Assembly: GCA_018814875.1 (NCBI GenBank)
Contig: JAHIYH010000031.1
Location: 12,739 to 76,738 of the forward strand
From: Patescibacteria group bacterium
Lineage (GTDB): Bacteria > Patescibacteriota > Gracilibacteria > Peribacterales > Peribacteraceae
Length of the DNA: 64,000 bases
Reading direction: 5' to 3'
In this document: piece after piece, positions 1 through 64,000 of the stretch
Layout of the letters: each line of letters starts with the position of its first letter
How positions within the stretch are numbered: the stretch's first letter is position 1
Position numbers and translations under genes: made by a program
The notes under the pieces: model-generated
Told to the model about the DNA's origin: nothing
What the model saw: the letters and a program-made list of their open reading frames with translations, nothing else
Database searches by the model: none

Positions 1-489
1 GTTGCACTCGTTAGTCAGGAGACTTTGCTTCTTCATGATAGCTTGCGCAATAACATCACATATGGATTGGAAAATGTCTCCGAAGATGCATTGCATAGTG
101 CTGTGGACAGCTCACGGTTGGGCGATTTTGTAGAACTTTTACCTGAGGGGCTTGATACTCTTATAGGTGATCGTGGTGTTAAGCTTAGTGGCGGCGAGAA
201 GCAACGTGTTTCCATTGCGCGCGCCCTCCTTAAAGGTTCATCTATTCTCATACTAGATGAAGCGACGAGCTCATTGGATAGCAAGACAGAGAAGTTGATT
301 CAGGAGGCGATAGATGAAGCGGTTCAGGGCAGGACATCAATTGTCATCGCGCATCGTCTGAGTACTATCAAGCATGCTAATAAGATTGTTGTGATCGAGG
401 GAGGGGAGGTGGTTGAGGAAGGCGCACTTGATGATCTGCTTGTGCGTAAGGGTGAATTCTTTTCTCTGTGGGAAGAGCAGAAGTTTTAA
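1..489 (+). CDS. ABC exporter ATP-binding domain (MsbA/MdlB-like), C-terminal part; 5' end outside the window
   Basis: Signature LSGGEKQR, Walker B ILILDEATSSLD, H-loop IAHRLSTI; frame open from base 1. Confidence 0.93.
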   Translation, partial: VALVSQETLLLHDSLRNNITYGLENVSEDALHSAVDSSRLGDFVELLPEGLDTLIGDRGVKLSGGEKQRVSIARALLKGSSILILDEATSSLDSKTEKLIQEAIDEAVQGRTSIVIAHRLSTIKHANKIVVIEGGEVVEEGALDDLLVRKGEFFSLWEEQKF

Positions 490-551
490 GGCCCAGGAGA
501 TAATTCGGTGCCCCGTCATTCTCGATAGAAATCGATGTGGATTAGCGGCAT

Positions 552-1559
552 CTATCGCTGCAACTGCTCTTTTATTTCAAGACAGATTTTCAGTACATCA
601 ATTCCTTGCTCGAGAGTGATTGCTGGCGTGGAATGGTTTTTCACCGCATCAATGAAGTTTTTTGCTTCTTCAATAAACATATCGTTGCGATCGAAGTTTT
701 TCGGAAGATTCCACACCTCAGGCTTTTTCTGTTTATCGTGAGGAAAGAGCGCCAGACTTTCCGCATAGTAGTTCCAGATGAGCGTACCCTCCGTGCCAAT
801 GAGCTGAAACTGACGCCTATGCGGGCGTTGCCAATAGTCGAGATGGACGGAGGCAATCGCTCCGTTTGGAAATTCCCAAAGTGATTTCGTCATATCTTCT
901 GCATCTCCTTCCAGAGGAGTCATTTTCCCTCCCACTGCAAGAATCTTCTGCGGGCTTCCTAGAAACCAATACAGGTAATCGATATCGTGACTGAAGCAGA
1001 GAACAGTACCGCCACCCTTTTCCTGCCACGGCCCGTAGGAGGAAGTGTAGTTTTCCCATGGGTGCCAGTCTTCAATGTTCTCGCCCATCTCCACATGCGC
1101 CGAAAGCGTTCGCCCTATGGCTCCGCCTTCGAAAAGTTCCTTCATCTTCTGCAAGAGAGGATGGAAGCGAAAGTTGTACCCAACCATAACAGTAAGGCTC
1201 TTCTTTTCGACAAGCTCTTCGAGTTCAGCAAGCCCTTCAAAAGTCGCAGTGACTGGCTTCTCGATGAAAACATGTTTCCCGGCTTTCGCTGCCCATAGAG
1301 CAGTATCGAGATGCTGGGATGTGGGGTTCGTCACGAAGACCGCATCGGATTCAAATTGTGAGAGAGCTTCATCCAGATCCCAAAACACCTGAACGTCTTT
1401 CCCCTCTTGTGCCTGTTCTGCAAAAAACGCATCCATAAAGGGGCGGTTGTATCCCGTATTCTGTCCGGAACGAAAAATCGCGCATTCATGTCCGAGTGCC
1501 AGGAGGTTTTTATAATGCCTCTGACCAATCGAGCCAATGCCACAAATCAGAAAACGCAT
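552..1559 (-). CDS. Gfo/Idh/MocA family oxidoreductase
   Basis: ICGIGSIG NAD motif, HVFIEKP, VGYNFRFHP, SHDID; start placed at MRFLICG. Confidence 0.9.
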   Translation of the reverse strand: MRFLICGIGSIGQRHYKNLLALGHECAIFRSGQNTGYNRPFMDAFFAEQAQEGKDVQVFWDLDEALSQFESDAVFVTNPTSQHLDTALWAAKAGKHVFIEKPVTATFEGLAELEELVEKKSLTVMVGYNFRFHPLLQKMKELFEGGAIGRTLSAHVEMGENIEDWHPWENYTSSYGPWQEKGGGTVLCFSHDIDYLYWFLGSPQKILAVGGKMTPLEGDAEDMTKSLWEFPNGAIASVHLDYWQRPHRRQFQLIGTEGTLIWNYYAESLALFPHDKQKKPEVWNLPKNFDRNDMFIEEAKNFIDAVKNHSTPAITLEQGIDVLKICLEIKEQLQR

Positions 1560-1563
1560 ATGC

Positions 1564-2310
1564 TTACCAGGCGGTCCGGCCGCCATCGATAACAAACGAT
1601 GACCCGGTCATATAAGAAGACGCATCAGACAGAAGAAAATTTATGGCTCCATTGTACTCCCCTTCCTGCGCCATGCGGCCAAGCATGTTGAGTTCGCTAT
1701 ACTTCTTGGCGAATTCCAGCGGATGATCTCGATGCATTCCTCCAGGTACAAGTGCATTCGCACGCACACCGTATGGACCAAGATACGATGCCCATGATCG
1801 CATCAGGCCCAGGACACCTGCTTTCGACGCAACGTAGGCGATATCTTTAAATTTACCGGAATCATAGATGTTATTCTGAGGAGCAATCAACGCCAGCTCG
1901 GAAGCGACAAAAACGATGGAGCCTCGCTGCGATCGCATCATCTCTGGCACCACATATTGGGTCACAACATGGGAAGCAGTGAGGTTTAATTTCAATTCTT
2001 TCTCCCAAAGATCAAGGGGGAACTGTTCGTAGGGAGAAAATTGTTGTGCAGACTCAGGACTTCCTGGAACCGCATCTGCAGCCGCCGAGTGGATCAGCCC
2101 GTCGATCCTGCCATGTTCCTGCACCACGCTCTTCACTGCCTCGCGTAGTGCGGCGGGATCGGTGATATCTACTGGCGTCTCGTGGTGTGTATCAAACACA
2201 ATGACAACTGCTCCGCACGAGCACAGATGCTCCACCCATTGTTTGCCCAAAAAACCATTCCCTCCGGTGACGATGATTACTTTGCCACGTATTGAAAAAA
2301 TGTCGTTCAT
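1564..2310 (-). CDS. SDR family oxidoreductase (type common in nonulosonic acid loci)
   Basis: TGGNGFLG, YVASK catalytic motif, C-terminal IDGGRTAW. Confidence 0.9.
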   Translation of the reverse strand: MNDIFSIRGKVIIVTGGNGFLGKQWVEHLCSCGAVVIVFDTHHETPVDITDPAALREAVKSVVQEHGRIDGLIHSAAADAVPGSPESAQQFSPYEQFPLDLWEKELKLNLTASHVVTQYVVPEMMRSQRGSIVFVASELALIAPQNNIYDSGKFKDIAYVASKAGVLGLMRSWASYLGPYGVRANALVPGGMHRDHPLEFAKKYSELNMLGRMAQEGEYNGAINFLLSDASSYMTGSSFVIDGGRTAW

Positions 2311-2311
2311 G

Positions 2312-3259
2312 CTATTTCCTGCGCAATTTTTTCAAAACGGGCACTTCAGACTCAAGCACTTTCTTGATGCCATCCCCTCTTGCTCGCTCATAATTCCTGA
2401 TCTCTGTGACTAAGTTGTGCAGCCCCTTGGGCTCGAGACTAGCGGCTTGGTCCGATCCCCACATCGAACGATCAAGTGTAATGTGCCGTTCCACGGCGAC
2501 GGCGCCCAAGACCGCAGCACAAAGGGACGTGTACACCCCACTTTCGTGTCCACTGTATCCGATGGGTACTCCATAACGTTCTTGTAACGTGTGAATGACT
2601 TTCAAGTTGAGTTCATCGAGTTCCGCAGGATAGGTGGAAACACAGTGCATGATCACGAGATTGTCTTTCCCAAGCACCTCCACCGCATGGTCGACTTCTT
2701 CCAGTGTACTCATGCCGACGGAGAGGAACAGGGGCCTGTTTTTCGAGTGGATATATTGCAGCAGAACGTCGTCTGTGAGACTGGCAGACGCGACCTTGTA
2801 CGCGAGCGGGTCGAACTGCTCCAGGAAATCAACACTGGCCTCATCCCATGGCGAGGCGAACCAAAGGATATTTTTCTCTTTGCAGTAACGATCGATTTCC
2901 GCGTATTCCTTCTCTGTAAATTCCAGAACCCGTTTGAGATCTCCATTTGTCGTTTCTTGAAGATTTGATTCAACCAACCGCTTTACATTCTCCGGAGGAA
3001 GTGCATCGCGCTCCAGGGCTGTGGCAATGATCTCAGCTGGAACTTCTCTCGGTTTTTGTAACTCTTCTTCGCTGTAGACGACAGATACAGTCCTCTTCTG
3101 GAATTTTACAGCATCAGCGCCTGCATCCACAGCTGCGTCAATGAGCTTTTTCGCCAAGGCCAAGCTGCCATTATGGTTAATGCCAATTTCCGCTACTACG
3201 AAACATGCTTCATCATTTCCTACTGGTCGGTTTCCGACTAAAATTTGTCCTTTTTTCAT
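2312..3259 (-). CDS. neuB: NeuB-family nonulosonate synthase, short form without C-terminal SAF domain
   Basis: AEIGINHNG, AVKFQKR, HCVSTYP, GYSGHE, VERHITLDR, GSDQAASLEP. Confidence 0.88.
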   Translation of the reverse strand: MKKGQILVGNRPVGNDEACFVVAEIGINHNGSLALAKKLIDAAVDAGADAVKFQKRTVSVVYSEEELQKPREVPAEIIATALERDALPPENVKRLVESNLQETTNGDLKRVLEFTEKEYAEIDRYCKEKNILWFASPWDEASVDFLEQFDPLAYKVASASLTDDVLLQYIHSKNRPLFLSVGMSTLEEVDHAVEVLGKDNLVIMHCVSTYPAELDELNLKVIHTLQERYGVPIGYSGHESGVYTSLCAAVLGAVAVERHITLDRSMWGSDQAASLEPKGLHNLVTEIRNYERARGDGIKKVLESEVPVLKKLRRK

Positions 3260-3299
3260 AGTAAACGGAATTTACAATGGTATGCTGCTTAAAGCAAGT

Positions 3300-3923
3300 A
3301 TGTTCCCATCGATAACATCATTAGTTTCTAAGGATATTTCCGAAGCGGAACACCTTCACGGGCAACTTACAGAGTTCATTCCAAACCTCGAAGAGGCATC
3401 TATTCTATGCGTGACTGCCCTGCAGCAGGGAGGAAAAATTGTGCTCTTCGGCAACGGGGGTTCAGCAGCGGATGCCCAACATATCGCAGCGGAGTTTGTC
3501 GGAAGGTTTGAAGCAGAGAGAGCACCACTTCCGGCCATAGCGCTCACGACGAACACTTCCGTACTGACAGCCATTGGAAATGATTACGATTTTTCGACCG
3601 TATTTGAACGGCAAGTGAAAGCGCTCGTGACAAACAATGACGTGGCCATAGGAATCTCCACCAGCGGCAATTCCGAGAATGTCATCAAGGGAATTCTCAT
3701 GGCTAACATACTCGGGGCAAAGACCATAGGTTTGAGTGGGCAAGAAGGGATTCTCAAAACATCCGTGAACCTGTCCCTCGCTGTCCCATCCTCACACACC
3801 CCACGGATTCAGGAAGTTCATATCCTACTCGGTCACATTCTTACGCACGCAGTTGAAACAATACTAATGGAGCGAAACATGATGACAGCGGACCAAGTGC
3901 TGACGGCGGCGATCGATTCCTAA
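3300..3923 (+). CDS. gmhA: D-sedoheptulose-7-phosphate isomerase (SIS domain)
   Basis: GNGGSAADAQHIAAE, TAIGNDY, ISTSGNSENV, RIQEVH; start uncertain (3282 or 3300). Confidence 0.9.
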   Translation: MFPSITSLVSKDISEAEHLHGQLTEFIPNLEEASILCVTALQQGGKIVLFGNGGSAADAQHIAAEFVGRFEAERAPLPAIALTTNTSVLTAIGNDYDFSTVFERQVKALVTNNDVAIGISTSGNSENVIKGILMANILGAKTIGLSGQEGILKTSVNLSLAVPSSHTPRIQEVHILLGHILTHAVETILMERNMMTADQVLTAAIDS

Positions 3924-3950
3924 TAAGTCTTTTTTCACTAGTCTGTGGTC

Positions 3951-4661
3951 ATGAATATAAAAGTCCTCGGCATTATCCCCGCACGTGGCGGATCCAAACG
4001 GATTCCCAGAAAAAACATTGTGCCCGTTGCCGGAAAGCCACTCATCTCATACACAATCCAAGCTGCCGAAGAATCAAAAAAACTCGACGCATTCATAGTT
4101 TCAACGGACGACCGCGAAATCGCGTCGCTTGCACAGTCGCTCGGGGCTGACACCCCATTTCTCAGACCAAAAAAATATGCAAGAGATGATTCACAAGATA
4201 TCGAATATGTTACACACGCTCTTGGATGGCTTGAAAAATATCGCGGCTGGCAACCGGAAGTTATTGTACTTCTGCCTCCAGACGCACCCTTGAAGACAGG
4301 AAAAGATATAGATCGAGCCGTGGAATTCCTGGTTGAGCAGGACTTTGATTCGGTGCGTACACTTGTCGGCCCCATCCTCCATCCTCCTTATAAAGCGATG
4401 TGGGTTATGAAGGACGCAAAGAAAAAATTAATCACCCCCCTTTTTCCACAGTTTGTGGGGATGCCCTGCCAACAGTTGCCAGAGTATTATCTCTCGGTAG
4501 GTATGGTGTACGTCACGCGTTCGAAATTTATCAAACAAGGTACGCTTTGGGGAACTCGGATAGGCGGATATATAATGGATGCACAAAAGTGCATCGAAAT
4601 TGACGAAGAAGATCAGCTCAGGCAAACTGAAGTCATATTACAGAACCAAGAGCACGTATGA
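3951..4661 (+). CDS. neuA: Acylneuraminate (NulO) cytidylyltransferase
   Basis: IIPARGGSKRIPRKN, VSTDD, PFLRP, EID. Confidence 0.9.
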   Translation: MNIKVLGIIPARGGSKRIPRKNIVPVAGKPLISYTIQAAEESKKLDAFIVSTDDREIASLAQSLGADTPFLRPKKYARDDSQDIEYVTHALGWLEKYRGWQPEVIVLLPPDAPLKTGKDIDRAVEFLVEQDFDSVRTLVGPILHPPYKAMWVMKDAKKKLITPLFPQFVGMPCQQLPEYYLSVGMVYVTRSKFIKQGTLWGTRIGGYIMDAQKCIEIDEEDQLRQTEVILQNQEHV

Positions 4662-5857
4662 AACTCCTACATCTCGCCAATTTTAACAGCACCAATATTG
4701 GCAACGGCGCGCTCATTTTTGGAACGGAGCGGGTGTTGCGGGAAGATCTAAAAACGGAACTCCAATTTACAGCAGAGCCGTGGGATGAGTATGTGATCGA
4801 GAATGCGTTCGGTCCCAGAAAGTTCGATGAGGGGTTTGTGGATCTCGTGAACAAACACGACGGGCTCCTAGTTGGAGGGGCAGTCACCTTCAACGGCCGA
4901 GCGCATCTGACCGAAACGGGGATGCGTTTCAATCTTCCGCTCAAGCTGTGGCCGCGCATACGGAAGCCAATTATTTTTTACGGCAACTCCTATCGCTTCT
5001 GGCCATCTCAGACGTACCACAATGTCGATAAGCTGCGGGAGACATTGGAATATATCATCCATGCACCTCACGTGTTCTTCGGTGTCCGCAACGATGGAAC
5101 CAAGGAGTTCATCGAGTCACTTCTCGGCTTCCACTCGAAGAAGATTCTCTCGATTCCCGACCCCGGAATGTACGTCCCGGCGGAAGAGAATGACTATCCG
5201 GAAATTGCAGAGAAAAAAATGAATGTATTAATCTCATTGAACGATGAAGATAAGCAGGATCGCTTCCCCAGTCGTGAGAAGAAACTCCGTTTTTTGAGAG
5301 CCCTAGCAAGAGTCATGGAACGTCTTGTGCAAGAATTCGACGTGAATTTCATCCTCTGTCCGCATTATTTCGATGATTACAAGATTATGTCGGAATTCAT
5401 CGAATTCTTGCCTCCAAAAATCGTGCACCAGCGCACTGTTTCCACCGGGCTCTTAACAGTGCCGAAAACACCATATTTCTACGGACGCTATGCCAAAATC
5501 GATCTTGCATTCAGCATGAGAATCCACTCTCTCTCTCCTGCGATCGGTCTCGGCATACCGATCGTCCCCCTAATTTCGCAAACACGAGTCGCCGATTTCT
5601 TGGAGGAAATTGGTCTCATGAATCTGGGAGTAGATATTTTTGCGGAAGATATTGAAGAAGAAGTGTACATGAAAGCAAGCCATGCGCTCTCCCATGGAAC
5701 AGAGGTCCGGCAGAAAGTACGACGCGCGGCGGCAACGTCTAGGGAACGTACTTTGCGTGTTAATGAGCACATTCAGCAAATTTTGAGGGATTGCGGCGCA
5801 AGCAACGCCGGAGACGTGGGCGAAAGATATCACCACACCTACGACGAATCGATATGA
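4658..5857 (+). CDS. Polysaccharide pyruvyltransferase family protein
   Basis: N-terminal NIGN, LLVGG, VRND, IPDP, MRIHS match the family pattern; ATGA overlap with upstream gene. Confidence 0.75.
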   Translation: MKLLHLANFNSTNIGNGALIFGTERVLREDLKTELQFTAEPWDEYVIENAFGPRKFDEGFVDLVNKHDGLLVGGAVTFNGRAHLTETGMRFNLPLKLWPRIRKPIIFYGNSYRFWPSQTYHNVDKLRETLEYIIHAPHVFFGVRNDGTKEFIESLLGFHSKKILSIPDPGMYVPAEENDYPEIAEKKMNVLISLNDEDKQDRFPSREKKLRFLRALARVMERLVQEFDVNFILCPHYFDDYKIMSEFIEFLPPKIVHQRTVSTGLLTVPKTPYFYGRYAKIDLAFSMRIHSLSPAIGLGIPIVPLISQTRVADFLEEIGLMNLGVDIFAEDIEEEVYMKASHALSHGTEVRQKVRRAAATSRERTLRVNEHIQQILRDCGASNAGDVGERYHHTYDESI

Positions 5858-6681
5858 CGGATGCCTCGCCACTCGAATTCCTCGGCGTTTCGGAAGCTGC
5901 AGCCGACGCGGCAGCGGCACTGCTGTGCGCGAAACATGAGAACATACGCACGTCGGGTAATACGCGAGACCTGAACGTGCACATGAAGACGTCGATAATG
6001 GACCCCGTAACTACTGTCGATATCGAAGCACAGGAGCGCATCATTGCGGTCATCCGCAAACGCTTCCCTACGCACCGCTTCCTTGCGGAGGAGGATGGAG
6101 CAGACAGTCTCGGTGACCCGCAGTCTCCGTACGTATGGATCATCGATCCAATCGATGGAACAACGAATTTTATCCACGGCAAGGAGAATTTCGGTACGAT
6201 CGTCGCGGTAGCGAAGGACAACGAACTCCTCGCCGGATGCATGCTGTTGCCGATCATGGGGCATCGCTTCACCGCTTCGAAGGGTCACGGTGCGTACGTC
6301 GATGGACGTCCGGTGCAGTTACGTAGAACGGCTAGCATGACGGATGCCATCCTTTGCTCGAACATAACACGGCGAGCCAAACCCGATGCGAACGGCGTTC
6401 TGCAGGTATCGGTCCCTTCATGTGCCTCTCTAGAGAACTACGGCTGCGCCGTTCAGGGGATCGGAGACATGCTCCTCGGCTGGAATGACGGCGTGTTTTT
6501 CCGCGGTCTCAAGATCTGGGATATCGCAGCTGGTTTCCTCATGATCGCGGAGGCGGGCGGGAAATACCGCTACGAATGGATGGAGCCGGGGAATCCCCGA
6601 AACGGATTGCTCTGTGTCGGGACAACGATGCCGATCTTCGATGAGGTCTGCGCATTCGTGTTTGAGAAGGGTCTGGCCTAG
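5854..6681 (+). CDS. Inositol monophosphatase family phosphatase
   Basis: LAEE, WIIDPIDGTTNF, WDIAAG motifs. Confidence 0.9.
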   Translation: MTDASPLEFLGVSEAAADAAAALLCAKHENIRTSGNTRDLNVHMKTSIMDPVTTVDIEAQERIIAVIRKRFPTHRFLAEEDGADSLGDPQSPYVWIIDPIDGTTNFIHGKENFGTIVAVAKDNELLAGCMLLPIMGHRFTASKGHGAYVDGRPVQLRRTASMTDAILCSNITRRAKPDANGVLQVSVPSCASLENYGCAVQGIGDMLLGWNDGVFFRGLKIWDIAAGFLMIAEAGGKYRYEWMEPGNPRNGLLCVGTTMPIFDEVCAFVFEKGLA

Positions 6682-6861
6682 GACGGGATATCGGACAAGA
6701 TGAGTGAATCCATCGTCCCACTGAGAGGTGCAACGGCAGCGTAGGCATACGTATATTCTCGAATGGCCTGCTTCGGCACCAATACAAGTTCAAATTATTA
6801 TTTTTATACGATGTTTTGAAATGTAATTAGCATAAGAATGCTATATGCTGCCCTCACTTAA

Positions 6862-8319
6862 ATGAAGCCTCTTCGTGCAATTATCCTTCGATGTACCAGC
6901 TCCGTGGCTCACGGCGCCATTGTTCGTGTGATGCAGGAAATCCCATTCGAATTCTGCGGCAGCCTGAGTTGCCGCCATTGCCGATATCCGGGTTTAAGTG
7001 ACGGGAATCAGCCATGGTTCTATTCGAGCAAAATTCGCAATGGTGTTTATGAAGGTGTAAACCATGCAGATCTTATGCCTCTTGATGAGGAGATCGTCGT
7101 AAAGATGCGTGATAGCGAAGCGCTCTTCATGTACATGGTGACACGCATGGAGTATGCGCGAAAAATATCCTACGAAGAGCGCAAGCGACGCTATCTCCTT
7201 CACTTGCGATTTTGGAATGATTTTATTGAACGGTACAGTATTAATATCTTTATCTCGGAGACCCTACCACACGAGATACCTGATTACATCATCTATGAGC
7301 TATGCAAACTGAAGGGTATTCTCACATTATTCTCCCATACAACTCCAATCCGTGATACTTCGTTTGTTACTGAAGATGTGGAAGAGTCAGCTATACAGAT
7401 AAAAGAACGTCTGGAGGAACTAGATGCACAGGCGTCTGGTGATGTGGCTTTGTCAGAGCAACTCGAGGCGTACTACAAAGAGCAAACGCAGCCCGAAGGT
7501 AAGTTCAAATTTATTTACCAGGAAAAACCGCAGAATTTTCTTTCGTTGTTTGTGCGCAGAATTCTTTCGAAACCGAGTGTATTTTTACACTGGACTACAT
7601 TTCTCTTTTCAGTTCCCGCATGGATACGCCGCATACGCAAACTAGGCAGCGCGTGGACGCAATACAAATTGAGGAAATTTTATGACTCTCATGCGGTGGA
7701 GCCGGACTACAGCAAGAAATATATATACTTCCCGCTCCAGTTTCAGCCAGAATGCTCCACATGTCCCATGGCGGGAGCGTTTGTTGACCAGAATGTTTCT
7801 GTACATCTTCTCTCAAGTACTGCACCAGAAGGGGTGCTTATATACATTAAGGAACACCCAAGACAGCGCAAACAGGGAATTGTCGGCCGCAGCAGGGAGT
7901 TTTATCAGGAGCTTCTTAATATGCCGAATGTACGCTTAGTCAAACACAGTGCCAGCACCTTTGACCTGCGGGAACATTGCCAAGCCGTTGCAACCGGGAC
8001 AGGAACAGCGGGCTTTGAAGCACTCTTCCGTGAAAAGCCCGTGATAATTTTTGGTCATAATTTTTACCAGTACGCTCACAGCGTATTCCAGATCAGAACA
8101 AAAGAGGACTGCCTTAATGCCATGGAAGACATTTTTGAGAGAGGGGAGAAGCCCGATCTGATATCAGTGCGGAGGTTCCTGAAAGCAATGGAGGACACCC
8201 GCCTGCATGCTTCCATCTCGGAGTGGCATATATCAAATAATACTGATTTAACAGTTGAAAAGAGCACACATTCTTTTGCTGACTCTCTCTTCGAGAGAAT
8301 TCAAAAACACTTTTCCTAG
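6862..8319 (+). CDS. KpsS/Capsule_synth-like protein (putative ulosonic acid transferase)
   Basis: YFPLQFQPE, YIKEHP, TGTAGFEA, KPVIIFG resemble the KpsS/GT107 C-terminal domain. Confidence 0.65.
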   Translation: MKPLRAIILRCTSSVAHGAIVRVMQEIPFEFCGSLSCRHCRYPGLSDGNQPWFYSSKIRNGVYEGVNHADLMPLDEEIVVKMRDSEALFMYMVTRMEYARKISYEERKRRYLLHLRFWNDFIERYSINIFISETLPHEIPDYIIYELCKLKGILTLFSHTTPIRDTSFVTEDVEESAIQIKERLEELDAQASGDVALSEQLEAYYKEQTQPEGKFKFIYQEKPQNFLSLFVRRILSKPSVFLHWTTFLFSVPAWIRRIRKLGSAWTQYKLRKFYDSHAVEPDYSKKYIYFPLQFQPECSTCPMAGAFVDQNVSVHLLSSTAPEGVLIYIKEHPRQRKQGIVGRSREFYQELLNMPNVRLVKHSASTFDLREHCQAVATGTGTAGFEALFREKPVIIFGHNFYQYAHSVFQIRTKEDCLNAMEDIFERGEKPDLISVRRFLKAMEDTRLHASISEWHISNNTDLTVEKSTHSFADSLFERIQKHFS

Positions 8320-9761
8320 CCTTGATGCTGCTGCTGGATAATTTTCCCAATGTACTCTCCCATTTTCCATGCTCTTTCCTCTTTGGGGATCGGCTTACAT
8401 ACAGTAGATGTTCTAAAGAAGCTTTCCCCAGTTGTCTCCTCCATCGCCTTTAGAAAGATGCGCATATCACGCAGTGTGTGGCTTTCTTTGTCATGGAAGA
8501 TCTTCTGCACTGCGCGTTTACAGTCCTCCTCTGAGCGGATGCGATAAACACCTGGTGCATATTGAAAGTATTTATGTCCAAAAAGCATCGCAGGTTTCTG
8601 TTTAAATAACGCTTGGAAGCATGCGGTACCGGTGGCAGATGCCACTACTACTGATGCTTTGATTAATTCGAAGGAATCCATGTCTCTTGGCATTAGTGTT
8701 ACAGAAGGTATTGCATGAAGAGCATGATAGAACTCACAATCACGCATCATCTCTCCTTGGTTAGGATGCTCTTTAACATAAATCCTAACTCCATCAGGAA
8801 GGCACGCCGCGAGCAGCTGGACTATCAGTTCCTGATCCGTATACACGCCACCCATCGGGCAGGTAGTCGCTTCTGGCTGCATGTGAAGGGGAACGTATAC
8901 GAAAGGAACTTCTAGATCTGGCATTTCCACCAGTTTATCGTAGAGACTTCTCGTTATGTGGTGGTTCCACTTTCGCTTCCAGAAGTCGACTGAGATGACG
9001 GACTTTAAGAAGTAGAGAGGTTTGCGGAGAAGTATGGAAAATGCTATCTGGATCCATTTTGCGATGAAGCCACGGTGTGCTAAATGCGGGTGATTTTCTA
9101 TCATGTACCATGGCTTTATTTGGCCGTTTGTATAGATATCGAATGATTCTTCAAACACTGGCGAGAGAGGCACCTCCATTTCTAGATCTGCATATTCCTT
9201 CATGAGTTCCTCTGTTCGGTCACCGATTTCTTTCCCCGCCTCCTTCCAGTTTTCTTCCATACTGAACGAATCTGCCATGAAGTGCATGGCTAAATAGATC
9301 GTGCGGATACCCTTCAGCTTACATAAATCATAGATTACTAAATCGTAACACTGGTGTGGAATATTATGAGCTAGGTACAAGTCAATCTCCTTTTTATCGA
9401 GTACATGATTCCAATAACGTAGGTGCCGGTAGTACTGTCGTTTGCGCTCATCATATGACATGTCTTTGTAGAGTGCGTATCGACCAACCATTTTTAGAAA
9501 GACAGATTCGCAGTGTTGCATGGATTCAATAAGTTCTTCATCCAATGGTGGAATCTCTTGCCAGTTAACATTCGGATACCGTCCGGCACGCAGATCTACG
9601 GCAGACATTGATATGTATTCAACATCTTCTCCAAGATTTGGTATATAAGATGTATCATCACCAATTGCGATACATGTGTCGATTGTCATATCCTTCAGAG
9701 CACCTTCTATCATTGGATTTCCGAAACAATCTCGATTGAATCCCTTAATAATTACATTCAT
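8316..9761 (-). CDS. KpsS/Capsule_synth-like protein, paralog of the convergent neighbour
   Basis: YVPLHMQPE, YVKEHP, TGTACFQA, KPAMLFG; aligns by eye with 6862-8319. Confidence 0.65.
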   Translation of the reverse strand: MNVIIKGFNRDCFGNPMIEGALKDMTIDTCIAIGDDTSYIPNLGEDVEYISMSAVDLRAGRYPNVNWQEIPPLDEELIESMQHCESVFLKMVGRYALYKDMSYDERKRQYYRHLRYWNHVLDKKEIDLYLAHNIPHQCYDLVIYDLCKLKGIRTIYLAMHFMADSFSMEENWKEAGKEIGDRTEELMKEYADLEMEVPLSPVFEESFDIYTNGQIKPWYMIENHPHLAHRGFIAKWIQIAFSILLRKPLYFLKSVISVDFWKRKWNHHITRSLYDKLVEMPDLEVPFVYVPLHMQPEATTCPMGGVYTDQELIVQLLAACLPDGVRIYVKEHPNQGEMMRDCEFYHALHAIPSVTLMPRDMDSFELIKASVVVASATGTACFQALFKQKPAMLFGHKYFQYAPGVYRIRSEEDCKRAVQKIFHDKESHTLRDMRIFLKAMEETTGESFFRTSTVCKPIPKEERAWKMGEYIGKIIQQQHQG

Positions 9762-9798
9762 AGCGTAATTATGGCAGAAGGATACATCCTGCGCATAA

Positions 9799-10881
9799 CT
9801 ATTTGTCGATCAATTCCCATGATAATGGAGTGCCACGTTTTATGGCTATAGCTGCGTTTCTCTTCAAAATATTATGCAGCTCCTTTGGTGGCAGGCCATT
9901 GCCTGGGCGAATAGATCGTACATTCTTTTCGGTAATCTCTTCACCTTTGGCAATGTTCTCTACGGCATAGAGCGAGCGGCGTAGTGGGGCACAGTCCTTT
10001 TCTTGGTCGGAAGGACCATAGCGCACTTCTCCTAATACTTTTTCGTCTACTTCTTGTCGTGATGTACCCGATTCAACTGCGCGGACTGAATCGACCATAT
10101 CTTTAAATTCATTTGGTTCTAGAGAGAATGCAGTGTCCAGACCAGGTTCGTTCCTAGAAAGGCAGAAATGTTTTTCTATAACGCATGCTCCAAGTGTTAC
10201 TGCAGCGATAGGCGCATCGAATCCCATTGTGTGATCCGAAAGACCAACAGGCACACTGAATTGTTTTGCAATGTCGGGGATCGTTCGCAAATTCATTTCC
10301 TCCGGTAGTGCAGGATAAGCACTTGTGCACTTAAGAATGACCAGTTCATCGTTACCTTCTTCTTGTACAGCAGAAACGGCCTCGCGAATTTCTTCCAGTG
10401 TCCCCATTCCTGTAGACATGATGATTGGCTTTCCCTTTTTTGCGACATGTTTGATGAGCGGGATGTCTACCAATTCAAAAGAAGCGATTTTGTAGGCTGG
10501 CACATCCATCTCTTCCAAAAAGTCAGCTGCGGTTGGATCAAATGGTGTCGAGAATAGATCTATATCAAGATTTTGTGCTACCTCTTTCAATTTTGGGTAC
10601 CATTCCCACGGAGTTGATGCTTCCTCATAGAGTTCATAAAGTGTTTTCCCGTCCCAGAGTGTTCCGTTGATCTTAAATTCTTCTCGGTCAGATTTGATTG
10701 TAATTGTGTCTGCCGTGAACGTTTGAAGTTTTGCAGCATCTGCTCCTGCCTCCTTCATAGCGTGAATAATCTCTACGGCTTTATCGAAACTTTTCCCATG
10801 GTTGCCAGACATCTCTGCAATGATATAGGTCGGGTGCCCTGGTCCGATAAGTCGGCCGTTGATTGTGATCTCCTTTTTCAT
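9799..10881 (-). CDS. pseI: Pseudaminic acid synthase
   Basis: AEMSGNH, QTFTADTIT, LKCTSAYP, GLSDHT, IEKHF, SAF domain (RRSLY, IRPGNG); same strand run as pseB/C/G. Confidence 0.92.
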   Translation of the reverse strand: MKKEITINGRLIGPGHPTYIIAEMSGNHGKSFDKAVEIIHAMKEAGADAAKLQTFTADTITIKSDREEFKINGTLWDGKTLYELYEEASTPWEWYPKLKEVAQNLDIDLFSTPFDPTAADFLEEMDVPAYKIASFELVDIPLIKHVAKKGKPIIMSTGMGTLEEIREAVSAVQEEGNDELVILKCTSAYPALPEEMNLRTIPDIAKQFSVPVGLSDHTMGFDAPIAAVTLGACVIEKHFCLSRNEPGLDTAFSLEPNEFKDMVDSVRAVESGTSRQEVDEKVLGEVRYGPSDQEKDCAPLRRSLYAVENIAKGEEITEKNVRSIRPGNGLPPKELHNILKRNAAIAIKRGTPLSWELIDK

Positions 10882-12368
10882 GATTTGAGCATATTGCTTT
10901 TAAGAACTAGATGTAGGGAAGGCTCTCCATTAATTTTCGTGATGGCTGTTTCTGTAAATCCAGATTTAGCGAATACCGCTTTAGAAACTTCATTTTCTGG
11001 TTTGATATATGCGTCAATACTTTCAGTGTCTGTTGTTGCAAACATTCGTCTGCATCCATTTGCGATCAATTCTGTTGCATACTTCTTCCCGCGCATATCT
11101 GGAGCGACGCTTACAGAAATTACTGCTCTGTCTCCTTCGATATCGAACCGGACTTGTCCAACTAGCTCATCATCCTCATTGTATGCAATAAAGAAACGAT
11201 GGTTTAGGTCACTAAGTTTCTCCTGATACCACTTAGCGTGAGTATCCCATGGAATTGGATCTGACGAAAATGATGCATCTCGTGTCTGTGGATCGTTCGC
11301 CCACTCAAATGTTATTTTACAGTCTTCCGAGGTTGCGGGGCGTAGCCAGATTTTATTACTGAACATTTCCATGCACACGCGTGCAGCACCATGCCCATCT
11401 ACAAGGCGTATCCCAGCAGAAGACATATCCTCCCGTTCTGAACGGTTATTAAGTAACTGCCGTAGCGTTTTTGCCAAGACGTGATGTGAAATTTTTGTAT
11501 GATGTCCGAGATTTATTCCAGCGCCTGCCGCCTCAATTCCTTCTGCGACGGCTTTCTGATTGTCTGAGATGATCATTATCATCATAGGGAGGCCCATGTA
11601 TGCAAGTTCATAGCAGGTTGTTCCTCCACTGGTTATGGCGAGATCGGCCCATGTCATTAGTTCGTGCATGTTAGATGCGTCGATAACCACTTCCATAGAT
11701 GCTTTGTTGCACGCATCTTGCAGCACTTTTAGATGTGGATTTGTTCCTCCTACCACAACCCTAACTTCTACGTTCTCAAGGTTACGTAGTGCTTCTATGA
11801 CCATACCTGTTATATTTTCAGAATCTGCTCCGCCAAACGTTACAAGAATCTTGGAAGCAGTGTCCTGTATTTTGCGTTTCTTGTGCGCGGATACAAATTC
11901 TTGTCGAAGGAGTGCGTAGCGTGTTCCTAGGAGAAGTTTGGTTGATACTTCTCTACTTTTGTAAAAAATATCAGATGCATAAATATTTTGATTCAGAATG
12001 ATGTCTGAGCTGTAGTATTTTGCATGACCGTAATCATCGATGAATAAAATCTTCAAGTTTTGCTCCTTAAGATGTTGTTGGTAATCCGCATCGAAGGAAT
12101 ATCCATCTACAATAATCCATTGGGCTCCAATATCTTTTGCCTTCTTTGCCACTTCTTCTGCGTCTTCTTGCCCGTAGGGGGTGGCGGAAAGTGCAACAAC
12201 CTCACAGTTATTTTTCTTTAGCCTATCTGCGAGTGATGGCGTAATTTTGGAAGTGATAAATACAGATTGCCCATCAGTTTTCTGGAGAGCTTGTGCGAGT
12301 GCAAGGCATCGCATTACATGACCGGTTCCAATTTTAGGGCTGGCATCGGAGCGGAAAAGAATGTTCAT
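10878..12368 (-). CDS. pseG: UDP-2,4-diacetamido-trideoxy-altrose hydrolase fused to a C-terminal GNAT domain (PseG-PseH-like)
   Basis: FRSDASPKIGTGHVMRCLALA, IDD, TFGGAD, GGTTCYE; then LRPATSED...WAND...VGQVRFD GNAT domain. Confidence 0.9.
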   Translation of the reverse strand: MNILFRSDASPKIGTGHVMRCLALAQALQKTDGQSVFITSKITPSLADRLKKNNCEVVALSATPYGQEDAEEVAKKAKDIGAQWIIVDGYSFDADYQQHLKEQNLKILFIDDYGHAKYYSSDIILNQNIYASDIFYKSREVSTKLLLGTRYALLRQEFVSAHKKRKIQDTASKILVTFGGADSENITGMVIEALRNLENVEVRVVVGGTNPHLKVLQDACNKASMEVVIDASNMHELMTWADLAITSGGTTCYELAYMGLPMMIMIISDNQKAVAEGIEAAGAGINLGHHTKISHHVLAKTLRQLLNNRSEREDMSSAGIRLVDGHGAARVCMEMFSNKIWLRPATSEDCKITFEWANDPQTRDASFSSDPIPWDTHAKWYQEKLSDLNHRFFIAYNEDDELVGQVRFDIEGDRAVISVSVAPDMRGKKYATELIANGCRRMFATTDTESIDAYIKPENEVSKAVFAKSGFTETAITKINGEPSLHLVLKSNMLKS

Positions 12369-12386
12369 TTGCGAGGCGGAAAATAT

Positions 12387-13124
12387 TTACATGTATTGAC
12401 CTGCATCAACTACAACAACCTGGCCAGTGATGTGTCGTGCATCTTCACTGCACAGAAAGGAAACAACGGGAGCAATGTCCTCGGGCTGCCCAAGGCGTTT
12501 TATTGCACACTCTCTTAGAACAAGTTCACGAACGGAATCGGGAGTGTTTTTTTGAGAAGGTGTTTCTATGAAGCCGGGAGCAACAAGATTAACATTGATG
12601 TTGTATTCTCCCATCTCAATTGCTGCTGCCTTAACTAGTCCTGTTAGCCCGGCCTTTGCGGCGTTGTAGCTTGCAGTACCTTTACGTCCTCGTAATCCGT
12701 TAATCGATCCGATGGAGACAATCTTCCCTTCTTTCTGTTTGATAAATGCGGGAGCTACTGCGTGGATGTAGTTGAACGTTCCTTTTAAGCACACATCAAT
12801 CACGTTATCCCAATCTGACTCCGAAAGTTCCCACAGAGGAGCTATGCGTGCAAAGCCTGCGTTGCAGACAAGAACATGAAGGCCACCAAGTTTTTCTTGT
12901 ACTTCGGAAACTATGTCCTTGGCTCGCGCAAAGTCAGAGGCATCCGCCTGGAGTGCCAGTGCCTTCTGTCCCATTGATTCCACTTCCTTCACAAGTTCTG
13001 CTGCAGCTTTTGCATCTTTAACATAAGTCAGCGCAACATCATTTCCTGCCTGTGCAAGAGAGCGAACGATCTGGGCTCCCAAGCCCCTAGATCCTCCCGT
13101 AACAAGTGCAACACGGTTACTCAT
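12387..13124 (-). CDS. FabG-like SDR reductase
   Basis: TGGSRGLG, CNAG, YNAAK, VAPGFIET. Confidence 0.88.
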   Translation of the reverse strand: MSNRVALVTGGSRGLGAQIVRSLAQAGNDVALTYVKDAKAAAELVKEVESMGQKALALQADASDFARAKDIVSEVQEKLGGLHVLVCNAGFARIAPLWELSESDWDNVIDVCLKGTFNYIHAVAPAFIKQKEGKIVSIGSINGLRGRKGTASYNAAKAGLTGLVKAAAIEMGEYNINVNLVAPGFIETPSQKNTPDSVRELVLRECAIKRLGQPEDIAPVVSFLCSEDARHITGQVVVVDAGQYM

Positions 13125-13179
13125 AAGGCAATGCTAGCACACCACTCCGCGTTTAAAACGTTATTAGTGTTCAAATATT

Positions 13180-14187
13180 TCATTTTTCCTTGCTCATTTT
13201 TGACTGAATTCTGGCCTTCAATGCGATATCAAGTGCCTGTGTTGCTTCCATTAGATTGCATTGTGGAGAGCGCCTATCCGCTATGCAGCTTAGGAAATGA
13301 TTTACTTCATCAATGTACATCTGATTGATGTCGTACCCTTCTGGTTCGGGGTATGAATCTACCAAGGTTCCTTTTACATCCTGCACATCTACCTTCTTTT
13401 TATTGATATCCCATGTAATGGATCCATCGGTTCCATTAAAAATGCAGTATCGTTTGTATTCGTGTTCCGTAAAGCTGAGATGTACGTTGCTTTCCGATCC
13501 ACTTCCATGCCAGAGAACTAGATCTGCAGTTCCCTCTACTGATGGCAGATCAATGTCAGTTGCTGGCTTACTTGTTGTACTAACAAGAGTTGCAGGTCCC
13601 AGATACCAAAGTGCTAGGTCAATTTCATGGATGCAGTCCAAAATGGCACCGCCCTGCTCAGGATCTGCACTGTAGCTTTGGCGATAATCTTGCTGAGGTT
13701 TCCAATCTGGAAGGTAAGAGCCTGTATAAATATAAGCCTGTTTTACAGATCCGATTCTGCCTTCATTTAGTAATCTCTTGACGGTTGCCGGACCATGGTG
13801 GAAGCGCATGTTGCAGCCGACCATGCAGGTGAGGCCTCTTTCTTCTACTTCCTGCGTTAATTCTTTGATATGTTCTTTATTAATAGAGAGTGGCTTTTCG
13901 ATAAAGAGGTTCATATTTGCTTTTGCTGCATTGAGTGCCTGAGTGATGTGAAACTTTGTTGGAGAACATATGAAAACAATGTCCGGCTTCTGCTCCTTAA
14001 GAGCAGCTTCTAAGTCAGCATATGATTTGCAGTCCAATTTCTCTACAGCTGATTTCAGATTTGCTTCATTTGGATCACATACAGAAAGCTGCTTAATTCC
14101 TAGATTGTTCAGATTTTTGAGATGTCTCTTCCCGATAGATCCAGCACCACTAACAAGTACTACGAGATCTGAGAAGTAGTTATTCAT
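13180..14187 (-). CDS. Gfo/Idh/MocA family oxidoreductase
   Basis: GAGSIGKRH, FIEKPL, VGCNMRFH, IHEID. Confidence 0.9.
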   Translation of the reverse strand: MNNYFSDLVVLVSGAGSIGKRHLKNLNNLGIKQLSVCDPNEANLKSAVEKLDCKSYADLEAALKEQKPDIVFICSPTKFHITQALNAAKANMNLFIEKPLSINKEHIKELTQEVEERGLTCMVGCNMRFHHGPATVKRLLNEGRIGSVKQAYIYTGSYLPDWKPQQDYRQSYSADPEQGGAILDCIHEIDLALWYLGPATLVSTTSKPATDIDLPSVEGTADLVLWHGSGSESNVHLSFTEHEYKRYCIFNGTDGSITWDINKKKVDVQDVKGTLVDSYPEPEGYDINQMYIDEVNHFLSCIADRRSPQCNLMEATQALDIALKARIQSKMSKEK

Positions 14188-14188
14188 A

Positions 14189-15388
14189 TTATTTTCGGTA
14201 GTAATTATACACTTTCTTTACCGCTTCTATCACGTCCGATACATCGTCGTCGCTCATTCCCGAAAAAATTGGTAGAGAGATGATCTGTTCATATGCCGTT
14301 TCGGCTACGGGGAACATGCCCTGTTTTGTGTCGAAGTGTTCGCGGTAGAACGGGTGTAAATGCACTGGAATGTAGTGCACATTCACACCAATGTTTTCCG
14401 CGTTCAATGCTTTAAAGATATCATCGCGCGTAGCAGTGAGCACATTGGTATTCAATTTAACAACGTATAAATGATATGCGTGAGACACGCCTTTGCGCAC
14501 GGCAAGTGGTGTAATTGCGTCGATATTTTCAAATGCCGTATTGTAGATATTTGCAATCTCCTGACGGCGTACAGTCCACGTGGGAACTTTACTAAGCTGA
14601 CTTATGCCAAGTGCGCATTGGAAATCTGTTAGGCGGTAGTTGTATCCTAGGTTAGACATCTCATAAAACCATGAACCAGCGTTATGTCGCTCACGGTGAT
14701 CGCTAGTTATACAGTGGTTCCTAAATTTCCGCATGACCTGCGCAAAATGAACGTTGTTTGTTGTGATCATTCCTCCTTCTCCAGTTGTTATAGGCTTAAC
14801 TGCGTGGAAGCTGAAAACATTGAGATCGGCAAGCGATCCGACAGGTTGTCCTTTATACGTTCCTCCCAATGAATGGCATGCATCAGAAACAAGAGGGATG
14901 CTGTGGCGGTCTGCAATGGAACGAAGTGCGTCGTAATTACATGGTTGTCCGGCATAGTCTACAGAAATTATAGCTTTCGTTTTTTTTGTTATTAAATCTT
15001 CTACTTTTTCAGGATCAATAAGCAGTGTGTCAGGTTCACAGTCTACAAACACTGGTGTTCCATTCTGAAAGACTACAGCATTTGCTGTTGCTGCAAATGT
15101 CATTGTTGGCACGATAACTTCATCGCCATCTGTTATTTGCAGTGCAAACATTGCAGCGTGGAGCGCTGCTGTTCCACTGTTTACAGCAACAGCTTCCTTT
15201 TCAGATACGAAGAATGCAAACGCCTCCTCAAATTCATTAATCTTTGGTCCTGTGGTTAGCCAATCAGATTTAAGAACCTCCGTGACAGCCTGAATATCCC
15301 CATCATTCACTGACTGACGACTGTATGGTAGACGCGTTTTTCGAATGGGTGATCCGCCGTGTAAGGCAATTGATGATTTATCAGACAT
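14189..15388 (-). CDS. pseC: UDP-4-amino-4,6-dideoxy-AltNAc transaminase
   Basis: LPYSRQ, WLTTGP, NSGTAALH, DACHSLG, FSFHAVKPITTGEGG, GYNYRLTD. Confidence 0.92.
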   Translation of the reverse strand: MSDKSSIALHGGSPIRKTRLPYSRQSVNDGDIQAVTEVLKSDWLTTGPKINEFEEAFAFFVSEKEAVAVNSGTAALHAAMFALQITDGDEVIVPTMTFAATANAVVFQNGTPVFVDCEPDTLLIDPEKVEDLITKKTKAIISVDYAGQPCNYDALRSIADRHSIPLVSDACHSLGGTYKGQPVGSLADLNVFSFHAVKPITTGEGGMITTNNVHFAQVMRKFRNHCITSDHRERHNAGSWFYEMSNLGYNYRLTDFQCALGISQLSKVPTWTVRRQEIANIYNTAFENIDAITPLAVRKGVSHAYHLYVVKLNTNVLTATRDDIFKALNAENIGVNVHYIPVHLHPFYREHFDTKQGMFPVAETAYEQIISLPIFSGMSDDDVSDVIEAVKKVYNYYRK

Positions 15389-15463
15389 AGGGGTTAGTAT
15401 AGTACCATTACGCTTTCCATCATGCCTTTTCTCGTCCCATGGTTCCAGCTGCTTTCCTAGCTA

Positions 15464-16447
15464 CTATTCAAACCCTTTGATCTCATCTGTTGTTAGCCAT
15501 TCTTTATTGGTATCGCTGGCATACCGGAATCCTTCAGGCACATTTGGTTCCGGCCATTTTTTGTCTGACCACGATGAAGCCTCTGGTTGAATTATATATA
15601 AATCATCGTATTCAACTGTGTGACGCGCCTCGTCTTCCGAAAGAAGCACTTCATGCAATTTTTCTCCTGGGCGAATGCCAACAATTTTCCTCTTACACTC
15701 TGGAGCGATGGCTTCGGCGAGATCCAACATTTTCATGCTGGGGATTTTTGGGACGAATACTTCTCCGCCTTGCATTTCTTCTAAGCAGCGCACTACAAAA
15801 TGTACCCCTTGATCTAGTGTGATCCAAAAACGTGTCATGCGGTCATCGGTCAAAGTGATTTCCCCTGTTTCACGTTGCTTCTGAAAAAGAGGAATGACAC
15901 TACCGCGGCTACCAATAACGTTACCGTACCGCACACAGCTAAATGTTGTTCTTCCTTGCCCGGAGTAGGCATTGCTACGGGTGAAAAGTTTTTCTGCACA
16001 CAACTTTGTTGCTCCGTAGAGGTTAATTGGATTCACAGCTTTGTCGGTACTCAATGCAATTACACGCTTTACCCCTGTATTAAGTGAGGCATTGATGACA
16101 TTTTGTGCGCCAATGATATTTGTTTGCACTGCTTCTATAGGGTTGTATTCACATGCAGGAACATGTTTCAAGGCTGCAGCATGAATTACAAAGTCTATAT
16201 CGTGCATTGCTCTATGAAGCCTATCGCAGTCTCGCACATCACCGATAAAGTAGCGCATGCACGGAGCATCAAATCCATCTTGGTACATGTCGTGCTGCTT
16301 TTTCTCATCACGGCTGAAGATCACGAGTTTCTTAGGCTTATATTCGCGAAGCATCACTTCCGCAAACTTCTTTCCAAATGAGCCAGTCCCACCAGTAATA
16401 AGGATGGAAGATTTACTATAATCGATCATACCCGCGTACCCTACCAT
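15464..16447 (-). CDS. pseB: UDP-GlcNAc 4,6-dehydratase (inverting)
   Basis: TGGTGSFG, SRDE, HAAALKHVP, STDKAVNPINLYGATK, RYGNV, IRPGEKLHE; start could be 16429. Confidence 0.95.
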   Translation of the reverse strand: MVGYAGMIDYSKSSILITGGTGSFGKKFAEVMLREYKPKKLVIFSRDEKKQHDMYQDGFDAPCMRYFIGDVRDCDRLHRAMHDIDFVIHAAALKHVPACEYNPIEAVQTNIIGAQNVINASLNTGVKRVIALSTDKAVNPINLYGATKLCAEKLFTRSNAYSGQGRTTFSCVRYGNVIGSRGSVIPLFQKQRETGEITLTDDRMTRFWITLDQGVHFVVRCLEEMQGGEVFVPKIPSMKMLDLAEAIAPECKRKIVGIRPGEKLHEVLLSEDEARHTVEYDDLYIIQPEASSWSDKKWPEPNVPEGFRYASDTNKEWLTTDEIKGFE

Positions 16448-16532
16448 AGGATTAATGTGTTTAGCTGCTATTTTCTTTGTGTATTTTTCATTACAAGTTC
16501 TTTATAAATCTCAATATCCTCTTAATCGTAGG

Positions 16533-17267
16533 TCAGCGCAGTAGTTCATGATTAGTACTATGCTCAACATTTTCATTTTCACTAACAAACTTCAAAAACT
16601 TTTCCAGATTGTCCCACATTCCATACTTTTCAATTTCCCAACTATGTCCCCACAAATGGAAAAATGGTTGATCAGTTTTCTGCGCATATGTGAACAGTGC
16701 TTTGGCAAGACTAAGCCAGCTTAAACAGGAACTTGGTGATAGTCTTAGTTCTATCATTCTTGGTGCGAAGATGCGCAGGCGGGCGCAAATATCAATCGGG
16801 TGCCACCAGCGTGTGAATTTTTTTCTAAGCGGGAACGGGTATACCTGCAATGTTGTTGGAGATCCAAAAGGATCGTTTGCGGAAAATAGAAGTTGCTCAA
16901 CGGTTCTTGCTCCGCTGAAACCGGCATTCGCCACAAGTGATCTGATTTGAGGATTTTCATCTCCGTATGGATAACAGAATGAATGACACGGTTTTTTTGT
17001 GATACTTTCTATCCATCGTTTCGATTCTTCTATTTCCCTTTGTGCTTCTTGCGGCTCAAGTCTCGTCAACTTAGGATGCGTCATGGTGTGAGCACCAATT
17101 TCATGTCGATCAGAAATGGATTTAATTTCTTCATTCGTTAGTGCATGCTTTTCGTGTGTAGAAGGAGGGGAAACATAGAACGTTCCTTTTACCGAATATT
17201 TATCTAAGAGCTCAGCAAGTCGCATGTCATCTTTTCGGCCGTCGTCCCAAGAGGTGGTGAAAATCAT
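16533..17267 (-). CDS. Polysaccharide deacetylase (CE4)
   Basis: TSWDDG, HEIGAHTMTHP, FCYPYG, HLWGHSWE. Confidence 0.9.
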   Translation of the reverse strand: MIFTTSWDDGRKDDMRLAELLDKYSVKGTFYVSPPSTHEKHALTNEEIKSISDRHEIGAHTMTHPKLTRLEPQEAQREIEESKRWIESITKKPCHSFCYPYGDENPQIRSLVANAGFSGARTVEQLLFSANDPFGSPTTLQVYPFPLRKKFTRWWHPIDICARLRIFAPRMIELRLSPSSCLSWLSLAKALFTYAQKTDQPFFHLWGHSWEIEKYGMWDNLEKFLKFVSENENVEHSTNHELLR

Positions 17268-17293
17268 GGGGATACTGTAGCGGAAACAATCTA

Positions 17294-17352
17294 TCGTTAC
17301 TTCGTTATTTCGTTATTTCGAGACAACGAAGTAACGAGATAATGAAATAACG
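17294..17352. repeat. Inverted tandem array, 8-bp unit TTCGTTAT / ATAACGAA
   Basis: tcgttacttcgttatttcgttatttcg ... acaacgaagtaacgagataatgaaataacg. Confidence 0.9.
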
Positions 17353-17361
17353 TCGCTGTGG

Positions 17362-18429
17362 TCACGGATAAATCGCCAGTGGCAACCACTCATTCTTGCC
17401 AATAAGTCTTCTCGCTCTGAAAATAATAAACCTAAGCAGCCTATTTCCATGAGCCGAATAACGTACGAAAGGTTTAAGTTCTCCTCCAAAACTTAATTTG
17501 AATTTTGTAATTCCAAAACGCTCATCATTAGGATCGTCAGTACCTCCGGACATGTTGTACAAACTGTATCCTCCTTTAATAGCATCAGAGATGACAGCCC
17601 ATTGTAGTGCGTTACCAGCATAAAGGTTGCGACCCTCTTCGGTCAGAACGCCACTCCTATATAGGAGTCCTTTTCCAGAATACAAAATCAGTACACCTCC
17701 GACTGTGTGTCCTTCGTGTTTTGCAAGGAAGAGTTTGATCATGTTCTTCTTTGTAAGTGTGTCCCAGACGGTTTGTAGCGATCTTACCGAATTGAGATGT
17801 TGTTTACTCAGGCTCTTCCTTTTGACCAAGTCACTTTGGATTGATTGATACACCTCAAGGTCGTTGCGCGAACCTTCAATCACACTCACGCCATTCTTAT
17901 TGCTTTTATTAATTTGGTTTCGCGCTTTCTGTTCCACTACTTCGTTAAGCATTTTGTGCTCGTCAGATATGAGTGGGATGATAGGTGTCCACTTGGTTGT
18001 GTGCTTAGTTGGTGGCAGGGGAGGAAGAGCTGATCCAAAATCAGGCGAGGCGTAGATTGTTAGCTTCAGTGAGCGTCTTTTCTTGAATTCGGCAATGAGC
18101 TCATCCAAAAGTTTTTTGGCTACAATAAGCCGAAAATCGGCAGGCAGTGTATCAAGAACTACAGGGCCTCCGCCTCCTCCACTCTCTCCGCTTAAGATAG
18201 TCATGGAAACTGGTCCTATTTTCCATTCAAAGGCCTGAAGGGCTCCAACAGGTTTATCACCTTGTTTTACCAGAAGGCGGATTGGTTTTATTCCCTTTAT
18301 TGATCTCATAACTTCTCCCCACTCCCAGGTCTGGTTTACCTCTGGCTTGGATGAAGCTGAAATAATCTGGTCCCATTCCTGAGGTTCTGGCCTGCTGGTA
18401 ATGCTTAAATCTTCCATAGCTGAGAACAT
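17362..18429 (-). CDS. FemAB/FemX-like GNAT family protein
   Basis: QTWEWGEV, ARNQINKS..GV, YAGNALQW, GITKFKLSFGG. Confidence 0.8.
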   Translation of the reverse strand: MFSAMEDLSITSRPEPQEWDQIISASSKPEVNQTWEWGEVMRSIKGIKPIRLLVKQGDKPVGALQAFEWKIGPVSMTILSGESGGGGGPVVLDTLPADFRLIVAKKLLDELIAEFKKRRSLKLTIYASPDFGSALPPLPPTKHTTKWTPIIPLISDEHKMLNEVVEQKARNQINKSNKNGVSVIEGSRNDLEVYQSIQSDLVKRKSLSKQHLNSVRSLQTVWDTLTKKNMIKLFLAKHEGHTVGGVLILYSGKGLLYRSGVLTEEGRNLYAGNALQWAVISDAIKGGYSLYNMSGGTDDPNDERFGITKFKLSFGGELKPFVRYSAHGNRLLRFIIFRARRLIGKNEWLPLAIYP

Positions 18430-18758
18430 AGACTTTACCCGCCTACACAGAAAGCTGCCAGAGTAAGCTGTAGGATGAATTCGTTCAGTACAGATGCGAT
18501 CCCGTTCTTGCCTTCGCGTAGTCGTATCGCCTGTCTGGTTGAAAGAAGAAGTAATATGCGTACGTGCGATATCGCTTCGGCGGAGCGAGGTCGGAGGATT
18601 CCGCGAGTGATGCCGCAGGTGTTTCAGAAAATACTACCAACGTTAGTTGGCAGAGCTTCACTTTGTGTGCATGTGGGTGCCAATTGATTTGCAGAATTTT
18701 TTTAAAAAAGAACTAAGATTTGTGCCAAAGGTTCTTTTCTGACTATACTGCTCCAACT

Positions 18759-20024
18759 ATGGAGTACTGCAAACGTTGTTGTTATCCGGCAAATTCACGC
18801 CCTACCATTATTTTTGATGATCAGGGAGTGTGCAGCGGGTGTCGTTTACACGAAAGCCGCCCTCTCATTGATTGGGATGAGAGGAAAAAGCGCTTTGAAG
18901 ATATCCTTAAGGAATATAGTCAAAAGTCGCGTGCGAATGGTAATCACTATGATCTGATCATTCCTGTTAGTGGTGGAAAAGACAGCCACTTCCAGGTCTA
19001 TACCATAAAACAAATGGGATATAACCCGCTGCTTGTAACGTATAACCATGGATTCAATACCAAGCGCGGGATTCGTAACCTAACCAATATGCTTCATCAA
19101 TTTGGTTTTGACATGCTCCGGTTTACATCGAGCCCAGAAGCAGCAAAAACGATTTCAAAATTTATGCTACAGACCGTTGGCGATATCACGTGGCATTACC
19201 ATGCGGGGATTATGACATTCCCTATCAAGGCAGCTGTCATGAACAAAATTCCGCTGATTCTATGGGGCGAGCACGGATTTTCCGAATTGCTGGGCATGTA
19301 CAACCAGGACGATATGATGGAATTTTCCAAGAAGGACAGGCAGGAGCACAGCATGCGTGGATTCGAGCCAGATGATATTCTTAATCATCCCAATAATACG
19401 GAAGTGCTTCAGGAACATCTTGCTCCGTTCTACTATCCTTCAGATGAGGAGATAGAGGATATAGGTGTGCGGGGGATCTACCTTGCGAATTATGTTGAGT
19501 GGGATGCCCGTGCACATACACGACTCATGATAGAGAAGTATAACTTCGAGACAGCTTTGAAGCGGGAGCGCACACATCATCTTTATGAAAAGCTCGATGA
19601 TATTCATGCTGACGGTGCACATGACTATCTTAAGTATCTAAAATTCGGTTACGGACGTGCTACAGATGATGCAAGTAATGATATTCGTCACGGACGAATG
19701 ACACGGGAGGAGGGAATTAAAATCGTAAGTCAATATGATCATGTACGTCCAAGCGATCTAGATATCTGGCTTAAGTTTGTTGGTATGACAGAAGAAGAAT
19801 TCTTGGGAGAGATTGAACATTTACGGGATCCTAAAATATGGGAGAAAGACGATAGTGGCGAATGGCAAGTGAAGGATTCCATAGCTAATCATGTTGGTGA
19901 TGAAGATGTGGATGCCGTTCGCCTGCCACTCGTAGATGATCGTGAGATGCTCAGGTCGCACAATCAGCCTTCATATTCACGTGATGATCATATAGTTGAA
20001 GACAGTGAATATATTTGGTTCTAA
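18759..20024 (+). CDS. N-acetyl sugar amidotransferase (PseA/WbuX-like)
   Basis: YCKRCCYP, CSGC, PP-loop VSGGKDS, KYLKFGYGRATD. Confidence 0.9.
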   Translation: MEYCKRCCYPANSRPTIIFDDQGVCSGCRLHESRPLIDWDERKKRFEDILKEYSQKSRANGNHYDLIIPVSGGKDSHFQVYTIKQMGYNPLLVTYNHGFNTKRGIRNLTNMLHQFGFDMLRFTSSPEAAKTISKFMLQTVGDITWHYHAGIMTFPIKAAVMNKIPLILWGEHGFSELLGMYNQDDMMEFSKKDRQEHSMRGFEPDDILNHPNNTEVLQEHLAPFYYPSDEEIEDIGVRGIYLANYVEWDARAHTRLMIEKYNFETALKRERTHHLYEKLDDIHADGAHDYLKYLKFGYGRATDDASNDIRHGRMTREEGIKIVSQYDHVRPSDLDIWLKFVGMTEEEFLGEIEHLRDPKIWEKDDSGEWQVKDSIANHVGDEDVDAVRLPLVDDREMLRSHNQPSYSRDDHIVEDSEYIWF

Positions 20025-20033
20025 TATGCGTCC

Positions 20034-20672
20034 ATGATTGCAATTGTTGATTACGGAATGGGCAACCTTCAGTCAGTTGCAAACGCTGTTGAGGCGCTTG
20101 GTGTGGATTTTGAAATAACCAATGAAGCAAAGAAGCTTCAGGATGCTGATGGCATCATTCTTCCTGGTGTAGGAGCATTTGGTGATGGAATGAAGAATCT
20201 TTGTAAGCTCAAATTAGTCGATTTACTCAGAGAAGAGATTATTGAAAAGAAAAAGCCGTACCTTGGCATTTGTCTGGGGTTGCAGTTTTTGGTGGATAAG
20301 GGATATGAGAAAGGTGAACACGAAGGGTTTGGCTGGATAAAAGGGGAGGTTAAGCTTATGGAACCTGATGATCCAAAAATCAAAGTTCCGCACATGGGAT
20401 GGAATAACATTGAAATAAAGAAGGATTCAGAGATTTTTAAAGGACTTAAAGAAGATCCTGTTTTTTACTTTATACACAGTTTTAGTTTTGTTTTAGATCC
20501 AGAAGAAGTAGACATTATTACATCTACTGCGTCTCATGGATTGGAGATTGTGGCGAGTCTTCAGAAAGGAAATATCTTTGCAACGCAATTTCATCCAGAA
20601 AAAAGTCAGACAGCAGGGCTTTTAGTCCTCAAGAATTTTATTGATTACTGTGATACTAATTCCAAATGTTAA
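20034..20672 (+). CDS. hisH: Glutamine amidotransferase, HisH-like (WbuY-type)
   Basis: DYGMGNL, PGVGAF, GICLGLQ, PHMGWN, QFHPEKS. Confidence 0.88.
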   Translation: MIAIVDYGMGNLQSVANAVEALGVDFEITNEAKKLQDADGIILPGVGAFGDGMKNLCKLKLVDLLREEIIEKKKPYLGICLGLQFLVDKGYEKGEHEGFGWIKGEVKLMEPDDPKIKVPHMGWNNIEIKKDSEIFKGLKEDPVFYFIHSFSFVLDPEEVDIITSTASHGLEIVASLQKGNIFATQFHPEKSQTAGLLVLKNFIDYCDTNSKC

Positions 20673-21469
20673 AAACTCGACTCATCGCATGTCTTCTTTG
20701 GAGAAACGGAATGCTTGTGCAGAGTATGGGCTTCAGTCACACAAACTCGGTTGGAAGTGCATGCACAGCAATCGACTTCTTTAACACATGGGCAATAGAT
20801 GAAATTGTTCTTCTGGACGTCACACGCAATCCAGATGATCGTGAAAAATTTCATCACGATCTTAAAGAACTTTCAAAAAGGTGCTTTGTACCATTGGCAG
20901 TTGGAGGATGGATCACATCTTTGGAAGAAATTCGTGTGTTGCTAACAGAAGGCGCGGATAAAGTTGTTATGAATACGGAAGCAATTCGCAATGAATCGTT
21001 TTTGCAGGATGCCTCACGTAAGTTTGGCGCGCAGTGCATTGTTGTGTCCATTGACGTTAGGTGTGATGAAAAAGGAGAGCATATTGTTTACATAGATAGG
21101 GGGAAGGAGCGTACCAAATGGTCAGCTGTTGAATGGGCAAGGCGGGCGCAGGAGCTTGGCGCTGGCGAGATTTTCCTCACATCAATCGATGCAGACGGGA
21201 ATAGGAAAGGGTACGACTTGGAATTGATTAACTTGGTAAGCCACACAGTTAGTATCCCAGTAATCGCCTCCGGTGGAGTAGGCGATTGGAAACATTTCAG
21301 AGAAGGTATCGAATCTGGTGCAAGTGCAATTTCTGCTGCGAATATTTTTCATTACTCCGAGCAGAGCACCAAGAAGGCCAAAGATTTTCTTTTCGATAAT
21401 GGTTTTAATGTCAGAAAGCCGGAGTTTTACAATATCCTCCTTCCAAGGAGGCCGGTTTATAGGGTGTAA
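20666..21469 (+). CDS. hisF: HisF-like cyclase subunit (WbuZ-type)
   Basis: RLIACL, VPLAVGG, GADKVV, GAGEIFLTSID.DG...GYD, PVIASGG. Confidence 0.85.
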   Translation: MLKTRLIACLLWRNGMLVQSMGFSHTNSVGSACTAIDFFNTWAIDEIVLLDVTRNPDDREKFHHDLKELSKRCFVPLAVGGWITSLEEIRVLLTEGADKVVMNTEAIRNESFLQDASRKFGAQCIVVSIDVRCDEKGEHIVYIDRGKERTKWSAVEWARRAQELGAGEIFLTSIDADGNRKGYDLELINLVSHTVSIPVIASGGVGDWKHFREGIESGASAISAANIFHYSEQSTKKAKDFLFDNGFNVRKPEFYNILLPRRPVYRV

Positions 21470-21482
21470 AGTGCAGATATAT

Positions 21483-22229
21483 TCAAAATTTCATCCATCC
21501 ACTCAAATCAATTCCAATCAATTTTTGCGCTAGCTCAATATCATCATGATACAAATCAATTAACTTCTTTCTCATCTTCGGCGAGATCGGTTCTTCCGCG
21601 GGCGGGTTTACATTAAAGCGATTACTCGTATCGGGAGTAAAAGTTGTATCAACTTCGAGGAATTCACACAGTCCTTTTATTACTTTCTGAGGACTGCTTG
21701 TAAAATCTTCATATAAGAAGATCTTAAGTTGTTCATGTGTAAAGTATTTAAAGTACCTCTCCAATTGTTCCCCGTAAAAGCCACGGCTTTTGTAACTTCT
21801 CATTGGATCTATGTCGATATCTTCAATAACTTCTTCAAACGACTCACGAGCTTCTTTGTTTTGTCTTCTGCGCATAAGGTAGTGCGAGTAGGCACGCTCA
21901 GTTGGATTCCTGAGGATTGCAGTCAGCTTTACATCAGGAATCATTTCAAATATTCGTTTGGGTGCATCAATTACACAGAGGTATGCCGGCGATGTTTCGC
22001 CGATAATTTTTTCATTATTGGCATCTTTAAAAAGCTCCAAATATTCCTGTTTATTCGTAACCGTTCTATCAAGCATACAAAGAGACGATTCCTGTGCAAA
22101 GAAATTAGTCTCTTTCTGTGGGAGCATATAGATTTCCGGATGCTGGCCCAAATAATGGTGCAAAGAGGTAGTTCCTGCCTTTGTCGCACCTATTATAAGG
22201 AAGTTGGGAAGCTTCATTGTGTCATACAT
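21483..22229 (-). CDS. PAPS-dependent sulfotransferase
   Basis: 5'-PSB motif IIGATKAGTTSL, KETNFF, 3'-PB motif LRNPTERAYS. Confidence 0.9.
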   Translation of the reverse strand: MYDTMKLPNFLIIGATKAGTTSLHHYLGQHPEIYMLPQKETNFFAQESSLCMLDRTVTNKQEYLELFKDANNEKIIGETSPAYLCVIDAPKRIFEMIPDVKLTAILRNPTERAYSHYLMRRRQNKEARESFEEVIEDIDIDPMRSYKSRGFYGEQLERYFKYFTHEQLKIFLYEDFTSSPQKVIKGLCEFLEVDTTFTPDTSNRFNVNPPAEEPISPKMRKKLIDLYHDDIELAQKLIGIDLSGWMKF

Positions 22230-22250
22230 TTGTCTCTAGTACTCTAGCAT

Positions 22251-23297
22251 ATGATGCGTAGCGAAATACAGATTGGCGACCATAAAATAGGAGAGAATCA
22301 TCCTATCTTCATTTGTGCGGAATGTGGCATAACCTGCAATTATGATTTGGAGACTGCCAAACAACTCATAGATGTTGTTCATGATGCAGGTGCAGATGCA
22401 ATCAAGTTCATCTTTTGGTTTCCGGAGGAAATATTTTGTGACAAGAAATTGGAACTCACATTCGACACTGTTGAAGGAACTAAGACTCAGAATATGTACG
22501 AAACAATCGATACATATCGGTTCTCTTTGGATGAGTGGCGCGAAGTAAAAAAGTATGCGGATCAGAAAGGGGTTATAGTTTTTTCCACCGTCAATTCTCC
22601 TAGTGGCATTGAGTATGCAGAGGAGATTGGATTGGAGGCTTACAAGTTAAGTTCTTGGGATCATAACTACTTTCCACTTTGGAAGAAGATTGCTGCCATC
22701 GGTAAGCCAATGCTCATCGATACCGGTCCAGTTAATACCGTTGAAATGGCGAAAGTAATGCAACTTATGAAAGATGCTGGTAATGACCAAAGCATCCTTG
22801 TTCACTGTTTTCATACCAAAACACGATCCGAGAAGAACATGCGGAGCATACCGTACATGCGACATGCATTCGATTCGTTGGTGGGATACTCCTCACCTGA
22901 TTCGGACGATGATATGGATATCATGGCGATTACACTTGGGGCTGTTTTTTTGGAGAAGAAAATATCTCTTAGTAATGATTTTATCGGGCTTGATCATATC
23001 TATGCAAAGGAACCGGATGCATTTAAAAAGTATGTGAAGATGGTTCGTGAGTGCGAGGAGTCACTCGGAGTGTTTGATCTAGTTCCAAGCGAAGGTGATC
23101 TTCGAATTCGAAAAACAACATTCCGGCATATTGTAGCGAATCAGGATATTTCTAAGGGGACTGTATTAGAGGAGTCTATGCTCGAAGGAAAACGCGAGGA
23201 GTACGCTGTTTCACCTGAATACACCGACTTATTTGTTGGGCGTGAACTAAAGCGTGACCTGAAAGAAAATGAATCTGTTACGTGGGATGATGTGTAA
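22251..23297 (+). CDS. Divergent NeuB/SpsE-family synthase with SAF domain
   Basis: NeuB-like layout (IFICAECG, GADAIKF, YK, C-terminal SAF) but metal-ligand histidines replaced. Confidence 0.78.
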   Translation: MMRSEIQIGDHKIGENHPIFICAECGITCNYDLETAKQLIDVVHDAGADAIKFIFWFPEEIFCDKKLELTFDTVEGTKTQNMYETIDTYRFSLDEWREVKKYADQKGVIVFSTVNSPSGIEYAEEIGLEAYKLSSWDHNYFPLWKKIAAIGKPMLIDTGPVNTVEMAKVMQLMKDAGNDQSILVHCFHTKTRSEKNMRSIPYMRHAFDSLVGYSSPDSDDDMDIMAITLGAVFLEKKISLSNDFIGLDHIYAKEPDAFKKYVKMVRECEESLGVFDLVPSEGDLRIRKTTFRHIVANQDISKGTVLEESMLEGKREEYAVSPEYTDLFVGRELKRDLKENESVTWDDV

Positions 23298-23395
23298 CAG
23301 TAAATAAATGTTGAAACAATACGTTCCCGATTAACTTCGTATAAGCCTATTTAATTGCAAGTATTGGTTGAGTTGATATGGTATAACATCTCTGT

Positions 23396-24103
23396 ATGTC
23401 TCTTAAACCTCTATGCATTATTCCGGCGCGAGGAGGCTCCAAACGCTTCCCTAGAAAGAATATTGCTCTTCTAAATGGCAAACCTCTCATCTCGTATGCA
23501 ATCGAAGTGGCACAAAAAAGTGGCATTTTTGACACTGTATGCGTTTCATCCGAAGATGAAGAAATCCTCGGGATTGCAAAGGAGGGTGGAGCGGATGTTG
23601 TTCTACGAAGGCCCGATGAATTTGCAACCGACACGTCGCAAATTAAACATGTATGCAAGCATCTGTTGGAGCATTTTTCTTCCGAAGGTCGCGAATACGA
23701 TGCCTTTGCAGTTTTAATTCCTGTAAGTCCGTTGCGTACGACAGAAGATATAATCAAAACATACGAAATGCTTCAAGCCAGAGATGTAAATTGTGTAATG
23801 AGTGTCGTTCCCTTCGTACAACCTCCTCAACATGCTCTATGTGTGCAAGGTGACACCATCGAATCATATTTCGATATGAAAACATATAAGCGTTCTCAGG
23901 AACTTCAACAGCTTTACCACCATGACGGAACGATTATTTTTATGAAGACGAAGCCTTTTCTTAAAAGAGAGGAATTTTATGGAGAGAAAGTTGTACCATA
24001 CTTTGTACATCATGAACGGTCGGTAGACATAGATAGCCCTATAGATCTTGCTTGGGCAGAGTTTTTGTTAAGTAGAATGGCAAATCAATCGGATTCATAC
24101 TGA
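23396..24103 (+). CDS. neuA: Acylneuraminate cytidylyltransferase (NeuA/PseF-like)
   Basis: IIPARGGSKRFPRKN, VSSED, SPLR, RSQEL, SVDID. Confidence 0.9.
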   Translation: MSLKPLCIIPARGGSKRFPRKNIALLNGKPLISYAIEVAQKSGIFDTVCVSSEDEEILGIAKEGGADVVLRRPDEFATDTSQIKHVCKHLLEHFSSEGREYDAFAVLIPVSPLRTTEDIIKTYEMLQARDVNCVMSVVPFVQPPQHALCVQGDTIESYFDMKTYKRSQELQQLYHHDGTIIFMKTKPFLKREEFYGEKVVPYFVHHERSVDIDSPIDLAWAEFLLSRMANQSDSY

Positions 24104-24122
24104 TACGGTATTGATGTTGAGC

Positions 24123-24656
24123 CTATCCAATCTTTATTGAATGCCAATTCTTTTTTATTGGCATTTCTTTTGGTTTTCCAGAGCCAATTTCAAGGCTATT
24201 TAGATATCCAATTAACTGGCTCAGTCCTTTTTCAGGTGATAGTACATCGTTATCTAAAGTTAGGTCCGGTGAAGCTGGTGGTTCATATGGTTTGTCGTCT
24301 CCTTCCAATCCTTTACGTTTAAGGTAGATCCATTTTGGATCACAAATGAGCTGCAGCTCGTTTCGAACTTTTTCGAATGGAGCTATTACAGACACAAGTA
24401 CTAGGAAACCATGTTCAGACATGAGATTCGCGAGACGTGCAACACGCAGGTTATGCTTTTTGCGATCTTCAGTAGAAAGTCCCTCATCAACCGAAACAGA
24501 ATTACGCATCTCATCACCGTCAAGAATTACTATGCGTCGAGCAAGTGGTGAATCGATTTCAGGGTTTTCGTTAAAATGGTCACGCACTCCATATGCGATG
24601 GTAGTTTTACCTGATCCAGAATTGCCGGTTAACCAAATTACAGGGAAGCGTTTCAT
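24123..24656 (-). CDS. cysC: Adenylyl-sulfate kinase-like protein (shortened)
   Basis: WLTGNSGSGKTT, LDGDEMR, SVIAP, PYEPP. Confidence 0.8.
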   Translation of the reverse strand: MKRFPVIWLTGNSGSGKTTIAYGVRDHFNENPEIDSPLARRIVILDGDEMRNSVSVDEGLSTEDRKKHNLRVARLANLMSEHGFLVLVSVIAPFEKVRNELQLICDPKWIYLKRKGLEGDDKPYEPPASPDLTLDNDVLSPEKGLSQLIGYLNSLEIGSGKPKEMPIKKNWHSIKIG

Positions 24657-24804
24657 ATATTCATTGTGTTATAGATCTCTATAAACTCTTTGCCTACGAG
24701 GCTCAATTTATGAGCATATAGCCAATTTTGCAAGGAAATCGCAGAATTTTTAACAGAGGAAGAACTGGCTGAATGACCCGACGACGACTAAGCTTGTCTG
24801 TGTA

Positions 24805-25926
24805 ATGCGAATTGCAATCTTTTCTCCAACCATCGATCCAAAGGACGGATATGGAAACATAACCTTCGAACTTTGTACTCATTTAAAATCACTTGGCATA
24901 GATTTAACTCTATTTCTACCTGTGTCACAGAAGAAGATTGCAAACGATATGGATCTGCCATTTCCAATTAGATTCAAACTTCCTGAATATATTTTCAGAT
25001 TACATCAGCCCAAGGCGCTCAAGTATTGGAAAAAGATAGATGTATCTGAATTTGATTTAGTTCACAGTTTATTTGCATTTCCTTATTGTCTAATTGCGGC
25101 CAGATCAGCCAAGAAATATAAGAAGCCATTCATCATGGGGGCTCAGGGGACACATGGTGTACGTCCTCTTGTATATTTTCCCGAAAAGATCTTTCTTAAG
25201 AAGTGTTACAAGCAAGCAAAGGCAATTACAGTGCCGAGTAAATTCACAAAAGATATGATAGAAAAATATTCTGGCAAAACTTATCCAATAGAAGTAATTC
25301 ATAATGGAGTTCACTTTGATCGTTTTCAAAAACAAGTAGATGTGCAGTCACTTCGCAATAAATACCAAGGGAAAACTGTATTACTTACAGTTGGGGGGCT
25401 TTGGGGTCGTAAAGGACATGACATTGTTCTTAAAGCAATAAGCCAAATAGTAAGCGGTCGTCCCGACATTCATTACATAATGGTTGGGGATGGAAACGGA
25501 CGAGCTCAATTAGAAGAGTTGGTTGATCGATTAAATATAAAAGATCACGTGGAGTTTGCAGGTAGGCAAATGGGAGATGATCTGGTCAGATACTTCCAGG
25601 CTTGTGATATTTATGTGCATACTCCAAAGATAGTTGATCTGAAGTTCGAAGGCTTTGGGATTGTATATCTTGAAGCGAGCGCATGTGGAAAGCCAATTGT
25701 TGCGACGGATGCAGGTGGAATAAGGGATGCAGTATTGGACGGAGAAACAGGTTTAATAGCCTCCGATGGTGACATTGATCAGGTTTCAAAATATATCATT
25801 ACTCTTTGTTCAGATATCGAATTACGTCATAAATTAGGTGAATCAGGACGTGTATATGCACAGAAAAACAGTTGGTCTTCTATTGCCGAAAAGTTTAAGG
25901 ATCTCTATCGTGCGATTCATGTCTAG
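24805..25926 (+). CDS. Glycosyltransferase family 4
   Basis: IHNGV, RKGHD, EGFGIVYLEASACGKP, GETGL. Confidence 0.92.
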   Translation: MRIAIFSPTIDPKDGYGNITFELCTHLKSLGIDLTLFLPVSQKKIANDMDLPFPIRFKLPEYIFRLHQPKALKYWKKIDVSEFDLVHSLFAFPYCLIAARSAKKYKKPFIMGAQGTHGVRPLVYFPEKIFLKKCYKQAKAITVPSKFTKDMIEKYSGKTYPIEVIHNGVHFDRFQKQVDVQSLRNKYQGKTVLLTVGGLWGRKGHDIVLKAISQIVSGRPDIHYIMVGDGNGRAQLEELVDRLNIKDHVEFAGRQMGDDLVRYFQACDIYVHTPKIVDLKFEGFGIVYLEASACGKPIVATDAGGIRDAVLDGETGLIASDGDIDQVSKYIITLCSDIELRHKLGESGRVYAQKNSWSSIAEKFKDLYRAIHV

Positions 25927-26959
25927 GATGCTTATTACAGGAGGTGCAGGCTTCATCGGGGTTAACGCTTCTGAGTATTTTTTGAAGAAAGGTTGGGAAG
26001 TAGTAATTTTCGATAACTTTTCGCGTGATGGAACGGATATAAATCGCAAGTTTCTGGAAGATAATTTCTCAGATGATCTTAAAATAGTAATTGGAGATGT
26101 TCGAACAGATCAGGACAAGCTAAACGAGCTTTGTGAGGAGTGTGATGTCGTATTACATTTGGCAGCGCAGGTCGCAGTTACAACTTCTGTTATAGATCCA
26201 CGTGAAGACTTCGAGATTAATGCAGGCGGAACATTTAATGTTCTAGAGGCGGTAAGACAATCATCCAAAAAACCAATATTGCTCTATGCATCAACGAATA
26301 AAGTCTATGGAGGATTAGATAATGTTGAGGTTAAAGAAGAAGAGAATCGTTATGCATTTGCAGGATTGCTGGACGGCGTGAGCGAGACACAACTGCTAGA
26401 CTTCCACTCTCCTTATGGATGTTCTAAAGGTGCAGCTGATCAATACGTTCGTGATTATTCACGTCTTTATAATCTAAAGACTGTAGTTCTTAGGCAGTCG
26501 TGCATTTATGGGCCACATCAAATGGGAGTTGAGGATCAAGGATGGGTTGCATGGTTCATGATTGCGGCGCTCTACGGAAGGCCGGTTACAATTTACGGGA
26601 ATGGAAAGCAGGTTCGCGACCTTTTGTTCGTAGATGATCTTATTAGGTGCTACGACCTGTGTATTGGGAATATAGATAAGATATCCGGACAGGTTTATAA
26701 CATTGGAGGAGGTTCGCAAAACACACTTTCTTTGCTCGAGTTCCTAAAGCTACTTAAATATGAAATGGATATGGATATTAATTATTCATTCGGTGGTGTA
26801 AGGCCAGGAGATCAGCCAATATTTGTAAGTGATAACTCTAAATTTGGATCTGCAACCGCTTGGAGTGCGAACACGGATGTAAGCACAGGTATTAGTAAGC
26901 TTCTTGATTGGCTCAAAGAGAATAAGGAAGTCCTTAATTCGATTTATGGAGAAAAATAA
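25919..26959 (+). CDS. NAD-dependent epimerase, CDP-paratose 2-epimerase (RfbE/Tyv)-like
   Basis: TGGAGFIG, HLAAQVAVTTS, STNKVYG, SPYGCSKGAADQY, RQSCIYG, DQGWVAW. Confidence 0.85.
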   Translation: MSRMLITGGAGFIGVNASEYFLKKGWEVVIFDNFSRDGTDINRKFLEDNFSDDLKIVIGDVRTDQDKLNELCEECDVVLHLAAQVAVTTSVIDPREDFEINAGGTFNVLEAVRQSSKKPILLYASTNKVYGGLDNVEVKEEENRYAFAGLLDGVSETQLLDFHSPYGCSKGAADQYVRDYSRLYNLKTVVLRQSCIYGPHQMGVEDQGWVAWFMIAALYGRPVTIYGNGKQVRDLLFVDDLIRCYDLCIGNIDKISGQVYNIGGGSQNTLSLLEFLKLLKYEMDMDINYSFGGVRPGDQPIFVSDNSKFGSATAWSANTDVSTGISKLLDWLKENKEVLNSIYGEK

Positions 26960-26960
26960 G

Positions 26961-27033
26961 AAAGTCGAAAAGTCGAAAAGTCGTAATGTCCTAAAGTGAA
27001 GTGGACTTTTCGACATTTTGACATTTCGACCTT
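26961..27033. repeat. Inverted tandem array, 8-bp unit GTCGAAAA / TTTTCGAC
   Basis: aaagtcgaaaagtcgaaaagtcgtaatgtc ... gacttttcgacattttgacatttcgacc, starting just after the stop of the upstream gene. Confidence 0.9.
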
Positions 27034-27058
27034 ATTTGGATTAGGCTACCTCGTGCTT

Positions 27059-27787
27059 ATGCCTATAAAAGACGCCAGCGTTTCTGTTGTCATGCCTTCT
27101 TATAACGAGAAGGAGAACATTGTAGAGGCAATTAATCGCATCGAATCTACTTTGGGTAGCAGTCTTTTGGAAATCATCATTGTAGATGACAATAGTCCGG
27201 ATAGAACATGGGAGATTGTAAATAATCTTGGCAATCCGCGTTGCAGAGCAATTCGTAGAATAGATAAGCGAGGTCTTGCATCAGCTTTAGCAGACGGAAC
27301 ACAAGCAGCAAAGGGCGATATAATCGTTTGGCTCGATTGTGATCTGGGAATTCCTCCGGAAGACATTCAAAAACTGGTAGAACAATTGGATGAATATGAA
27401 GTAGCAGTTGGGTCCCGATATGTTCTGGGAGGTATGGATACCCGTCATAAATTCAGAGCATTCCTAAGTTTAGTTTTCAACTTTTACACAAGGATGATTT
27501 TGGGGAGAAATTTTTGGGATTGGACATCTGGATTTGCTGCCGCTCGTAAAGAGGTAATGCAAAAGGTGCCTTTGTCCTCGGATGGATTTGGAGAATACTT
27601 TGTAGAGTGGGTGTATGGATGCACAAAAAAGAAATTCAAAATGATAGAAGTGCCATACAGATATGGTCTAAGGAAAGGTGGAGAATCCAAGACAGATGGC
27701 AGTATTCTGGTATTTATTAGATTGGCATTTTCCTATGCAACCAGAGTTTTAGCTATTAGGATGAGGCGCAGTCCCAAATCCCAATGA
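27059..27787 (+). CDS. Glycosyltransferase family 2 (polyprenol-phosphate sugar synthase-like)
   Basis: PSYNEKEN, VDDNSPDRT, LDCD, GSRY, DWTSGF. Confidence 0.9.
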   Translation: MPIKDASVSVVMPSYNEKENIVEAINRIESTLGSSLLEIIIVDDNSPDRTWEIVNNLGNPRCRAIRRIDKRGLASALADGTQAAKGDIIVWLDCDLGIPPEDIQKLVEQLDEYEVAVGSRYVLGGMDTRHKFRAFLSLVFNFYTRMILGRNFWDWTSGFAAARKEVMQKVPLSSDGFGEYFVEWVYGCTKKKFKMIEVPYRYGLRKGGESKTDGSILVFIRLAFSYATRVLAIRMRRSPKSQ

Positions 27788-29046
27788 GCACAATAGCTAT
27801 GCCAGCAAAGGGAGAAACTTATACAACTATTGAGCGGTGCAGAGTTTGTGGTTCATCAGATATTAGTGATTTATATAGCATTGGGGATCTATACATTTCA
27901 AATTTCCCAGAAAAATCAGATGATGGAATAAAGGCACCACTAGAAATGGTGATGTGTGAGAATTGCTCGTTGGTACAACTAAGAGATACAGCTCCACAGG
28001 AATTAATGTATGCAAGATTCTATTGGTATCGTTCTGGCGTAACGCAAACAATGCGCTATGCACTAAGAGACATCACTAAAAGTATCGAGGATAGAATCGA
28101 ACTAAATCCCGGTGACGTAGTTTTAGATATCGGCTCCAATGATGGAACGATGCTTAGAACTTTCGAAAAGGAGGGAATAATTAAAGTTGGAGTAGAGCCA
28201 GCATCAAATCTTGCAGAGGAGGGAGCAAAAGGAATCGATTACTTCATCAACGATTTTTGGAAGTACGAAAGCTACATGGATATAGTCGGAAAAAAAGCAA
28301 AAGTAATTACCGCTATCGGAATGTTCTACGACATGGAGGATCCAAATGAATTTATTCGTGATGCAGCGTTGGCATTAGAAGATGATGGAATATTTGTTGC
28401 GCAGCTTATGTGCCTAAAGAACATGTTGGATACAAATGATGTAGGGAACATCTGTCATGAACATCTAGAGTTCTATTCACTAGTTTCTTTGGAATACTTG
28501 TTTGATAAAAACGGATTCGAGATTATTGATATAGATCACAACGAAGTTAATGGAGGAAGCTACAGGGTCTTTGCGGGGCTTAAGGGCGGTAATCCTCCTA
28601 AAGTAGAAGGTGCGTCAGCAAGGATCCAAAAATATCGCGAGACGGAAGCGACTCTGGAATCAAAAGAAGCGCACATGGAGTTCTTTGCACGAATCGAGGA
28701 GAACAAAAAGAAGTGCGTTGATTTCATTAAGCAAGAAGTTACAAATGGAAAGAGCGTTTGGATTTACGGAGCCTCTACAAAAGGAAATACAATACTTCAG
28801 TACTATGGATTGGATCACACATTGATCGAAGGAGCTTCCGAACGAAGCCCGGAAAAATGGGGTAAGTGCACTGTTGGCACAGGTATTCCGATTGTGTCAG
28901 AGGAGGAAGCGCGCAAGGCCCAGCCAGATTATTTTCTGGTCTTGCCGTATGCATTTTTCGATGAGTTTTATAAGAGGGAAGAAGAGTGGAGAAATAAAGG
29001 TGGAAAGTTTATAGTGCCATTACCCCAATTTCGCATCGTCTCATGA
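27784..29046 (+). CDS. NDP-sugar C-methyltransferase family (Zn-binding, SAM-dependent)
   Basis: CRVC...CENC zinc site, DIGSNDG, ICHEH, YGASTKGNT, GGKFIVPLP. Confidence 0.85.
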   Translation: MSTIAMPAKGETYTTIERCRVCGSSDISDLYSIGDLYISNFPEKSDDGIKAPLEMVMCENCSLVQLRDTAPQELMYARFYWYRSGVTQTMRYALRDITKSIEDRIELNPGDVVLDIGSNDGTMLRTFEKEGIIKVGVEPASNLAEEGAKGIDYFINDFWKYESYMDIVGKKAKVITAIGMFYDMEDPNEFIRDAALALEDDGIFVAQLMCLKNMLDTNDVGNICHEHLEFYSLVSLEYLFDKNGFEIIDIDHNEVNGGSYRVFAGLKGGNPPKVEGASARIQKYRETEATLESKEAHMEFFARIEENKKKCVDFIKQEVTNGKSVWIYGASTKGNTILQYYGLDHTLIEGASERSPEKWGKCTVGTGIPIVSEEEARKAQPDYFLVLPYAFFDEFYKREEEWRNKGGKFIVPLPQFRIVS

Positions 29047-29909
29047 AGAATAAAACATATTTTTTTGTTAAGCTCCGTAGAGCACTGGCTCCGATTATCC
29101 GTGAAATGCTTGAACACTGCGGGCCTTTGCGTTTTTTTAGTGTAAAAATGATGTCTTGGTACTTAAAGCCGGTTGTCCAATGGGATGGACACACCGTATT
29201 TGTGGACACTTCGGATTTTGGTCTGTCATTCGAGTTGGAAAGCACAGGAGAGTATGAGGTTGCATCTATGGAGTACTGCAAAAATTTTCTAAAACCAGGT
29301 ATGGTGTTTGTTGATGTTGGTGCGAATATTGGACTTTTTACTCTCATGGCAGCCAGGCAGGTCGGTCCAACTGGGCATGTCTATTCCTTTGAGCCTGGAG
29401 CAACCAATTGTGTCCTAATGCGTAAGAATGTTGAGCATAATGGGTACAATAACGTAACCATAATTCAGAAGGCTGTTCTAGATCACAGTGGCAGTTGTAC
29501 CTTGTTTAAGTCGGGGTTTAACACAGCGGATCACCGAACATATTGCGTTTCTAAGGGAAGGAAGCAGACAACAATAGATTGTGTTTCGCTGGACGATTAC
29601 TTTTCGCCGGATATACACATCGACATGATCAAGATGGACATTGAGGGAGTTGAAGAAGTTGCGATTCGCGGAATGGATCGTATTCTTGCTACAAAGAAGC
29701 CCTTGCAGTTCATTGTGGAATGCTGGCCTTCTGTTCTTAAGAAGGTAGGTACAGATCCATTCAAACTCTTTGCATCTCTGGAGCAGAGAGGGTTTAAGCT
29801 CTCAGTAATTGATGACGCATCGCGCGATATTACTCCTATGGATTCTGTATCTGCAGTTGAGGAGTGTAGGCAAAAAGAAGTTGCAAACATTCTCTGCATC
29901 CTAAGATAA
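29043..29909 (+). CDS. FkbM family methyltransferase
   Basis: DVGANIG, SFEP, LDDY, IKMDIEGVE. Confidence 0.9.
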   Translation: MKNKTYFFVKLRRALAPIIREMLEHCGPLRFFSVKMMSWYLKPVVQWDGHTVFVDTSDFGLSFELESTGEYEVASMEYCKNFLKPGMVFVDVGANIGLFTLMAARQVGPTGHVYSFEPGATNCVLMRKNVEHNGYNNVTIIQKAVLDHSGSCTLFKSGFNTADHRTYCVSKGRKQTTIDCVSLDDYFSPDIHIDMIKMDIEGVEEVAIRGMDRILATKKPLQFIVECWPSVLKKVGTDPFKLFASLEQRGFKLSVIDDASRDITPMDSVSAVEECRQKEVANILCILR

Positions 29910-30103
29910 CTGTGCCTTATAAACTTGATCTTATTTTACCCGCTTTTTTGGAATATTTTTGGCATCAGTATAGGAATTTATGCATCTAGTGGAATAGAGG
30001 TATCGCCATGGCGGGTCTGGTTGGTGTGTTGCAGTGGCGAATTGGCAAGTTTTTTTTGGTGTTAGCTGGCAGAGCTTCGCAGTATTCCTGTATTCTCTCG
30101 CAT

Positions 30104-31075
30104 ATGGAACCTAAGCGTGCACTTATTCTTGGAATTACAGGACAAGATGGAAGTTACCTTGCTGAGGTGCTTCTAGAAAAAGATTACGAAGTTCACGGAC
30201 TGATCAGAAGGTCTGCCACAGGCAACACCTGCAATATCGACCACTTTATAGATGACATAGAACTGCACAGAGGAGATCTATCGGATGCACCATCACTTTA
30301 CAGCGCAATCAACACAGTTCGTCCTGATGAGATCTATAACGAAGCAGATCAAGATCATGCTGGTTGGAGTTATAGCGTCGTTGATTATGCTTCGGATATC
30401 ACAGGCGCAGCTCCTGGTAGAATCTTGGAGATCATCAGACAGATTGATACCAAGATAAAATTCTTCCAGCCACTTACATCCAATATGTTTGGTCAGGCAG
30501 AGGAGTGCCCACAGAATGAAGAAACCAAACTTATGCCGCAGAGTCCTTACGCGTGTGCAAAGGCTTATGCTTTTATGCTCACACGTTATTACAGGCAGGT
30601 GCATAACATCTTTGCTTCTACTGCTATCTTCTTTAATCACGAATCTCCACGTCGCACTCCCTCGTATGTTTCGCGAAAGATTACACAGGCTGCAGTTAGA
30701 ATTTCACTTGGATTACAAGATAAACTTTATTTGGGTGATATAGAACCAGAGATAGATTTTGGATACGCAAAGGAATACATGGAGACGGCATGGAAAATAA
30801 TGCAACAAGACAAGCCCGATGACTTTGTAATTGGAACAGGCGAAGCACATTCAGTTAGAGAGCTTATGGAAGCAGCGTTTAAAGCAGTTGGTCTGAATGC
30901 AGATGATTATGTAGAGATTGATCCAAAACTCATCCGTCCAGGCAAAACAAGTACTCTAATTGCAGATTATTCCAAGGCAAATAAAGTATTTGGATACGAA
31001 CCAAAAGTTAAATATGAGGATTTGGTGAAGATCATGATTGAGCATGATAAACGAATTGAGACGAGGACGGTCTAA
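30104..31075 (+). CDS. Divergent GDP-mannose 4,6-dehydratase-like SDR
   Basis: [25 protein letters not shown], but atypical YNEADQDH and QPLTSN motifs. Confidence 0.8.
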   Translation: MEPKRALILGITGQDGSYLAEVLLEKDYEVHGLIRRSATGNTCNIDHFIDDIELHRGDLSDAPSLYSAINTVRPDEIYNEADQDHAGWSYSVVDYASDITGAAPGRILEIIRQIDTKIKFFQPLTSNMFGQAEECPQNEETKLMPQSPYACAKAYAFMLTRYYRQVHNIFASTAIFFNHESPRRTPSYVSRKITQAAVRISLGLQDKLYLGDIEPEIDFGYAKEYMETAWKIMQQDKPDDFVIGTGEAHSVRELMEAAFKAVGLNADDYVEIDPKLIRPGKTSTLIADYSKANKVFGYEPKVKYEDLVKIMIEHDKRIETRTV

Positions 31076-31172
31076 ACAATCAACAATCAACAGTCAACAC
31101 GCGCCTGCGGCGCTCTCAACAATCAACAATCAACAATCAACACGGGTGCTAAGCATCCTCTTAACAATCAAC
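31073..31172. repeat. Left arm of the four-helix-bundle cassette: 7-bp TCAACAA array with embedded GC hairpin
   Basis: taaacaatcaacaatcaacagtcaacacgc-gcctgcggc-gctctcaacaatcaacaatcaacaatcaacac; begins at the upstream TAA. Confidence 0.92.
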
Positions 31173-31209
31173 TTGTTTTGTATGAATGTATTTGGTAGAT
31201 TCGCGTGCT

Positions 31210-31575
31210 ATGTCGGCTTTTAGATTCAAACAGTTCAAAGTTTATAAAGACGCGAAAGAATTTCGAAGGCAAGTTTCGCGTCTTGTAATCAAGCTAACGG
31301 ATAAGCGAGCGTATGATCTTTCCGCTCAAATAAGAAGAGCAAGTCTTTCGATTGTTCTCAATATTGCGGAAGGATCAGCAAAGAAATCAGATATTGATTT
31401 TGCGAGGTTTTTAGAAATATCATCAGGATCTGTTAATGAAGTTGTTGCAGGATTTGATGTTGCACACGACGAAAATCTGATTTCCAGTGAAGATTTAAAT
31501 CTAATTGAAGATAAAGCAAGAGAAATTATAAATCAATTAGGAGGCTTTATAAAAAGCTTAAGAGTTAAAAGTTGA
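31210..31575 (+). CDS. Four helix bundle protein (23S rRNA IVP / Avd-like family)
   Basis: FKQFKVYKDA, LSAQIRRASLSIVLNIAEGS, FARFLEISSGSVNEV, LGGFIKSL are family hallmarks. Confidence 0.9.
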   Translation: MSAFRFKQFKVYKDAKEFRRQVSRLVIKLTDKRAYDLSAQIRRASLSIVLNIAEGSAKKSDIDFARFLEISSGSVNEVVAGFDVAHDENLISSEDLNLIEDKAREIINQLGGFIKSLRVKS

Positions 31576-31619
31576 TAGTTGATAGTTGATAGTTGATAGC
31601 GCAGCGTGTTGATTGTTAT
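31570..31619. repeat. Right arm of the four-helix-bundle cassette: 7-bp AGTTGAT array
   Basis: agttgatagttgatagttgatagttgatagcgcagcgtgttgattgttat; near reverse complement of the left arm and contains the stops of both adjacent genes. Confidence 0.92.
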
Positions 31620-32728
31620 ACCGCTACCGATTCAATAACATCACACACCCTCTCCATCTGCTCATCTGTAATAGCTAGCCCTGATGGAAGATATAGACCT
31701 CTTTCAGCAACGTATTCGGTCACAGGGAACGTTTCTTCTGTGGGATAAAGCTCACTGACCGCAGGTTGCTCGTGGCAGGGAACAAAGAATGTTCTGGTAT
31801 CAACTCCTTGCTCTTTAAGTTTGGCCGCAAACTCATCACGGCTCATGCCGAACTCATCTTCAATCAAGATTGCATACATCCAGTACACGTTTTTCGCGTA
31901 ATCTTTTGTAATGGGAGTGCGAATACCTTTGATACCTTGCAGTCTCTCTGTATAAAAATTCGCCATGTGCTCTTTTGTCTTCAAAAACTCTTCCAAGTGT
32001 TCCAGTTGCCCAAGGCCCAAGGCTGCTTGCAGATTGGTGACTCGATAGTTGTATCCGAGTTTTTCGTGGACGAATCGTTTTTGCTTTGAGTGCGACAAAT
32101 CTTTCAATGACCTGACACGTTCTGCGAGCTCATCATCATCTGTACACACCATTCCGCCTTCACCGGTTGAAATTATTTTGTTCCCGTAGAAACTAAAGGC
32201 ACTGATGTTCCCGAGTGATCCACACATTTTTCCTTTATAAGTTCCTCCATGAATTTCTGCAGCATCTTCTACTACAGAAATACCATGCTTTGCAGCAATT
32301 TCTAAAATTGGATCCATGTCGCAGCTATGTCCGTAAATGTGCACAGGCATTATTGCTTTTGTTTTTGGAGTTATTTTTTCTTCTAATTTGTTCGGATCCA
32401 TATTGTAAGTATCAGGTTCGACGTCGCAAAATACTGGTTTTGCTCCTGTGTACATAACAGCGAATACCGAGGCGATCATTGTAAAATCTGGCAGTATCAC
32501 TTCATCATCTGGGCCAACTTCAAGTGCCTCTAATGCCAAGTGGAGCGCGGTTGTTCCACTAGTAGTAAGTATCGCGTGTTTAACTCCAATTGTATTTGCA
32601 AAGGCTTCTTCAAACTTTCCTATGTAAGCACCTGCGGAAGAAATCCACCCCGTATCCAATGCATCATTTACGTACTTCTTTGCAGAAGCGGGGACAACGG
32701 GCTCGTTGACTGGTACAAAATCACTCAT
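31616..32728 (-). CDS. DegT/DnrJ aminotransferase, GDP-perosamine synthase-like
   Basis: GWISS.G, SGTTALHL, EDAAE, FSFYGNKIISTGEGG, GYNYRVTN. Confidence 0.88.
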   Translation of the reverse strand: MSDFVPVNEPVVPASAKKYVNDALDTGWISSAGAYIGKFEEAFANTIGVKHAILTTSGTTALHLALEALEVGPDDEVILPDFTMIASVFAVMYTGAKPVFCDVEPDTYNMDPNKLEEKITPKTKAIMPVHIYGHSCDMDPILEIAAKHGISVVEDAAEIHGGTYKGKMCGSLGNISAFSFYGNKIISTGEGGMVCTDDDELAERVRSLKDLSHSKQKRFVHEKLGYNYRVTNLQAALGLGQLEHLEEFLKTKEHMANFYTERLQGIKGIRTPITKDYAKNVYWMYAILIEDEFGMSRDEFAAKLKEQGVDTRTFFVPCHEQPAVSELYPTEETFPVTEYVAERGLYLPSGLAITDEQMERVCDVIESVAV

Positions 32729-32731
32729 TAC

Positions 32732-33139
32732 TTATGATTCAAGAAAGATTTTATCATTCTCTTGGTAGGGCCCTTGTTTTACTTCCATTATGCGTGATGG
32801 CTCAAGCATTTTTATAGAATGTCCTCCTTTTAAAAAGATTAAACATTGTCCTTCCTCAACAGTTTGTTCAGCCACTTTTTCCCATTCATCATTAAAAATT
32901 GTTACGAGCAGTTTTCCATTTTCAAGGATAATTAATTCTCCGATATTCTTAAGATCCAAATTGCGCGATTTATGCCTGTGAGGTTTTACTTCGTATTCCG
33001 CATCCCGCTCAAAAAATCCAACCTGCAAACTGTCGCAGTCTTCTGTTACGAATTTAACACCATTTTCTGTGTCCACATCTTGCTTAAAGATTAGGGCATA
33101 TATTTCTCCATTATGTTCTATGCGTTGGACAGCACTCAT
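32732..33139 (-). CDS. Cupin-fold protein of glycan loci
   Basis: PHRH, E, GGHS, EVKQGPY cupin motifs. Confidence 0.7.
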   Translation of the reverse strand: MSAVQRIEHNGEIYALIFKQDVDTENGVKFVTEDCDSLQVGFFERDAEYEVKPHRHKSRNLDLKNIGELIILENGKLLVTIFNDEWEKVAEQTVEEGQCLIFLKGGHSIKMLEPSRIMEVKQGPYQENDKIFLES

Positions 33140-33218
33140 GCTCCGAAGTATATGCAATTAGATATGCATTGCCATCTAATTTGAGACTATCTTCTAGATA
33201 GGATTGTTATCACCGCGT

Positions 33219-33617
33219 ATGCTCACTGGGATGTCCCGCAAATTCACGCCACATTTGTCGAAATTCATTATGTATTTTTTGAGTGGATCAACAGCTGCAT
33301 TTGCCGATATCGGTTCATATCTACTCATGTTACATATCGGAGTTTGGTATATTCTGGCCTCCGTAATTAGCGGAATAATCGGATTCTTCACTGCATTTTT
33401 ACTGCATAAATACATCGTATTCCAAAAGAAATCTAAGTTCCTAAAGCACTTAAGGCGTTATTTTATGGTAGATATGGTCAATTTGGTTATTATTACAGTA
33501 TTTTTGTATGCTCTGGTGGATTTCTGGGGAATTGATCCGGCAATCGCTAAATTTGTTGCCTTGACCCCTGTTGTTCTATGGAATTTTTTCATATATCGGT
33601 TTGTAGTATACGTATAG
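33219..33617 (+). CDS. GtrA family flippase-like protein
   Basis: Four TM segments, FLLHKYIVF, AKF..WNF...RFVVY; start uncertain. Confidence 0.82.
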   Translation: MLTGMSRKFTPHLSKFIMYFLSGSTAAFADIGSYLLMLHIGVWYILASVISGIIGFFTAFLLHKYIVFQKKSKFLKHLRRYFMVDMVNLVIITVFLYALVDFWGIDPAIAKFVALTPVVLWNFFIYRFVVYV

Positions 33618-33641
33618 TTGCTTTAGCCTGACTTACACACG

Positions 33642-34721
33642 ATGAATAAAAAAGCTTTGGTCACCGGCATAACAGGTCAGGATGGCTCATATCTGGCTGA
33701 GCTTTTGATGGAGAAGGGATACGAGGTGCACGGTATTGTAAGGCGGGTCTCCGAGCTACAAAGAGATCGAATCGACCACTTGTTTCCAGACAACTGGAAC
33801 TTTAAAGGAAACATTCAACTTCATTACGGAGATCTAGCCGACAGCAGTTCTCTTTTAAGAATTCTTATGAAGGTACAGCCGGATGAAATTTATAATCTTG
33901 CTGCACAATCGCATGTAGGAATCAGTTTCGATATTCCGGAATATACGGGAGACGTAACTGGAGTAGGTGTTACCAGACTTCTTGAACTTGTAAGAAGCAT
34001 AGATCTGCCAGCACGTTTTTATCAGGCAAGTAGCAGTGAGCTTTACGGAAAAGTCTCGGAGTCTCCTCAAACAGAAAAGACAGCATTCTATCCTCGTAGT
34101 CCTTACGCGAGTGCAAAGGCATATGCGTTTTATCTAACTCGCAACTACCGTGAAAGTTATAATATGTATGCAGTAAATGGAATCTTGTTTAATCACGAAT
34201 CTCCCAGAAGAGGAAGAAACTTTGTTACGCGTAAGATTACATGGAGCTTGGCATCAATTGCCGCAGGTAAGCGGAGGGCAATTCCTTTGGGTAATATGGA
34301 TGCAGAGCGAGACTGGGGATATGCAAAGGAATATGTAGAGGGCATGTGGCGTATGTTGCAGCAGGATGAACCGGATGACTATATTCTTGCAACAGGCCGA
34401 ACAGAATCCGTCAGGTCTTTTCTTGAGCTATGTTTGAATATTGGAGGATTCACCTTCGAAAGGCAGGGAGAAGGATTAGACGAAAAATACATTGATACAA
34501 ATTCTGGAAGAATATTGGTAGAAGTTGATCCGTATTACTACAGACCTGCAGAAGTAGATACCCTTATGGGCGATGCATCTAAAGCGAAAAATGAATTAGG
34601 TTGGGAGTCAAAAACAACACTAGAAGATTTGGCAACAATTATGATGGAGTCGGATTTCCGACAATTTGGATTGGAGCTTCCTACAAAAAAGAGTCAGGTT
34701 CTCACGTCTGCTTCTTTCTAA
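33642..34721 (+). CDS. gmd: GDP-mannose 4,6-dehydratase
   Basis: [55 protein letters not shown]. Confidence 0.95.
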
Positions 34722-35987
34722 TTAAAGCGCCAGATACTTGTAGCCCTCTTTCTCGATGTCTTCTTTACGTGCTATCGACTTAAGATCATAAAGTAAGCCT
34801 CCTTCCTTCAGGCTTGATAGAATTTTCTGAGGGAAGCTATCTAAGTATGTACTGTGTGGGACTAGCAATAGGACGGCATCATAAAGACCATTATCCAGTT
34901 TCCCAGCTGTATGGCCCATATTTTCAATTTCCTTCTCGTTCAAATATGGATCGTGAACATCCACTGAACATCCTGCCTCTTCTAGTTTTTGAATCACATT
35001 TCCAGACTTGCTGTTGCGCATGTCAGGTACGTTCTCTTTGAATGTTAGCCCTAACACAAGAACGCGTTTTCCATTTGGATTTCCAAGTGCATTTGAGACA
35101 CTCTTAGCAACAAATTCTCCCATGCCATCATTCACACTGCGGCCGGCCGCAATAACCTGTGTATCCATGCCGAGTTGCTTGGCTTTTTCTACCAAATAAT
35201 AAGGATCCACTCCGATGCAGTGCCCACCGACGAGTCCGGGTTGGAATGCGATAAAGTTCCATTTGGTTTTTGCTGCAGAAAAGACATCTTTGGAAGCGAT
35301 ATCCATCTCGTTACACATCATGGCGATTTCGTTTACAAAGGCTATGTTCAGATCACGTTGGGCATTCTCAATAGCTTTAGCCATCTCTGCGACCTTGATA
35401 GAAGGTGCGCGATGAATGCCTGCTTCTACAATAGAGTCATAAAGTTTACAGAGTGTGTCTGTAGTTTTCTCGTCTTGTCCTGAAACAATTTTAACAATTT
35501 TAGTAACTGTATGTTCTTTGTCACCTGGATTGATACGCTCAGGTGAGTAACCAAGAGTAAAACCTTTTCCACACTTCAATCCAGATTCTTTTTCCAAGAT
35601 GGGTCCACATACTTCCTCCGTTGTCCCTGGATAAACTGTCGATTCATATACAACGATTGCACCTTCCTTCAAATTTTCTCCAACTGCTTTTGTCCCAGCT
35701 TTCAAAATTGTGATGTCTGGTTTTTTGTCTTTATCAATCGGTGTGGGTAGAGCGACGATCACTATGTCAGCTTCTTTGAGAGACTTCGGATCCGTACTAA
35801 ATTCGATTGAGGATTCTTTGAGCTGCTCTTCAGTTAGTTCGTCTGTACTGTCCTTGCAATCTTCTAATTCGGCAATTCGTGTTCCATTCACATCATATCC
35901 GATAGTTCTATATCCTTTCTTTGCAAAGGCGTGAGCGAGCGGGAGACCAACATAGCCTAGGCCGACGATTGCTATTACCTGATTCAT
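34722..35987 (-). CDS. UDP-N-acetylhexosamine 6-dehydrogenase (WbpO/TviB-like)
   Basis: GLGYVGLP, YESTVYPG, YSPERINPGD, ENAQRDLNIA, GLVGGHCIGVDPYYL, FKENVPD.RNS. Confidence 0.92.
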   Translation of the reverse strand: MNQVIAIVGLGYVGLPLAHAFAKKGYRTIGYDVNGTRIAELEDCKDSTDELTEEQLKESSIEFSTDPKSLKEADIVIVALPTPIDKDKKPDITILKAGTKAVGENLKEGAIVVYESTVYPGTTEEVCGPILEKESGLKCGKGFTLGYSPERINPGDKEHTVTKIVKIVSGQDEKTTDTLCKLYDSIVEAGIHRAPSIKVAEMAKAIENAQRDLNIAFVNEIAMMCNEMDIASKDVFSAAKTKWNFIAFQPGLVGGHCIGVDPYYLVEKAKQLGMDTQVIAAGRSVNDGMGEFVAKSVSNALGNPNGKRVLVLGLTFKENVPDMRNSKSGNVIQKLEEAGCSVDVHDPYLNEKEIENMGHTAGKLDNGLYDAVLLLVPHSTYLDSFPQKILSSLKEGGLLYDLKSIARKEDIEKEGYKYLAL

Positions 35988-36034
35988 TGTGTTGATAGTG
36001 TAACCTCCTATGAAGTGTGGTGGTAGAAAAAGTC

Positions 36035-36090
36035 GCTGATTAGCTTATTAGTTGATTAGAGTAAGCCAATTAGCCAATAAGCCGCAAGCT
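36035..36090. repeat. Inverted tandem array, 8-bp unit GCTTATTA / CAATAAGC (degenerate)
   Basis: gctgattagcttattagttgatta ... taagccaattagccaataagcc. Confidence 0.75.
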
Positions 36091-36119
36091 GCTAGTATCT
36101 GGTATAGTCTTTTCAATCT

Positions 36120-36641
36120 ATGAAACATTTCTTTGTTGGCCGCACAAAATCGGTCCATCCGCCTTCACTTCATCCGCCGACAAATCTATGTACGACAAGA
36201 AAGCTACGGCGGATTCCGCGTGCAATATTCAAGTCTATTGCATTGATATTTCACAGACGTAAGTCTCTTGAGCTCCACATTCAATTCCTTAGATACTTCT
36301 TTGTAGGTGGAACTTCTTCTGTCTTAGATCTTCTGGTATTTGCAGTATTAGTTTCTCAGTACGATGTTCACTATCTTCTTGCAGCCTTTTTCTCGTACAT
36401 GGCTGGCCTACTTTGGAATTACATTCTTTGTGTAGCTTGGGTATTTGAGAGTAAGCATAAGCGCATACTGGAATTTGTAATGATCTTCCTTATCGCTATG
36501 GGGGGGCTAATGTGGACAGAACTTCTGATGTGGATTTTTGTGGAGTTTGTGGACGTGATGCCGATAATTGCGAAGATAATTGTGCTTTGGATTGTGTTGT
36601 TTTGGAACTTCGGAATGCGCAAGGTTTATGTATTTCATTGA
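36120..36641 (+). CDS. GtrA family protein
   Basis: QFLRYFFVGG, WNY....WVF, AKII...WNFGMRK.YVF. Confidence 0.85.
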   Translation: MKHFFVGRTKSVHPPSLHPPTNLCTTRKLRRIPRAIFKSIALIFHRRKSLELHIQFLRYFFVGGTSSVLDLLVFAVLVSQYDVHYLLAAFFSYMAGLLWNYILCVAWVFESKHKRILEFVMIFLIAMGGLMWTELLMWIFVEFVDVMPIIAKIIVLWIVLFWNFGMRKVYVFH

Positions 36642-36650
36642 AATAATTAT

Positions 36651-36724
36651 CCGTTATTTCGTTAATTCGTTATTTCGTTAACCCGTATGAGAAATTACGA
36701 AATAACTAAGTAACGAATTAACGT
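36651..36724. repeat. Inverted tandem array, 8-bp unit TTCGTTAT / ATAACGAA
   Basis: cgttatttcgttaattcgttatttcgtta ... ttacgaaataactaagtaacgaattaacg. Confidence 0.9.
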
Positions 36725-36747
36725 TTATGATAGAGTTCTTTAGACTT

Positions 36748-38193
36748 ATGGATAACTCTAAAACATCAGATGTACTCGTATTGGGGGCCGGTCCTGCTGG
36801 CATGGCGGCTGCGCTGGAGCTTTCTAGGAGAGGGAAGCGTGTTACAGTAATCGAGAAAGATTCTCAGGTAGGAGGATTGGCAAAGACATATATATTCTCC
36901 GAGCCAGAAGGAGTGTTTAGAACAGATAACGGGCCACATCGTTTCTTCAGCAAAAATAAGTATCTCTACGACATGATCGGAGATTTGCTTGGTGAAAAAT
37001 GGACTCAGGTCCCACGTCTTACGCGCTTCTTTGTTGGTGGAAAATTTTATTTCTATCCAGTTCGATTTAAAAATGTTCTAGGACAGATGGGTTTTATCAA
37101 AGCGTTTAGAGTTTTGTTTGATTATGTGATTGAACATATACGTGCACGTATTAAGCCTCGCAAAATGAATTCATTTGAAGATTTTGCTGTATCACGCTTT
37201 GGTCGCACGCTTGCAGAGTTTAATATGATCAATTACACCGAGAAGATCTGGGGAATTCCGGCGAGCGAGATCAATAAAGATTGGGCATCGCAACGTATTG
37301 CTGGATTAAGTTTGTTTTCTGCGATCAAGAAAATGATTTTTAAAAAAGGAGGACCTAAGTCGCTTGTTGATACGTTCTATTACCCAAGTCTTGGAGCCGG
37401 ACTCGTCTATGAGGGAATGAAGAAGAAAATTGAAGAGAATGGCGGTCAGGTTTTGCTCAATGCAGAGCCAATTTCTGTGAAGCACGAGAATGGTCGTGCA
37501 ACTCAGGTAGAAGTTAAAACTCAGCAAGGAACTAAGTTATTCTCTCCACAAGCAGTCATAAGTTCGATTCCTATCTCGCGCGAGATAGAGCTATTTGATC
37601 CTGTTGTTCCAAACGAAGTCCGTGATGCTGCGGGTAAACTGAGATTTCGTGCGCAGGTCTACCTCTTCCTCACGATTGATAAAGAAAAAGTAACAGATGA
37701 TAACTGGGTGTACTTTCCGGATAAGGAAGTTCCATTCGGACGAATTTCAGAAATGAAAAACTTTAGTAAAGAGATGAGTCCGTCGGATAAGACATCGCTC
37801 TTCGTTGAGTTTTTCTGTTTCGAAGGCGACGAGATCTGGAATGCGAACAAAGATCAGCTTTTTGATATGACAATGGAGTGGTTGGAGAAACTTAAGTTCC
37901 TAAAAAAAGAGGAAGTTTTGAATATTCATTACATCAAGAAGCCGAACGCTTATCCTCTCTACGATTTAGAATACAAAGAGCGCGTATCAACTGTTCTTAA
38001 TTGGATGGACTCGTTTGAAAACTTCTTTGCGATTGGTAGGCCAGGAAGATTCCGTTACACGAATCAGGATCACTCGCTCGAGATGGGAATACTAGCAGCG
38101 CGAAGTGTGTTGGAAGGGAAGCGGTACGAAGTTGATTCTGTAGGATCTGGCAAAGAGTACTTTGAGCAGGGGTATATACCAAATGAAAAATGA
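36748..38193 (+). CDS. FAD-dependent oxidoreductase of glycan loci (protoporphyrinogen oxidase / Glf-related)
   Basis: GAGPAG, IEK..VGG, DNGPHRFF, YTEKIWG, GRPGRFRYTNQDHS. Confidence 0.8.
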   Translation: MDNSKTSDVLVLGAGPAGMAAALELSRRGKRVTVIEKDSQVGGLAKTYIFSEPEGVFRTDNGPHRFFSKNKYLYDMIGDLLGEKWTQVPRLTRFFVGGKFYFYPVRFKNVLGQMGFIKAFRVLFDYVIEHIRARIKPRKMNSFEDFAVSRFGRTLAEFNMINYTEKIWGIPASEINKDWASQRIAGLSLFSAIKKMIFKKGGPKSLVDTFYYPSLGAGLVYEGMKKKIEENGGQVLLNAEPISVKHENGRATQVEVKTQQGTKLFSPQAVISSIPISREIELFDPVVPNEVRDAAGKLRFRAQVYLFLTIDKEKVTDDNWVYFPDKEVPFGRISEMKNFSKEMSPSDKTSLFVEFFCFEGDEIWNANKDQLFDMTMEWLEKLKFLKKEEVLNIHYIKKPNAYPLYDLEYKERVSTVLNWMDSFENFFAIGRPGRFRYTNQDHSLEMGILAARSVLEGKRYEVDSVGSGKEYFEQGYIPNEK

Positions 38194-38212
38194 ATAATGA
38201 AAAATGAATAAT
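38181..38212. repeat. Single-arm tandem array, 7-bp AATGAA(A/T), overlapping the upstream TGA stop
   Basis: aaatgaaaaatgaataatgaaaaatgaataat. Confidence 0.8.
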
Positions 38213-38230
38213 TACTGATGGCTGTGCTAT

Positions 38231-38500
38231 TTATAGTAATCGCAATACCTGTTTTACTAATGGATCTTGTGATAGAGAAAGTCTATAGCTCACAAAAAGC
38301 CCTCTCTTTTTCATTTTAACAATGCCTGCGAGTGCGAGTAGCCGAAGATGTTTTGATGTTGCTTGCAGTTTTAGACCTATTTCTTCCGCAATTTCGTTCA
38401 CTGTTGCATGTTGGTTCTCTTACAAGAAGAGGAGTATGTGTAGTCGCTTCTGACTTGCAAGAATCTTAAGGAGACGCTCTTGAGATTGTAAATCTTTCAT
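38231..38500 (-). pseudogene. ArsR/SmtB family transcriptional regulator with an internal TAA
   Basis: Manual translation MKDLQSQERLLKILASQKRLHILLFL*ENQHATVNEIAEEIGLKLQATSKHLRLLALAGIVKMKKRGLFVSYRL...; stop at 38420-38422; absent from the ORF track. Confidence 0.85.
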
Positions 38501-38528
38501 AAGTACTCTCTCTTGAGCATAATATTAG

Positions 38529-38552
38529 TAAACTAGTTGCGCAACTAGTTTA
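38529..38552. promoter_or_regulatory. Perfect 24-bp palindrome, candidate ArsR operator
   Basis: TAAACTAGTTGC|GCAACTAGTTTA, 28 bp upstream of the ArsR start, inside a larger tcttgagca...tgctcaaga inverted repeat. Confidence 0.6.
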
Positions 38553-38709
38553 TTACTTTGCTCAAGAAATACTTAACCGCATACCATTTCTAAGTTCCTA
38601 CTGCCGATAGTTCTACTGCCGATTAATACTTAAAGAGCATATGCAGTAATGTATTTCTCTACTCTTTATGGGTTCCTCAAAAGCTCAGGATTCACTATGA
38701 TTCAACTAT

Positions 38710-40353
38710 ATGCGTACTTCTTGGCGTTGGCCGATCATCCTTGGCGTGAGTTCGATTGTTATTGCTGTGTTTATGCAAGTGCCGCAATTCTTGCATCAAA
38801 TACATCCTGATTCTAAAGGCGTATTAGTTACATTGAATTCTGATGAGCATTACTACTTGGCGCGTGTGCAGGAAGCACTTTCAGGTCGTGGGGAACAGGC
38901 ATCTGAGGCATTTGTGGGAGATCCAGATATTGTGGGTACACAGCTTGCACTAATCGAGCGCTTGTATGGTGTACTTTTCTATTGGACAGGATTAAGAGCT
39001 TCTGGCGTGTTTCAAGTAATGGACAGCGTTCTGCCCGTTCTTATTTTCCTTGGGCTCTTTTTCTTCTTTCAACTCTGTGGATTTACACGCAAGCAGGCGT
39101 TATTTGGAGCGATACTTTTTGTTGTTATAGAAGCATATAACTTAAACAGACCGATTCACATGCGTGCGAGTTTCTTTGCAATGCTCATGACACTTATTTG
39201 TATTGCAGCTGGGATTACTCGTCGTCGATCGTTTGGTATTCTTGGCGGAGTTCTTTTGGGTGTACTCATTGGAGTTTATTTCTGGAGTTGGAGTTTTGCG
39301 TGGTTGTGGTGGGGGATTTATTTTGTGTGGGAATTGGGGGAGTTTGTTTGGCAACGTAGGGTGTTGGGCGTGGGGCGTGGGGCATTGGGAATATGGAAAA
39401 AGCTTCTGATTATTGGAGTGGTCGGGCTTGTTGCAGCACTTCCGTTCATATGGAATCTCTACTCGGTGATGCAGCATCCGCTCTCTGAGTACGGGGTTTT
39501 CCGCAGTGGAATGCATCCTTCGCGTATGCCTGAATCATGGATATACAGCGCATTGTTTGCAGTAATGACCGTAGGTGTACTCATGACGGTTAGAAAAAGA
39601 TATGAACAGTTACGTCCGTACCGCGCTGGAATTGTGACAGTTTTGACGGCATTTGGGTTCATGAATCAGCAGGTTATTCATGGGACAATATTTATGTTTG
39701 TGTCTCATTCCATATTCTCTCTCCTTCTTGCTCCGATAGTGGTGTTACTACTTGCATGGACACTCAGAACTAAGTGGATGATCATTGCAGCCTTAGCAGC
39801 TTGTATATATCTCGCAGGAATAGGATATGACGGAAGGTACGTGCTAGGTCAGTGGACTGTGATACCTGGGCGATTCGCAGATCAGCACTTTGCCACATTG
39901 TTGCCAGTTTTGGATGAGCTCCCGCGCGTACGTATTTTGTCTGACCCCGATAGTACAGCGTTCATTGCGAGTTATACTCATCATGATGTTGTGTATTCCA
40001 TTTATCTAAAGAACGTTCTAATGACTCATAAGGAGATTGCAGAGCGCTTCTGTACTTTGCAGATTCCCACAAATCCCGATGATTGTGACTTTGAAAACAT
40101 AGATCACCTAATTCATCCGGAAGCAAATGCAGTGTTTGGTGATCCAAGTATTAGGGAGAATGAACTTAAATTAATTAATGAAGCGTGTGCAGAAGCCGAT
40201 CGTGATCCGGCAGCATTTCTCAAAAAATTCGATGTGCAGTATGTATTGTGGGATGAAAAGAGGCAGCCAGATTGGGATTTGAGGCGATTTCGTGTTCCTT
40301 TAGAAAAAGTGGTACAAGGAGAAGGGTGGTCGTTGTGGGGGATCGACAGTTAA
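38710..40353 (+). CDS. Polytopic membrane protein, possible GT-C fold glycosyltransferase
   Basis: DE motif after the first TM (NSDEHYY), many TMs, soluble C-terminal domain (VQYVLWD). Confidence 0.55.
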   Translation: MRTSWRWPIILGVSSIVIAVFMQVPQFLHQIHPDSKGVLVTLNSDEHYYLARVQEALSGRGEQASEAFVGDPDIVGTQLALIERLYGVLFYWTGLRASGVFQVMDSVLPVLIFLGLFFFFQLCGFTRKQALFGAILFVVIEAYNLNRPIHMRASFFAMLMTLICIAAGITRRRSFGILGGVLLGVLIGVYFWSWSFAWLWWGIYFVWELGEFVWQRRVLGVGRGALGIWKKLLIIGVVGLVAALPFIWNLYSVMQHPLSEYGVFRSGMHPSRMPESWIYSALFAVMTVGVLMTVRKRYEQLRPYRAGIVTVLTAFGFMNQQVIHGTIFMFVSHSIFSLLLAPIVVLLLAWTLRTKWMIIAALAACIYLAGIGYDGRYVLGQWTVIPGRFADQHFATLLPVLDELPRVRILSDPDSTAFIASYTHHDVVYSIYLKNVLMTHKEIAERFCTLQIPTNPDDCDFENIDHLIHPEANAVFGDPSIRENELKLINEACAEADRDPAAFLKKFDVQYVLWDEKRQPDWDLRRFRVPLEKVVQGEGWSLWGIDS

Positions 40354-40370
40354 CAGTTAACAATTAACAA
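40346..40370. repeat. Tandem array, 7-bp TTAACA(G/A), supplying the upstream TAA
   Basis: acagttaacagttaacaattaacaa. Confidence 0.8.
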
Positions 40371-40383
40371 AATTACTAACAAG

Positions 40384-41289
40384 CTAATTGCTATTGTACC
40401 ATTCAACAGTCTTCTTAATTCCCTCATCAAATGGCGTCAGTGGCTCGTAACCAAGCAGCTTCTTCGCCTTAGAGATATCTGCGATGTACTGAATTACTTC
40501 ACCAGGACGATTGTCTTGGATGTCTATTTCGGAATCGCTTCCATGAAGCTCTTTCAGGACTTCTGCGAGACGAACAATAGTAGTTGCATCCCCAAATGCC
40601 AGATTGATTGTCTCGTTCTTTGCATCATCAAATTTTTCTACTGCAAGTATCAGGCCATTTACTGTGTCGTCGATATATGTAAAGTCGAGACACTTATCTT
40701 TGCCAAATATAGTCATTGTCTCATTCGCTTTTGCTTGTCTGATAAAGAGGGGGATTACGCGATCAGAATCGTCATACATTCCGTAGACATTAGAGAGCCG
40801 GAACACGATTCCATCAATTCCATAACAACGCCAGTAGGCTTTCATTAGTGCCTCGCCTCCAATCTTGCTAGCTGTATATGCACTCTCGCAGTTATCTACA
40901 CGCATCATGTCTTCGGTATGTGGGTCATTTGTATCATTACCATATGTTTCTCTTGATGATGTGAAGATGAAACGTTTGATATTATTCTTCCGTGCAAATT
41001 CAAGAGTGTTGTAGGTAGAAATGAAATTATCTCGAGCCATATCCGGTTCTTTTACAAGTTCATAAACACGCGCGTTGGCAGCCAAATGTATGATTATATC
41101 TATGTCTTTGGGCAGTTTGTCGAGTTGAGATTCGTCTCTCAGGTCAACAATTGTCGTTATTTGGTCGATATTACTCTGCCACTTATTTGGCTTCCAATCT
41201 GCACCAATAACCTCGTAGCCCTTTTCTATGAGCTTTTCGCATAAGCGTGTGCCAATCGTTCCAGAGGAACCAGTAACGAGGATTTTCAT
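40384..41289 (-). CDS. NAD-dependent epimerase/dehydratase
   Basis: TGSSGTIG, HLAANA, YTASK, NVYG, DFTYIDD. Confidence 0.9.
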   Translation of the reverse strand: MKILVTGSSGTIGTRLCEKLIEKGYEVIGADWKPNKWQSNIDQITTIVDLRDESQLDKLPKDIDIIIHLAANARVYELVKEPDMARDNFISTYNTLEFARKNNIKRFIFTSSRETYGNDTNDPHTEDMMRVDNCESAYTASKIGGEALMKAYWRCYGIDGIVFRLSNVYGMYDDSDRVIPLFIRQAKANETMTIFGKDKCLDFTYIDDTVNGLILAVEKFDDAKNETINLAFGDATTIVRLAEVLKELHGSDSEIDIQDNRPGEVIQYIADISKAKKLLGYEPLTPFDEGIKKTVEWYNSN

Positions 41290-41307
41290 CCCAGCTATCC
41301 TAGAGGA

Positions 41308-41375
41308 AAATCACAAATACCAAATCACAAAACTCAATAAAATATCAAAGCTCAGCGTTTTAGGATTTGGATCTT
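41308..41375. repeat. Degenerate inverted array, 7-bp AAATCAC/AAATACC
   Basis: aaatcacaaataccaaatcacaaa ... tttaggatttggatctt. Confidence 0.6.
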
Positions 41376-41437
41376 ATACCAATTCCATTTCGAAACCGCA
41401 CAAATATCCATTCAGCCCATATCTGCGATTAATGCGC

Positions 41438-41502
41438 CGCCTGCCCCTCGTAGCCAAGCCTGCCGGCCATAGCCCAGAAGCGACGGCTGGAGGCGAAGTG
41501 GG
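41438..41502. repeat. GC-rich REP-like element with a second copy nested inside it
   Basis: Inner 41458-41490 is a near reverse complement of 51371-51401; outer ccctcgtagcc...ggcgaagtggg. Confidence 0.7.
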
Positions 41503-41611
41503 GAAGCTTTCTTTCAAGTCAAAAACTGTGAATTAATATTATGTGGAGTTAATAATATTTTGAAAGCGAAGGCGTATTACTCATAATCATTTCCCATGCT
41601 ACTCTCAACAC

Positions 41612-43498
<1,887 letters not shown>

Positions 43499-43510
<12 letters not shown>

Positions 43511-44800
43511 AGCAATCACGATCCGAGCATCTTCATACAAAACTTTCATTTTAGGTGGGTCAGGCAGTTTATCTTTCTTGAGAATTATAAATGTTCCATT
43601 TACTCCTTCTAAGTTCATAAATCGTCCGACATGTAACCGTGGTTCTAAGTACCAACGTAAATGATGGCCGGGGTAACCAAGTACATATACTTCTTCTGTG
43701 TTTTTGAGTATCTCATTAATTTTATTAGTGTGAGTATTCCAATAGGGATCGTTTGTATAGAGATGATGTGCAAATGGGGCGAGTGTGTGTGGTCCAAGAA
43801 AAAGGAAGGTTGTGATAGTAAGAGAGATGATACTGAGTGTGCGAAGCGTTGGAGTCAGACGCATTAGTAATACAGCAATCGGAAGCGCAAGAAGAATCAG
43901 ATGCGTTGAATAGTATTCGTGCGCAGGTCCCAGTAGGAAGCCAGTGAGAATTATAGTCGCGAGTAGTGTCCATACAGGCCACGGCAATGCGCGAAACCAT
44001 CGCAAACTTATAAGTGAGAAGATGGCAAATAGTGTTAGTAGATGCCACCACGTAAAAACAAGTTCGGAAATTCTTTGAACAAATCCCGAAAGTCCGTACA
44101 TATTACCTCCGTACAGAAGAACAGTCGCAAGTACGCCAGGATGTGTAAGGAAAAATAGTCCAACAGGAATAAGACTCAAGAGAAGTATCCATGCAACTTC
44201 ATCACGCACAATCGCTTTACGTTTTTCGATGAGCAATCCAAAGAGAAGTAAAACCGGAAAAACAAGCCCTTGAGATTTCATGAACGATGCGGCGACACTT
44301 GCGATGAATAGCCCGATGAGCCACATAAATGCGCCTGTTTCCACCTTCGCTGCAGCTTCGGCGGGCCCGCGCCTGTTCACTGACTCGTTGGCCTTGATGT
44401 AACAGAGGAGTGTGAGTAGCCATGCAAAGCATAGGTAAATGCTTGGATAGGCGAGACGAGAGAAGAGGATATGACTTGGGAATAGTGCTGCGATAGCAGT
44501 CGCCAGAAGTGCCGATCGTTTTTCGAAGAAATTACGGGCCAATACATAGAACAATGGAATGGTTGCTATCCCCATTGCTACAGAAACACCGCGTGCGACG
44601 ATTGTTTCAAATCCAAATATGCTCTGCACTGCAACAATCATCTGCATTGCAAGTGGAGTCCATGCGGCAGACTTGCCCAGAGCGAGTTGCACTTCATCAG
44701 TGAGCATATCAGGCAGGCCAACGTCGGTCATTCTTAGAATGATTCCAAGTAAGATCAAAAGCCAAAGGAAGATGTCACTTCGGATACGCATCATAGACAT
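43499..44800 (-). CDS. ArnT/PMT-like GT-C glycosyltransferase
   Basis: LR after TM1, DE motif (LTDEV), AR..S...G, PSHILFSR, many TMs. Confidence 0.72.
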
Positions 44801-45069
44801 GTGGTAATAAATTCTTTTTCTCCAAATTCAAAACGTGATCGATATTGGTGAGTCCAGTGGTAGCACACCTTTCCTTCTTCTTTTGAAATTGAATCAAGTT
44901 CTGTATTCACCATCCAAAATCCTTGTTTTCGCATCTCTTCAATTGCAAGTGGAGCCTTTTCTCTCACTTCACTATCTAGAAATGGGAGCATGCCTGGCAT
45001 TAGTATAAGCGAGGGGATGCTAATGAACAGAGTCAATATTGAGCAGATGATGATGGCGCGATTATTCAT
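44791..45069 (-). CDS. Small hypothetical protein with an N-terminal membrane anchor
   Basis: MNNRAIIICSILTLFISIPSLIL... then a soluble part; the longer ORF-track extension overlaps a repeat array and the next gene. Confidence 0.55.
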   Translation of the reverse strand: MNNRAIIICSILTLFISIPSLILMPGMLPFLDSEVREKAPLAIEEMRKQGFWMVNTELDSISKEEGKVCYHWTHQYRSRFEFGEKEFITTCL

Positions 45070-45100
45070 CGCAATTATTGTATTCTTTATATATTGAATC

Positions 45101-45156
45101 CGGAATTTGATTATTCGAATAATGGAATAATCGAATATTCTATTATTCGAATTCCG
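45101..45156. repeat. Palindromic degenerate array, 8-bp ATTATTCG / CGAATAAT
   Basis: cggaatttgattattcgaataatggaataatcgaatattctattattcgaattccg. Confidence 0.75.
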
Positions 45157-45187
45157 CATTTCTGATATTAGGTTTATGATTTTCACA

Positions 45188-46279
45188 ATGATTTCTCTTA
45201 TATTACCAACGTACAACGAAGCAGAGAACATTCCTGAGCTTCTTCCTAAGATTGAGGAGATCTTATCGGGCATTCCGCACGAAATTATCATTGTGGATGA
45301 TGATTCTCCTGATAAAACGTGGCAGGTGGCGTTGGATCTTTCTCAGAATAAAGAAGATGTGCACGTTATTCGTAGAGTTGATAAACGAGGGCTTTCCTCT
45401 GCAGTCATTGATGGGTTCCTTGCAGCTAAGGGAGATGTATTTGCAGTAATGGATGCGGATGGGCAGCACGATATGGAATTACTTCCAAAGTTGTACGTAG
45501 CAGTTAAGGAAAACAATGGCCTCGCAATTGGATCAAGATATATTGAAGGCGGAAGCGTAGGCGGTTGGGATGAACGAAGACACTTTTTGAGCAAGATTGC
45601 GACAAAGATGGCATTGCATATTTGCAGTGTAAAAGTAAAAGATCCGATGAGTGGATTTTTTGCACTTGATCGCAAAGTATTTGAAGAAGTTTTACCAAGA
45701 TTAAATCCAAAGGGATTCAAAATCCTTCTCGACTTACTCGTGCATGTCCCCAAAGAAACCAAAGCTACGGAAACACCTTACACATTCGGTGTTCGTCAAT
45801 TAGGAAAGAGCAAACTCTCTTGGAAAGTGCAGATAGAATTTTTGGAATATCTTTACGATGTGACTGTAGGAAGATTCATTCCGCTGACATTCGTAAAGTT
45901 CTGCATTGTTGGAACATTTGGAGTTTTTGTTCACTTGATAGCGTACGGTGTTATCTCTCGTTCCATCATGGATGGGGATCCACTGACGATCGGAGGGTTC
46001 TCATTTGCAGTAATTGGAGCCACAGAAATTGCAATTATCTTCAATTATCTGCTGAATAACTCCTGGACATTTGCACATCAAAAGTTACGAGGAACATCAG
46101 CAATAGTTGGTTTCTTCAAATACAACGTTGCATGCTCGTTTGGGGCACTGGCAAATTGGGCGGTTAGTGCTTATCTCTTCTCGATTGGGTGGATTGATTT
46201 TCTGGCGGTCTTCACAGGAGCAATTGTTGGAGTTATGTGGAACTACACGATGAATAGGATGTTTACTTGGCGAAAGTAG
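45188..46279 (+). CDS. GT2 (Dol-P-Man synthase-like) fused to a C-terminal GtrA domain
   Basis: PTYNEAEN, VDDDSPDKT, MDADGQH, DPMSGFF; then KFCIVG...NYLLNNSWTF...WNY...FTW. Confidence 0.9.
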   Translation: MISLILPTYNEAENIPELLPKIEEILSGIPHEIIIVDDDSPDKTWQVALDLSQNKEDVHVIRRVDKRGLSSAVIDGFLAAKGDVFAVMDADGQHDMELLPKLYVAVKENNGLAIGSRYIEGGSVGGWDERRHFLSKIATKMALHICSVKVKDPMSGFFALDRKVFEEVLPRLNPKGFKILLDLLVHVPKETKATETPYTFGVRQLGKSKLSWKVQIEFLEYLYDVTVGRFIPLTFVKFCIVGTFGVFVHLIAYGVISRSIMDGDPLTIGGFSFAVIGATEIAIIFNYLLNNSWTFAHQKLRGTSAIVGFFKYNVACSFGALANWAVSAYLFSIGWIDFLAVFTGAIVGVMWNYTMNRMFTWRK

Positions 46280-46358
46280 TATTTCGTATTTCGTATCTCG
46301 TATTTCGTATCTAGCATGGCCTTTAGACCGAAATACTAAATACTAGATACTAAATACG
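46279..46358. repeat. Inverted tandem array, 7-bp GTATTTC / GAAATAC, between convergent genes
   Basis: gtatttcgtatttcgtatctcgtatttcgtatctag ... gaaatactaaatactagatactaaatacg; touches both stop codons. Confidence 0.93.
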
Positions 46359-47297
46359 ATAGTACTCGCGGTACCATTCCACAAACTTAGGCACTCCATC
46401 CTTAATTTGTGTCTTAGGTTCGTATCCAAGATCTCTCTTTGCCTTGGAGACATCCGCAAGACTTGCTCGCACATCTCCTTTCTGCATTGGCATAAAGTTC
46501 TTCTGAGCCTCTTTTCCACATGCTTCTTCGATTGTTGTGATGAAGTCCATGAGCTCTTCTTGTCTTCCAGAGCCTAAGTTGTATGCCTCCTCCTCAGCAT
46601 TGTTATCGATTGCTCCGATTGTGCCTGCAACAATATCTTCAACAAAAGTGAAGTCGCGTTGCATTTTTCCTTCGCCGAATACGTTAATGGGTTTGTCGTT
46701 CAGAATTGCATCTGTAAATAGGAAGAGTGCCATGTCTGGGCGCCCCCATGGTCCGTAAACCGTGAAGAATCGAAGTCCTGTAACAGGAATTCCATACAGG
46801 TGATGGTATGTATGGGCCATTAGTTCATTGTTTTTCTTGGTCATGCCGTAGAGTGCCAGCTGACTATCTGTTCGATCATCTTCGCTTGATGGTAGCTTCT
46901 TGTTATCACCATAAATAGAACTTGAAGAAGCGTAGATAAAACCGGGGATTTCTTGCATGCGTGCCTCATCTATCATCTCGAATGTTCCTTGGATATTATT
47001 CAGAATAAATTCATCTGGATGCTCAAACGAGTAGCGCACTCCGGCGAGTGCAGCTAAGTGGCACACACGATCTACTCCTTTCATAGCTCCACGTACTGTC
47101 TTGCGGTCTGTAATATCTCCACGTACGAGTGTGAATCCTTTTACTCCTTCCAACTGTTTGATTCTGTCCTCTTTAAGCTGAGGATCGTAGTAGGGATTGA
47201 AGTTATCTATTCCGATTACTTCATCACCACGTGCGAGTAGAACTTTCGCCGTATGGAAGCCAATGAACCCTGCCGCTCCTGTTAGTAGAATCTTCAT
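46350..47297 (-). CDS. UDP-glucuronate 4-epimerase-like NAD-dependent epimerase
   Basis: TGAAGFIG, HLAALAGVRYS, YGMTKK, LRFFTVYGPWGRPDMA. Confidence 0.92.
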   Translation of the reverse strand: MKILLTGAAGFIGFHTAKVLLARGDEVIGIDNFNPYYDPQLKEDRIKQLEGVKGFTLVRGDITDRKTVRGAMKGVDRVCHLAALAGVRYSFEHPDEFILNNIQGTFEMIDEARMQEIPGFIYASSSSIYGDNKKLPSSEDDRTDSQLALYGMTKKNNELMAHTYHHLYGIPVTGLRFFTVYGPWGRPDMALFLFTDAILNDKPINVFGEGKMQRDFTFVEDIVAGTIGAIDNNAEEEAYNLGSGRQEELMDFITTIEEACGKEAQKNFMPMQKGDVRASLADVSKAKRDLGYEPKTQIKDGVPKFVEWYREYYRI

Positions 47298-47390
47298 TAG
47301 TTTCTAGTTTATTAGTTTTTAGTTTTTAGTTACACCGTTTTTGCTCCTTTTTAGTAAACTAGGAACCAGAAACTAGCTAACCAGAAACTG
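47298..47390. repeat. Inverted tandem array, 7-bp TAGTTT(T/C) / AAACTAG
   Basis: tagtttctagtttattagtttttagtttttagtt ... aaactaggaaccagaaactagctaaccagaaactg; fills the intergenic gap. Confidence 0.85.
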
Positions 47391-48698
47391 TCAAAGTCCT
47401 ATCCCATGGTACTGCAGTCCAGCTTCGCGGACTTCGTCTGGTTCATAAATATTTCTTCCATCAAAGATGTCGTTTCCCTTCATTGTTTCTTTAAGTTTGT
47501 TTAGATCTATTCCGCGGAACTCATCCCATTCTGTAAGAACTATAACGGCATCAGCTTCATCAGCCGCCGCAAATGGATTTTTAGTGAATTCAATTTCTTT
47601 AGGAAGCAGAGGCTTGGCTGTCTCGATTGCAGCTGGATCAAACGCACGTACAGTATGTCCGGCACTAACAAGATCTGGAATTAGATCCAAGCTCGGAGCT
47701 TCGCGCATATCATCTGTCTTAGGTTTAAAACTAAGTCCCAACACTCCAATAGTAGCATTGGGTGGCAGAGCATCTAGAATCTTCTTAAAGAACCGTTTTC
47801 GTTGTCGTGTATTAATCTTGTCTGTTGCTTCTACAATTTCCATTGGAATATCCAGTTCCTTTGCCGTAGCCAGAAGAGCCTTAACATCTTTTGGGAAACA
47901 ACTTCCTCCATATCCAATGCCTGCGTGTAAAAATCTTGGACCAATGCGATCATCCAGACCTACGCCTTTTGCGACATCACGAATATTAGCGCCGGTCTTC
48001 TCGGTCAATTCAGTAAGCATGTTGATGAAGCTGATCTTGGTTGCCAGAAGCGCGTTACTTGCATACTTCACAATTTCAGAGCTCTCTCGACTCATGAAGA
48101 CCAATGGTTTGCCGACTCTTGTTATTGGGCGATAGAGCTCTTCCATCAGTTCGCGTGCCCATTCATTGTGATTCACACCAACTATTACACGGTCTGGCAT
48201 TAGCGTGTCATTTACTGCCATGCCCTCACGAAGAAATTCAGGATTAGATACAACAGGGATTGATAGATTTTCTTCGCGTTCATGAAGGATTGTTGCAATA
48301 CGTTCCTCGCACTGCTTTCCGGTTCCAACTGGTACAGTAGATTTGTTTACAAACACCAAGTCGTGATCTGCATGCTTCGCAACCGTTTCTGCAACTGTGA
48401 AAACTGCTCGTAAGTCAGCTTTGTGCCCCTCGCCGGGGGGAGTGGCAACTGCTGAGAAAACGATCTGACATTCAGGTAGTACTTCATTCAAGTCAGTTGT
48501 AAAAGAAAGTCGGCCATTCTTGAGTCCTTCTCTTAGTAGCTCTTCTAATCCAGGTTCATAGATCGGGCTTTCCCCCTTCTTTATCTTCGCGATTTTCTTC
48601 TCATCAATATCTATGCCGTATACCTCGTGCCCCAGCTCTGCGAAGCAGGCAGCGGAGACTAATCCTACGTAACCGGTACCTATTACTGCGATTTTCAT
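47391..48698 (-). CDS. ugd: UDP-glucose 6-dehydrogenase
   Basis: IGTGYVGL, KSTVPVGT, SNPEFLREG, GYGGSCFPKD, FKPKTDDMREAP, DGRN. Confidence 0.95.
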   Translation of the reverse strand: MKIAVIGTGYVGLVSAACFAELGHEVYGIDIDEKKIAKIKKGESPIYEPGLEELLREGLKNGRLSFTTDLNEVLPECQIVFSAVATPPGEGHKADLRAVFTVAETVAKHADHDLVFVNKSTVPVGTGKQCEERIATILHEREENLSIPVVSNPEFLREGMAVNDTLMPDRVIVGVNHNEWARELMEELYRPITRVGKPLVFMSRESSEIVKYASNALLATKISFINMLTELTEKTGANIRDVAKGVGLDDRIGPRFLHAGIGYGGSCFPKDVKALLATAKELDIPMEIVEATDKINTRQRKRFFKKILDALPPNATIGVLGLSFKPKTDDMREAPSLDLIPDLVSAGHTVRAFDPAAIETAKPLLPKEIEFTKNPFAAADEADAVIVLTEWDEFRGIDLNKLKETMKGNDIFDGRNIYEPDEVREAGLQYHGIGL

Positions 48699-48701
48699 AA
48701 A

Positions 48702-48793
48702 AAATTGATAATGGAAAATTGATAATTGACAATTATGTTATGGAACATAAGCGTCTTACCAATTGTCCATTGTCCATTGTTAATTATCAATTA
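48702..48793. repeat. Inverted tandem array, 7-bp AATTGA(T/C) / (A/G)TCAATT
   Basis: aattgataatggaaaattgataattgacaatt ... aattgtccattgtccattgttaattatcaatt. Confidence 0.88.
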
Positions 48794-48836
48794 ATTCGAG
48801 CTAGTTTTTACGCTGAAATTATGCGATTCTCTCCAT

Positions 48837-49787
48837 ATGAAAAAAAAGATCTTAATAACCGGTTCTGTCGCATACGACGTCATGCTCGGATATGATGGGT
48901 CCTTTGCGAAAGCTATAAACCCAGAGACAATCGACAGCTTGTCCCTTTCCTTCTTCTCGCCGCACTACGCACGGCATCATGGAGGAACTGGAGCGAATAT
49001 TGCATGGAGTTTGAAGTTACTTGGTGAAGATCCACTACTCGTCAGTTCGGTTGGAAGTGATGGCCGAGAGTACACAGCAGTTTTGGAGAAGCAGGGAATT
49101 GATACAGGTCACATAGAAATTTTGGAAGATCACGTTACCGCAACCGCGATTGTTGGAACGGATAGTGATGAACGACAGATCGCATTTTTTCATCCGGGTG
49201 CAGATTCACATGGAACTTGGCCGGATCTATCCCAAGATCGTGATGACTTGGCGTATGCCATAGTCAGCCCACGTGATACAACTGCAATGGTGAGTGGGAT
49301 GGAATGGTGCAAGAAGTTTGGAGTTCCAGTTATATTCGATCCTGGTCAGCAGATCATTTCTTTTGGAGAAGATGCGTTAGAGCGGATGGTTCGTATGGGA
49401 TCTGCACTTATTGCAAACGAATACGAATGGGATTTGGTGCAGAAGAAATTATCGTGTGATGGTAAAAGTATTCTGGAACTTGTTCCTCTAGTGATTGTTA
49501 CACTGGGCGATCAAGGCTTTATAGTGATTGACGAGAATGGAGCTAAGAAAATGAATGCATGTACTCCTCTTCAGGTGGTCAATCCAACAGGGGCAGGGGA
49601 TGCATTCCGTGCAGGACTTCTAAAAGGATTCGCCGCAGGATGGAATGTAATGGATTCGTGCAAATTGGGTGCGGCTTTGGGGTCACTTGCTGTGGAGAAT
49701 GAAGGGACACTCCTTTCTTCTATTGATAGTGATGAAGTAAAACTGAGAATTAAACAGGCGTATGGGGTAGATATACCTTTGGTGTAA
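48837..49787 (+). CDS. PfkB family kinase (adenosine kinase-like)
   Basis: GSVAYD, GGTGANIA, FDPGQ, NEYE, NPTGAGDAFRAG; adjacent to ahcY. Confidence 0.85.
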   Translation: MKKKILITGSVAYDVMLGYDGSFAKAINPETIDSLSLSFFSPHYARHHGGTGANIAWSLKLLGEDPLLVSSVGSDGREYTAVLEKQGIDTGHIEILEDHVTATAIVGTDSDERQIAFFHPGADSHGTWPDLSQDRDDLAYAIVSPRDTTAMVSGMEWCKKFGVPVIFDPGQQIISFGEDALERMVRMGSALIANEYEWDLVQKKLSCDGKSILELVPLVIVTLGDQGFIVIDENGAKKMNACTPLQVVNPTGAGDAFRAGLLKGFAAGWNVMDSCKLGAALGSLAVENEGTLLSSIDSDEVKLRIKQAYGVDIPLV

Positions 49788-49815
49788 GTTCCAAGGTCCA
49801 AGTTCCAAGTGCCAA
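49786..49815. repeat. Single-arm tandem array, 7-bp AAGTTCC, starting in the upstream TAA
   Basis: aagttccaaggtccaagttccaagtgccaa. Confidence 0.8.
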
Positions 49816-49896
49816 TTAGTTTTCAATGCTTTTTTCACTTTTCTTAATTTTCTCTATGCGATTGCCTCCGCCCCCGATTTCTTCCTCCAAGGTTTT

Positions 49897-50020
49897 CCTC
49901 CATCCCCCGACCCCTTCCTCCACGGGAGGAAGGGGAGCTTCGTTTAACGTGTTAAATAACTTTGTTTTCTTTAATAACGAAGCTCCCCCTCTCCTGTGGA
50001 GAGGGGGCTGGGGGGAGAGG
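49897..50020. repeat. MITE/REP-like element with long inverted arms, each containing a GC hairpin
   Basis: cctccatcccccgaccccttcctccacgggaggaaggggagcttcgtt ... aacgaagctccccctctcctgtggagagggggctggggggagagg. Confidence 0.85.
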
Positions 50021-50108
50021 CAGTAATCCGTGATTCAGACTTTTTTAGTGGAACTTTCTCCAAGAAGTAGCTTCTGCAATAGAACCTACTCTGATACTAT
50101 TTTCTCCA

Positions 50109-51359
50109 ATGTCCTTCGTAAAAGATCCATCATTGGCCGGGCAAGGTAGGCTCAATCTAGAGATCGCAGAAAAGCGTATGGAAGCTCTTATGAAAGTTAA
50201 GGAGCGTTTCGAAAAGGAAAAGCCTTTTAAGGGGCTCACGATTGGGATGGCATTGCACGTTACAAAGGAAACAGGTGTTCTTATTCGCACTCTTCAGGCT
50301 GGTGGAGCAAAGGTTGCAATCACAGGATGCAATCCTTTAAGTACTCAAGATGACATCGCTGCAGCACTCGTTGAGGAGGATGTATTGGTGTGGGCATATA
50401 AAGGAGAAAGTGACGAGGATTATTACAAGTTCCTCACTGCGGTCATCGAGACTGAGCCTAATATTACTATTGATGATGGATGTGATCTGGTTACAGAGAT
50501 TCACACCAAACATCCTGGGTTGATCGAAAATATTATTGGAGGATGCGAAGAAACAACCACTGGCATCATTCGCTTGCATGCAATGATCAAAGATGGAGCG
50601 CTCCGCTATCCAATGATTGCTGTGAATGATAATAAGACGAAGCATCTGATGGATAATTATTACGGAACAGGACAATCCACATTCGATGGTATCCTTCGTT
50701 CTACCAATATTCTTGTTGCAGGCAAAACAGTTGTGGTTGCAGGATATGGAAGTTGCGGAAAGGGCTGCGCGATGCGTGCGAAGGGATTGGGTGCACAAGT
50801 AATAGTTACAGAAGTAGATAACTTTGCAGCTTTACAGGCGGCGATGGATGGTCACAGAGTGTTACCTATGACCGAAGCGGCATCATTGGGCGATATTTTT
50901 ATTACAGTCACCGGTGATTTGCATGTTATTCGCATGGAGCACATAGATAAGATGAAAGATGGTGTGGTGCTGTGTAATTCCGGACACTTTGATAATGAGA
51001 TTGATATGACGTCACTTGAGTCGGAGGCAAAACGTAAGCGTCGTGTGCGTCATTACTTAGATGAGTACATGCTCAAGTCTGGCAAAGTAATTTACGTTGC
51101 AGGAGAGGGGAGGTTGGTGAATCTGTCTTCTGCTGAAGGGCATCCAAGTGAAGTTATGAGCCTAAGCTTCTGTGGACAAGCACTTGCATGTGAGTTTTTG
51201 GCAAAGAACAGAGGCAATCTTCTGGTTGATGTGATTACACTTCCTCCAGAAATAGATGATCATATTGCCGAGTTACAATTGAAGGCAATGGGGTTATCTA
51301 TTGATACGCTTACGCCAGAACAAGTGGAATATTTGGGGCAGTGGAAGGAGGGGACGTGA
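50109..51359 (+). CDS. ahcY: Adenosylhomocysteinase
   Basis: LHVTKET, CNPLSTQD, IDDGCD, EETTTG, DNYYGTGQS, GHFDNEI, GRLVNL..AEGHP. Confidence 0.97.
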   Translation: MSFVKDPSLAGQGRLNLEIAEKRMEALMKVKERFEKEKPFKGLTIGMALHVTKETGVLIRTLQAGGAKVAITGCNPLSTQDDIAAALVEEDVLVWAYKGESDEDYYKFLTAVIETEPNITIDDGCDLVTEIHTKHPGLIENIIGGCEETTTGIIRLHAMIKDGALRYPMIAVNDNKTKHLMDNYYGTGQSTFDGILRSTNILVAGKTVVVAGYGSCGKGCAMRAKGLGAQVIVTEVDNFAALQAAMDGHRVLPMTEAASLGDIFITVTGDLHVIRMEHIDKMKDGVVLCNSGHFDNEIDMTSLESEAKRKRRVRHYLDEYMLKSGKVIYVAGEGRLVNLSSAEGHPSEVMSLSFCGQALACEFLAKNRGNLLVDVITLPPEIDDHIAELQLKAMGLSIDTLTPEQVEYLGQWKEGT

Positions 51360-51360
51360 T

Positions 51361-51475
51361 CAACAGTTGACCAGCCTTCGCTAAAGCTACGGCCGGCAGG
51401 CAGTTAACATTTAACAATTAACAGTTAAAAATTAATAACCGCAACCGTAACCGCAACAGCGACGCCGCGTCGCTG
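51361..51475. repeat. Composite repeat: TTAACAG array interrupted by a REP-like element, then an AACCGC array and a GC hairpin
   Basis: caacagttga-ccagccttcgctaaagctacggccggcagg-cagttaacatttaacaattaacagttaa; aaccgcaaccgtaaccgcaac; cagcgacg-ccg-cgtcgctg. Confidence 0.85.
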
Positions 51476-51549
51476 CTTCGTATCTTGGTGATAATTAAAC
51501 ATTCGTTTTGACGGAGTTAAAATGTGAGGCTGTAGCGGTACAGAATACC

Positions 51550-51578
51550 TTGACGATAAGCCAATAACAGCGTAAATT
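51550..51578 (+). promoter_or_regulatory. Candidate sigma70 promoter
   Basis: TTGACG-17 bp-TAAATT upstream of a structured leader. Confidence 0.55.
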
Positions 51579-51862
51579 AACGTGCGTTATGATGCGCACG
51601 TGGTTCATTTATTCGGTCGTTCTATCCTTTCGTAAGACTACGAAAATGGGTCTGGGAATAGTGTGCTAACGTCTAATAATTTCCCAAGTTGACCCCACTC
51701 TGTAGGGGTTCTTGTCTTTGATCTTTAAAAGCATTGTTAAGCAGTAAGCAATCTGTCCTCAAGTTCTTTTTGTGTCAATGGAATCAAGCGGCCGAGCGGT
51801 CGCAACACAAATAGAATTTTCCCCCTGGATGAGGGCAGTATCTATGAAGGAGTGTTCTCGCT

Positions 51863-52084
51863 ATGACTAAGTTGGCGCATGCGGTTTGTTTTGGGAGAGG
51901 CAAAAGAAGCACGGTGTTGGTGAAACCGATTGGAGGTACGTTAATAACTGTCGATGAGGCAGATGACTTCCTCGAAAGTCGGTCAGAGCCTGTACCTGTG
52001 CAACTGTCAGATGAACAGCAGCGTTTCCCAGCGGTTCGACAGCCTTTAAAGGGGCACCCGCGCCGCCTTGCTGGAGTTTTCTAG
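51863..52084 (+). CDS. Small orphan protein (73 aa)
   Basis: AAGGAG SD upstream and a strong hairpin downstream; no recognisable family. Confidence 0.5.
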   Translation: MTKLAHAVCFGRGKRSTVLVKPIGGTLITVDEADDFLESRSEPVPVQLSDEQQRFPAVRQPLKGHPRRLAGVF

Positions 52085-52099
52085 AGTAACTCCTTTCTC

Positions 52100-52145
52100 G
52101 CTGGTCCTCATCGCCTTAAGTGCGGTGAGGACTGGCAACCTTTTC
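52100..52145 (+). terminator. GC-rich hairpin, candidate terminator
   Basis: gctggtcctcatcgc/gcggtgaggactggc stem followed by aacctttt. Confidence 0.6.
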
Positions 52146-52264
52146 GAGTACAGATTGGTTACTGTTTGATCATTTACATCTTTGTTTTAACAATTGGAAA
52201 TCTGTTCTGTCTCTATGGAAGAGGCAAGAGAACAGGTTCAATCACGCTTAAACAGGAGTTTTTC

Positions 52265-52390
52265 ATGTCACGAAAGCGCGACAAGCAAGCGATTGCAGCC
52301 GTTTCCAGCTAAGGAAAGTGCAAGATAGCAAAACAAGCTCTCAAAGATAAGCGCGCTTCCTCTGGTGAAAGAAGGCAAAAGAAGAAGTAG
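52265..52390 (+). pseudogene. Small basic orphan ORF with an internal TAA (or a 15-aa peptide)
   Basis: CAGGAG SD; MSRKRDKQAIAAVSS*GKCKIAKQALKDKRASSGERRQKKK*; hairpin 52407-52440 follows. Confidence 0.4.
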
Positions 52391-52594
52391 TCCACGTTTA
52401 CGTTCTCCAGCTCTCGATGCTCTTGTGTGTCGAGAGCTGGAACTCTTCATTTTAGAGAGTAGATTTTTGGTTGTTCTTTTACATTATTAATTAAATACAT
52501 AAACTGCTCTGTCCTTAGCCCCTAATGGATACGGGACCATGGTTTAGCCATGATTTTTGGAGGCAGAGTATTTTACCCTCGGGAGGCACTACTT

Positions 52595-52864
52595 ATGTGC
52601 AAAGGATTTGTCCCCAGGGCTCGCAAGAGTCCAAGCCGACTCTGTCACAGGTTGACGCGGAAGGCAGCTACACCGATTATTGAAGATGAGGCGAATGGTA
52701 AATTGCCAATTGCAGCTTCAACGGTGTATCCGCCGGAAGTTGAAAACGCGCCACGAAGTCTTCGGGCTGAGGCGCGTGGTAAATTCCGGAAGCAGCAGAA
52801 GAAGAAAGGCAATTCTGCGTTGACCAAGAAGCGGCGTCGAAAACAAGCGGCTTCAACCGCTTAA
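52595..52864 (+). CDS. Small highly basic orphan protein (89 aa)
   Basis: GGAGG SD before ATG 52595, K/R-rich C-terminus, hairpin 52885-52918 downstream. Confidence 0.5.
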   Translation: MCKGFVPRARKSPSRLCHRLTRKAATPIIEDEANGKLPIAASTVYPPEVENAPRSLRAEARGKFRKQQKKKGNSALTKKRRRKQAASTA

Positions 52865-52957
52865 GGGGAAACTCCCAGGATCTAGGTCCCCTGTGGTGCA
52901 TTAGCACTGCGGGGGGCCGCTACTTAAAATCGGGAAGAGCAGTTTGTGTATTACGAG

Positions 52958-53033
52958 AATTGTCTGAAACTAAGATTTACAGAATTAATCCTGTCCATCT
53001 TTTTTAATCTTTTTAATCCTAGTTCAGACAATT
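52958..53033. repeat. Inverted element with AATTGTCTGAA/TTCAGACAATT ends and degenerate 9-bp TTAATCCTG-like units
   Basis: aattgtctgaaactaagatt ... aatcctgtccatcttttttaatctttttaatcctagttcagacaatt. Confidence 0.75.
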
Positions 53034-53058
53034 GACAGCAAAGGGTACAATATGATCA

Positions 53059-54009
53059 ATGGAGAACAATAAAGCTATTGCAGGTCTACTCTGTCAAATC
53101 GCCGCCCTACTCCAAGAGCAGGAGGTGCCCTTTAAGCCTGCGGCATACAGGCGGGCTGCTCAGGTAATAGAAGAACTACCTCGAGATATTTCAACTTATG
53201 GAGATGAGAAGGAACTCAAGAAACTCTCAGGTATTGGTGATGCAATTGCACGTAAAATTATTGAGTACTTAGAAACAGGAAAAATAACTGCACTGGAAAA
53301 TTTACGCATCACTCAAGGTGGAATTCCCGCAGATCTTATGGACGTAGAAGGACTCGGGCCTAAGCGTGTACGTCAGATTCAAGCTGCATTTGGAGTGAAG
53401 ACTGTTGCAGATCTTATAAAAGCTGCAGAGGATGGGAAGCTGAGAACTCTCCCTCGTTTTTCTGAATTGATGGAGAAGAAAGTTTTGGAGAATGCGAAGC
53501 GGGTTAAGGAACGTACAAGGCGATTTCCGCGTGAGGAGGTTAAAGAAGATGTTATCAAGCTTCTGAAGAAGATTGAGGGCGTGGAAGGTGTTGATCAGTG
53601 CAGTGTTGCAGGTTCATATCGTCGCGAAAAAGAAACAGTTGGGGATATAGATATTCTCGTTGTAACTAAGTCACCAAAAGAAGTTTCCGATGCTATCGCT
53701 AGCTTATCTATAGTTCGTGATGTGGTGGCACATGGAGAGCGCAAACTTTCGTTTGATCTAAAGTCAGGATTACGCGTTGATGTTCGGTTTGTCAAAAAAG
53801 ATCAGTGGGGATCGGCACTCCTATATTTCACTGGATCAAAAGAGCACAATATTGCAATGCGTAGAGTAGCAATCAAGAACAGCTGGAAGCTTAATGAATA
53901 CGGACTTTTTGATGGAGATGCTTTGCTTGCGAGTAAGACCGAAGAGGAGATATATAAAAAGCTAAAACTGAGGTTTTTTGCTCCAAAAGAAAGGGGAGGA
54001 AGGTTATAA
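53059..54009 (+). CDS. polX: DNA polymerase X family, lacking the PHP domain
   Basis: AYRRAA, HhH GIG and GLGPK, GSYRR, GDIDIL, RVDVR, YFTGSKEHN, LNEYG. Confidence 0.92.
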   Translation: MENNKAIAGLLCQIAALLQEQEVPFKPAAYRRAAQVIEELPRDISTYGDEKELKKLSGIGDAIARKIIEYLETGKITALENLRITQGGIPADLMDVEGLGPKRVRQIQAAFGVKTVADLIKAAEDGKLRTLPRFSELMEKKVLENAKRVKERTRRFPREEVKEDVIKLLKKIEGVEGVDQCSVAGSYRREKETVGDIDILVVTKSPKEVSDAIASLSIVRDVVAHGERKLSFDLKSGLRVDVRFVKKDQWGSALLYFTGSKEHNIAMRRVAIKNSWKLNEYGLFDGDALLASKTEEEIYKKLKLRFFAPKERGGRL

Positions 54010-54010
54010 G

Positions 54011-54052
54011 AAAGTTAAAAGTGAAAAGTTAAAAGTGAATAGTGAATAGTGA
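54011..54052. repeat. Single-arm tandem array, 7-bp AAAGTGA drifting to TAGTGAA
   Basis: aaagttaaaagtgaaaagttaaaagtgaatagtgaatagtga. Confidence 0.85.
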
Positions 54053-54083
54053 TTAGAATAATGTGCTAGCTTATAGTCTGACT

Positions 54084-55037
54084 ATGCTCACTCAACTCGC
54101 TGATTTTCTAACGTTCACAATACTTAAGATTGAGCCAGAAACGACTCAGGCTGCGGTGGTGCATTTCTTTTTGTATGACTCCATCAAGATTCTTCTTCTG
54201 TTGATAGTCATCACGCATTTTATGAGTTTGCTGCGGTACTACTTGCCCATAGAAAAGATGCGGGCATTCCTAACTTCGCATAAGTTCTATGGAGCGGATT
54301 ATTTTCTGGCAACGATATTTGGGGCTGTTACTCCTTTCTGTTCTTGTTCATCTATTCCACTTTTTATTGGCTTTGTAGAGGCGGGGATTCCGCTTGGAGT
54401 CACATTGTCTTTCCTTATCACTTCTCCATTGATCAACGAAGTGGCTGTTGCTCTATTTATAAGCATGTTTGGATGGAAAGTCACACTTCTTTACGTTGGT
54501 GCGGGGATTGCTGTAGGAATGATTGGCGGAATGATATTGAGTAGAATGCGATTGGAACAATATATAGAAGAGTTTGTGCAAAAGTCTCCTTGTAAGTGCA
54601 AACAAAAATCAGAAAAGTCTTCGGTAGTAAGTATTTGTTTGATGCTATCTAAAGATGCAATGGGGATTGTTAAACAGGTGGCTCCGTTTGTTCTTATAGG
54701 CGTAATGGTTGGAGCTCTTATTCACGGATACGTTCCGGAAGGATTCTTTGAGCAATATATTCAAAAAGATAATCTATTTGCAGTTCCTGCAGCTGTTATT
54801 TTGGCTGTACCACTTTATGCCAATGCGAGTGGTGTGATTCCTATTATCGAATCTCTTGTAGATAAGGGGATTCCACTGGGAACTGCGCTAGCTTTTATGA
54901 TGGCAGTTGTTGGTCTTTCGCTCCCGGAAGCATTGATCTTAAAGAAAGTGATGAAGCTAAAACTGCTCCTAGCATTCTTTGGAGTAGTGACTTTGGGGAT
55001 TATGCTGATTGGGTATGGCTTCAACATAATGCTTTAA
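54084..55037 (+). CDS. Permease, ArsP/DUF318 family
   Basis: TPFCSCSSIP, FLITSP, GIPLGTALAFM, LSLPE. Confidence 0.88.
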   Translation: MLTQLADFLTFTILKIEPETTQAAVVHFFLYDSIKILLLLIVITHFMSLLRYYLPIEKMRAFLTSHKFYGADYFLATIFGAVTPFCSCSSIPLFIGFVEAGIPLGVTLSFLITSPLINEVAVALFISMFGWKVTLLYVGAGIAVGMIGGMILSRMRLEQYIEEFVQKSPCKCKQKSEKSSVVSICLMLSKDAMGIVKQVAPFVLIGVMVGALIHGYVPEGFFEQYIQKDNLFAVPAAVILAVPLYANASGVIPIIESLVDKGIPLGTALAFMMAVVGLSLPEALILKKVMKLKLLLAFFGVVTLGIMLIGYGFNIML

Positions 55038-55062
55038 ACTGGTTTGCCATGAGCGAGTCGGA

Positions 55063-55152
55063 TGGCGGAGAGAGGGGGATTCGAACCCCCGAGACCCTTT
55101 CAGGTCTACTCGCTTTCCAAGCGAGCGCACTAGGCCACTATGCGATCCCTCC
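55063..55152 (-). tRNA. tRNA-Ser (GGA)
   Basis: GGAGGGA acceptor stem, anticodon arm CTCGC-TTGGAAA-GCGAG, long variable arm, GGTTCGAATCC, encoded CCA. Confidence 0.97.
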
Positions 55153-55326
55153 ACAGACAAATGTACAAGGCAGATCACTTTTCAGCAAAGAGGATTGTCG
55201 ATGATTTTTCGAAGAAGCAGTGCGGCGTCCGTCTCGGCGCGGCCGAGCCGCGACGGAAATCGGGATCGCCATCTCAGTGTGTTGATCTGCATCAATAAGG
55301 CTTGTACCATCTTTCCGCGAAGCCGT

Positions 55327-55557
55327 CTACTTCTGACACACCCCCAAGCAGCACGCCAACGACCTGATCCACAAGTGCGCGGTTATTGCGAAAGCGAGAA
55401 TCGATAGAGAAGCTCCGGTTGTTCCAAAAGTGGCACCAGCACCGATGAAGTGCGTTTCGTAAATGCCTGCGACAGCTGCGAGCATCGCAAGAAACATAAG
55501 AACAGAGACAACCCACTGTAGGGCTTGGAGCATTCCTGTGTTGCTAGATTTGGCCAT
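55327..55557 (-). CDS. Small membrane protein (2 TM)
   Basis: MAKSSNTGMLQALQWVVSVLMFL...; hydrophobic, fills the gap between the tRNA and pheT. Confidence 0.6.
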   Translation of the reverse strand: MAKSSNTGMLQALQWVVSVLMFLAMLAAVAGIYETHFIGAGATFGTTGASLSILAFAITAHLWIRSLACCLGVCQK

Positions 55558-55628
55558 AATAGAGAAGGGGAAAGGCATAGGTTGTCTTAAAGCGTACTCG
55601 TTCCTTTATATTTGCACAATATGCCATA

Positions 55629-55712
55629 AAATGAATAGTGAATAATGAAAAATGGAAAATTAAAGGGTGATTCTGTGATTATTCTTCATTATTCATTTTT
55701 CATTCTTCATTT
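55629..55712. repeat. Inverted tandem array, 7-bp AATGAA(T/A) / (A/T)TTCATT
   Basis: aaatgaatagtgaataatgaaaaatggaaaatt ... attcttcattattcatttttcattcttcattt. Confidence 0.9.
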
Positions 55713-55735
55713 CTCTTCGTGTATGCTTATCCCAT

Positions 55736-58138
55736 ATGAAAATATCTCTAGATTGGCTCAGCGATTTTCTTGAATGGGAAGAGCCCTTCGGCTCTGCTCA
55801 GGGCAGGTATAATCCTGCGAAGATTGCAGAGCGCATAACGTCTTGCACGGCAGAAGTGGAAGGAATGAGTTCTAAGGGCACGCAGTTGGATGGGTGTTGT
55901 GTGGGGAAAATTATCAAAGTCGAGAAACATCCAAATGCTGACAAGCTCAGCTTGTGTGGTGTGGAGACAGATCAGGGGAAGAAGCAGGTGGTATGTGGAG
56001 GTACTAATCTGCGAAAGGGGATGAAAATCGTTTTTGCACATGTAGGCACAACAGTGAAATCTTCTGATGGAGGAATGCTTAAATTGAATAAAATAAAGAT
56101 TCGCGGAGAAGAAAGCGAAGGGATGATCTGCGCGGCCGAAGAGCTTGAGCTTGAAGCACACTATCCTCCTCTGCCTGAGAATGGTGATCGTCCAGTCATG
56201 GATCTTGGAGATGGCGATGAGCATGTTGGGCTATCATTGAGTGAGTATTTAGGAAGTGGCGGAACAGTCTTGGATATTGATAATCATGCGATCACGCACC
56301 GCGCGGACCTCTTTTCGCATATCGGCTTTGCTCGTGAATGTATAGCAATGGGGTTGGCTAAATGGCGCAAAGATCGGCCAATGTTTGCTGATCAATCGTT
56401 CCCCAAAGATCCGCTTCCATTCGAAAACATAGTTGATTGCAAGAATGAGATTCCACGATACTGTTCGTGTCTACTCTCTATTGATTCTGTCGGCGAGACA
56501 CCAGATTGGATGAAGAAGCGCTTGGAATCAGTCGGACTTCGTTCGCTAAATCTTCCCATAGATATAACAAACTATGTGATGCTGGAAGTTGGGATGCCAT
56601 TGCACAGCTTTGATGCGGATGATCTAAAGGGTGATATACATATGCGACTTTCTAAAAAAGGAGAAAAGATTGTGACGTTGGATAAAGTTGAACGAAAATT
56701 ACCAGAAGGCGCAATTGTATTGAGTGACGACGAAGGCATTTTCGATTTGCTTGGTGTGATGGGAGGGCTGCGCAGTTCTACAAAGGAAGGAACAAAGCGA
56801 ATCTATTTGCATAGTGCAGGAGTAGATCCGGTTTCTATTCGTAAGACGATTATTGCCACAGGTCATAGAACAGATGCTGCAACAATTTACGAGAAGGGAG
56901 TTCCAAATATAATTGTACAAATGGGATTCAATCGTGCATTGGAGTTCTTCTTGGAACTTGTTCCCGGTGCAAAGATTATTTCTAGGATGGACAGTTGGGG
57001 AGATAACGGATCACCAAAGCCGATTGATCTTCCGTTTGAAAAGGTAACGCAGATGTTGGGAGTAGAAATCCCTACGCAAACTGTAGAAAAGATTCTCAGC
57101 GATCTTGAGTTTGATGTGAAGAAAAAAGGAAAAATCTTCAAAGTTACTCCGCCTCTATTCCGTTTAGGGGATATATCGGGTCCGCATGATTTGATTGAAG
57201 AGATCGGACGAATTTATGGATATGATGCAATCGATTCAGTGCTTCCTGTATCTCAAGTTGATCCTCCTGAGCGAGATCAAAGAATTCACATACTTCGTGA
57301 TGCACTCAAAGAAGAAGGATTCATGGAAATTCTCCCACTCTCTCTTGTTGGTCCTTCCCTCCTTCAAAAATGCAATATTGATACAGATACTGCTGCCGTT
57401 ATCGAAAATCCACTTGGAGAGGAGCTATCCATTATGCAACCAAGTACGTTGCCGGGACTTCTGGACCATGCTCAACAGAATATTCTTAATGTAGATAAGA
57501 CACTCGCAACATTCCAGTGGGGACAAGTATTTGCAAAAAGAGAAGATGATGAGTTGGAGATGGGATTACTCCTTAGTAGTTGGATAGAAACAGGATTGAA
57601 TGATGATCCATTTCTTGTTCTTAAATCAAAACTTGTAAGGGCTTTGAAGCAAGTGGGATATGAATCATCAATCGAGCCAATGAAGAATGCACCTCCATAC
57701 GCTCATCCGGGAAGAGTAGCCGCTCTTGTTGTAGATAAAGATCCTGTTGGGATTATTTTCGAAGTACATCCGGGAGTACGTGAACAGTTCGGCCTACCAA
57801 ATCGTGCAGCTGCCGTACGTATTTCTCTTACTAGACTTCTTGCGCTAGAACCTAAAACAACAGTTGCTATGTCGGTTTCACAATTTCCATCGATTACATA
57901 TGATGTGACACTACCATTTGATCAGAGCAAGAGTGCGGGAGAGTTTGTAGATAAGGTGAAGAAGACGTCTGATCTTCTAGAAAGCGTGGAGGTCGCCAAT
58001 CTTTACGCCGAGTCGGGCCAAGTATATAAGTACAATCTGACCATTCGTTGTGTTTATCGCGCGAAGAATAGGACGCTCACAGAAGAGGAGGCTAAAGATG
58101 CCCACAAAGCGGTGATTGCATTAACATCTGGCAACTGA
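55736..58138 (+). CDS. pheT: Phenylalanine-tRNA ligase beta subunit
   Basis: MKISLDWL, HPNADKL, VVCGG.N, IRGEESEGMIC, HRADL, DLIEEIGRIYGYD, YRAKNRTLT. Confidence 0.96.
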   Translation: MKISLDWLSDFLEWEEPFGSAQGRYNPAKIAERITSCTAEVEGMSSKGTQLDGCCVGKIIKVEKHPNADKLSLCGVETDQGKKQVVCGGTNLRKGMKIVFAHVGTTVKSSDGGMLKLNKIKIRGEESEGMICAAEELELEAHYPPLPENGDRPVMDLGDGDEHVGLSLSEYLGSGGTVLDIDNHAITHRADLFSHIGFARECIAMGLAKWRKDRPMFADQSFPKDPLPFENIVDCKNEIPRYCSCLLSIDSVGETPDWMKKRLESVGLRSLNLPIDITNYVMLEVGMPLHSFDADDLKGDIHMRLSKKGEKIVTLDKVERKLPEGAIVLSDDEGIFDLLGVMGGLRSSTKEGTKRIYLHSAGVDPVSIRKTIIATGHRTDAATIYEKGVPNIIVQMGFNRALEFFLELVPGAKIISRMDSWGDNGSPKPIDLPFEKVTQMLGVEIPTQTVEKILSDLEFDVKKKGKIFKVTPPLFRLGDISGPHDLIEEIGRIYGYDAIDSVLPVSQVDPPERDQRIHILRDALKEEGFMEILPLSLVGPSLLQKCNIDTDTAAVIENPLGEELSIMQPSTLPGLLDHAQQNILNVDKTLATFQWGQVFAKREDDELEMGLLLSSWIETGLNDDPFLVLKSKLVRALKQVGYESSIEPMKNAPPYAHPGRVAALVVDKDPVGIIFEVHPGVREQFGLPNRAAAVRISLTRLLALEPKTTVAMSVSQFPSITYDVTLPFDQSKSAGEFVDKVKKTSDLLESVEVANLYAESGQVYKYNLTIRCVYRAKNRTLTEEEAKDAHKAVIALTSGN

Positions 58139-58250
58139 TGACACGTTCGCCTACGGCGAACTTTCAACACGCTTCGCTTTCAACAATCAACTTCAAAGTT
58201 GATGGTTGAAAGCGACCCCACTTTACCGGGGAGCGTGTTGATTGTTATCA
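58136..58250. repeat. Gene-less copy of the four-helix-bundle cassette arms
   Basis: tcaacacgc-ttc-gctttcaacaatcaac ... gttgatggttgaaagcg...agcgtgttgattgttat; the 17-mer 58232-58248 is identical to 31603-31619. Confidence 0.88.
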
Positions 58251-58276
58251 CGTTCATGATAAAATACAAAATCTTC

Positions 58277-58813
58277 ATGTCTATAACTACCAAGATTGGC
58301 GATGGTGGTAAATCAGGGCTCCTAAGTGGGGAGCGTGTTTCTAAGGGTTCTCTTCGCTTGGAAGCATTTGGGACTGTGGATGAACTTAATGCAGTTTTGG
58401 GAGTTGTTCTTGTCGAGGAAGAGATTCCCGTAGAAGTCAAAGAGTACTTAGTGCAAGTGCAGAAGCTTCTTTTTAGAGTTGGGACGGATTTGGCGACTCC
58501 ATTAAAAGGGACAAGTGGAATCGTCAGAATTTCTCAGGAAGATATCTATCAAATTGAAAAGTGGATTGATGAACTTGAGCAGACGCTTCCTGTTCTCAAA
58601 CACTTCATTCTTCCAAGTGGATCGCGACTGAGTTCGTTGATACATCAGGCTCGCACAGTATGTCGTCGTGCGGAGCGATGCACTGTTCGATTATCTGAAA
58701 AAGAAAAGATAAATGATCACGTTCAAATTTATCTGAATCGTTTAAGCGACTACCTCTTTCTAGCCGCACGAGAGGCAAATCTTGGAGAGGGAGTTGATGA
58801 GTCGGAGGTGTGA
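58277..58813 (+). CDS. Cob(I)alamin adenosyltransferase, PduO type
   Basis: TTKIGDGG.S, GTVDELNA, FILP, RTVCRRAER, YLNRLSDYLF. Confidence 0.93.
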   Translation: MSITTKIGDGGKSGLLSGERVSKGSLRLEAFGTVDELNAVLGVVLVEEEIPVEVKEYLVQVQKLLFRVGTDLATPLKGTSGIVRISQEDIYQIEKWIDELEQTLPVLKHFILPSGSRLSSLIHQARTVCRRAERCTVRLSEKEKINDHVQIYLNRLSDYLFLAAREANLGEGVDESEV

Positions 58814-58850
58814 CGTTATTTCGTTATTTCGTTAATTCGTTTATTTGTTA
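58813..58850. repeat. Tandem array, 8-bp TTCGTTAT, starting at the TGA stop
   Basis: acgttatttcgttatttcgttaattcgtttatttgtt. Confidence 0.88.
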
Positions 58851-58989
58851 AATAAATGGCCAATAACTAGGGTAAAAGGCCATTGCTCAATTAACAATAT
58901 TCAGTATTGTTAGTACGTTCCTGCAAAGGATAAAAAGAGTAGGAACAGGTCCTGCTCATTCACAATTCTCAATGATGGGAGAGTAGATC

Positions 58990-59616
58990 ATGTTCAAGGC
59001 ATTGAAAAATTTCTGGACACCGGTAGGCAATTTTTTTGTTTGGGGGTTGGAGATACATCGAAGAAGGACTGCGAAAATTTTCCTCAAGAGGTACAAGCCG
59101 ATGTATTATAAGGATCTGCACGCACCTTATTTGCAATTTTATGAATTTCCGCCACGAGTGCAAAAGCTGATTCTCAGATACCTTTATTGTTTCATTGGCA
59201 GTGAGCGTAAGGATAGATACAACTACTGCTGGTGTAGTATGATTAAAATCGTGGAAACAGACGAGCGCCTGAAGCGAAAATGGTGCACTTTTAACGGAGG
59301 TGTCGAAGAATTGAGGAGAGAAGGTTACAGTGTCCACGCAGATATACTTGATCCTCTTGTGCAAAAAGCTGCTGCGAACGGGAGGCTTGAACATCTCAGT
59401 CTCCTGTACGGTCCCAAGCTTTCGCATCATCTTCTGCGCACATGCATGGAAGCAGCACGTACGAAACGAGACATGGAAGTAGCACTCGAATGTGCACAGA
59501 TGCTCAGAGATTATCAAGTGATTGCGGAAATACTTTCAATTTCGGGTACACCGCATCAGATGATCACGGCGCAGCTCTTCTTGGAAGGACGAGTATCGGA
59601 GGAAGAACTTCTGTGA
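58990..59616 (+). CDS. Orphan hypothetical protein (208 aa)
   Basis: Purine-rich SD-like GGGAGAG upstream and two hairpins downstream; no family recognised. Confidence 0.6.
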   Translation: MFKALKNFWTPVGNFFVWGLEIHRRRTAKIFLKRYKPMYYKDLHAPYLQFYEFPPRVQKLILRYLYCFIGSERKDRYNYCWCSMIKIVETDERLKRKWCTFNGGVEELRREGYSVHADILDPLVQKAAANGRLEHLSLLYGPKLSHHLLRTCMEAARTKRDMEVALECAQMLRDYQVIAEILSISGTPHQMITAQLFLEGRVSEEELL

Positions 59617-59623
59617 TTCTCTC

Positions 59624-59671
59624 AAGGGTAGGACCACCCTTAAAGCCCTGTACCATTGTATGGGGCTTTAA
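59624..59671 (+). terminator. Two adjacent hairpins after the orphan gene
   Basis: aagggt-aggacc-accctt and taaagccc...gggcttta. Confidence 0.55.
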
Positions 59672-59720
59672 ACTGCATAAGAAATGAATCGAAAAGAGGG
59701 GGCAAAGGAGTCGGAGATAT

Positions 59721-59838
59721 GACGTTATCTCATTATTTCGTTAATTCGTTAATTCGTTTATTTGTTGAACTGAGCTGCGGTTGTGATTCGTTAATTCGTT
59801 AAACTGAGATTCGAAATAACAAAATAACGAAGTAGCAA
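59721..59838. repeat. Inverted tandem array, 8-bp TTCGTTA(T/A) / ATAACGAA
   Basis: gacgttatctcattatttcgttaattcgttaattcgtt ... cgaaataacaaaataacgaagtagc. Confidence 0.88.
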
Positions 59839-59839
59839 A

Positions 59840-60166
59840 TCATAGAGCCAACAACATCTCTCCCTGTGGTAATCCCAGCGCTTCCCAGAAATTCAAAACA
59901 AAGAGGAATATGAAAAATGCAGCAAGAGGAATACCGATTCCCAGTGCAAGAGCGCGCGAAGGTGTATCTTTTGGATGAACACTTAAATAAAGTCCGGTTC
60001 CTCCATATAGAATTGTTGTGAGTGCGAAAGAGAGATCAGCACGCTGTATCCACCAAGCGGATCCAGCAGCATAGATTCCATTATGCATTAATAGGTATGC
60101 CATAAAGAGGCTTATACCAAGGAGGAAGAATAGGAAGCCTGTGAGGCGGTGTAGATAGGATGTCAC
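59840..60166 (-). CDS. Hypothetical membrane protein (3 TM)
   Basis: 108 aa, three hydrophobic segments, GTG start. Confidence 0.65.
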   Translation of the reverse strand: MTSYLHRLTGFLFFLLGISLFMAYLLMHNGIYAAGSAWWIQRADLSFALTTILYGGTGLYLSVHPKDTPSRALALGIGIPLAAFFIFLFVLNFWEALGLPQGEMLLAL

Positions 60167-60172
60167 GTCAAA

Positions 60173-60203
60173 TAGCTTATAGCTTTTAGCTTCTAGCTTC
60201 TAG
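60173..60203. repeat. Single-arm tandem array, 7-bp TAGCTTN
   Basis: tagcttatagcttttagcttctagcttctag. Confidence 0.85.
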
Positions 60204-60227
60204 GGATATTAGTCTTGTATCTCTGAT

Positions 60228-60368
60228 TCATTTCTTCTTCTGCACAGTAAGCCTCTTCCTGCCTTTTCTCCTGCGGCGACTCAGCAGAGCCTTTCCATCC
60301 TTGGATGAGCTACGCTGTAAGAAACCGTGCTTACGGAGACGCCGACGCCATTTCAATTTACCTAACAT
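60228..60368 (-). CDS. rpmH: 50S ribosomal protein L34
   Basis: Manual translation MLGKLKWRRRLRKHGFLQRSSSKDGKALLSRRRRKGRKRLTVQKKK; HGF..R and G..LL.RRR.KGR..L motifs; below the ORF-track cutoff. Confidence 0.92.
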   Translation of the reverse strand: MLGKLKWRRRLRKHGFLQRSSSKDGKALLSRRRRKGRKRLTVQKKK

Positions 60369-60408
60369 TGCTGGTGGACGTTATCTATAAGTTTATGTCT
60401 GGTCAACA

Positions 60409-60479
60409 AGTTAGTTAGTTTTTTAGTTTCTGGTTTTTAGTTATCTAGCAACTATGAACTAAAAAACCAGTTAACTAAT
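60409..60479. repeat. Degenerate inverted array, TAGTTTT / AAAACTA type
   Basis: agttagttagttttttagtttctggtttttagtt ... aactatgaactaaaaaaccagttaactaa. Confidence 0.75.
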
Positions 60480-60506
60480 CGATGATCCTGCCCTACACTC
60501 TTTCTA

Positions 60507-61769
60507 ATGCACTCAGTCAATAAGCTCAAATCTGGCCTCCGTGTCCTAACTGCCCCTTGTGATGGGACAGCCTCTATCACGGTTTTAGTATTTGCAGGTG
60601 CAGGATCTCGTTATGAGGAGGAAAAGGAGCGTGGTATCAGCCATTTTCTGGAGCATATGTTCTTTAAAGGCGGGAATAGGTACAAGAATACAAAAGAAGT
60701 CAGTGTGGCGATCGATGGAGTGGGTGGAGACTTTAATGCATTCACAGGAAAGGAATATGCAGGTTACTACGTTAAAGTTGCTGCCGAACATATTGATCTG
60801 GGATGCGATGTTCTAAGTGATATGCTTTTGAATGCTAGCTTTCCTCAGGATGATATTGAGCGCGAGCGAGGTGTGATTATGGAAGAAGAGCGCATGTATC
60901 AAGACACACCGATGTATCGTGCAGGATGGGACTTTGAGGAACTTCTCTTCGGCGATAATCCGTTGGGATGGGATACGATTGGAAAAGAAAAGGTAATCAT
61001 GTCTGTGCAGCAGGCGGATTTTCAATCGCACAAAGATTCACTCTACACACCAGATAATCTGGTTGTAGCTTTTGCCGGGAAGATTTCTGAAGATGGAGCT
61101 ATGGATCTTTCCGAGAAATATTTCTCTGGCATTAATGGTTCCAAAAATCGTGAATACAAACCATTTGAATCTTATGGGCCCGAGCGCGTGTTCCTTAGAA
61201 CAAAGAAAACTGAACAAGCGCATTTAGTTCTTGGAGTTCCTGGCATCAGCTCTCTTGAAGATGATTACTTTGCACAAAAACTTCTCGCAATTATCTTGGG
61301 TGGCAATATGAGTTCTAGGATGTTCCTAAATATCCGCGAAGCTAAGGGTTTGTGCTATTACATTTCTACTGAAGATGACAGTTATATGGATGCTGGTTCA
61401 CTTTCCACTCGCGCAGGAGTGGATCAGTCTCGCTTGCATGATGCGATCAAACTTATCAAGCATGAATATATGGAATGTGTGGATAAAGGAATTACTGATG
61501 AGGAGCTCAAACGTTCTAAGGACTTCCTTAAGGGTAAAATTACATTGAGTTTAGAAGACTCCGAAGAGCAGGCACATTTCTATGGCAAACAAGAGCTGAT
61601 GTATCCCAAGGTTCGAACAGTAGATGATTACTTTGCAGAGTTAGATAAAGTTAGCAAAGAACAGGTAAATACTTTGGCTACACGGTTGCTCACTCCGGAA
61701 GAGATGCGATTGGTGGTGATTGGGAAAGAGGAGAATAAGGGAGGGCTTGAGGATATGGTGAGCTCGTAA
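60507..61769 (+). CDS. M16 family (pitrilysin-like) zinc peptidase
   Basis: GSRYE, inverted zinc motif HFLEH, FNAFTGKE, SRMF..IRE..GLCY. Confidence 0.93.
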   Translation: MHSVNKLKSGLRVLTAPCDGTASITVLVFAGAGSRYEEEKERGISHFLEHMFFKGGNRYKNTKEVSVAIDGVGGDFNAFTGKEYAGYYVKVAAEHIDLGCDVLSDMLLNASFPQDDIERERGVIMEEERMYQDTPMYRAGWDFEELLFGDNPLGWDTIGKEKVIMSVQQADFQSHKDSLYTPDNLVVAFAGKISEDGAMDLSEKYFSGINGSKNREYKPFESYGPERVFLRTKKTEQAHLVLGVPGISSLEDDYFAQKLLAIILGGNMSSRMFLNIREAKGLCYYISTEDDSYMDAGSLSTRAGVDQSRLHDAIKLIKHEYMECVDKGITDEELKRSKDFLKGKITLSLEDSEEQAHFYGKQELMYPKVRTVDDYFAELDKVSKEQVNTLATRLLTPEEMRLVVIGKEENKGGLEDMVSS

Positions 61770-61780
61770 TATATAGAACA

Positions 61781-61864
61781 ATTGTTCCATTGCTTCATTG
61801 TCTCATTGTTAAAAGTTGGATACTTGCTTGCGAACAATGGAACAATGGAACAATATAGCAATGT
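61781..61864. repeat. Inverted tandem array, 8-bp CATTGTTC / GAACAATG
   Basis: attgttccattgcttcattgtctcattgtt ... gaacaatggaacaatggaacaatatagcaatg. Confidence 0.92.
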
Positions 61865-61882
61865 ATTAATTTTCCCTTACTT

Positions 61883-62317
61883 ATGCAAAGAACTCTGATT
61901 CTACTCAAGCCCGACTGCATGCAGAAAAAGATCTGTGGCAAGGTTCTCGCGCGATTCGAAGACGCCGGATTCAAGATTATCGGATGCAAAATGATCAAGT
62001 TAGATCTTGATACATTGCGTGAACACTATGCTCACATTGCAGAGTTTCCGTTTTATCCAGATGTAGAAAAGTTCATGAGTTCTACACCAGTAATTGGAAT
62101 GGTTTTGGAAGGCGATGGGATTATCGAAAAGATGCGTGAGAATTTGGGAGTAACAGATTGTTTAGAAGCAGCTTCTGGAACAATTCGTGCTGAGTTTGGA
62201 AGCAAAGAAGAAGGGGATAGCAAAATGCGCAATGTAGTCCATGCTTCGGATAGCGAAGAGGCTGCCGCGAATGAGATTGCAAGGTTCTTTAAAAAAGACG
62301 AACTTTTTGAGTATTAA
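61883..62317 (+). CDS. ndk: Nucleoside diphosphate kinase
   Basis: RTLILLKPD, HYAH...PFY, GTIR, NVVHASDS. Confidence 0.95.
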   Translation: MQRTLILLKPDCMQKKICGKVLARFEDAGFKIIGCKMIKLDLDTLREHYAHIAEFPFYPDVEKFMSSTPVIGMVLEGDGIIEKMRENLGVTDCLEAASGTIRAEFGSKEEGDSKMRNVVHASDSEEAAANEIARFFKKDELFEY

Positions 62318-62337
62318 TAATTTTTCCCCATTTATGT

Positions 62338-62559
62338 ATGCAAAATCTATTAACTAAAAAACTAGATGTAATGAATGGTTTAGGAATACAGGCAAGCAAT
62401 AGAAGAGTTCTTGTTGCCGAGGCAGAGCTTTTAGTTAAGGAGCTTAGAAAATGTGGGAAACATGAATTGGCTGACAAATTAGAAGCATCTGCAAGAGAAG
62501 TGCAAAGCACACAGGAGGCTGCTCGCAAAAGTACAGTAGAGTGTCTTCAGTCGCTATAA
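62338..62559 (+). CDS. Small hypothetical helical protein (73 aa)
   Basis: Fills the gap between ndk and the protease; stop abuts the convergent gene. Confidence 0.45.
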   Translation: MQNLLTKKLDVMNGLGIQASNRRVLVAEAELLVKELRKCGKHELADKLEASAREVQSTQEAARKSTVECLQSL

Positions 62560-63819
62560 CTATAATTGCGTTGGCTCCTCTCCATCCAAAAGTAACTCCA
62601 GTGCCGCATCCAGCTGCGGATCTTTCTCATCTATAATATCCTCACGTGTGCGTTCAACTTCGATATCAGGATGCACTCCATCCTTGCCCAAATCTCTTCC
62701 TGAAGGCGTTAGCCACCTTGCAACCGTGATACGGACTGATGCATTACCTGGGAGGTCAAAGACCTCCTGAACGGTTCCCTTCCCAAAGCTCTTCTTACCA
62801 ATGATTGTTGCGCGTCCAGCATCTTGCAAGGCGCCTGCCAAAATTTCTGATGCGCTTGCGGAACCTTCATTGATCAAAACAACAAGTGGGATATCCGGAT
62901 CAGATGGTCGACCGGAAACATAGTGGTTTGATGGTTCCCCATTTCTACGTTCAACAGTTACTACCTTTCCTTCTTTTAAGAACATAGATGCCATATCAAC
63001 AGCGCCTTCCAGATATCCACCACCATTAAAGCGCACATCCATAATGAGGCCTTGTAGATCTTCATCGCGCATGTCTTTGAGTGCGCTCTTCACTTCTTTC
63101 ACGCTGTCTTCTCCAAATTGATTGAGTTGAATGTATCCGATGGAACCCGTTGCAGTTTCTTTAACTTCATATTCAACACTCGGAATGGTGATACTTGCAC
63201 GTGTGATGGTGATGTCTAGGAGATCGGATTCTTCTTCGCGTTTAATGCTCAGAGTCACTTTAGACCCCTTTTCTCCTCGGATTCTCTGTACAACTTGGTG
63301 AAGTGTTTCCCCTGTGATATCGACATCATCTACTTTTAGGACAATATCTTCTGGTTCCAGCCCTGCTTTGGAGGCAGGAGATCCTTTAAGAGGAGCGACC
63401 ACAACCACCATTCCATCACGCATTGTGAGTTCTGCGCCAATACCTTCCATCTTTCCTTGTAGTGATTGTGTGAATTGGGCGTTCTCCGTTGGAGTCATAA
63501 AGGTGGTGTATGGATCACCAATGGCACGTACCAATCCACCTACTGCACCGTAAACCATTTCGGGGGGATTAAGTTGATCTTCAATAATGTAATGCTTGAG
63601 GAGCAACCTCCATACGCCCCAAAGAAGTGAAAGATCCACTTCCTGTTCTGGATTACCCAACAGAGTTCCACTTGCAGTTTTGCCTGTATACAGAAGCTCC
63701 AATTGCTGCGAAAGCTCAACCAGATTTTTTTGTTCGTAGCGTGCACCGATCTGCCACCCCAAAAACAAAGTAATGAGTGGTAGGATCAGGAGAGTGCTTG
63801 TTCTGAGGAGCTTTGGCAT
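62560..63819 (-). CDS. S41 family carboxyl-terminal processing protease (PDZ)
   Basis: N-terminal TM, DPYT, GIG PDZ, DVRFNGGG, SASASEI, SFGKGTVQ. Confidence 0.95.
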   Translation of the reverse strand: MPKLLRTSTLLILPLITLFLGWQIGARYEQKNLVELSQQLELLYTGKTASGTLLGNPEQEVDLSLLWGVWRLLLKHYIIEDQLNPPEMVYGAVGGLVRAIGDPYTTFMTPTENAQFTQSLQGKMEGIGAELTMRDGMVVVVAPLKGSPASKAGLEPEDIVLKVDDVDITGETLHQVVQRIRGEKGSKVTLSIKREEESDLLDITITRASITIPSVEYEVKETATGSIGYIQLNQFGEDSVKEVKSALKDMRDEDLQGLIMDVRFNGGGYLEGAVDMASMFLKEGKVVTVERRNGEPSNHYVSGRPSDPDIPLVVLINEGSASASEILAGALQDAGRATIIGKKSFGKGTVQEVFDLPGNASVRITVARWLTPSGRDLGKDGVHPDIEVERTREDIIDEKDPQLDAALELLLDGEEPTQL

Positions 63820-63865
63820 ACCCGACGAGTATAGCGGATCTTTATTGTGTTGTTCTAATTTGAAT

Positions 63866-63938
63866 GGGAAATAAGGGAAATAGAAGAAATAAAGGATCGT
63901 CTATTTCTTTTATTGCCCTTATTTCTTTTATTTCTCCC
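63866..63938. repeat. Inverted tandem array, 9-bp GGAAATAAG / CTTATTTCT
   Basis: gggaaataagggaaatagaagaaataaagg ... ctatttcttttattgcccttatttcttttatttctccc. Confidence 0.88.
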
Positions 63939-64000
63939 TCTGGAGGATGTTTCATCAGTGCCATGGTATGATAAAGTCATGGTGAAATTGCCTGCTTCCA

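Follow-up and report, generated by a model that had tools for sequence, protein, structure and literature searches.

Tandem small-ORF modules headed by boxA-like motifs, with rRNA-operon-like features, in the gap downstream of ahcY in Peribacteraceae

What is encoded in the 1.7 kb that separate ahcY from a PolX-like gene in this member of the Peribacteraceae (Peregrinibacteria, CPR)? Within the window, the 64,000-nucleotide stretch of DNA that was analysed as a whole, this gap holds no ORF of at least 100 aa. Behind a predicted promoter and a structured leader, three modules follow in tandem. Each starts with a boxA-like 12-mer and continues with a hairpin, a strong Shine-Dalgarno (SD) sequence with ATG, a short ORF and a 3' hairpin of high stability. 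Such a three-module anatomy had been proposed in a first-pass annotation of the DNA, and we recovered all of its 12-mers, stems, SDs, ORFs and 3' hairpins. As outlined below, the array may represent one rRNA-operon-like transcription unit for small SD-translated proteins that is assisted by boxA and Nus factors, processed at helices and vertically inherited in the family, a reading to which we assign a probability of roughly 50%.

The region is in no way unusual in GC content. Its core (51490-52950) is single-copy in the genome according to blastn, while the flanks consist of dispersed repeats. Of the public sequencing runs listed as containing the stretch, two are DNA runs and may be its source, and none is an RNA run. 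When the whole window was searched against Rfam at gathering thresholds, a tRNA-Ser at 55066-55152 was the sole match. Searches with E up to 10 over 51300-53100 delivered chance-level matches only, with no rRNA or known family inside the modules, and neither tRNA nor tmRNA was detected in the module region.

The array is preceded by the following elements:

51550-51578, + strand: promoter-like site, -35 TTGACG, 17-nt spacer, -10 TAAATT (consensus scan)
51580-51690, + strand: structured leader with several hairpins, the first at 51580-51601 (MFE fold)
51691-51710, + strand: boxB-like G+C hairpin immediately upstream of boxA-1 (consensus scan, MFE fold)

The candidate promoter and multi-hairpin leader suggested by the first-pass annotation thus found support, since both hexamers, TTGACG and TAAATT, are kept in the same-genus genomes G001 and G003 and the hairpins are present in the MFE fold. 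The promoter of the organism's own 16S gene is alike (CTTGACC-17-TACAAT). DNA identity of the leader region amounts to 78%, both to G001 (over 51520-51853) and to G003 (over 51529-51721), whereas the ORF bodies could not be aligned. The predicted promoter is located about 140 nt upstream of boxA-1, and structured RNA follows downstream of boxA. By eye, a CCCC...GGGG hairpin ahead of the first boxA was also recognized in L014, L015, L016, L019 and L122.

Each module is headed by a boxA-like element:

51719-51730, + strand: boxA-1, TGATCTTTAAAA, with a GCATTG extension to 51736 (profile E 2e-7)
52167-52178, + strand: boxA-2, TGATCATTTACA (profile E 5.9e-6)
52472-52483, + strand: boxA-3, TGTTCTTTTACA (profile E 6.8e-5)

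Both boxA-1 and boxA-2 are kept in G001 and G003. To judge these 12-mers, the rRNA operon of the same organism is the natural reference. A 16S family search of the genome gave no match, and a motif search located the 5' part of the 16S gene with its leader where contig C23 begins. The array is on the same contig, about 50 kb away. The 16S leader carries the boxA AGCTCTTTCACA, followed by CCATCG, approximately 170 nt downstream of the 16S promoter. Identity to it extends to 8/12 positions in boxA-1, 8/12 in boxA-2 and 9/12 in boxA-3; the module boxAs keep TC and the following T, while the first C of the rrn motif is replaced by A or T (GCTC to GATC or GTTC). Across the family, rrn leaders read GCTC[CTA]TTCACAGCATCG, with one carrying GATCTTTCACAGCATCG; the GATC variant occurs in L101. 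The extension of boxA-1 resembles the rrn (G/C)CATCG as well, and module 1 and its orthologues possess both the 12-mer core and GCATYG. The pattern TGNTCHTTNAMA occurs above background, with six matches in the window compared to 1.83 +/- 1.41 in shuffles; on one strand, an interval of 765 nt contains three of the six. A module-head profile, seeded with 30 heads of which three stem from the window itself, matched nothing in the 1.42-Mb genome except the three modules and one weak boxA-only site. Genes for NusB (C24:23080-23448) and NusA (on C29) are encoded, and three genes of the inositol-monophosphatase family are SuhB candidates. Taken together, the 12-mers are credible boxA elements as judged from their sequence, with binding by NusB/E being assumed, and the boxA identity proposed in the first-pass annotation has gained in credibility. 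As a separate observation, two more genes with boxA and SD were noted in the genome, at window position 58953 and at C43:2632.

One might read the same 12-mers as -35 elements (TTTACA) of internal promoters, which would turn each module into a transcription unit of its own. TT(T/C)ACA indeed lies within the 12-mer, and the promoter scan returned TTTACA-16-TAAACT at 52478-52505. However, an alignment of 36 heads shows no -10 (TAnnnT) at a fixed distance, since gaps of 4-11 columns are required before the next conserved block after the 12-mer. Furthermore, the conserved TGNTC half falls outside any -35, and the same motif stands about 170 nt past the promoter in the organism's own 16S leader. 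We thus consider internal promoters highly improbable.

Downstream of boxA, inverted repeats and MFE folds revealed a long-range helix around module 1 and another around module 3, and every module contains a local hairpin ahead of its SD:

51739-51760, + strand: 5' strand of long-range helix 1, including the conserved AATCTGTCC foot (22 nt, 86% complementary to 52146-52167; MFE fold)
52146-52167, + strand: 3' strand of long-range helix 1, abutting boxA-2 (MFE fold; kept in G001)
52494-52510, + strand: 5' strand of long-range helix 3 (17 nt, 94% complementary to 52936-52952; MFE and centroid folds)
52936-52952, + strand: 3' strand of long-range helix 3, end of the array (inverted-repeat search, fold)
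51753-51838, + strand: local hairpin 1, between helix strand and SD (MFE -32.7 kcal/mol, z -3.8)
52202-52235, + strand: local hairpin 2 (MFE -15.1 kcal/mol, z -2.7)
52505-52570, + strand: local hairpin 3 (MFE -22.3 kcal/mol, z -2.2)

The z scores of the local hairpins refer to each hairpin folded alone against 100 shuffles. Both long-range helices appear in MFE folds of the whole region (z -4.6 and -7.5, 20 shuffles each), and the duplex energy of helix 1 is -28.6 kcal/mol compared to a non-cognate mean of -12.8. No convincing long-range helix was found for module 2 (-13.8 kcal/mol, rank 6/17). The arms covary: among 17 pairs from consecutive modules across relatives, cognate arms reached a mean of -23.6 kcal/mol versus -13.7 for non-cognate combinations, the cognate partner ranking first in 10/17 and second or better in 13/17. 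In 20,000 permutations the observed mean was never reached, irrespective of whether the close relative G001 was included. Within local hairpin 1, G000 and G001 differ by changes that preserve pairing (GCGGCC/GGTCGC versus GTGGCC/GGTCAC, by eye). The stems described in the first-pass annotation are conserved in kind. In modules 1 and 3, helix strand and local hairpin compete for one CTGYYC foot; since the foot of hairpin 3 (CTGCTCT) overlaps the strand of helix 3, the two pairings are mutually exclusive.

This arrangement recalls the rRNA operon in many ways. Promoter, leader hairpins and a hairpin followed by boxA occur in both, and the module boxA is like the organism's own rrn boxA. In rrn operons boxC lies inside the leader-trailer helix hLT, which is subject to RNase III processing (PMC10250234), and in the modules the 5' helix strand likewise follows directly after boxA with a conserved sequence inside (compare boxC in hLT as described in PMC10250234). 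The 3' strand comes after the enclosed product and is followed by the next boxA, the arms covary, and along with NusB and NusA the genome encodes RNase III (C24:23884-24270). In the relative L098, the 16S leader can pair with the trailer from its boxA on, as read from the sequence, which is the same geometry as in the modules. In contrast to an rrn operon, the modules enclose no rRNA but a 300-450-nt unit of SD, ATG and short ORF, are repeated one to five times and contain GATC or GTTC instead of GCTC in the boxA core. By analogy, the module helix would work like a leader-trailer helix without being an rrn element, and its cutting by RNase III is predicted.

The question of what the helices enclose leads to the small ORFs:

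51847-51852, + strand: SD-1, AAGGAG
51863-52084, + strand: ORF1, 73 aa, pI 9.6, acidic middle
52253-52258, + strand: SD-2, CAGGAG
52265-52312, + strand: ORF2, 15 aa, pI 11.0, TAA at 52310-52312
52581-52586, + strand: SD-3, GGGAGG
52595-52864, + strand: ORF3, 89 aa, pI 11.4, net charge +18

The frame of ORF2 remains open for 25 further, mostly basic codons past its TAA, up to a stop at 52388-52390. This extended frame ends about 16 nt before the hairpin at 52406, and ORF1 and ORF3 likewise end ahead of their own hairpins; a nonsense codon thus seems to interrupt ORF2. Across modules, GGAG followed after 3-9 nt by ATG was present in 48/59, compared to 5/59 reverse complements and 7.4 +/- 2.5 in shuffles, at a median position of 105 nt past the module head. 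The frame set by the SD was the longest open one in 27 of these 48 cases (p 9e-4), with a median open length of 51 codons versus 13 and 21.5 in the other frames. Its net charge per residue was 0.16, compared to 0.12 (p 0.28) and 0.06 (p 0.03) in the other two, so the basic bias appears only partly frame-specific. The host genes in contrast showed no SD enrichment, as the first-pass annotation had already remarked: in 774 ORFs of at least 200 aa, a 4-mer SD occurred at -18 to -4 in 8% versus 9% in a control window and a 5-mer SD in 1% versus 1%. The anti-SD is present in the 16S rRNA of a relative, the 3' end of the organism's own 16S being unassembled.

The products of these ORFs seem to be orphans which cannot be aligned even within the genus. 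Among 5.8 billion protein clusters ORF1 retrieved itself only, the same holds true for ORF3 in the protein database, and the protein atlas gave no usable match for the latter. Pfam returned nothing above the cut-off for 21 module ORFs at E up to 1, apart from sub-threshold zf-C2H2/zinc-ribbon matches in four ORFs of relatives. An all-against-all BLASTP of 2,048 gap ORFs from 80 loci delivered no cluster containing an ORF of the window, and of the same-genus ORF pairs one gave an E of 0.49 and another no alignment. Homology of the first-module ORFs among four same-genus genomes was considered and rejected: MAFFT hints at an acidic FDEE-like patch, while pairwise BLASTP was not significant. In the first module of an array the ORF product tends towards an acidic or neutral composition, those further along are rich in Arg and Lys, and some module ORFs of relatives contain CxxC...H...H/C knuckles. 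The small proteins are probably nucleic-acid binders.

Could the ORFs be incidental? The array might encode structured non-coding RNAs, stable species of 300-450 nt which are perhaps excised at the helices, with the ORFs as mere spacers. In line with this, the ORF bodies are the least conserved parts, while only leader, boxAs, arms and hairpins align within the genus. Relatives of ORF1 and ORF3 were not detected, ORF2 is cut short by an early stop, the basic bias is weakly frame-specific and folding is strong throughout. However, SD and ATG are conserved and positioned, with the mentioned excess over the reverse complement, even though the genome makes no use of SDs otherwise, and the frame behind the SD is preferentially the open one. 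In addition, the module interior contains no conserved RNA sequence, and Rfam finds nothing in it. We thus regard a purely non-coding array as unlikely and prefer the reading as a transcription unit for small proteins.

The modules close with stable hairpins:

52099-52137 (approximate), + strand: 3' hairpin 1 (inverted repeat I15; kept in G001)
52406-52441, + strand: 3' hairpin 2, 15 pairs with T-rich tail (inverted-repeat and consensus scan)
52885-52918, + strand: 3' hairpin 3, without U-tract (fold)

The 75 nt past the stop of ORF1 fold with -29.1 kcal/mol (z -4.2) and those past the stop of ORF3 with -34.7 kcal/mol (z -3.1). Across modules, the 3' hairpins have a median z of -4.6, with z < -2 in 36/42.

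In the first-pass annotation these features were interpreted as separately acquired small-gene cassettes whose terminators are read through by classical Nus antitermination. The likeness of the 12-mers to boxA, the hairpin after each ORF and the orphan character of the ORFs are all consistent with this view, and 52406-52441 is terminator-like. However, it is the only such hairpin in the array; across modules, at least five T within 10 nt after the structure, a rough measure, were found for 1/42 3' hairpins. Furthermore, Rho was not found with two models in the genome, which is 98.8% complete. The antitermination claim is thereby weakened as far as read-through is concerned, with the boxA likeness persisting.

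The separate acquisition of the modules, in turn, conflicts with their distribution. A covariance model matched 49/121 Peribacteraceae genomes at E<=0.01, mostly with one to three clustered same-strand matches 300-650 nt apart, and outside the family 4/127 genomes of the class at E<=0.001. Arrays comprise one to five modules, usually as one cluster and most often between ahcY and polX, a position common to many genera. Of 18 hit regions examined, 11 are located at ahcY; L122, situated elsewhere, possesses five tandem modules. When 80 ahcY loci were searched with the profile, 40 matches fell into the downstream gap (+ strand) and one elsewhere, although the gap makes up 22% of the bases searched; 13 matches were non-seed, the seeds having been taken from the same loci where most matches were counted, and related genomes are not independent samples. 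The constant position, together with the ordinary GC content and the likeness of modules within one genome, points to vertical inheritance and local duplication. Moreover, neither of the two neighbours, ahcY and the PolX-like gene, is an integrase. The idea of separate acquisition is not supported by this comparison, and we consider the cassette and read-through interpretation as a whole very unlikely. Integron arrays too are made of tandem, short, promoter-less orphan ORFs between imperfect inverted repeats. The present array differs from them: no integrase adjoins, the repeats enclose the ORF by pairing within a single RNA strand and show covariation, each module has an SD and a boxA of its own, and the position is fixed across genera.

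Phages offer a further precedent. The nutL-N region of lambda possesses a long structured leader which is RNase III-sensitive and affects translation (PMC5725501). Each module might accordingly be a self-regulating unit in which an Arg-rich peptide, together with Nus factors, acts at its own hairpin beside boxA and controls its own translation or downstream transcription. The combination of boxA, hairpins, structured leader and a small Arg/Lys-rich ORF is the layout of pL-nutL-N as described in PMC5725501, and both peptides and hairpins change fast between genomes. However, no likeness to the N protein or to a Pfam family was found, first-module ORFs are often acidic, and the boxB-like hairpin precedes boxA, an order found in rrn but not in nut. 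In addition, the array is chromosomal and syntenic, comprises several modules and adjoins no phage genes. Such N-like units are, in our view, quite improbable.

Single boxA elements outside rRNA operons are known as well, with suhB and other targets and the loop between boxA and RNA polymerase having been described (Baniulyte et al., 2017; PMC5725501). As in the modules, boxA is located there upstream of a protein gene with an SD. However, the suhB type described in that paper has one boxA near the SD, represses translation and promotes Rho termination, whereas in the array a distance of about 100 nt separates boxA from the SD, boxA leads into a long-range helix and recurs in tandem, and no Rho was detected. 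With regard to translation, the SD-blind Bacteroidia are comparable, as genes without SD coexist there with rare strong-SD genes such as rpsU, encoding bS21 (PMC9976891, PMC13000453, PMC7797042), and the few strong SDs likewise belong to small basic-protein ORFs. In contrast, nothing in our data argues for SD-blind ribosomes here, and the organism's own bS21-like gene (C43:58171-58317) has no SD. That the module ORFs themselves are bS21 was considered and discarded, as Pfam finds nothing.

How could an rRNA-operon-like unit of this kind work? The anatomy, the covarying arms, the family-wide conservation including SD and ATG, the likeness to the rrn boxA and the genes for NusB, NusA and RNase III form the observed frame, within which we envision the following events. 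Transcription would start at the sigma-70-type promoter and proceed through the structured leader and the boxB-like hairpin into the tandem modules, three here and one to five in relatives. In each, boxA is followed by the 5' helix strand, which ends in the conserved AAYCTGYTCT foot, the local hairpin, SD and ATG, the short ORF, the very stable 3' hairpin and the 3' helix strand, directly after which the next boxA would emerge. NusB and NusE would bind the nascent boxA RNA and remain on RNA polymerase as in rrn transcription. In the resulting loop the 5' strand could stay close to the RNA exit, and when the 3' strand emerges 300-450 nt later, the long-range helix would close like the pre-16S leader-trailer helix. 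The observations are better matched by a boxA complex that helps the helices close, as a chaperone or by looping, than by antitermination read-through. RNase III would then cut the helices and free hairpin-capped single-gene mRNAs, and these would be translated via SD pairing, while the other genes of the genome are SD-less and often leaderless.

In the early operon of phage T7, the RNase III sites between cistrons are local hairpins. The outcome envisioned here would be similar, since RNase III would divide the polycistronic transcript at double-stranded sites and leave stable, hairpin-ended single-gene mRNAs; T7 in contrast has neither cistron-enclosing helices nor boxA.

New in this study are the enclosing helices with their covariation, the likeness to the boxA of the own 16S leader, the family-wide arrays and the recognition of SD and ATG as part of the module. 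The literature on boxA or Shine-Dalgarno sequences in Patescibacteria that we consulted, including the main text of the Peribacteria genome paper (PMC4736985), does not describe the element.

Complexes of boxA and Nus factors are seen as serving rRNA production, and so are leader-trailer helices, apart from a few cases of single-gene regulation. In the array, the whole design of the rRNA operon has seemingly been copied onto tandem small-protein genes and kept across a candidate-phyla family. One might speculate further, although we find this rather doubtful, that the modules represent 'mRNA in rRNA clothing': fast-evolving acidic and Arg/Lys-rich proteins, some with zinc knuckles, would be made by borrowing the whole rRNA production line, from the rrn-type promoter via the boxA/Nus chaperone and the leader-trailer helix to RNase III, and be translated through what would be the only strong SDs of a genome that is largely leaderless and elsewhere SD-less. 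Production of these proteins would in that case be coupled to rRNA synthesis as well as to a special initiation mode, and they might act as lineage-specific ribosome- or RNA-associated factors or as N-like peptides on their own hairpins.

If the preferred reading as an rRNA-operon-like unit is true, the array provides a natural test of the boxA complex as a device for co-transcriptional RNA folding rather than against Rho. It marks unannotated small proteins with strong SDs in an otherwise SD-less genome, whose ORFs gene callers miss or mis-call, and it offers an explanation for the 1-3.5 kb gaps past ahcY in Peribacteraceae that had appeared 'empty'. Thus, the start of translation in Peribacteraceae and the purpose of their retained anti-SD would become testable.

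The 1.7-kb gap between ahcY (S-adenosylhomocysteine hydrolase, 50109-51359, + strand) and a gene for a PolX-like polymerase (polX, 53059-54009, + strand) contains three tandem modules, each composed of a boxA-like 12-mer, a local hairpin, a strong Shine-Dalgarno sequence (SD) with ATG, a short ORF and a 3' hairpin. All elements listed for these modules in the first-pass annotation were found again at their positions, and the array is more than a product of chance. The degenerate 12-mer TGNTCHTTNAMA lies above background: it occurs six times in the window, where 1.83 ± 1.41 matches would be expected, and three of the six fall on one strand inside 765 nt. Local stems 1, 2 and 3 fold with z-scores of -3.8, -2.7 and -2.2, the two halves of the array region with -4.6 and -7.5, and the 75 nt downstream of ORF1 and ORF3 (the small ORFs of modules 1 and 3) with -4.2 and -3.1. 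An Rfam search of the array region recognized no family. The GC content of the gap (0.45-0.47) is similar to that of its surroundings. Its edges (51360-51485 and 52955-53050) are short dispersed repeats of the TTAACAGTTAACAATTAAC and AATCCTGTCCATCTTTTTTAATC types, found as well on many contigs of the same genome and in relatives, and a 31-mer at about 51371-51401 has copies of 94-97% identity even in other families of the class. The genome itself, in which the window corresponds to C23:12739-76738, comprises 1.42 Mb in 70 contigs with a completeness rating of 98.8%; judged by the titles of its 80 closest ahcY loci, it belongs to the Peregrinibacteria/Peribacteraceae (Patescibacteria, a candidate-phyla lineage).

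The tandem-module observation could be extended by long-range helices, two of which are present in the minimum-energy folds of the array region:

Helix 1 (module 1): 51739-51760 paired with 52146-52167, 22 nt, 86% complementary
Helix 3 (module 3): 52494-52510 paired with 52936-52952, 17 nt, 94% complementary

Both 5' strands set in a few bases past the boxA-like 12-mer, and the 3' strand of helix 1 stops exactly at the start of the next 12-mer. Thus modules 1 and 3, with hairpin, SD, ORF and 3' hairpin, are each enclosed by one helix. For module 2, the comparison of cognate-arm duplexes gave no convincing long-range helix. Covariation, for which the first-pass annotation had looked to the stems, is found in these long-range arms. 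In 17 pairs of consecutive modules, the 40 nt after one boxA were compared with the 40 nt before the next: cognate arms reached a mean duplex energy of -23.6 kcal/mol, while non-cognate arms reached -13.7 (sd 4.8). Cognate arms ranked first in 10 pairs and second or better in 13, and none of 20,000 permutations attained the observed cognate mean, whether the close relative G001 was included or excluded. Four pairs are out of line, namely module 2 of the window, the second of the relatives' locus L031, and loci L060 and L059; by eye, the arm of L059 lies outside the 40-nt comparison window. In modules 1 and 3 a CTGYYC foot belongs both to the local hairpin and to the strand of the long-range helix, so the two pairings are mutually exclusive and leave room for a possible switch between them.

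The reading of the 12-mers as candidate boxA elements has support. While a search with RF00177 gave no 16S match in the genome, a motif scan located the 16S leader and the 5' ~590 nt of the 16S rRNA gene at a contig end (C23:1-1000, minus strand). This leader comprises hairpins, a promoter (CTTGACC-17-TACAAT) and, ~170 nt downstream, AGCTCTTTCACACCATCGCAGAG; the 16S rRNA gene has an apparent insertion of ~100 nt near its 5' end. Five rRNA operon (rrn) leaders of the family contain GCTC[CTA]TTCACAGCATCG and one contains GATCTTTCACAGCATCG. The window 12-mers are identical to the organism's own rrn boxA at 8, 8 and 9 of 12 positions; in module 1 and the orthologous modules (TTGGTCTTTGAAAGCATCG in the same-genus genome G003), the likeness also includes the GCATYG extension. 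In the rrn operon of relative L098, complementarity between 16S trailer and leader starts inside boxA and continues downstream, the same leader-trailer geometry as in the modules. The genome encodes NusA, NusB, RNase III and three inositol-monophosphatase family genes, with nusB (+) and the RNase III gene rnc (-) as convergent neighbours (C24:23080-24270).

An SD-led ORF follows 6 of 34 strict boxA matches genome-wide, compared to 3.3% of random sites, and 4 of 31 if the array locus is excluded (p = 0.019). An intergenic boxA-like TGCTCATTCACA in the window (58953-58992) resembles the rrn boxA more closely than the modules' 12-mers do; 24 nt later, GGGAG, 8 nt and the ATG of a 208-aa ORF without Pfam family follow. 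On another contig (G000:C43:2590-2710), a promoter-like TTGACA-17-TATGTT precedes TTGATCATTCAAAGCATCG, a boxA with extension closely resembling that of module 1, and downstream lies AGGAG with the ATG of a 464-aa membrane-protein-like ORF. The dispersed motif TTTTTTGATCGTTCAAAAAAGAATRAA (>10 genome copies, e.g., C43:9105, C43:16346, C45:15310 and C70:4864) holds a boxA-like core, yet is a different element.

Several features speak for translation of the small ORFs. A GGAG-core SD with ATG after 3-9 nt occurs in 48 of 59 modules, against 5 of their 59 reverse complements and 7.4 ± 2.5 in shuffled sequences, its median distance from the module head being 105 nt. In 27 of the 48, the SD frame stays open longest (binomial p = 9e-4), with a median open length of 51 codons versus 13 and 21.5 in the other frames. 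Very stable structure follows directly after the stops (median z -4.6; z < -2 in 36 of 42). Other observations are ambiguous or speak against translation: neither ORF1 nor ORF3 has relatives among 5.8 billion protein clusters or a Pfam family, first-module ORFs within the genus lack significant mutual similarity, and the basic bias of module ORFs is frame-specific only in part. In arrays of at least two modules, mean net charge per residue is 0.017 for first and 0.195 for later ORFs, and 5 of 11 first but 2 of 17 later ORFs have a charge of zero or below (Mann-Whitney p = 0.009, the genomes being kin and thus non-independent). Several relatives' ORFs carry CxxC...H...H/C, with only sub-threshold zf-C2H2 matches. 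ORF2 (52265-52389) has only 15 codons ahead of a TAA, beyond which 25 more basic codons can be read in frame; this extension terminates 16 nt upstream of the hairpin, like the ORFs of other modules. ORF2 thus looks interrupted by a nonsense codon, which may be a recent mutation or be read through.

In line with the SD-less host genes of the first-pass annotation, SDs are not enriched ahead of host genes: among 774 ORFs with a length of 200 aa or more, a 4-mer SD at -18 to -4 is found in 8% (9% in a control window) and a 5-mer in 1% (1%). Upstream of host starts G is depleted and -10-like words (ATAAT, TACAA) are enriched; at polX (53030-53061), TTGACA is followed by TACAAT 7 nt ahead of the ATG. 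Judged from such signals, many host mRNAs are probably leaderless. Consequently, the module ORFs are among the few SD-led ORFs of this genome. The anti-SD is present in the 16S rRNA of a relative. The few other strong-SD ORFs include those for a CsrA-like 73-aa protein (by eye) and a 51-aa basic CxxC...CxxC protein (G000:C68:21398 and C24:6001). In SD-blind Bacteroidia, a special ribosome pool is described to translate the rare strong-SD gene rpsU (PMC9976891, PMC13000453, PMC7797042); this analogy is a lead only, because the bS21-like gene of our organism has no SD.

The ahcY-gap-polX order is kept in two same-genus genomes, whose DNA aligns at 78% over promoter, leader, boxA-1 and hairpin 1 and at 81% over 3' hairpin 1, 3' strand and boxA-2, whereas the ORF bodies gave no DNA alignment to either. 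In 41 of 80 Peribacteria ahcY loci, polX lies within the fetched 4 kb downstream, with gaps of 531-3585 nt. BoxA-like 12-mers recur in relatives' gaps, often two or three in each, in the order 12-mer, 15-25 nt, a conserved AAYCTGYTCT, hairpin, GGAGG-type SD and ATG. A profile of 30 module heads was run on 672 kb of loci, of which gaps make up 22% of the bases, and matched 40 + strand gap sites and one other site, with 13 non-seed sites among them; in the organism's own genome it found only the three modules and one weak boxA-only site. A covariance model of 36 heads matched 49 of 121 family genomes (E ≤ 0.01), usually 1-3 times on the same strand at 300-650 nt spacing, and gave single matches (E ≤ 0.001) in 4 of 127 class members outside the family. 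Of 18 fetched match regions, 11 adjoin ahcY and 7 lie elsewhere, for example five tandem modules beside cysS (L122; G090:C3:986000-991500, minus strand), where an acidic first ORF (41 aa, net charge -8) is followed by basic ORFs. Based on this distribution, the array type is family-wide and vertically kept, with a preferred but non-exclusive site. This argues against the separately acquired cassettes envisioned earlier.

The earlier proposal of read-through by Nus antitermination finds support in its boxA part, while the boxAs probably do not serve antitermination in the first place. No Rho was found in the 98.8%-complete genome with Pfam Rho_RNA_bind or TIGR00767, and a T-rich tail follows only 1 of 42 3' hairpins, that of module 2 being the exception in the window; we therefore read the boxAs mainly as handles. 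The literature searched gave no description of such module arrays, and we rate them as a variant of known parts, namely boxA/Nus elements and leader-trailer helices. In E. coli, according to PMC10250234, every rRNA is flanked by such helices, which contain boxC in their 5' strand and serve as RNase III substrates; the boxA complex aids 30S biogenesis. PMC5725501 describes boxA activity at protein genes too, RNA between boxA and RNA polymerase that is thought to be looped by Nus factors, and, between nut and SD of lambda nutL-N, a leader that is structured and sensitive to RNase III. In our reading, boxA would tether the 5' strand to the polymerase up to the synthesis of the 3' strand; the helices would then be cut by RNase III, and stable, hairpin-capped mRNAs would be translated in an SD-dependent manner.

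Follow-up and report, generated by a model that had tools for sequence, protein, structure and literature searches.

Results

Organization of the adenosyltransferase locus

The locus lies in a 64-kb window (the whole stretch of DNA that we analyzed, 64,000 nucleotides) on a 175-kb contig, C23, of an ultra-small Patescibacteria bacterium with a 1.4-Mb genome, coded G000 in our comparison. A pheT gene (55736..58138, forward strand; phenylalanyl-tRNA synthetase beta chain-like, the name being read from the translation of the ORF) is followed on the same strand by a live gene for a PduO-type cob(I)alamin adenosyltransferase of 178 aa (58277..58813), whose PF01923 match (E = 1.1e-55) covers residues 3-166 of 178, so that the domain is complete; this gene is present in 115 of 121 family genomes. 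Its last ~16 codons and stop, together with the left arm of an octamer array, make up copy A (58762..58849, forward strand; best-supported core, 58786-58849). Beyond a junction spacer (58850..58903) with a GGCC hairpin (58856-58883; sequence and fold) comes a unit of ~0.8 kb with the three parts that the initial annotation had given it, namely a leader (58904..58965, 62 nt), a 208-aa ORF (orf208, 58990..59616) whose ATG at 58990 is preceded by a Shine-Dalgarno-like GGGAGAG, and a closing hairpin with a 13-bp stem (59641..59670), all on the forward strand. Copy B, a displaced, dead version of the gene tail whose octamer array has one extra unit (59671..59766, forward strand), follows directly; behind it stand the inverted arm of the array (59787..59835) and a convergent gene for a 108-aa membrane protein (59840..60166, reverse strand; 'membrane' being read from its hydrophobic sequence), for which no Pfam family was matched. 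The window also holds a gene for a PolX-like gap-filling polymerase.

Contigs from two runs (~10.7 kb each) span 57800-60700 unbroken and with zero differences, and as these contigs are possibly the source of this DNA they lend no independent support to the assembly. The assembled contigs of four runs showed no joint of the kind expected from an excised circle or an empty-site molecule. Rfam models returned one tRNA over 55000-64000 and otherwise nothing above the gathering score, and no credible match on the comparison loci L010, L017 and L018. Sites found in a promoter and terminator consensus scan were no commoner than in shuffled sequence, with none 5' of orf208.

A diverged copy of the gene tail lies beyond orf208

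The initial annotation had claimed that the end of the adenosyltransferase gene and its array (58762-58849) recur at 59671-59766, and alignment of the two copies bears this out: 58786-58849 pairs with 59695-59758 over 64 nt at 83% identity by repeat search, MAFFT gives the same pairing, and a second register shifted by one octamer (58786-58849 vs. 59703-59766, 73%) arises because copy B has one octamer more. The part of the gene itself that recurs is its last ~40-50 nt; 58762-58785 and 59671-59694, farther upstream, resemble each other only weakly (~13/25 by eye). The translated tails, ...AAREANLGEGVDESEV in copy A and ...EMNRKEGAKESEI in copy B, each ending at a stop, are as the annotation had written them; copy B has in-frame stops, its relic stop codon lies at 59720-59722, and it keeps an NRKEG motif that is also found in the relatives G003 and G004.

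The array part of this similarity is no evidence of its own, since TTCGTTAATTCGTT with at most two mismatches occurs 17 times in the window vs. 0.75 expected (0 of 100 shuffles reach 17) and with at most one mismatch 33 times in the genome, across 10 contigs; the TTCGTTAT array is a dispersed repeat, and array likeness alone proves nothing. The coding tail, on the other hand, is specific. Anchored at the stop, 25 of its 39 nt are identical between the copies, and only 4 of 2,842,490 genome positions (both strands) reach at least 25/39, the query and copy B being among those four; the similarity 5' of the array is therefore significant and far beyond chance. When the unit was BLASTed against the genome, only the copy B match extended upstream of the stop, the remaining matches covering the array only. 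The copies are diverged over their full length, with no identical core, and ungapped identity matrices over 39, 60 and 87 nt do not separate donor from host origin of the tails (copy B is 0.64 identical to copy A and 0.64 to G003, so that a foreign tail is not distinguishable). The inverted arm, as the annotation had remarked, is kept solely beside the downstream copy, 3' of the cargo (three inverted pairs at 59787-59835), where with the array of copy B it forms a palindrome between the convergent genes; the predicted fold of this region (59719-59842) is non-significant (z = -0.6).

A gene 3' end with a diverged copy a few hundred nucleotides downstream and a small ORF between them is also the layout of a variable region/template repeat pair in a diversity-generating retroelement (DGR), and a true DGR is present elsewhere in this genome (RVT_1, E = 7e-18; bAvd-like, E = 5e-11; a 104-nt repeat pair). 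We regard this reading, and equally a chance resemblance by way of the dispersed array, as extremely improbable and effectively refuted: no reverse transcriptase (RVT family) lies in the window, the 11 mismatches in the 64-nt pair are not adenine-specific (adenines account for 6 of them in copy B and for 1 in copy A), and the repeat crosses the stop codon into non-coding DNA and includes the array, while chance is opposed by the coding-tail match itself and by relics in G001 and the metagenome contig L078 (see below), which lack this array.

The cargo gene belongs to a very small family

The description of orf208 as an orphan stands in that it has no match in Pfam, PADLOC or PHROGs, and needs amending in that a tiny family exists, 1.84 billion representative proteins having yielded six credible relatives; a word-indexed search returned a 125-aa self match only. 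Its AlphaFold2 model (pLDDT 79.9) consists entirely of helices and predicts an all-alpha helical-repeat protein; a Foldseek search of the PDB with it brought up nothing at E ≤ 0.001, the top matches being PPR-like (E = 0.15). Homologs that could be viewed in context came from G001 only in the genome collection and from L078 only, a 1-kb contig, in the metagenome collection. Against the L078 homolog (78% at the amino acid level over 36 residues), dN/dS is 0.087 (37 codons), which indicates that orf208 is under purifying selection.

The G001 homolog lies on a different contig and is accompanied by the same leader and hairpin. The leader is identical at 54 of 62 nt (87%) to G001 L010:1056-1117, although the adjoining coding DNA for the N-terminus cannot be aligned with the G001 homolog; BLAST similarity begins at 58904, the junction spacer (58850-58903) being absent from that locus. 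The predicted fold of the leader is non-significant (z = -1.8). The closing hairpin (-23.6 kcal/mol, z = -3.2) is terminator-like, but without a long T run, and is conserved in G001 and at positions 135-165 of L078. Leader and hairpin might have been the termini of a multicopy element, a possibility that we rejected because each is found in 2 of 200 family genomes, as a single copy. Given the low dN/dS (0.087) and the G001 homolog that stands elsewhere with its leader and hairpin, we take the cargo to be a real, travelling gene. An adenosyltransferase-like segment was sought 3' of the hairpin of this cassette in G001 (G001:C29), where 114 to 467 of 500 shuffles score equally.

The same site is empty, occupied or differently filled in relatives

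In the compared loci, the order pheT, adenosyltransferase, membrane gene and M16 peptidase holds family-wide (tblastn), with pheT as the conserved neighbor 5' of the adenosyltransferase and a tblastn match to the membrane gene in 28 of 35 loci. G003 has an empty site, the adenosyltransferase stop lying ~8 nt from the end of the membrane gene. A significant duplicate of the coding tail occurs in 2 of 34 testable loci, G000 (z = 26) and G001 (z = 18), and is lacking in G003, G004-G007, G073 and further loci. Since the synteny is family-wide, the gene ends abut in G003 and the duplicate is confined to 2 of 34 loci, the orf208 unit is an insertion at the 3' end of the adenosyltransferase gene. Both kinds of relative that the initial annotation had proposed looking for exist: the adenosyltransferase directly precedes the membrane gene in G003, and most of the 34 loci compared have an empty site, so that the orphan is by no means carried by all relatives. 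At the same site G001 carries different cargo: an ORF of 81 aa is followed there by a hairpin and by a dead tail of its own, which agrees with the live G001 tail at 67 of 89 nt.

A third occupied site is found on L078, which reads orf208 homolog, same hairpin, dead tail (KIYLSDFLFLAVREANQVMDVEDIEV, then a stop) and membrane gene; its membrane protein is nearest to that of G073 (70.8%, against 63% for G000), a genome of another genus whose site is empty. The dead tails of G001 and L078, neither of which has this octamer array, start at about the same codon ([VI]YLN, ~-87) despite their different cargo. The duplicated segment runs from ~-50 to +36 in G000 and from -84 to 0 in G001 (its start is also given as ~-87). 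From this comparison, the adenosyltransferase site appears to have been used repeatedly.

The two copies are 0.20-0.49 apart in G000 by Jukes-Cantor distance, those of G001 0.30, and dS among G000, G001 and G003 is ~2 or not computable. Because the copy distances are small against the species dS, the duplications look young relative to the species and the G000 and G001 events look independent, an argument that would be undermined by gene conversion between the copies. That very process, together with a single ancient insertion inherited vertically, precise loss in most lineages and a cargo swap in G001, makes up an explanation that we consider improbable. It would account for the cassette that G000 and L078 share at this site (with a cassette dS between them already at 1.48, over 37 codons) and for the dead-tail start common to G001 and L078, and direct repeats do favor precise loss; however, many independent precise losses would be required (G003, G004-G007, G073 and others), non-coding relics should be unrecognizable at a dS of ~2 or more within the G000/G001/G003 clade, and the duplicated segment differs between G000 and G001. 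An argument for horizontal transfer from relative divergence was also tried and set aside, as the cassette dS (37 codons) against a non-computable membrane-gene dS is too noisy.

The same footprint recurs across the genome, with no recombinase at the locus

The absence of an integrase nearby, as first reported, was upheld at each scale: no recombinase, integrase or transposase was found among the ORFs scanned in the 64-kb window (60/62), PF00589 (tyrosine recombinase) has no match on C23, and no recombinase is encoded by the 20 ORFs 3' of the gene in those 12 relatives whose gap is wide or whose synteny differs, the loci of relatives having been viewed at ±1.5 kb each (35 loci). The sole gene inside the unit is orf208. 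Four PF00589 matches exist in G000, all off C23; one is a contig-end fragment, and one sits between 63-nt direct repeats.

The same footprint was present at seven other checked loci, including dnaN, an HD hydrolase, an M23 peptidase and, on contig C20, tRNA-Ile, where the 3' part of the tRNA gene (64/64 nt) stands on both sides of an 87-aa GIY-YIG ORF, again without an integrase. Genome-wide, self-BLAST gave 164 repeat pairs in direct and 30 in inverted orientation (length 40-350 nt, spacing 150-5000 nt; 65 clusters), and a scan with gene 3' tails gave 21 downstream matches scoring at least 38 vs. 6 on the reverse-complement control. The target differs at each locus and usually includes, and often is just, a local palindromic array; the youngest pairs are 93-100% identical (64/64 at tRNA-Ile, 43/44 on contig C7, where 10558/11536 is one of the youngest events, 42/45 at G001 dnaN), and at one and the same site the boundaries vary between species (-33 vs. 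-44 at dnaN, ~-50 vs. ~-87 at the adenosyltransferase). A scar that recurs at many places in the genome points to a routine, integrase-free addition of genes.

These footprints bear on the interpretation first given to the locus, of which one part is supported, namely insertion into the 3' end with a live tail upstream and a dead tail downstream. Two others are not supported, namely that the live C-terminus is the one that came in and that the recombination was att-like and site-specific. A single att site is disfavored because the targets with this footprint are many and unrelated although PF00589 has just four matches in the genome, and the footprints would argue for a general mechanism instead. 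One att-based explanation is a decayed integrative element, CIME-like, in which an integrase with its att site in the gene 3' end inserted a larger island that deletions then cut down to one cargo gene flanked by attL and attR, with mobility through an integrase in trans or tandem accretion. We think this unlikely. That the borders at a conserved 3' end resemble attL and attR agrees with it, as do the left boundary (~-87) common to G001 and L078 with different cargo, the four PF00589 matches elsewhere in G000, one of them between 63-nt direct repeats, and the precedent that CIMEs keep att sites without recombination genes in 3' ends of conserved genes (PMC7563491). Yet no integrase was found at the site in any of the 35 loci compared (±1.5 kb) nor is there one on the contig, seven or more unrelated targets in a 1.4-Mb genome are too many for a few integrases, and the diverged copies lack an identical core.

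The footprints fit better with a target duplication made de novo, in which DNA of whatever origin would be captured at a long-staggered break or by template switching in repair, centered on the gene-end/terminator palindrome, with fill-in copying 40-230 nt of target; neither incoming homology nor a recombinase would be needed, and each event would be independent. The excess of direct over inverted pairs and of 3'-tail matches over their control speaks for this possibility, as do the separate target of every locus, usually with its local palindromic array, the near identity of the youngest pairs, the boundaries that differ between species at the same site (dnaN and adenosyltransferase) and the PolX-like gap-filling polymerase gene in the window. 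As each locus has a different target and the youngest pairs are 93-100% identical, de novo duplication is the simpler account of the genome-wide footprints. What it leaves unexplained is the presence of the same cassette family at the adenosyltransferase site in two non-sister lineages and the shared start codon of two dead tails with different cargo; moreover, we know of no described bacterial enzyme system for 40-230-nt staggered insertions, which we count against it. For the adenosyltransferase locus, we consider de novo duplication possible but rather doubtful.

Discussion

How the cassette may have entered

For this locus, we tentatively favor, over de novo duplication, entry of a DNA that already bore a tail: a cassette integrated by crossover with a tail on incoming, probably circular DNA. 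A single-gene cassette (leader, orf208 and hairpin; ~58904-59670) would have entered the last ~50-90 nt of the adenosyltransferase gene by a Campbell-type crossover in which the tail in the chromosome pairs with a homologous one on the incoming DNA. With no recombinase in cis, the enzyme would come either from homologous recombination of the host or from a recombinase supplied in trans. The gene tail and the left half of the palindrome would thereby come to flank the cassette on both sides; the upstream copy would complete the live gene, and the downstream copy would be the displaced, decaying tail, joined to the remaining palindrome and the convergent membrane gene. The flanking repeats could then loop the cassette out together with one tail, giving a mobile unit tied to this site, and such loop-out and re-entry would explain why a cassette family and other cargo are found at one place across lineages. 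Against this crossover reading, RecA acts poorly on repeats as short (33-90 nt) and as diverged (70-85% identity) as these, and a cassette-borne tail finds no support in the G001:C29 copy, which has no detectable adenosyltransferase-like segment after its hairpin.

Extending from this locus to the genome, it is conceivable, though we doubt it somewhat more than we believe it, that this lineage has a general mechanism by which gene tails and terminator palindromes receive single genes without an integrase, in which 40-230 nt of target are duplicated per event and the resulting cassettes can re-enter. A copy of the landing site would stand on either side of the new gene, which like the old one would keep a terminator, and the repeats would allow loop-out and then, once the DNA has been taken up by any relative, re-entry at the same site through homologous recombination. 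A sub-variant in which the leader-to-hairpin units are reverse-transcribed mRNA copies inserted by target-primed synthesis appears very unlikely.

Gene gain in the ultra-small, recombinase-poor genomes of CPR/Patescibacteria is poorly described. By term search, a horizontal-transfer survey of 125 Patescibacteria genomes does not contain the words 'direct repeat', 'integrase' or 'insertion' (PMC12455944), and natural competence has been demonstrated for Saccharibacteria (PMC10187176). The adenosyltransferase locus offers a clean, datable example with three states (empty, occupied and alternative cargo) and directs attention to a class, spread over the genome, of single genes inserted between long target duplications. 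Should cassettes leave and return by way of the repeats, the result would be a cassette system of minimal kind, dependent on nothing beyond host recombination and DNA uptake, with safe-harbor sites marked at the ends of conserved genes; if instead the duplications arise de novo, they would reflect an undescribed repair or insertion pathway with very long target duplications.

Comparison with known systems

A transposon or IS was rejected for this unit, there being no transposase among the ORFs scanned, only single-copy leader and hairpin motifs and a duplication of 64-96 nt. The CIMEs (cis-mobilizable elements) of streptococci have att-type direct repeats and few cargo genes, lack recombination and transfer genes and occupy rpmG, rpsI, fda and rplL at their 3' ends (PMC7563491). 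The orf208 unit resembles them in its direct-repeat borders (candidate att sites only), its position in a conserved-gene 3' end and its lack of recombination and transfer genes. CIMEs, however, derive from ICEs or IMEs, are recognized beside elements that use the same att and measure 1.2-13 kb, whereas no ICE, IME or integrase was found at the adenosyltransferase site in the genomes examined (±1.5 kb per locus). Islets at tRNA 3' halves likewise have the 3' part of the target duplicated around the cargo, and G000 has its own tRNA-Ile case, which differs from them in having no integrase and a single 87-aa ORF as cargo.

The closest parallel, alongside CIMEs without an integrase, is an element in E. 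coli icd, where phage 21 integrates, as does e14. The e14 element is ~15 kb long, with its own recombination functions and SOS-induced site-specific excision (PMC13626634), whereas the orf208 unit is a single 208-aa gene of ~0.8 kb, with no integrase in the element, on C23 or among the scanned ORFs of the window, and with a footprint at many targets. Notwithstanding, both have target-tail direct repeats, an intact target gene with a pseudo-tail and an empty site. The target of e14 is likewise a housekeeping gene, entered at its 3' end, with icd on one side of the element and the C-terminal pseudogene icdC on the other; the live gene uses the element-side tail, the displaced C-terminal fragment stands at the far border, and recombination between the two tails removes e14 (PMC13626634), much as the arrangement at the adenosyltransferase gene would allow.

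Results

Duplication of the adenosyltransferase 3' end

The genome that carries the window comprises 1.42 Mb in 70 contigs (98.8% complete), and the runs holding the stretch are labelled as groundwater and biofilm metagenomes. At the locus under study, pheT (55736–58138, + strand) is followed by a PduO-type adenosyltransferase gene (58277–58813, +; PF01923, E 1.1e-55, residues 3–166 of 178), a 208-aa ORF (orf208; 58990–59616, +), a gene for a 108-aa hydrophobic, membrane-type protein (59840–60166, −) and an M16 peptidase gene (60507–61769, +). Between the last two lies a non-coding region (60228–60368) that is partly conserved in the metagenome contig L078 (74.5% over 51 nt), contains a spurious basic minus-strand ORF in both, and has no match to an Rfam family. 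Three quarters of the window (1–48700) is a large polysaccharide or nonulosonic-acid-type biosynthesis cluster (three NeuB genes, cytidylyltransferases, DegT aminotransferases, many epimerases and glycosyltransferases), with a 23S_rRNA_IVP four-helix gene at 31186–31572.

Repeat search and alignment both paired the end of the adenosyltransferase gene with a second copy beyond orf208 (58786–58849 vs. 59695–59758, 83% over 64 nt; 73% against 59703–59766, one octamer out of register). The octamer TTCGTTAT belongs to a dispersed family (17 matches in the window vs. 0.75 expected; 33 matches on 10 contigs genome-wide), and the array alone is therefore no proof of duplication. The coding tail, unlike the array, does show it: anchored on the stop codon, 25/39 nt agree, a match of at least this quality being reached at 4 of 2,842,490 positions over both strands of the genome, the query and the downstream copy among them, so that the similarity upstream of the array is significant. 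When the unit was compared with the genome by BLAST, the downstream copy was the sole match running upstream of the stop. A chance resemblance or a diversity-generating retroelement (DGR) pair is a highly improbable account of the two copies. The inverted arm of the array occurs downstream of the second copy only, as the initial annotation had described along with the recurrence itself. Two assemblies, possibly themselves the source of the window DNA, span the arrangement in one piece with zero differences.

Most intergenic regions of the window carry short tandem arrays of 7–8-nt units, which often run on into their reverse complement and so form palindromes (e.g. 17294–17352, 36652–36723, 43378–43510, 46279–46357, 47297–47389, 55628–55711, 60172–60203 and 60409–60476; 66 Tandem Repeats Finder rows in 64 kb). 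The unit varies by locus, TTCGTTAT being among the few exceptions that recur as dispersed families, and such arrays are often included in duplicated targets.

The same site in relatives

We fetched 35 adenosyltransferase loci, from each of the genus's 8 genomes and from the 27 family matches ranking next (115 genomes gave a match). At many of these loci pheT, adenosyltransferase, membrane gene and M16 follow one another in this order. The site is empty in the family genome G003, where the adenosyltransferase stop lies ~8 nt from the membrane gene's end. Each genome's own 3' tail was compared with its downstream DNA at 34 loci (L023 has no downstream DNA), and a duplicate including coding sequence was found only in the window's genome (z 26) and in its relative G001 (z 18). 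Post-stop arrays alone were duplicated at four loci (L020, L025, L043 and L045), and one further duplicate was borderline (L035; z 4.0, 20 nt). These results uphold the proposed insertion into the gene's 3' end, and different cargo does occupy the site in G001: an 81-aa ORF that matches no family, then a hairpin and a displaced (dead) tail identical to the functional (live) one at 67/89 nt, beyond which lies a dead membrane-gene tail. At ~2511–2625 of that locus (L018) the dead membrane-gene 3' end precedes a hairpin and then the live end, and the 14-mer GCTGCGGTTGTGAT just past the membrane gene also occurs at window 59773–59786.

A third case, the same cassette in a more distant relative, came from L078. 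Over its 1,008 nt, the closing part of an orf208 homolog (78% over 36 aa) is followed by the hairpin that also ends the window's unit, then by a dead tail of the adenosyltransferase gene, a palindromic array built of another unit, and finally the membrane gene. The membrane protein is most similar to its counterpart in G073 (70.8% vs. 63% to the window's genome), which belongs to another genus and has an empty site. In G001 and L078 the dead tail begins at approximately the same codon (~-87), and in the window's genome at ~-50.

The cassette and its ORF

Comparison with the sole genomic homolog, which in G001 lies on another contig than the adenosyltransferase gene, delimited three conserved parts of the unit: a 62-nt leader (58904–58965; 87% identity), the C-terminal ~117 codons of orf208 (~67% DNA, 57% protein) and a hairpin with a 13-bp stem (59641–59670; -23.6 kcal/mol, z -3.2); the N-terminal ~90 codons could not be aligned. 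Among 200 family genomes, the leader and hairpin motifs occur once each and only in these two, which marks them as gene-specific signals and rules out the termini of a multicopy element. No adenosyltransferase tail was found travelling with the G001 copy, which is flanked by long inverted repeats (L010, 773–939 and 1951–2114; 104 nt at 88% plus 23 nt at 100%) of a dispersed type also present in the window's genome (C23:96888–97025 and C29:4174–4358).

The orf208 family is tiny: among 1.84 billion representative sequences, a profile search matched 8 at E≤0.001, of which six remain as credible relatives once the window's own 125-aa product and a spurious repeat protein are set aside. The ORF has no family in Pfam, PADLOC or PHROGs, and its predicted all-helical structure (pLDDT 79.9) has no significant structural neighbour; a dN/dS of 0.087 against the L078 fragment (37 codons) indicates a maintained gene.

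Age of the duplications

The window's genome groups with G001 and G003 in a clade that is well supported but internally unresolved; synonymous divergence among the three is ~2 or not computable. The paired copies are much closer to each other (Jukes-Cantor distance 0.20 across 64 nt and 0.49 across the 39-nt coding tail for the window's genome; 0.30 for G001). The duplications are therefore younger than the species, unless gene conversion homogenises the copies; barring such conversion, the events in the window's genome and in G001 would be independent strikes on one site. Ancient vertical inheritance with many losses, which would place a single insertion before these lineages parted, is quite unlikely.

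A genome-wide footprint

Searching the last 90 nt of 1,224 long ORFs against 3 kb downstream (score at least 38) gave 21 cases vs. 6 in a reverse-complement control, and self-BLAST gave 164 direct vs. 30 inverted repeat pairs (40–350 nt long, 150–5000 nt apart) in 65 clusters, many of them internal repeats or paralogs and one a true DGR. The latter (C29:67300–70900, L083; RVT_1, E 7e-18; bAvd-like four-helix protein, E 5e-11) has a 104-nt repeat pair (83%) at the 3' end of a 367-aa gene.

Counting only arrangements in which the live gene's tail and/or its palindrome lies on both sides of one ORF, we found duplications at dnaN (-33 to +60; 229-aa ORF), an HD-domain hydrolase gene (130 nt; 171-aa ORF), an M23 peptidase/PAS convergent pair (~220 nt; 270-aa Big_5 protein), C7:8001–10614 (43/44 nt; 274-aa ORF), an Orn/Arg decarboxylase gene (58 nt; SET-domain gene) and tRNA-Ile(gat) (C20:2600–3400, L084; 3' part, 64/64 nt; 87-aa GIY-YIG ORF, E 3e-15), where ARAGORN calls the first copy alone as a tRNA. 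Six further 3'-tail-type loci and one 5'-type are known from ORF maps only; by our own sorting of the self-BLAST clusters, 5'-end cases are rarer (~4 vs. ~12–14). The first cargo gene is co-directional with the live gene at 8/8 closely examined loci, and not so at 3/7 of those known from maps only.

Relatives confirmed insertion at two of these loci. The HD hydrolase site is empty in G001, G003 and G004, and the dnaN site is empty in G003; in G001 (locus L064, C29:27600–34300) the dnaN site carries a different 3.5-kb cargo that starts with an IS200-like Y1 transposase (PF01797, E 2.4e-40) and continues with two ORFs without any family (365 and 496 aa) before a dead dnaN tail identical to the live one at 42/45 nt.

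Recombinases

The initial annotation's statement that no integrase lies nearby held: of the 62 window ORFs, the 60 scanned (the other two being short forms already covered) contained no recombinase or transposase family. Nor was a recombinase found among 20 ORFs that follow the adenosyltransferase gene in 12 relatives where the gap is wide or the synteny differs. The genome has four PF00589 matches, none on the window's contig (C23), and two weak Y1 transposase-like matches; a site-specific integrase acting in trans is an improbable source of the scar. At C29:7429–8950, a tyrosine recombinase gene (PF00589, E 4.8e-50, 7850–8326) lies between 63-nt direct repeats (78% identical) and may be a minimal, integrase-only element.

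Discussion

The locus had been read as an att-like scar with a replaced C-terminus; the insertion scar and the missing integrase are borne out, and the att-type replacement of the C-terminus is not. We tentatively favour a crossover that would join the chromosomal tail to a tail borne by incoming circular DNA, the cassette possibly looping out and re-entering through its flanking repeats, because the same cassette family sits at the same site in non-sister lineages and because the dead tail starts at the same point in two loci whose cargo differs. Its main competitor, a de novo duplication made while DNA is captured at a break around the terminator palindrome, is possible though less likely; it is in better agreement with the large number of unrelated targets and with the near-identity of young pairs. 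Were the duplications made in this way, gap filling might involve the family-X (Pol beta-like) DNA polymerase encoded at 53059–54006, which has thumb, palm and HhH domains. The crossover and de novo readings are compatible, as a de novo event could found a cassette that later spreads via its repeats.

The chief value of the locus is as an entry to a mode of single-gene gain that recurs in a CPR lineage and is apparently independent of recombinases; within a limited literature search, a term search of the survey PMC12455944 returned no description of such a mode. The layout of the orf208 locus is that of e14 in E. coli icd, with its displaced icdC fragment (PMC13626634), and it also resembles cis-mobilizable elements (CIMEs), which lack an integrase and occupy conserved genes at their 3' ends (PMC7563491).
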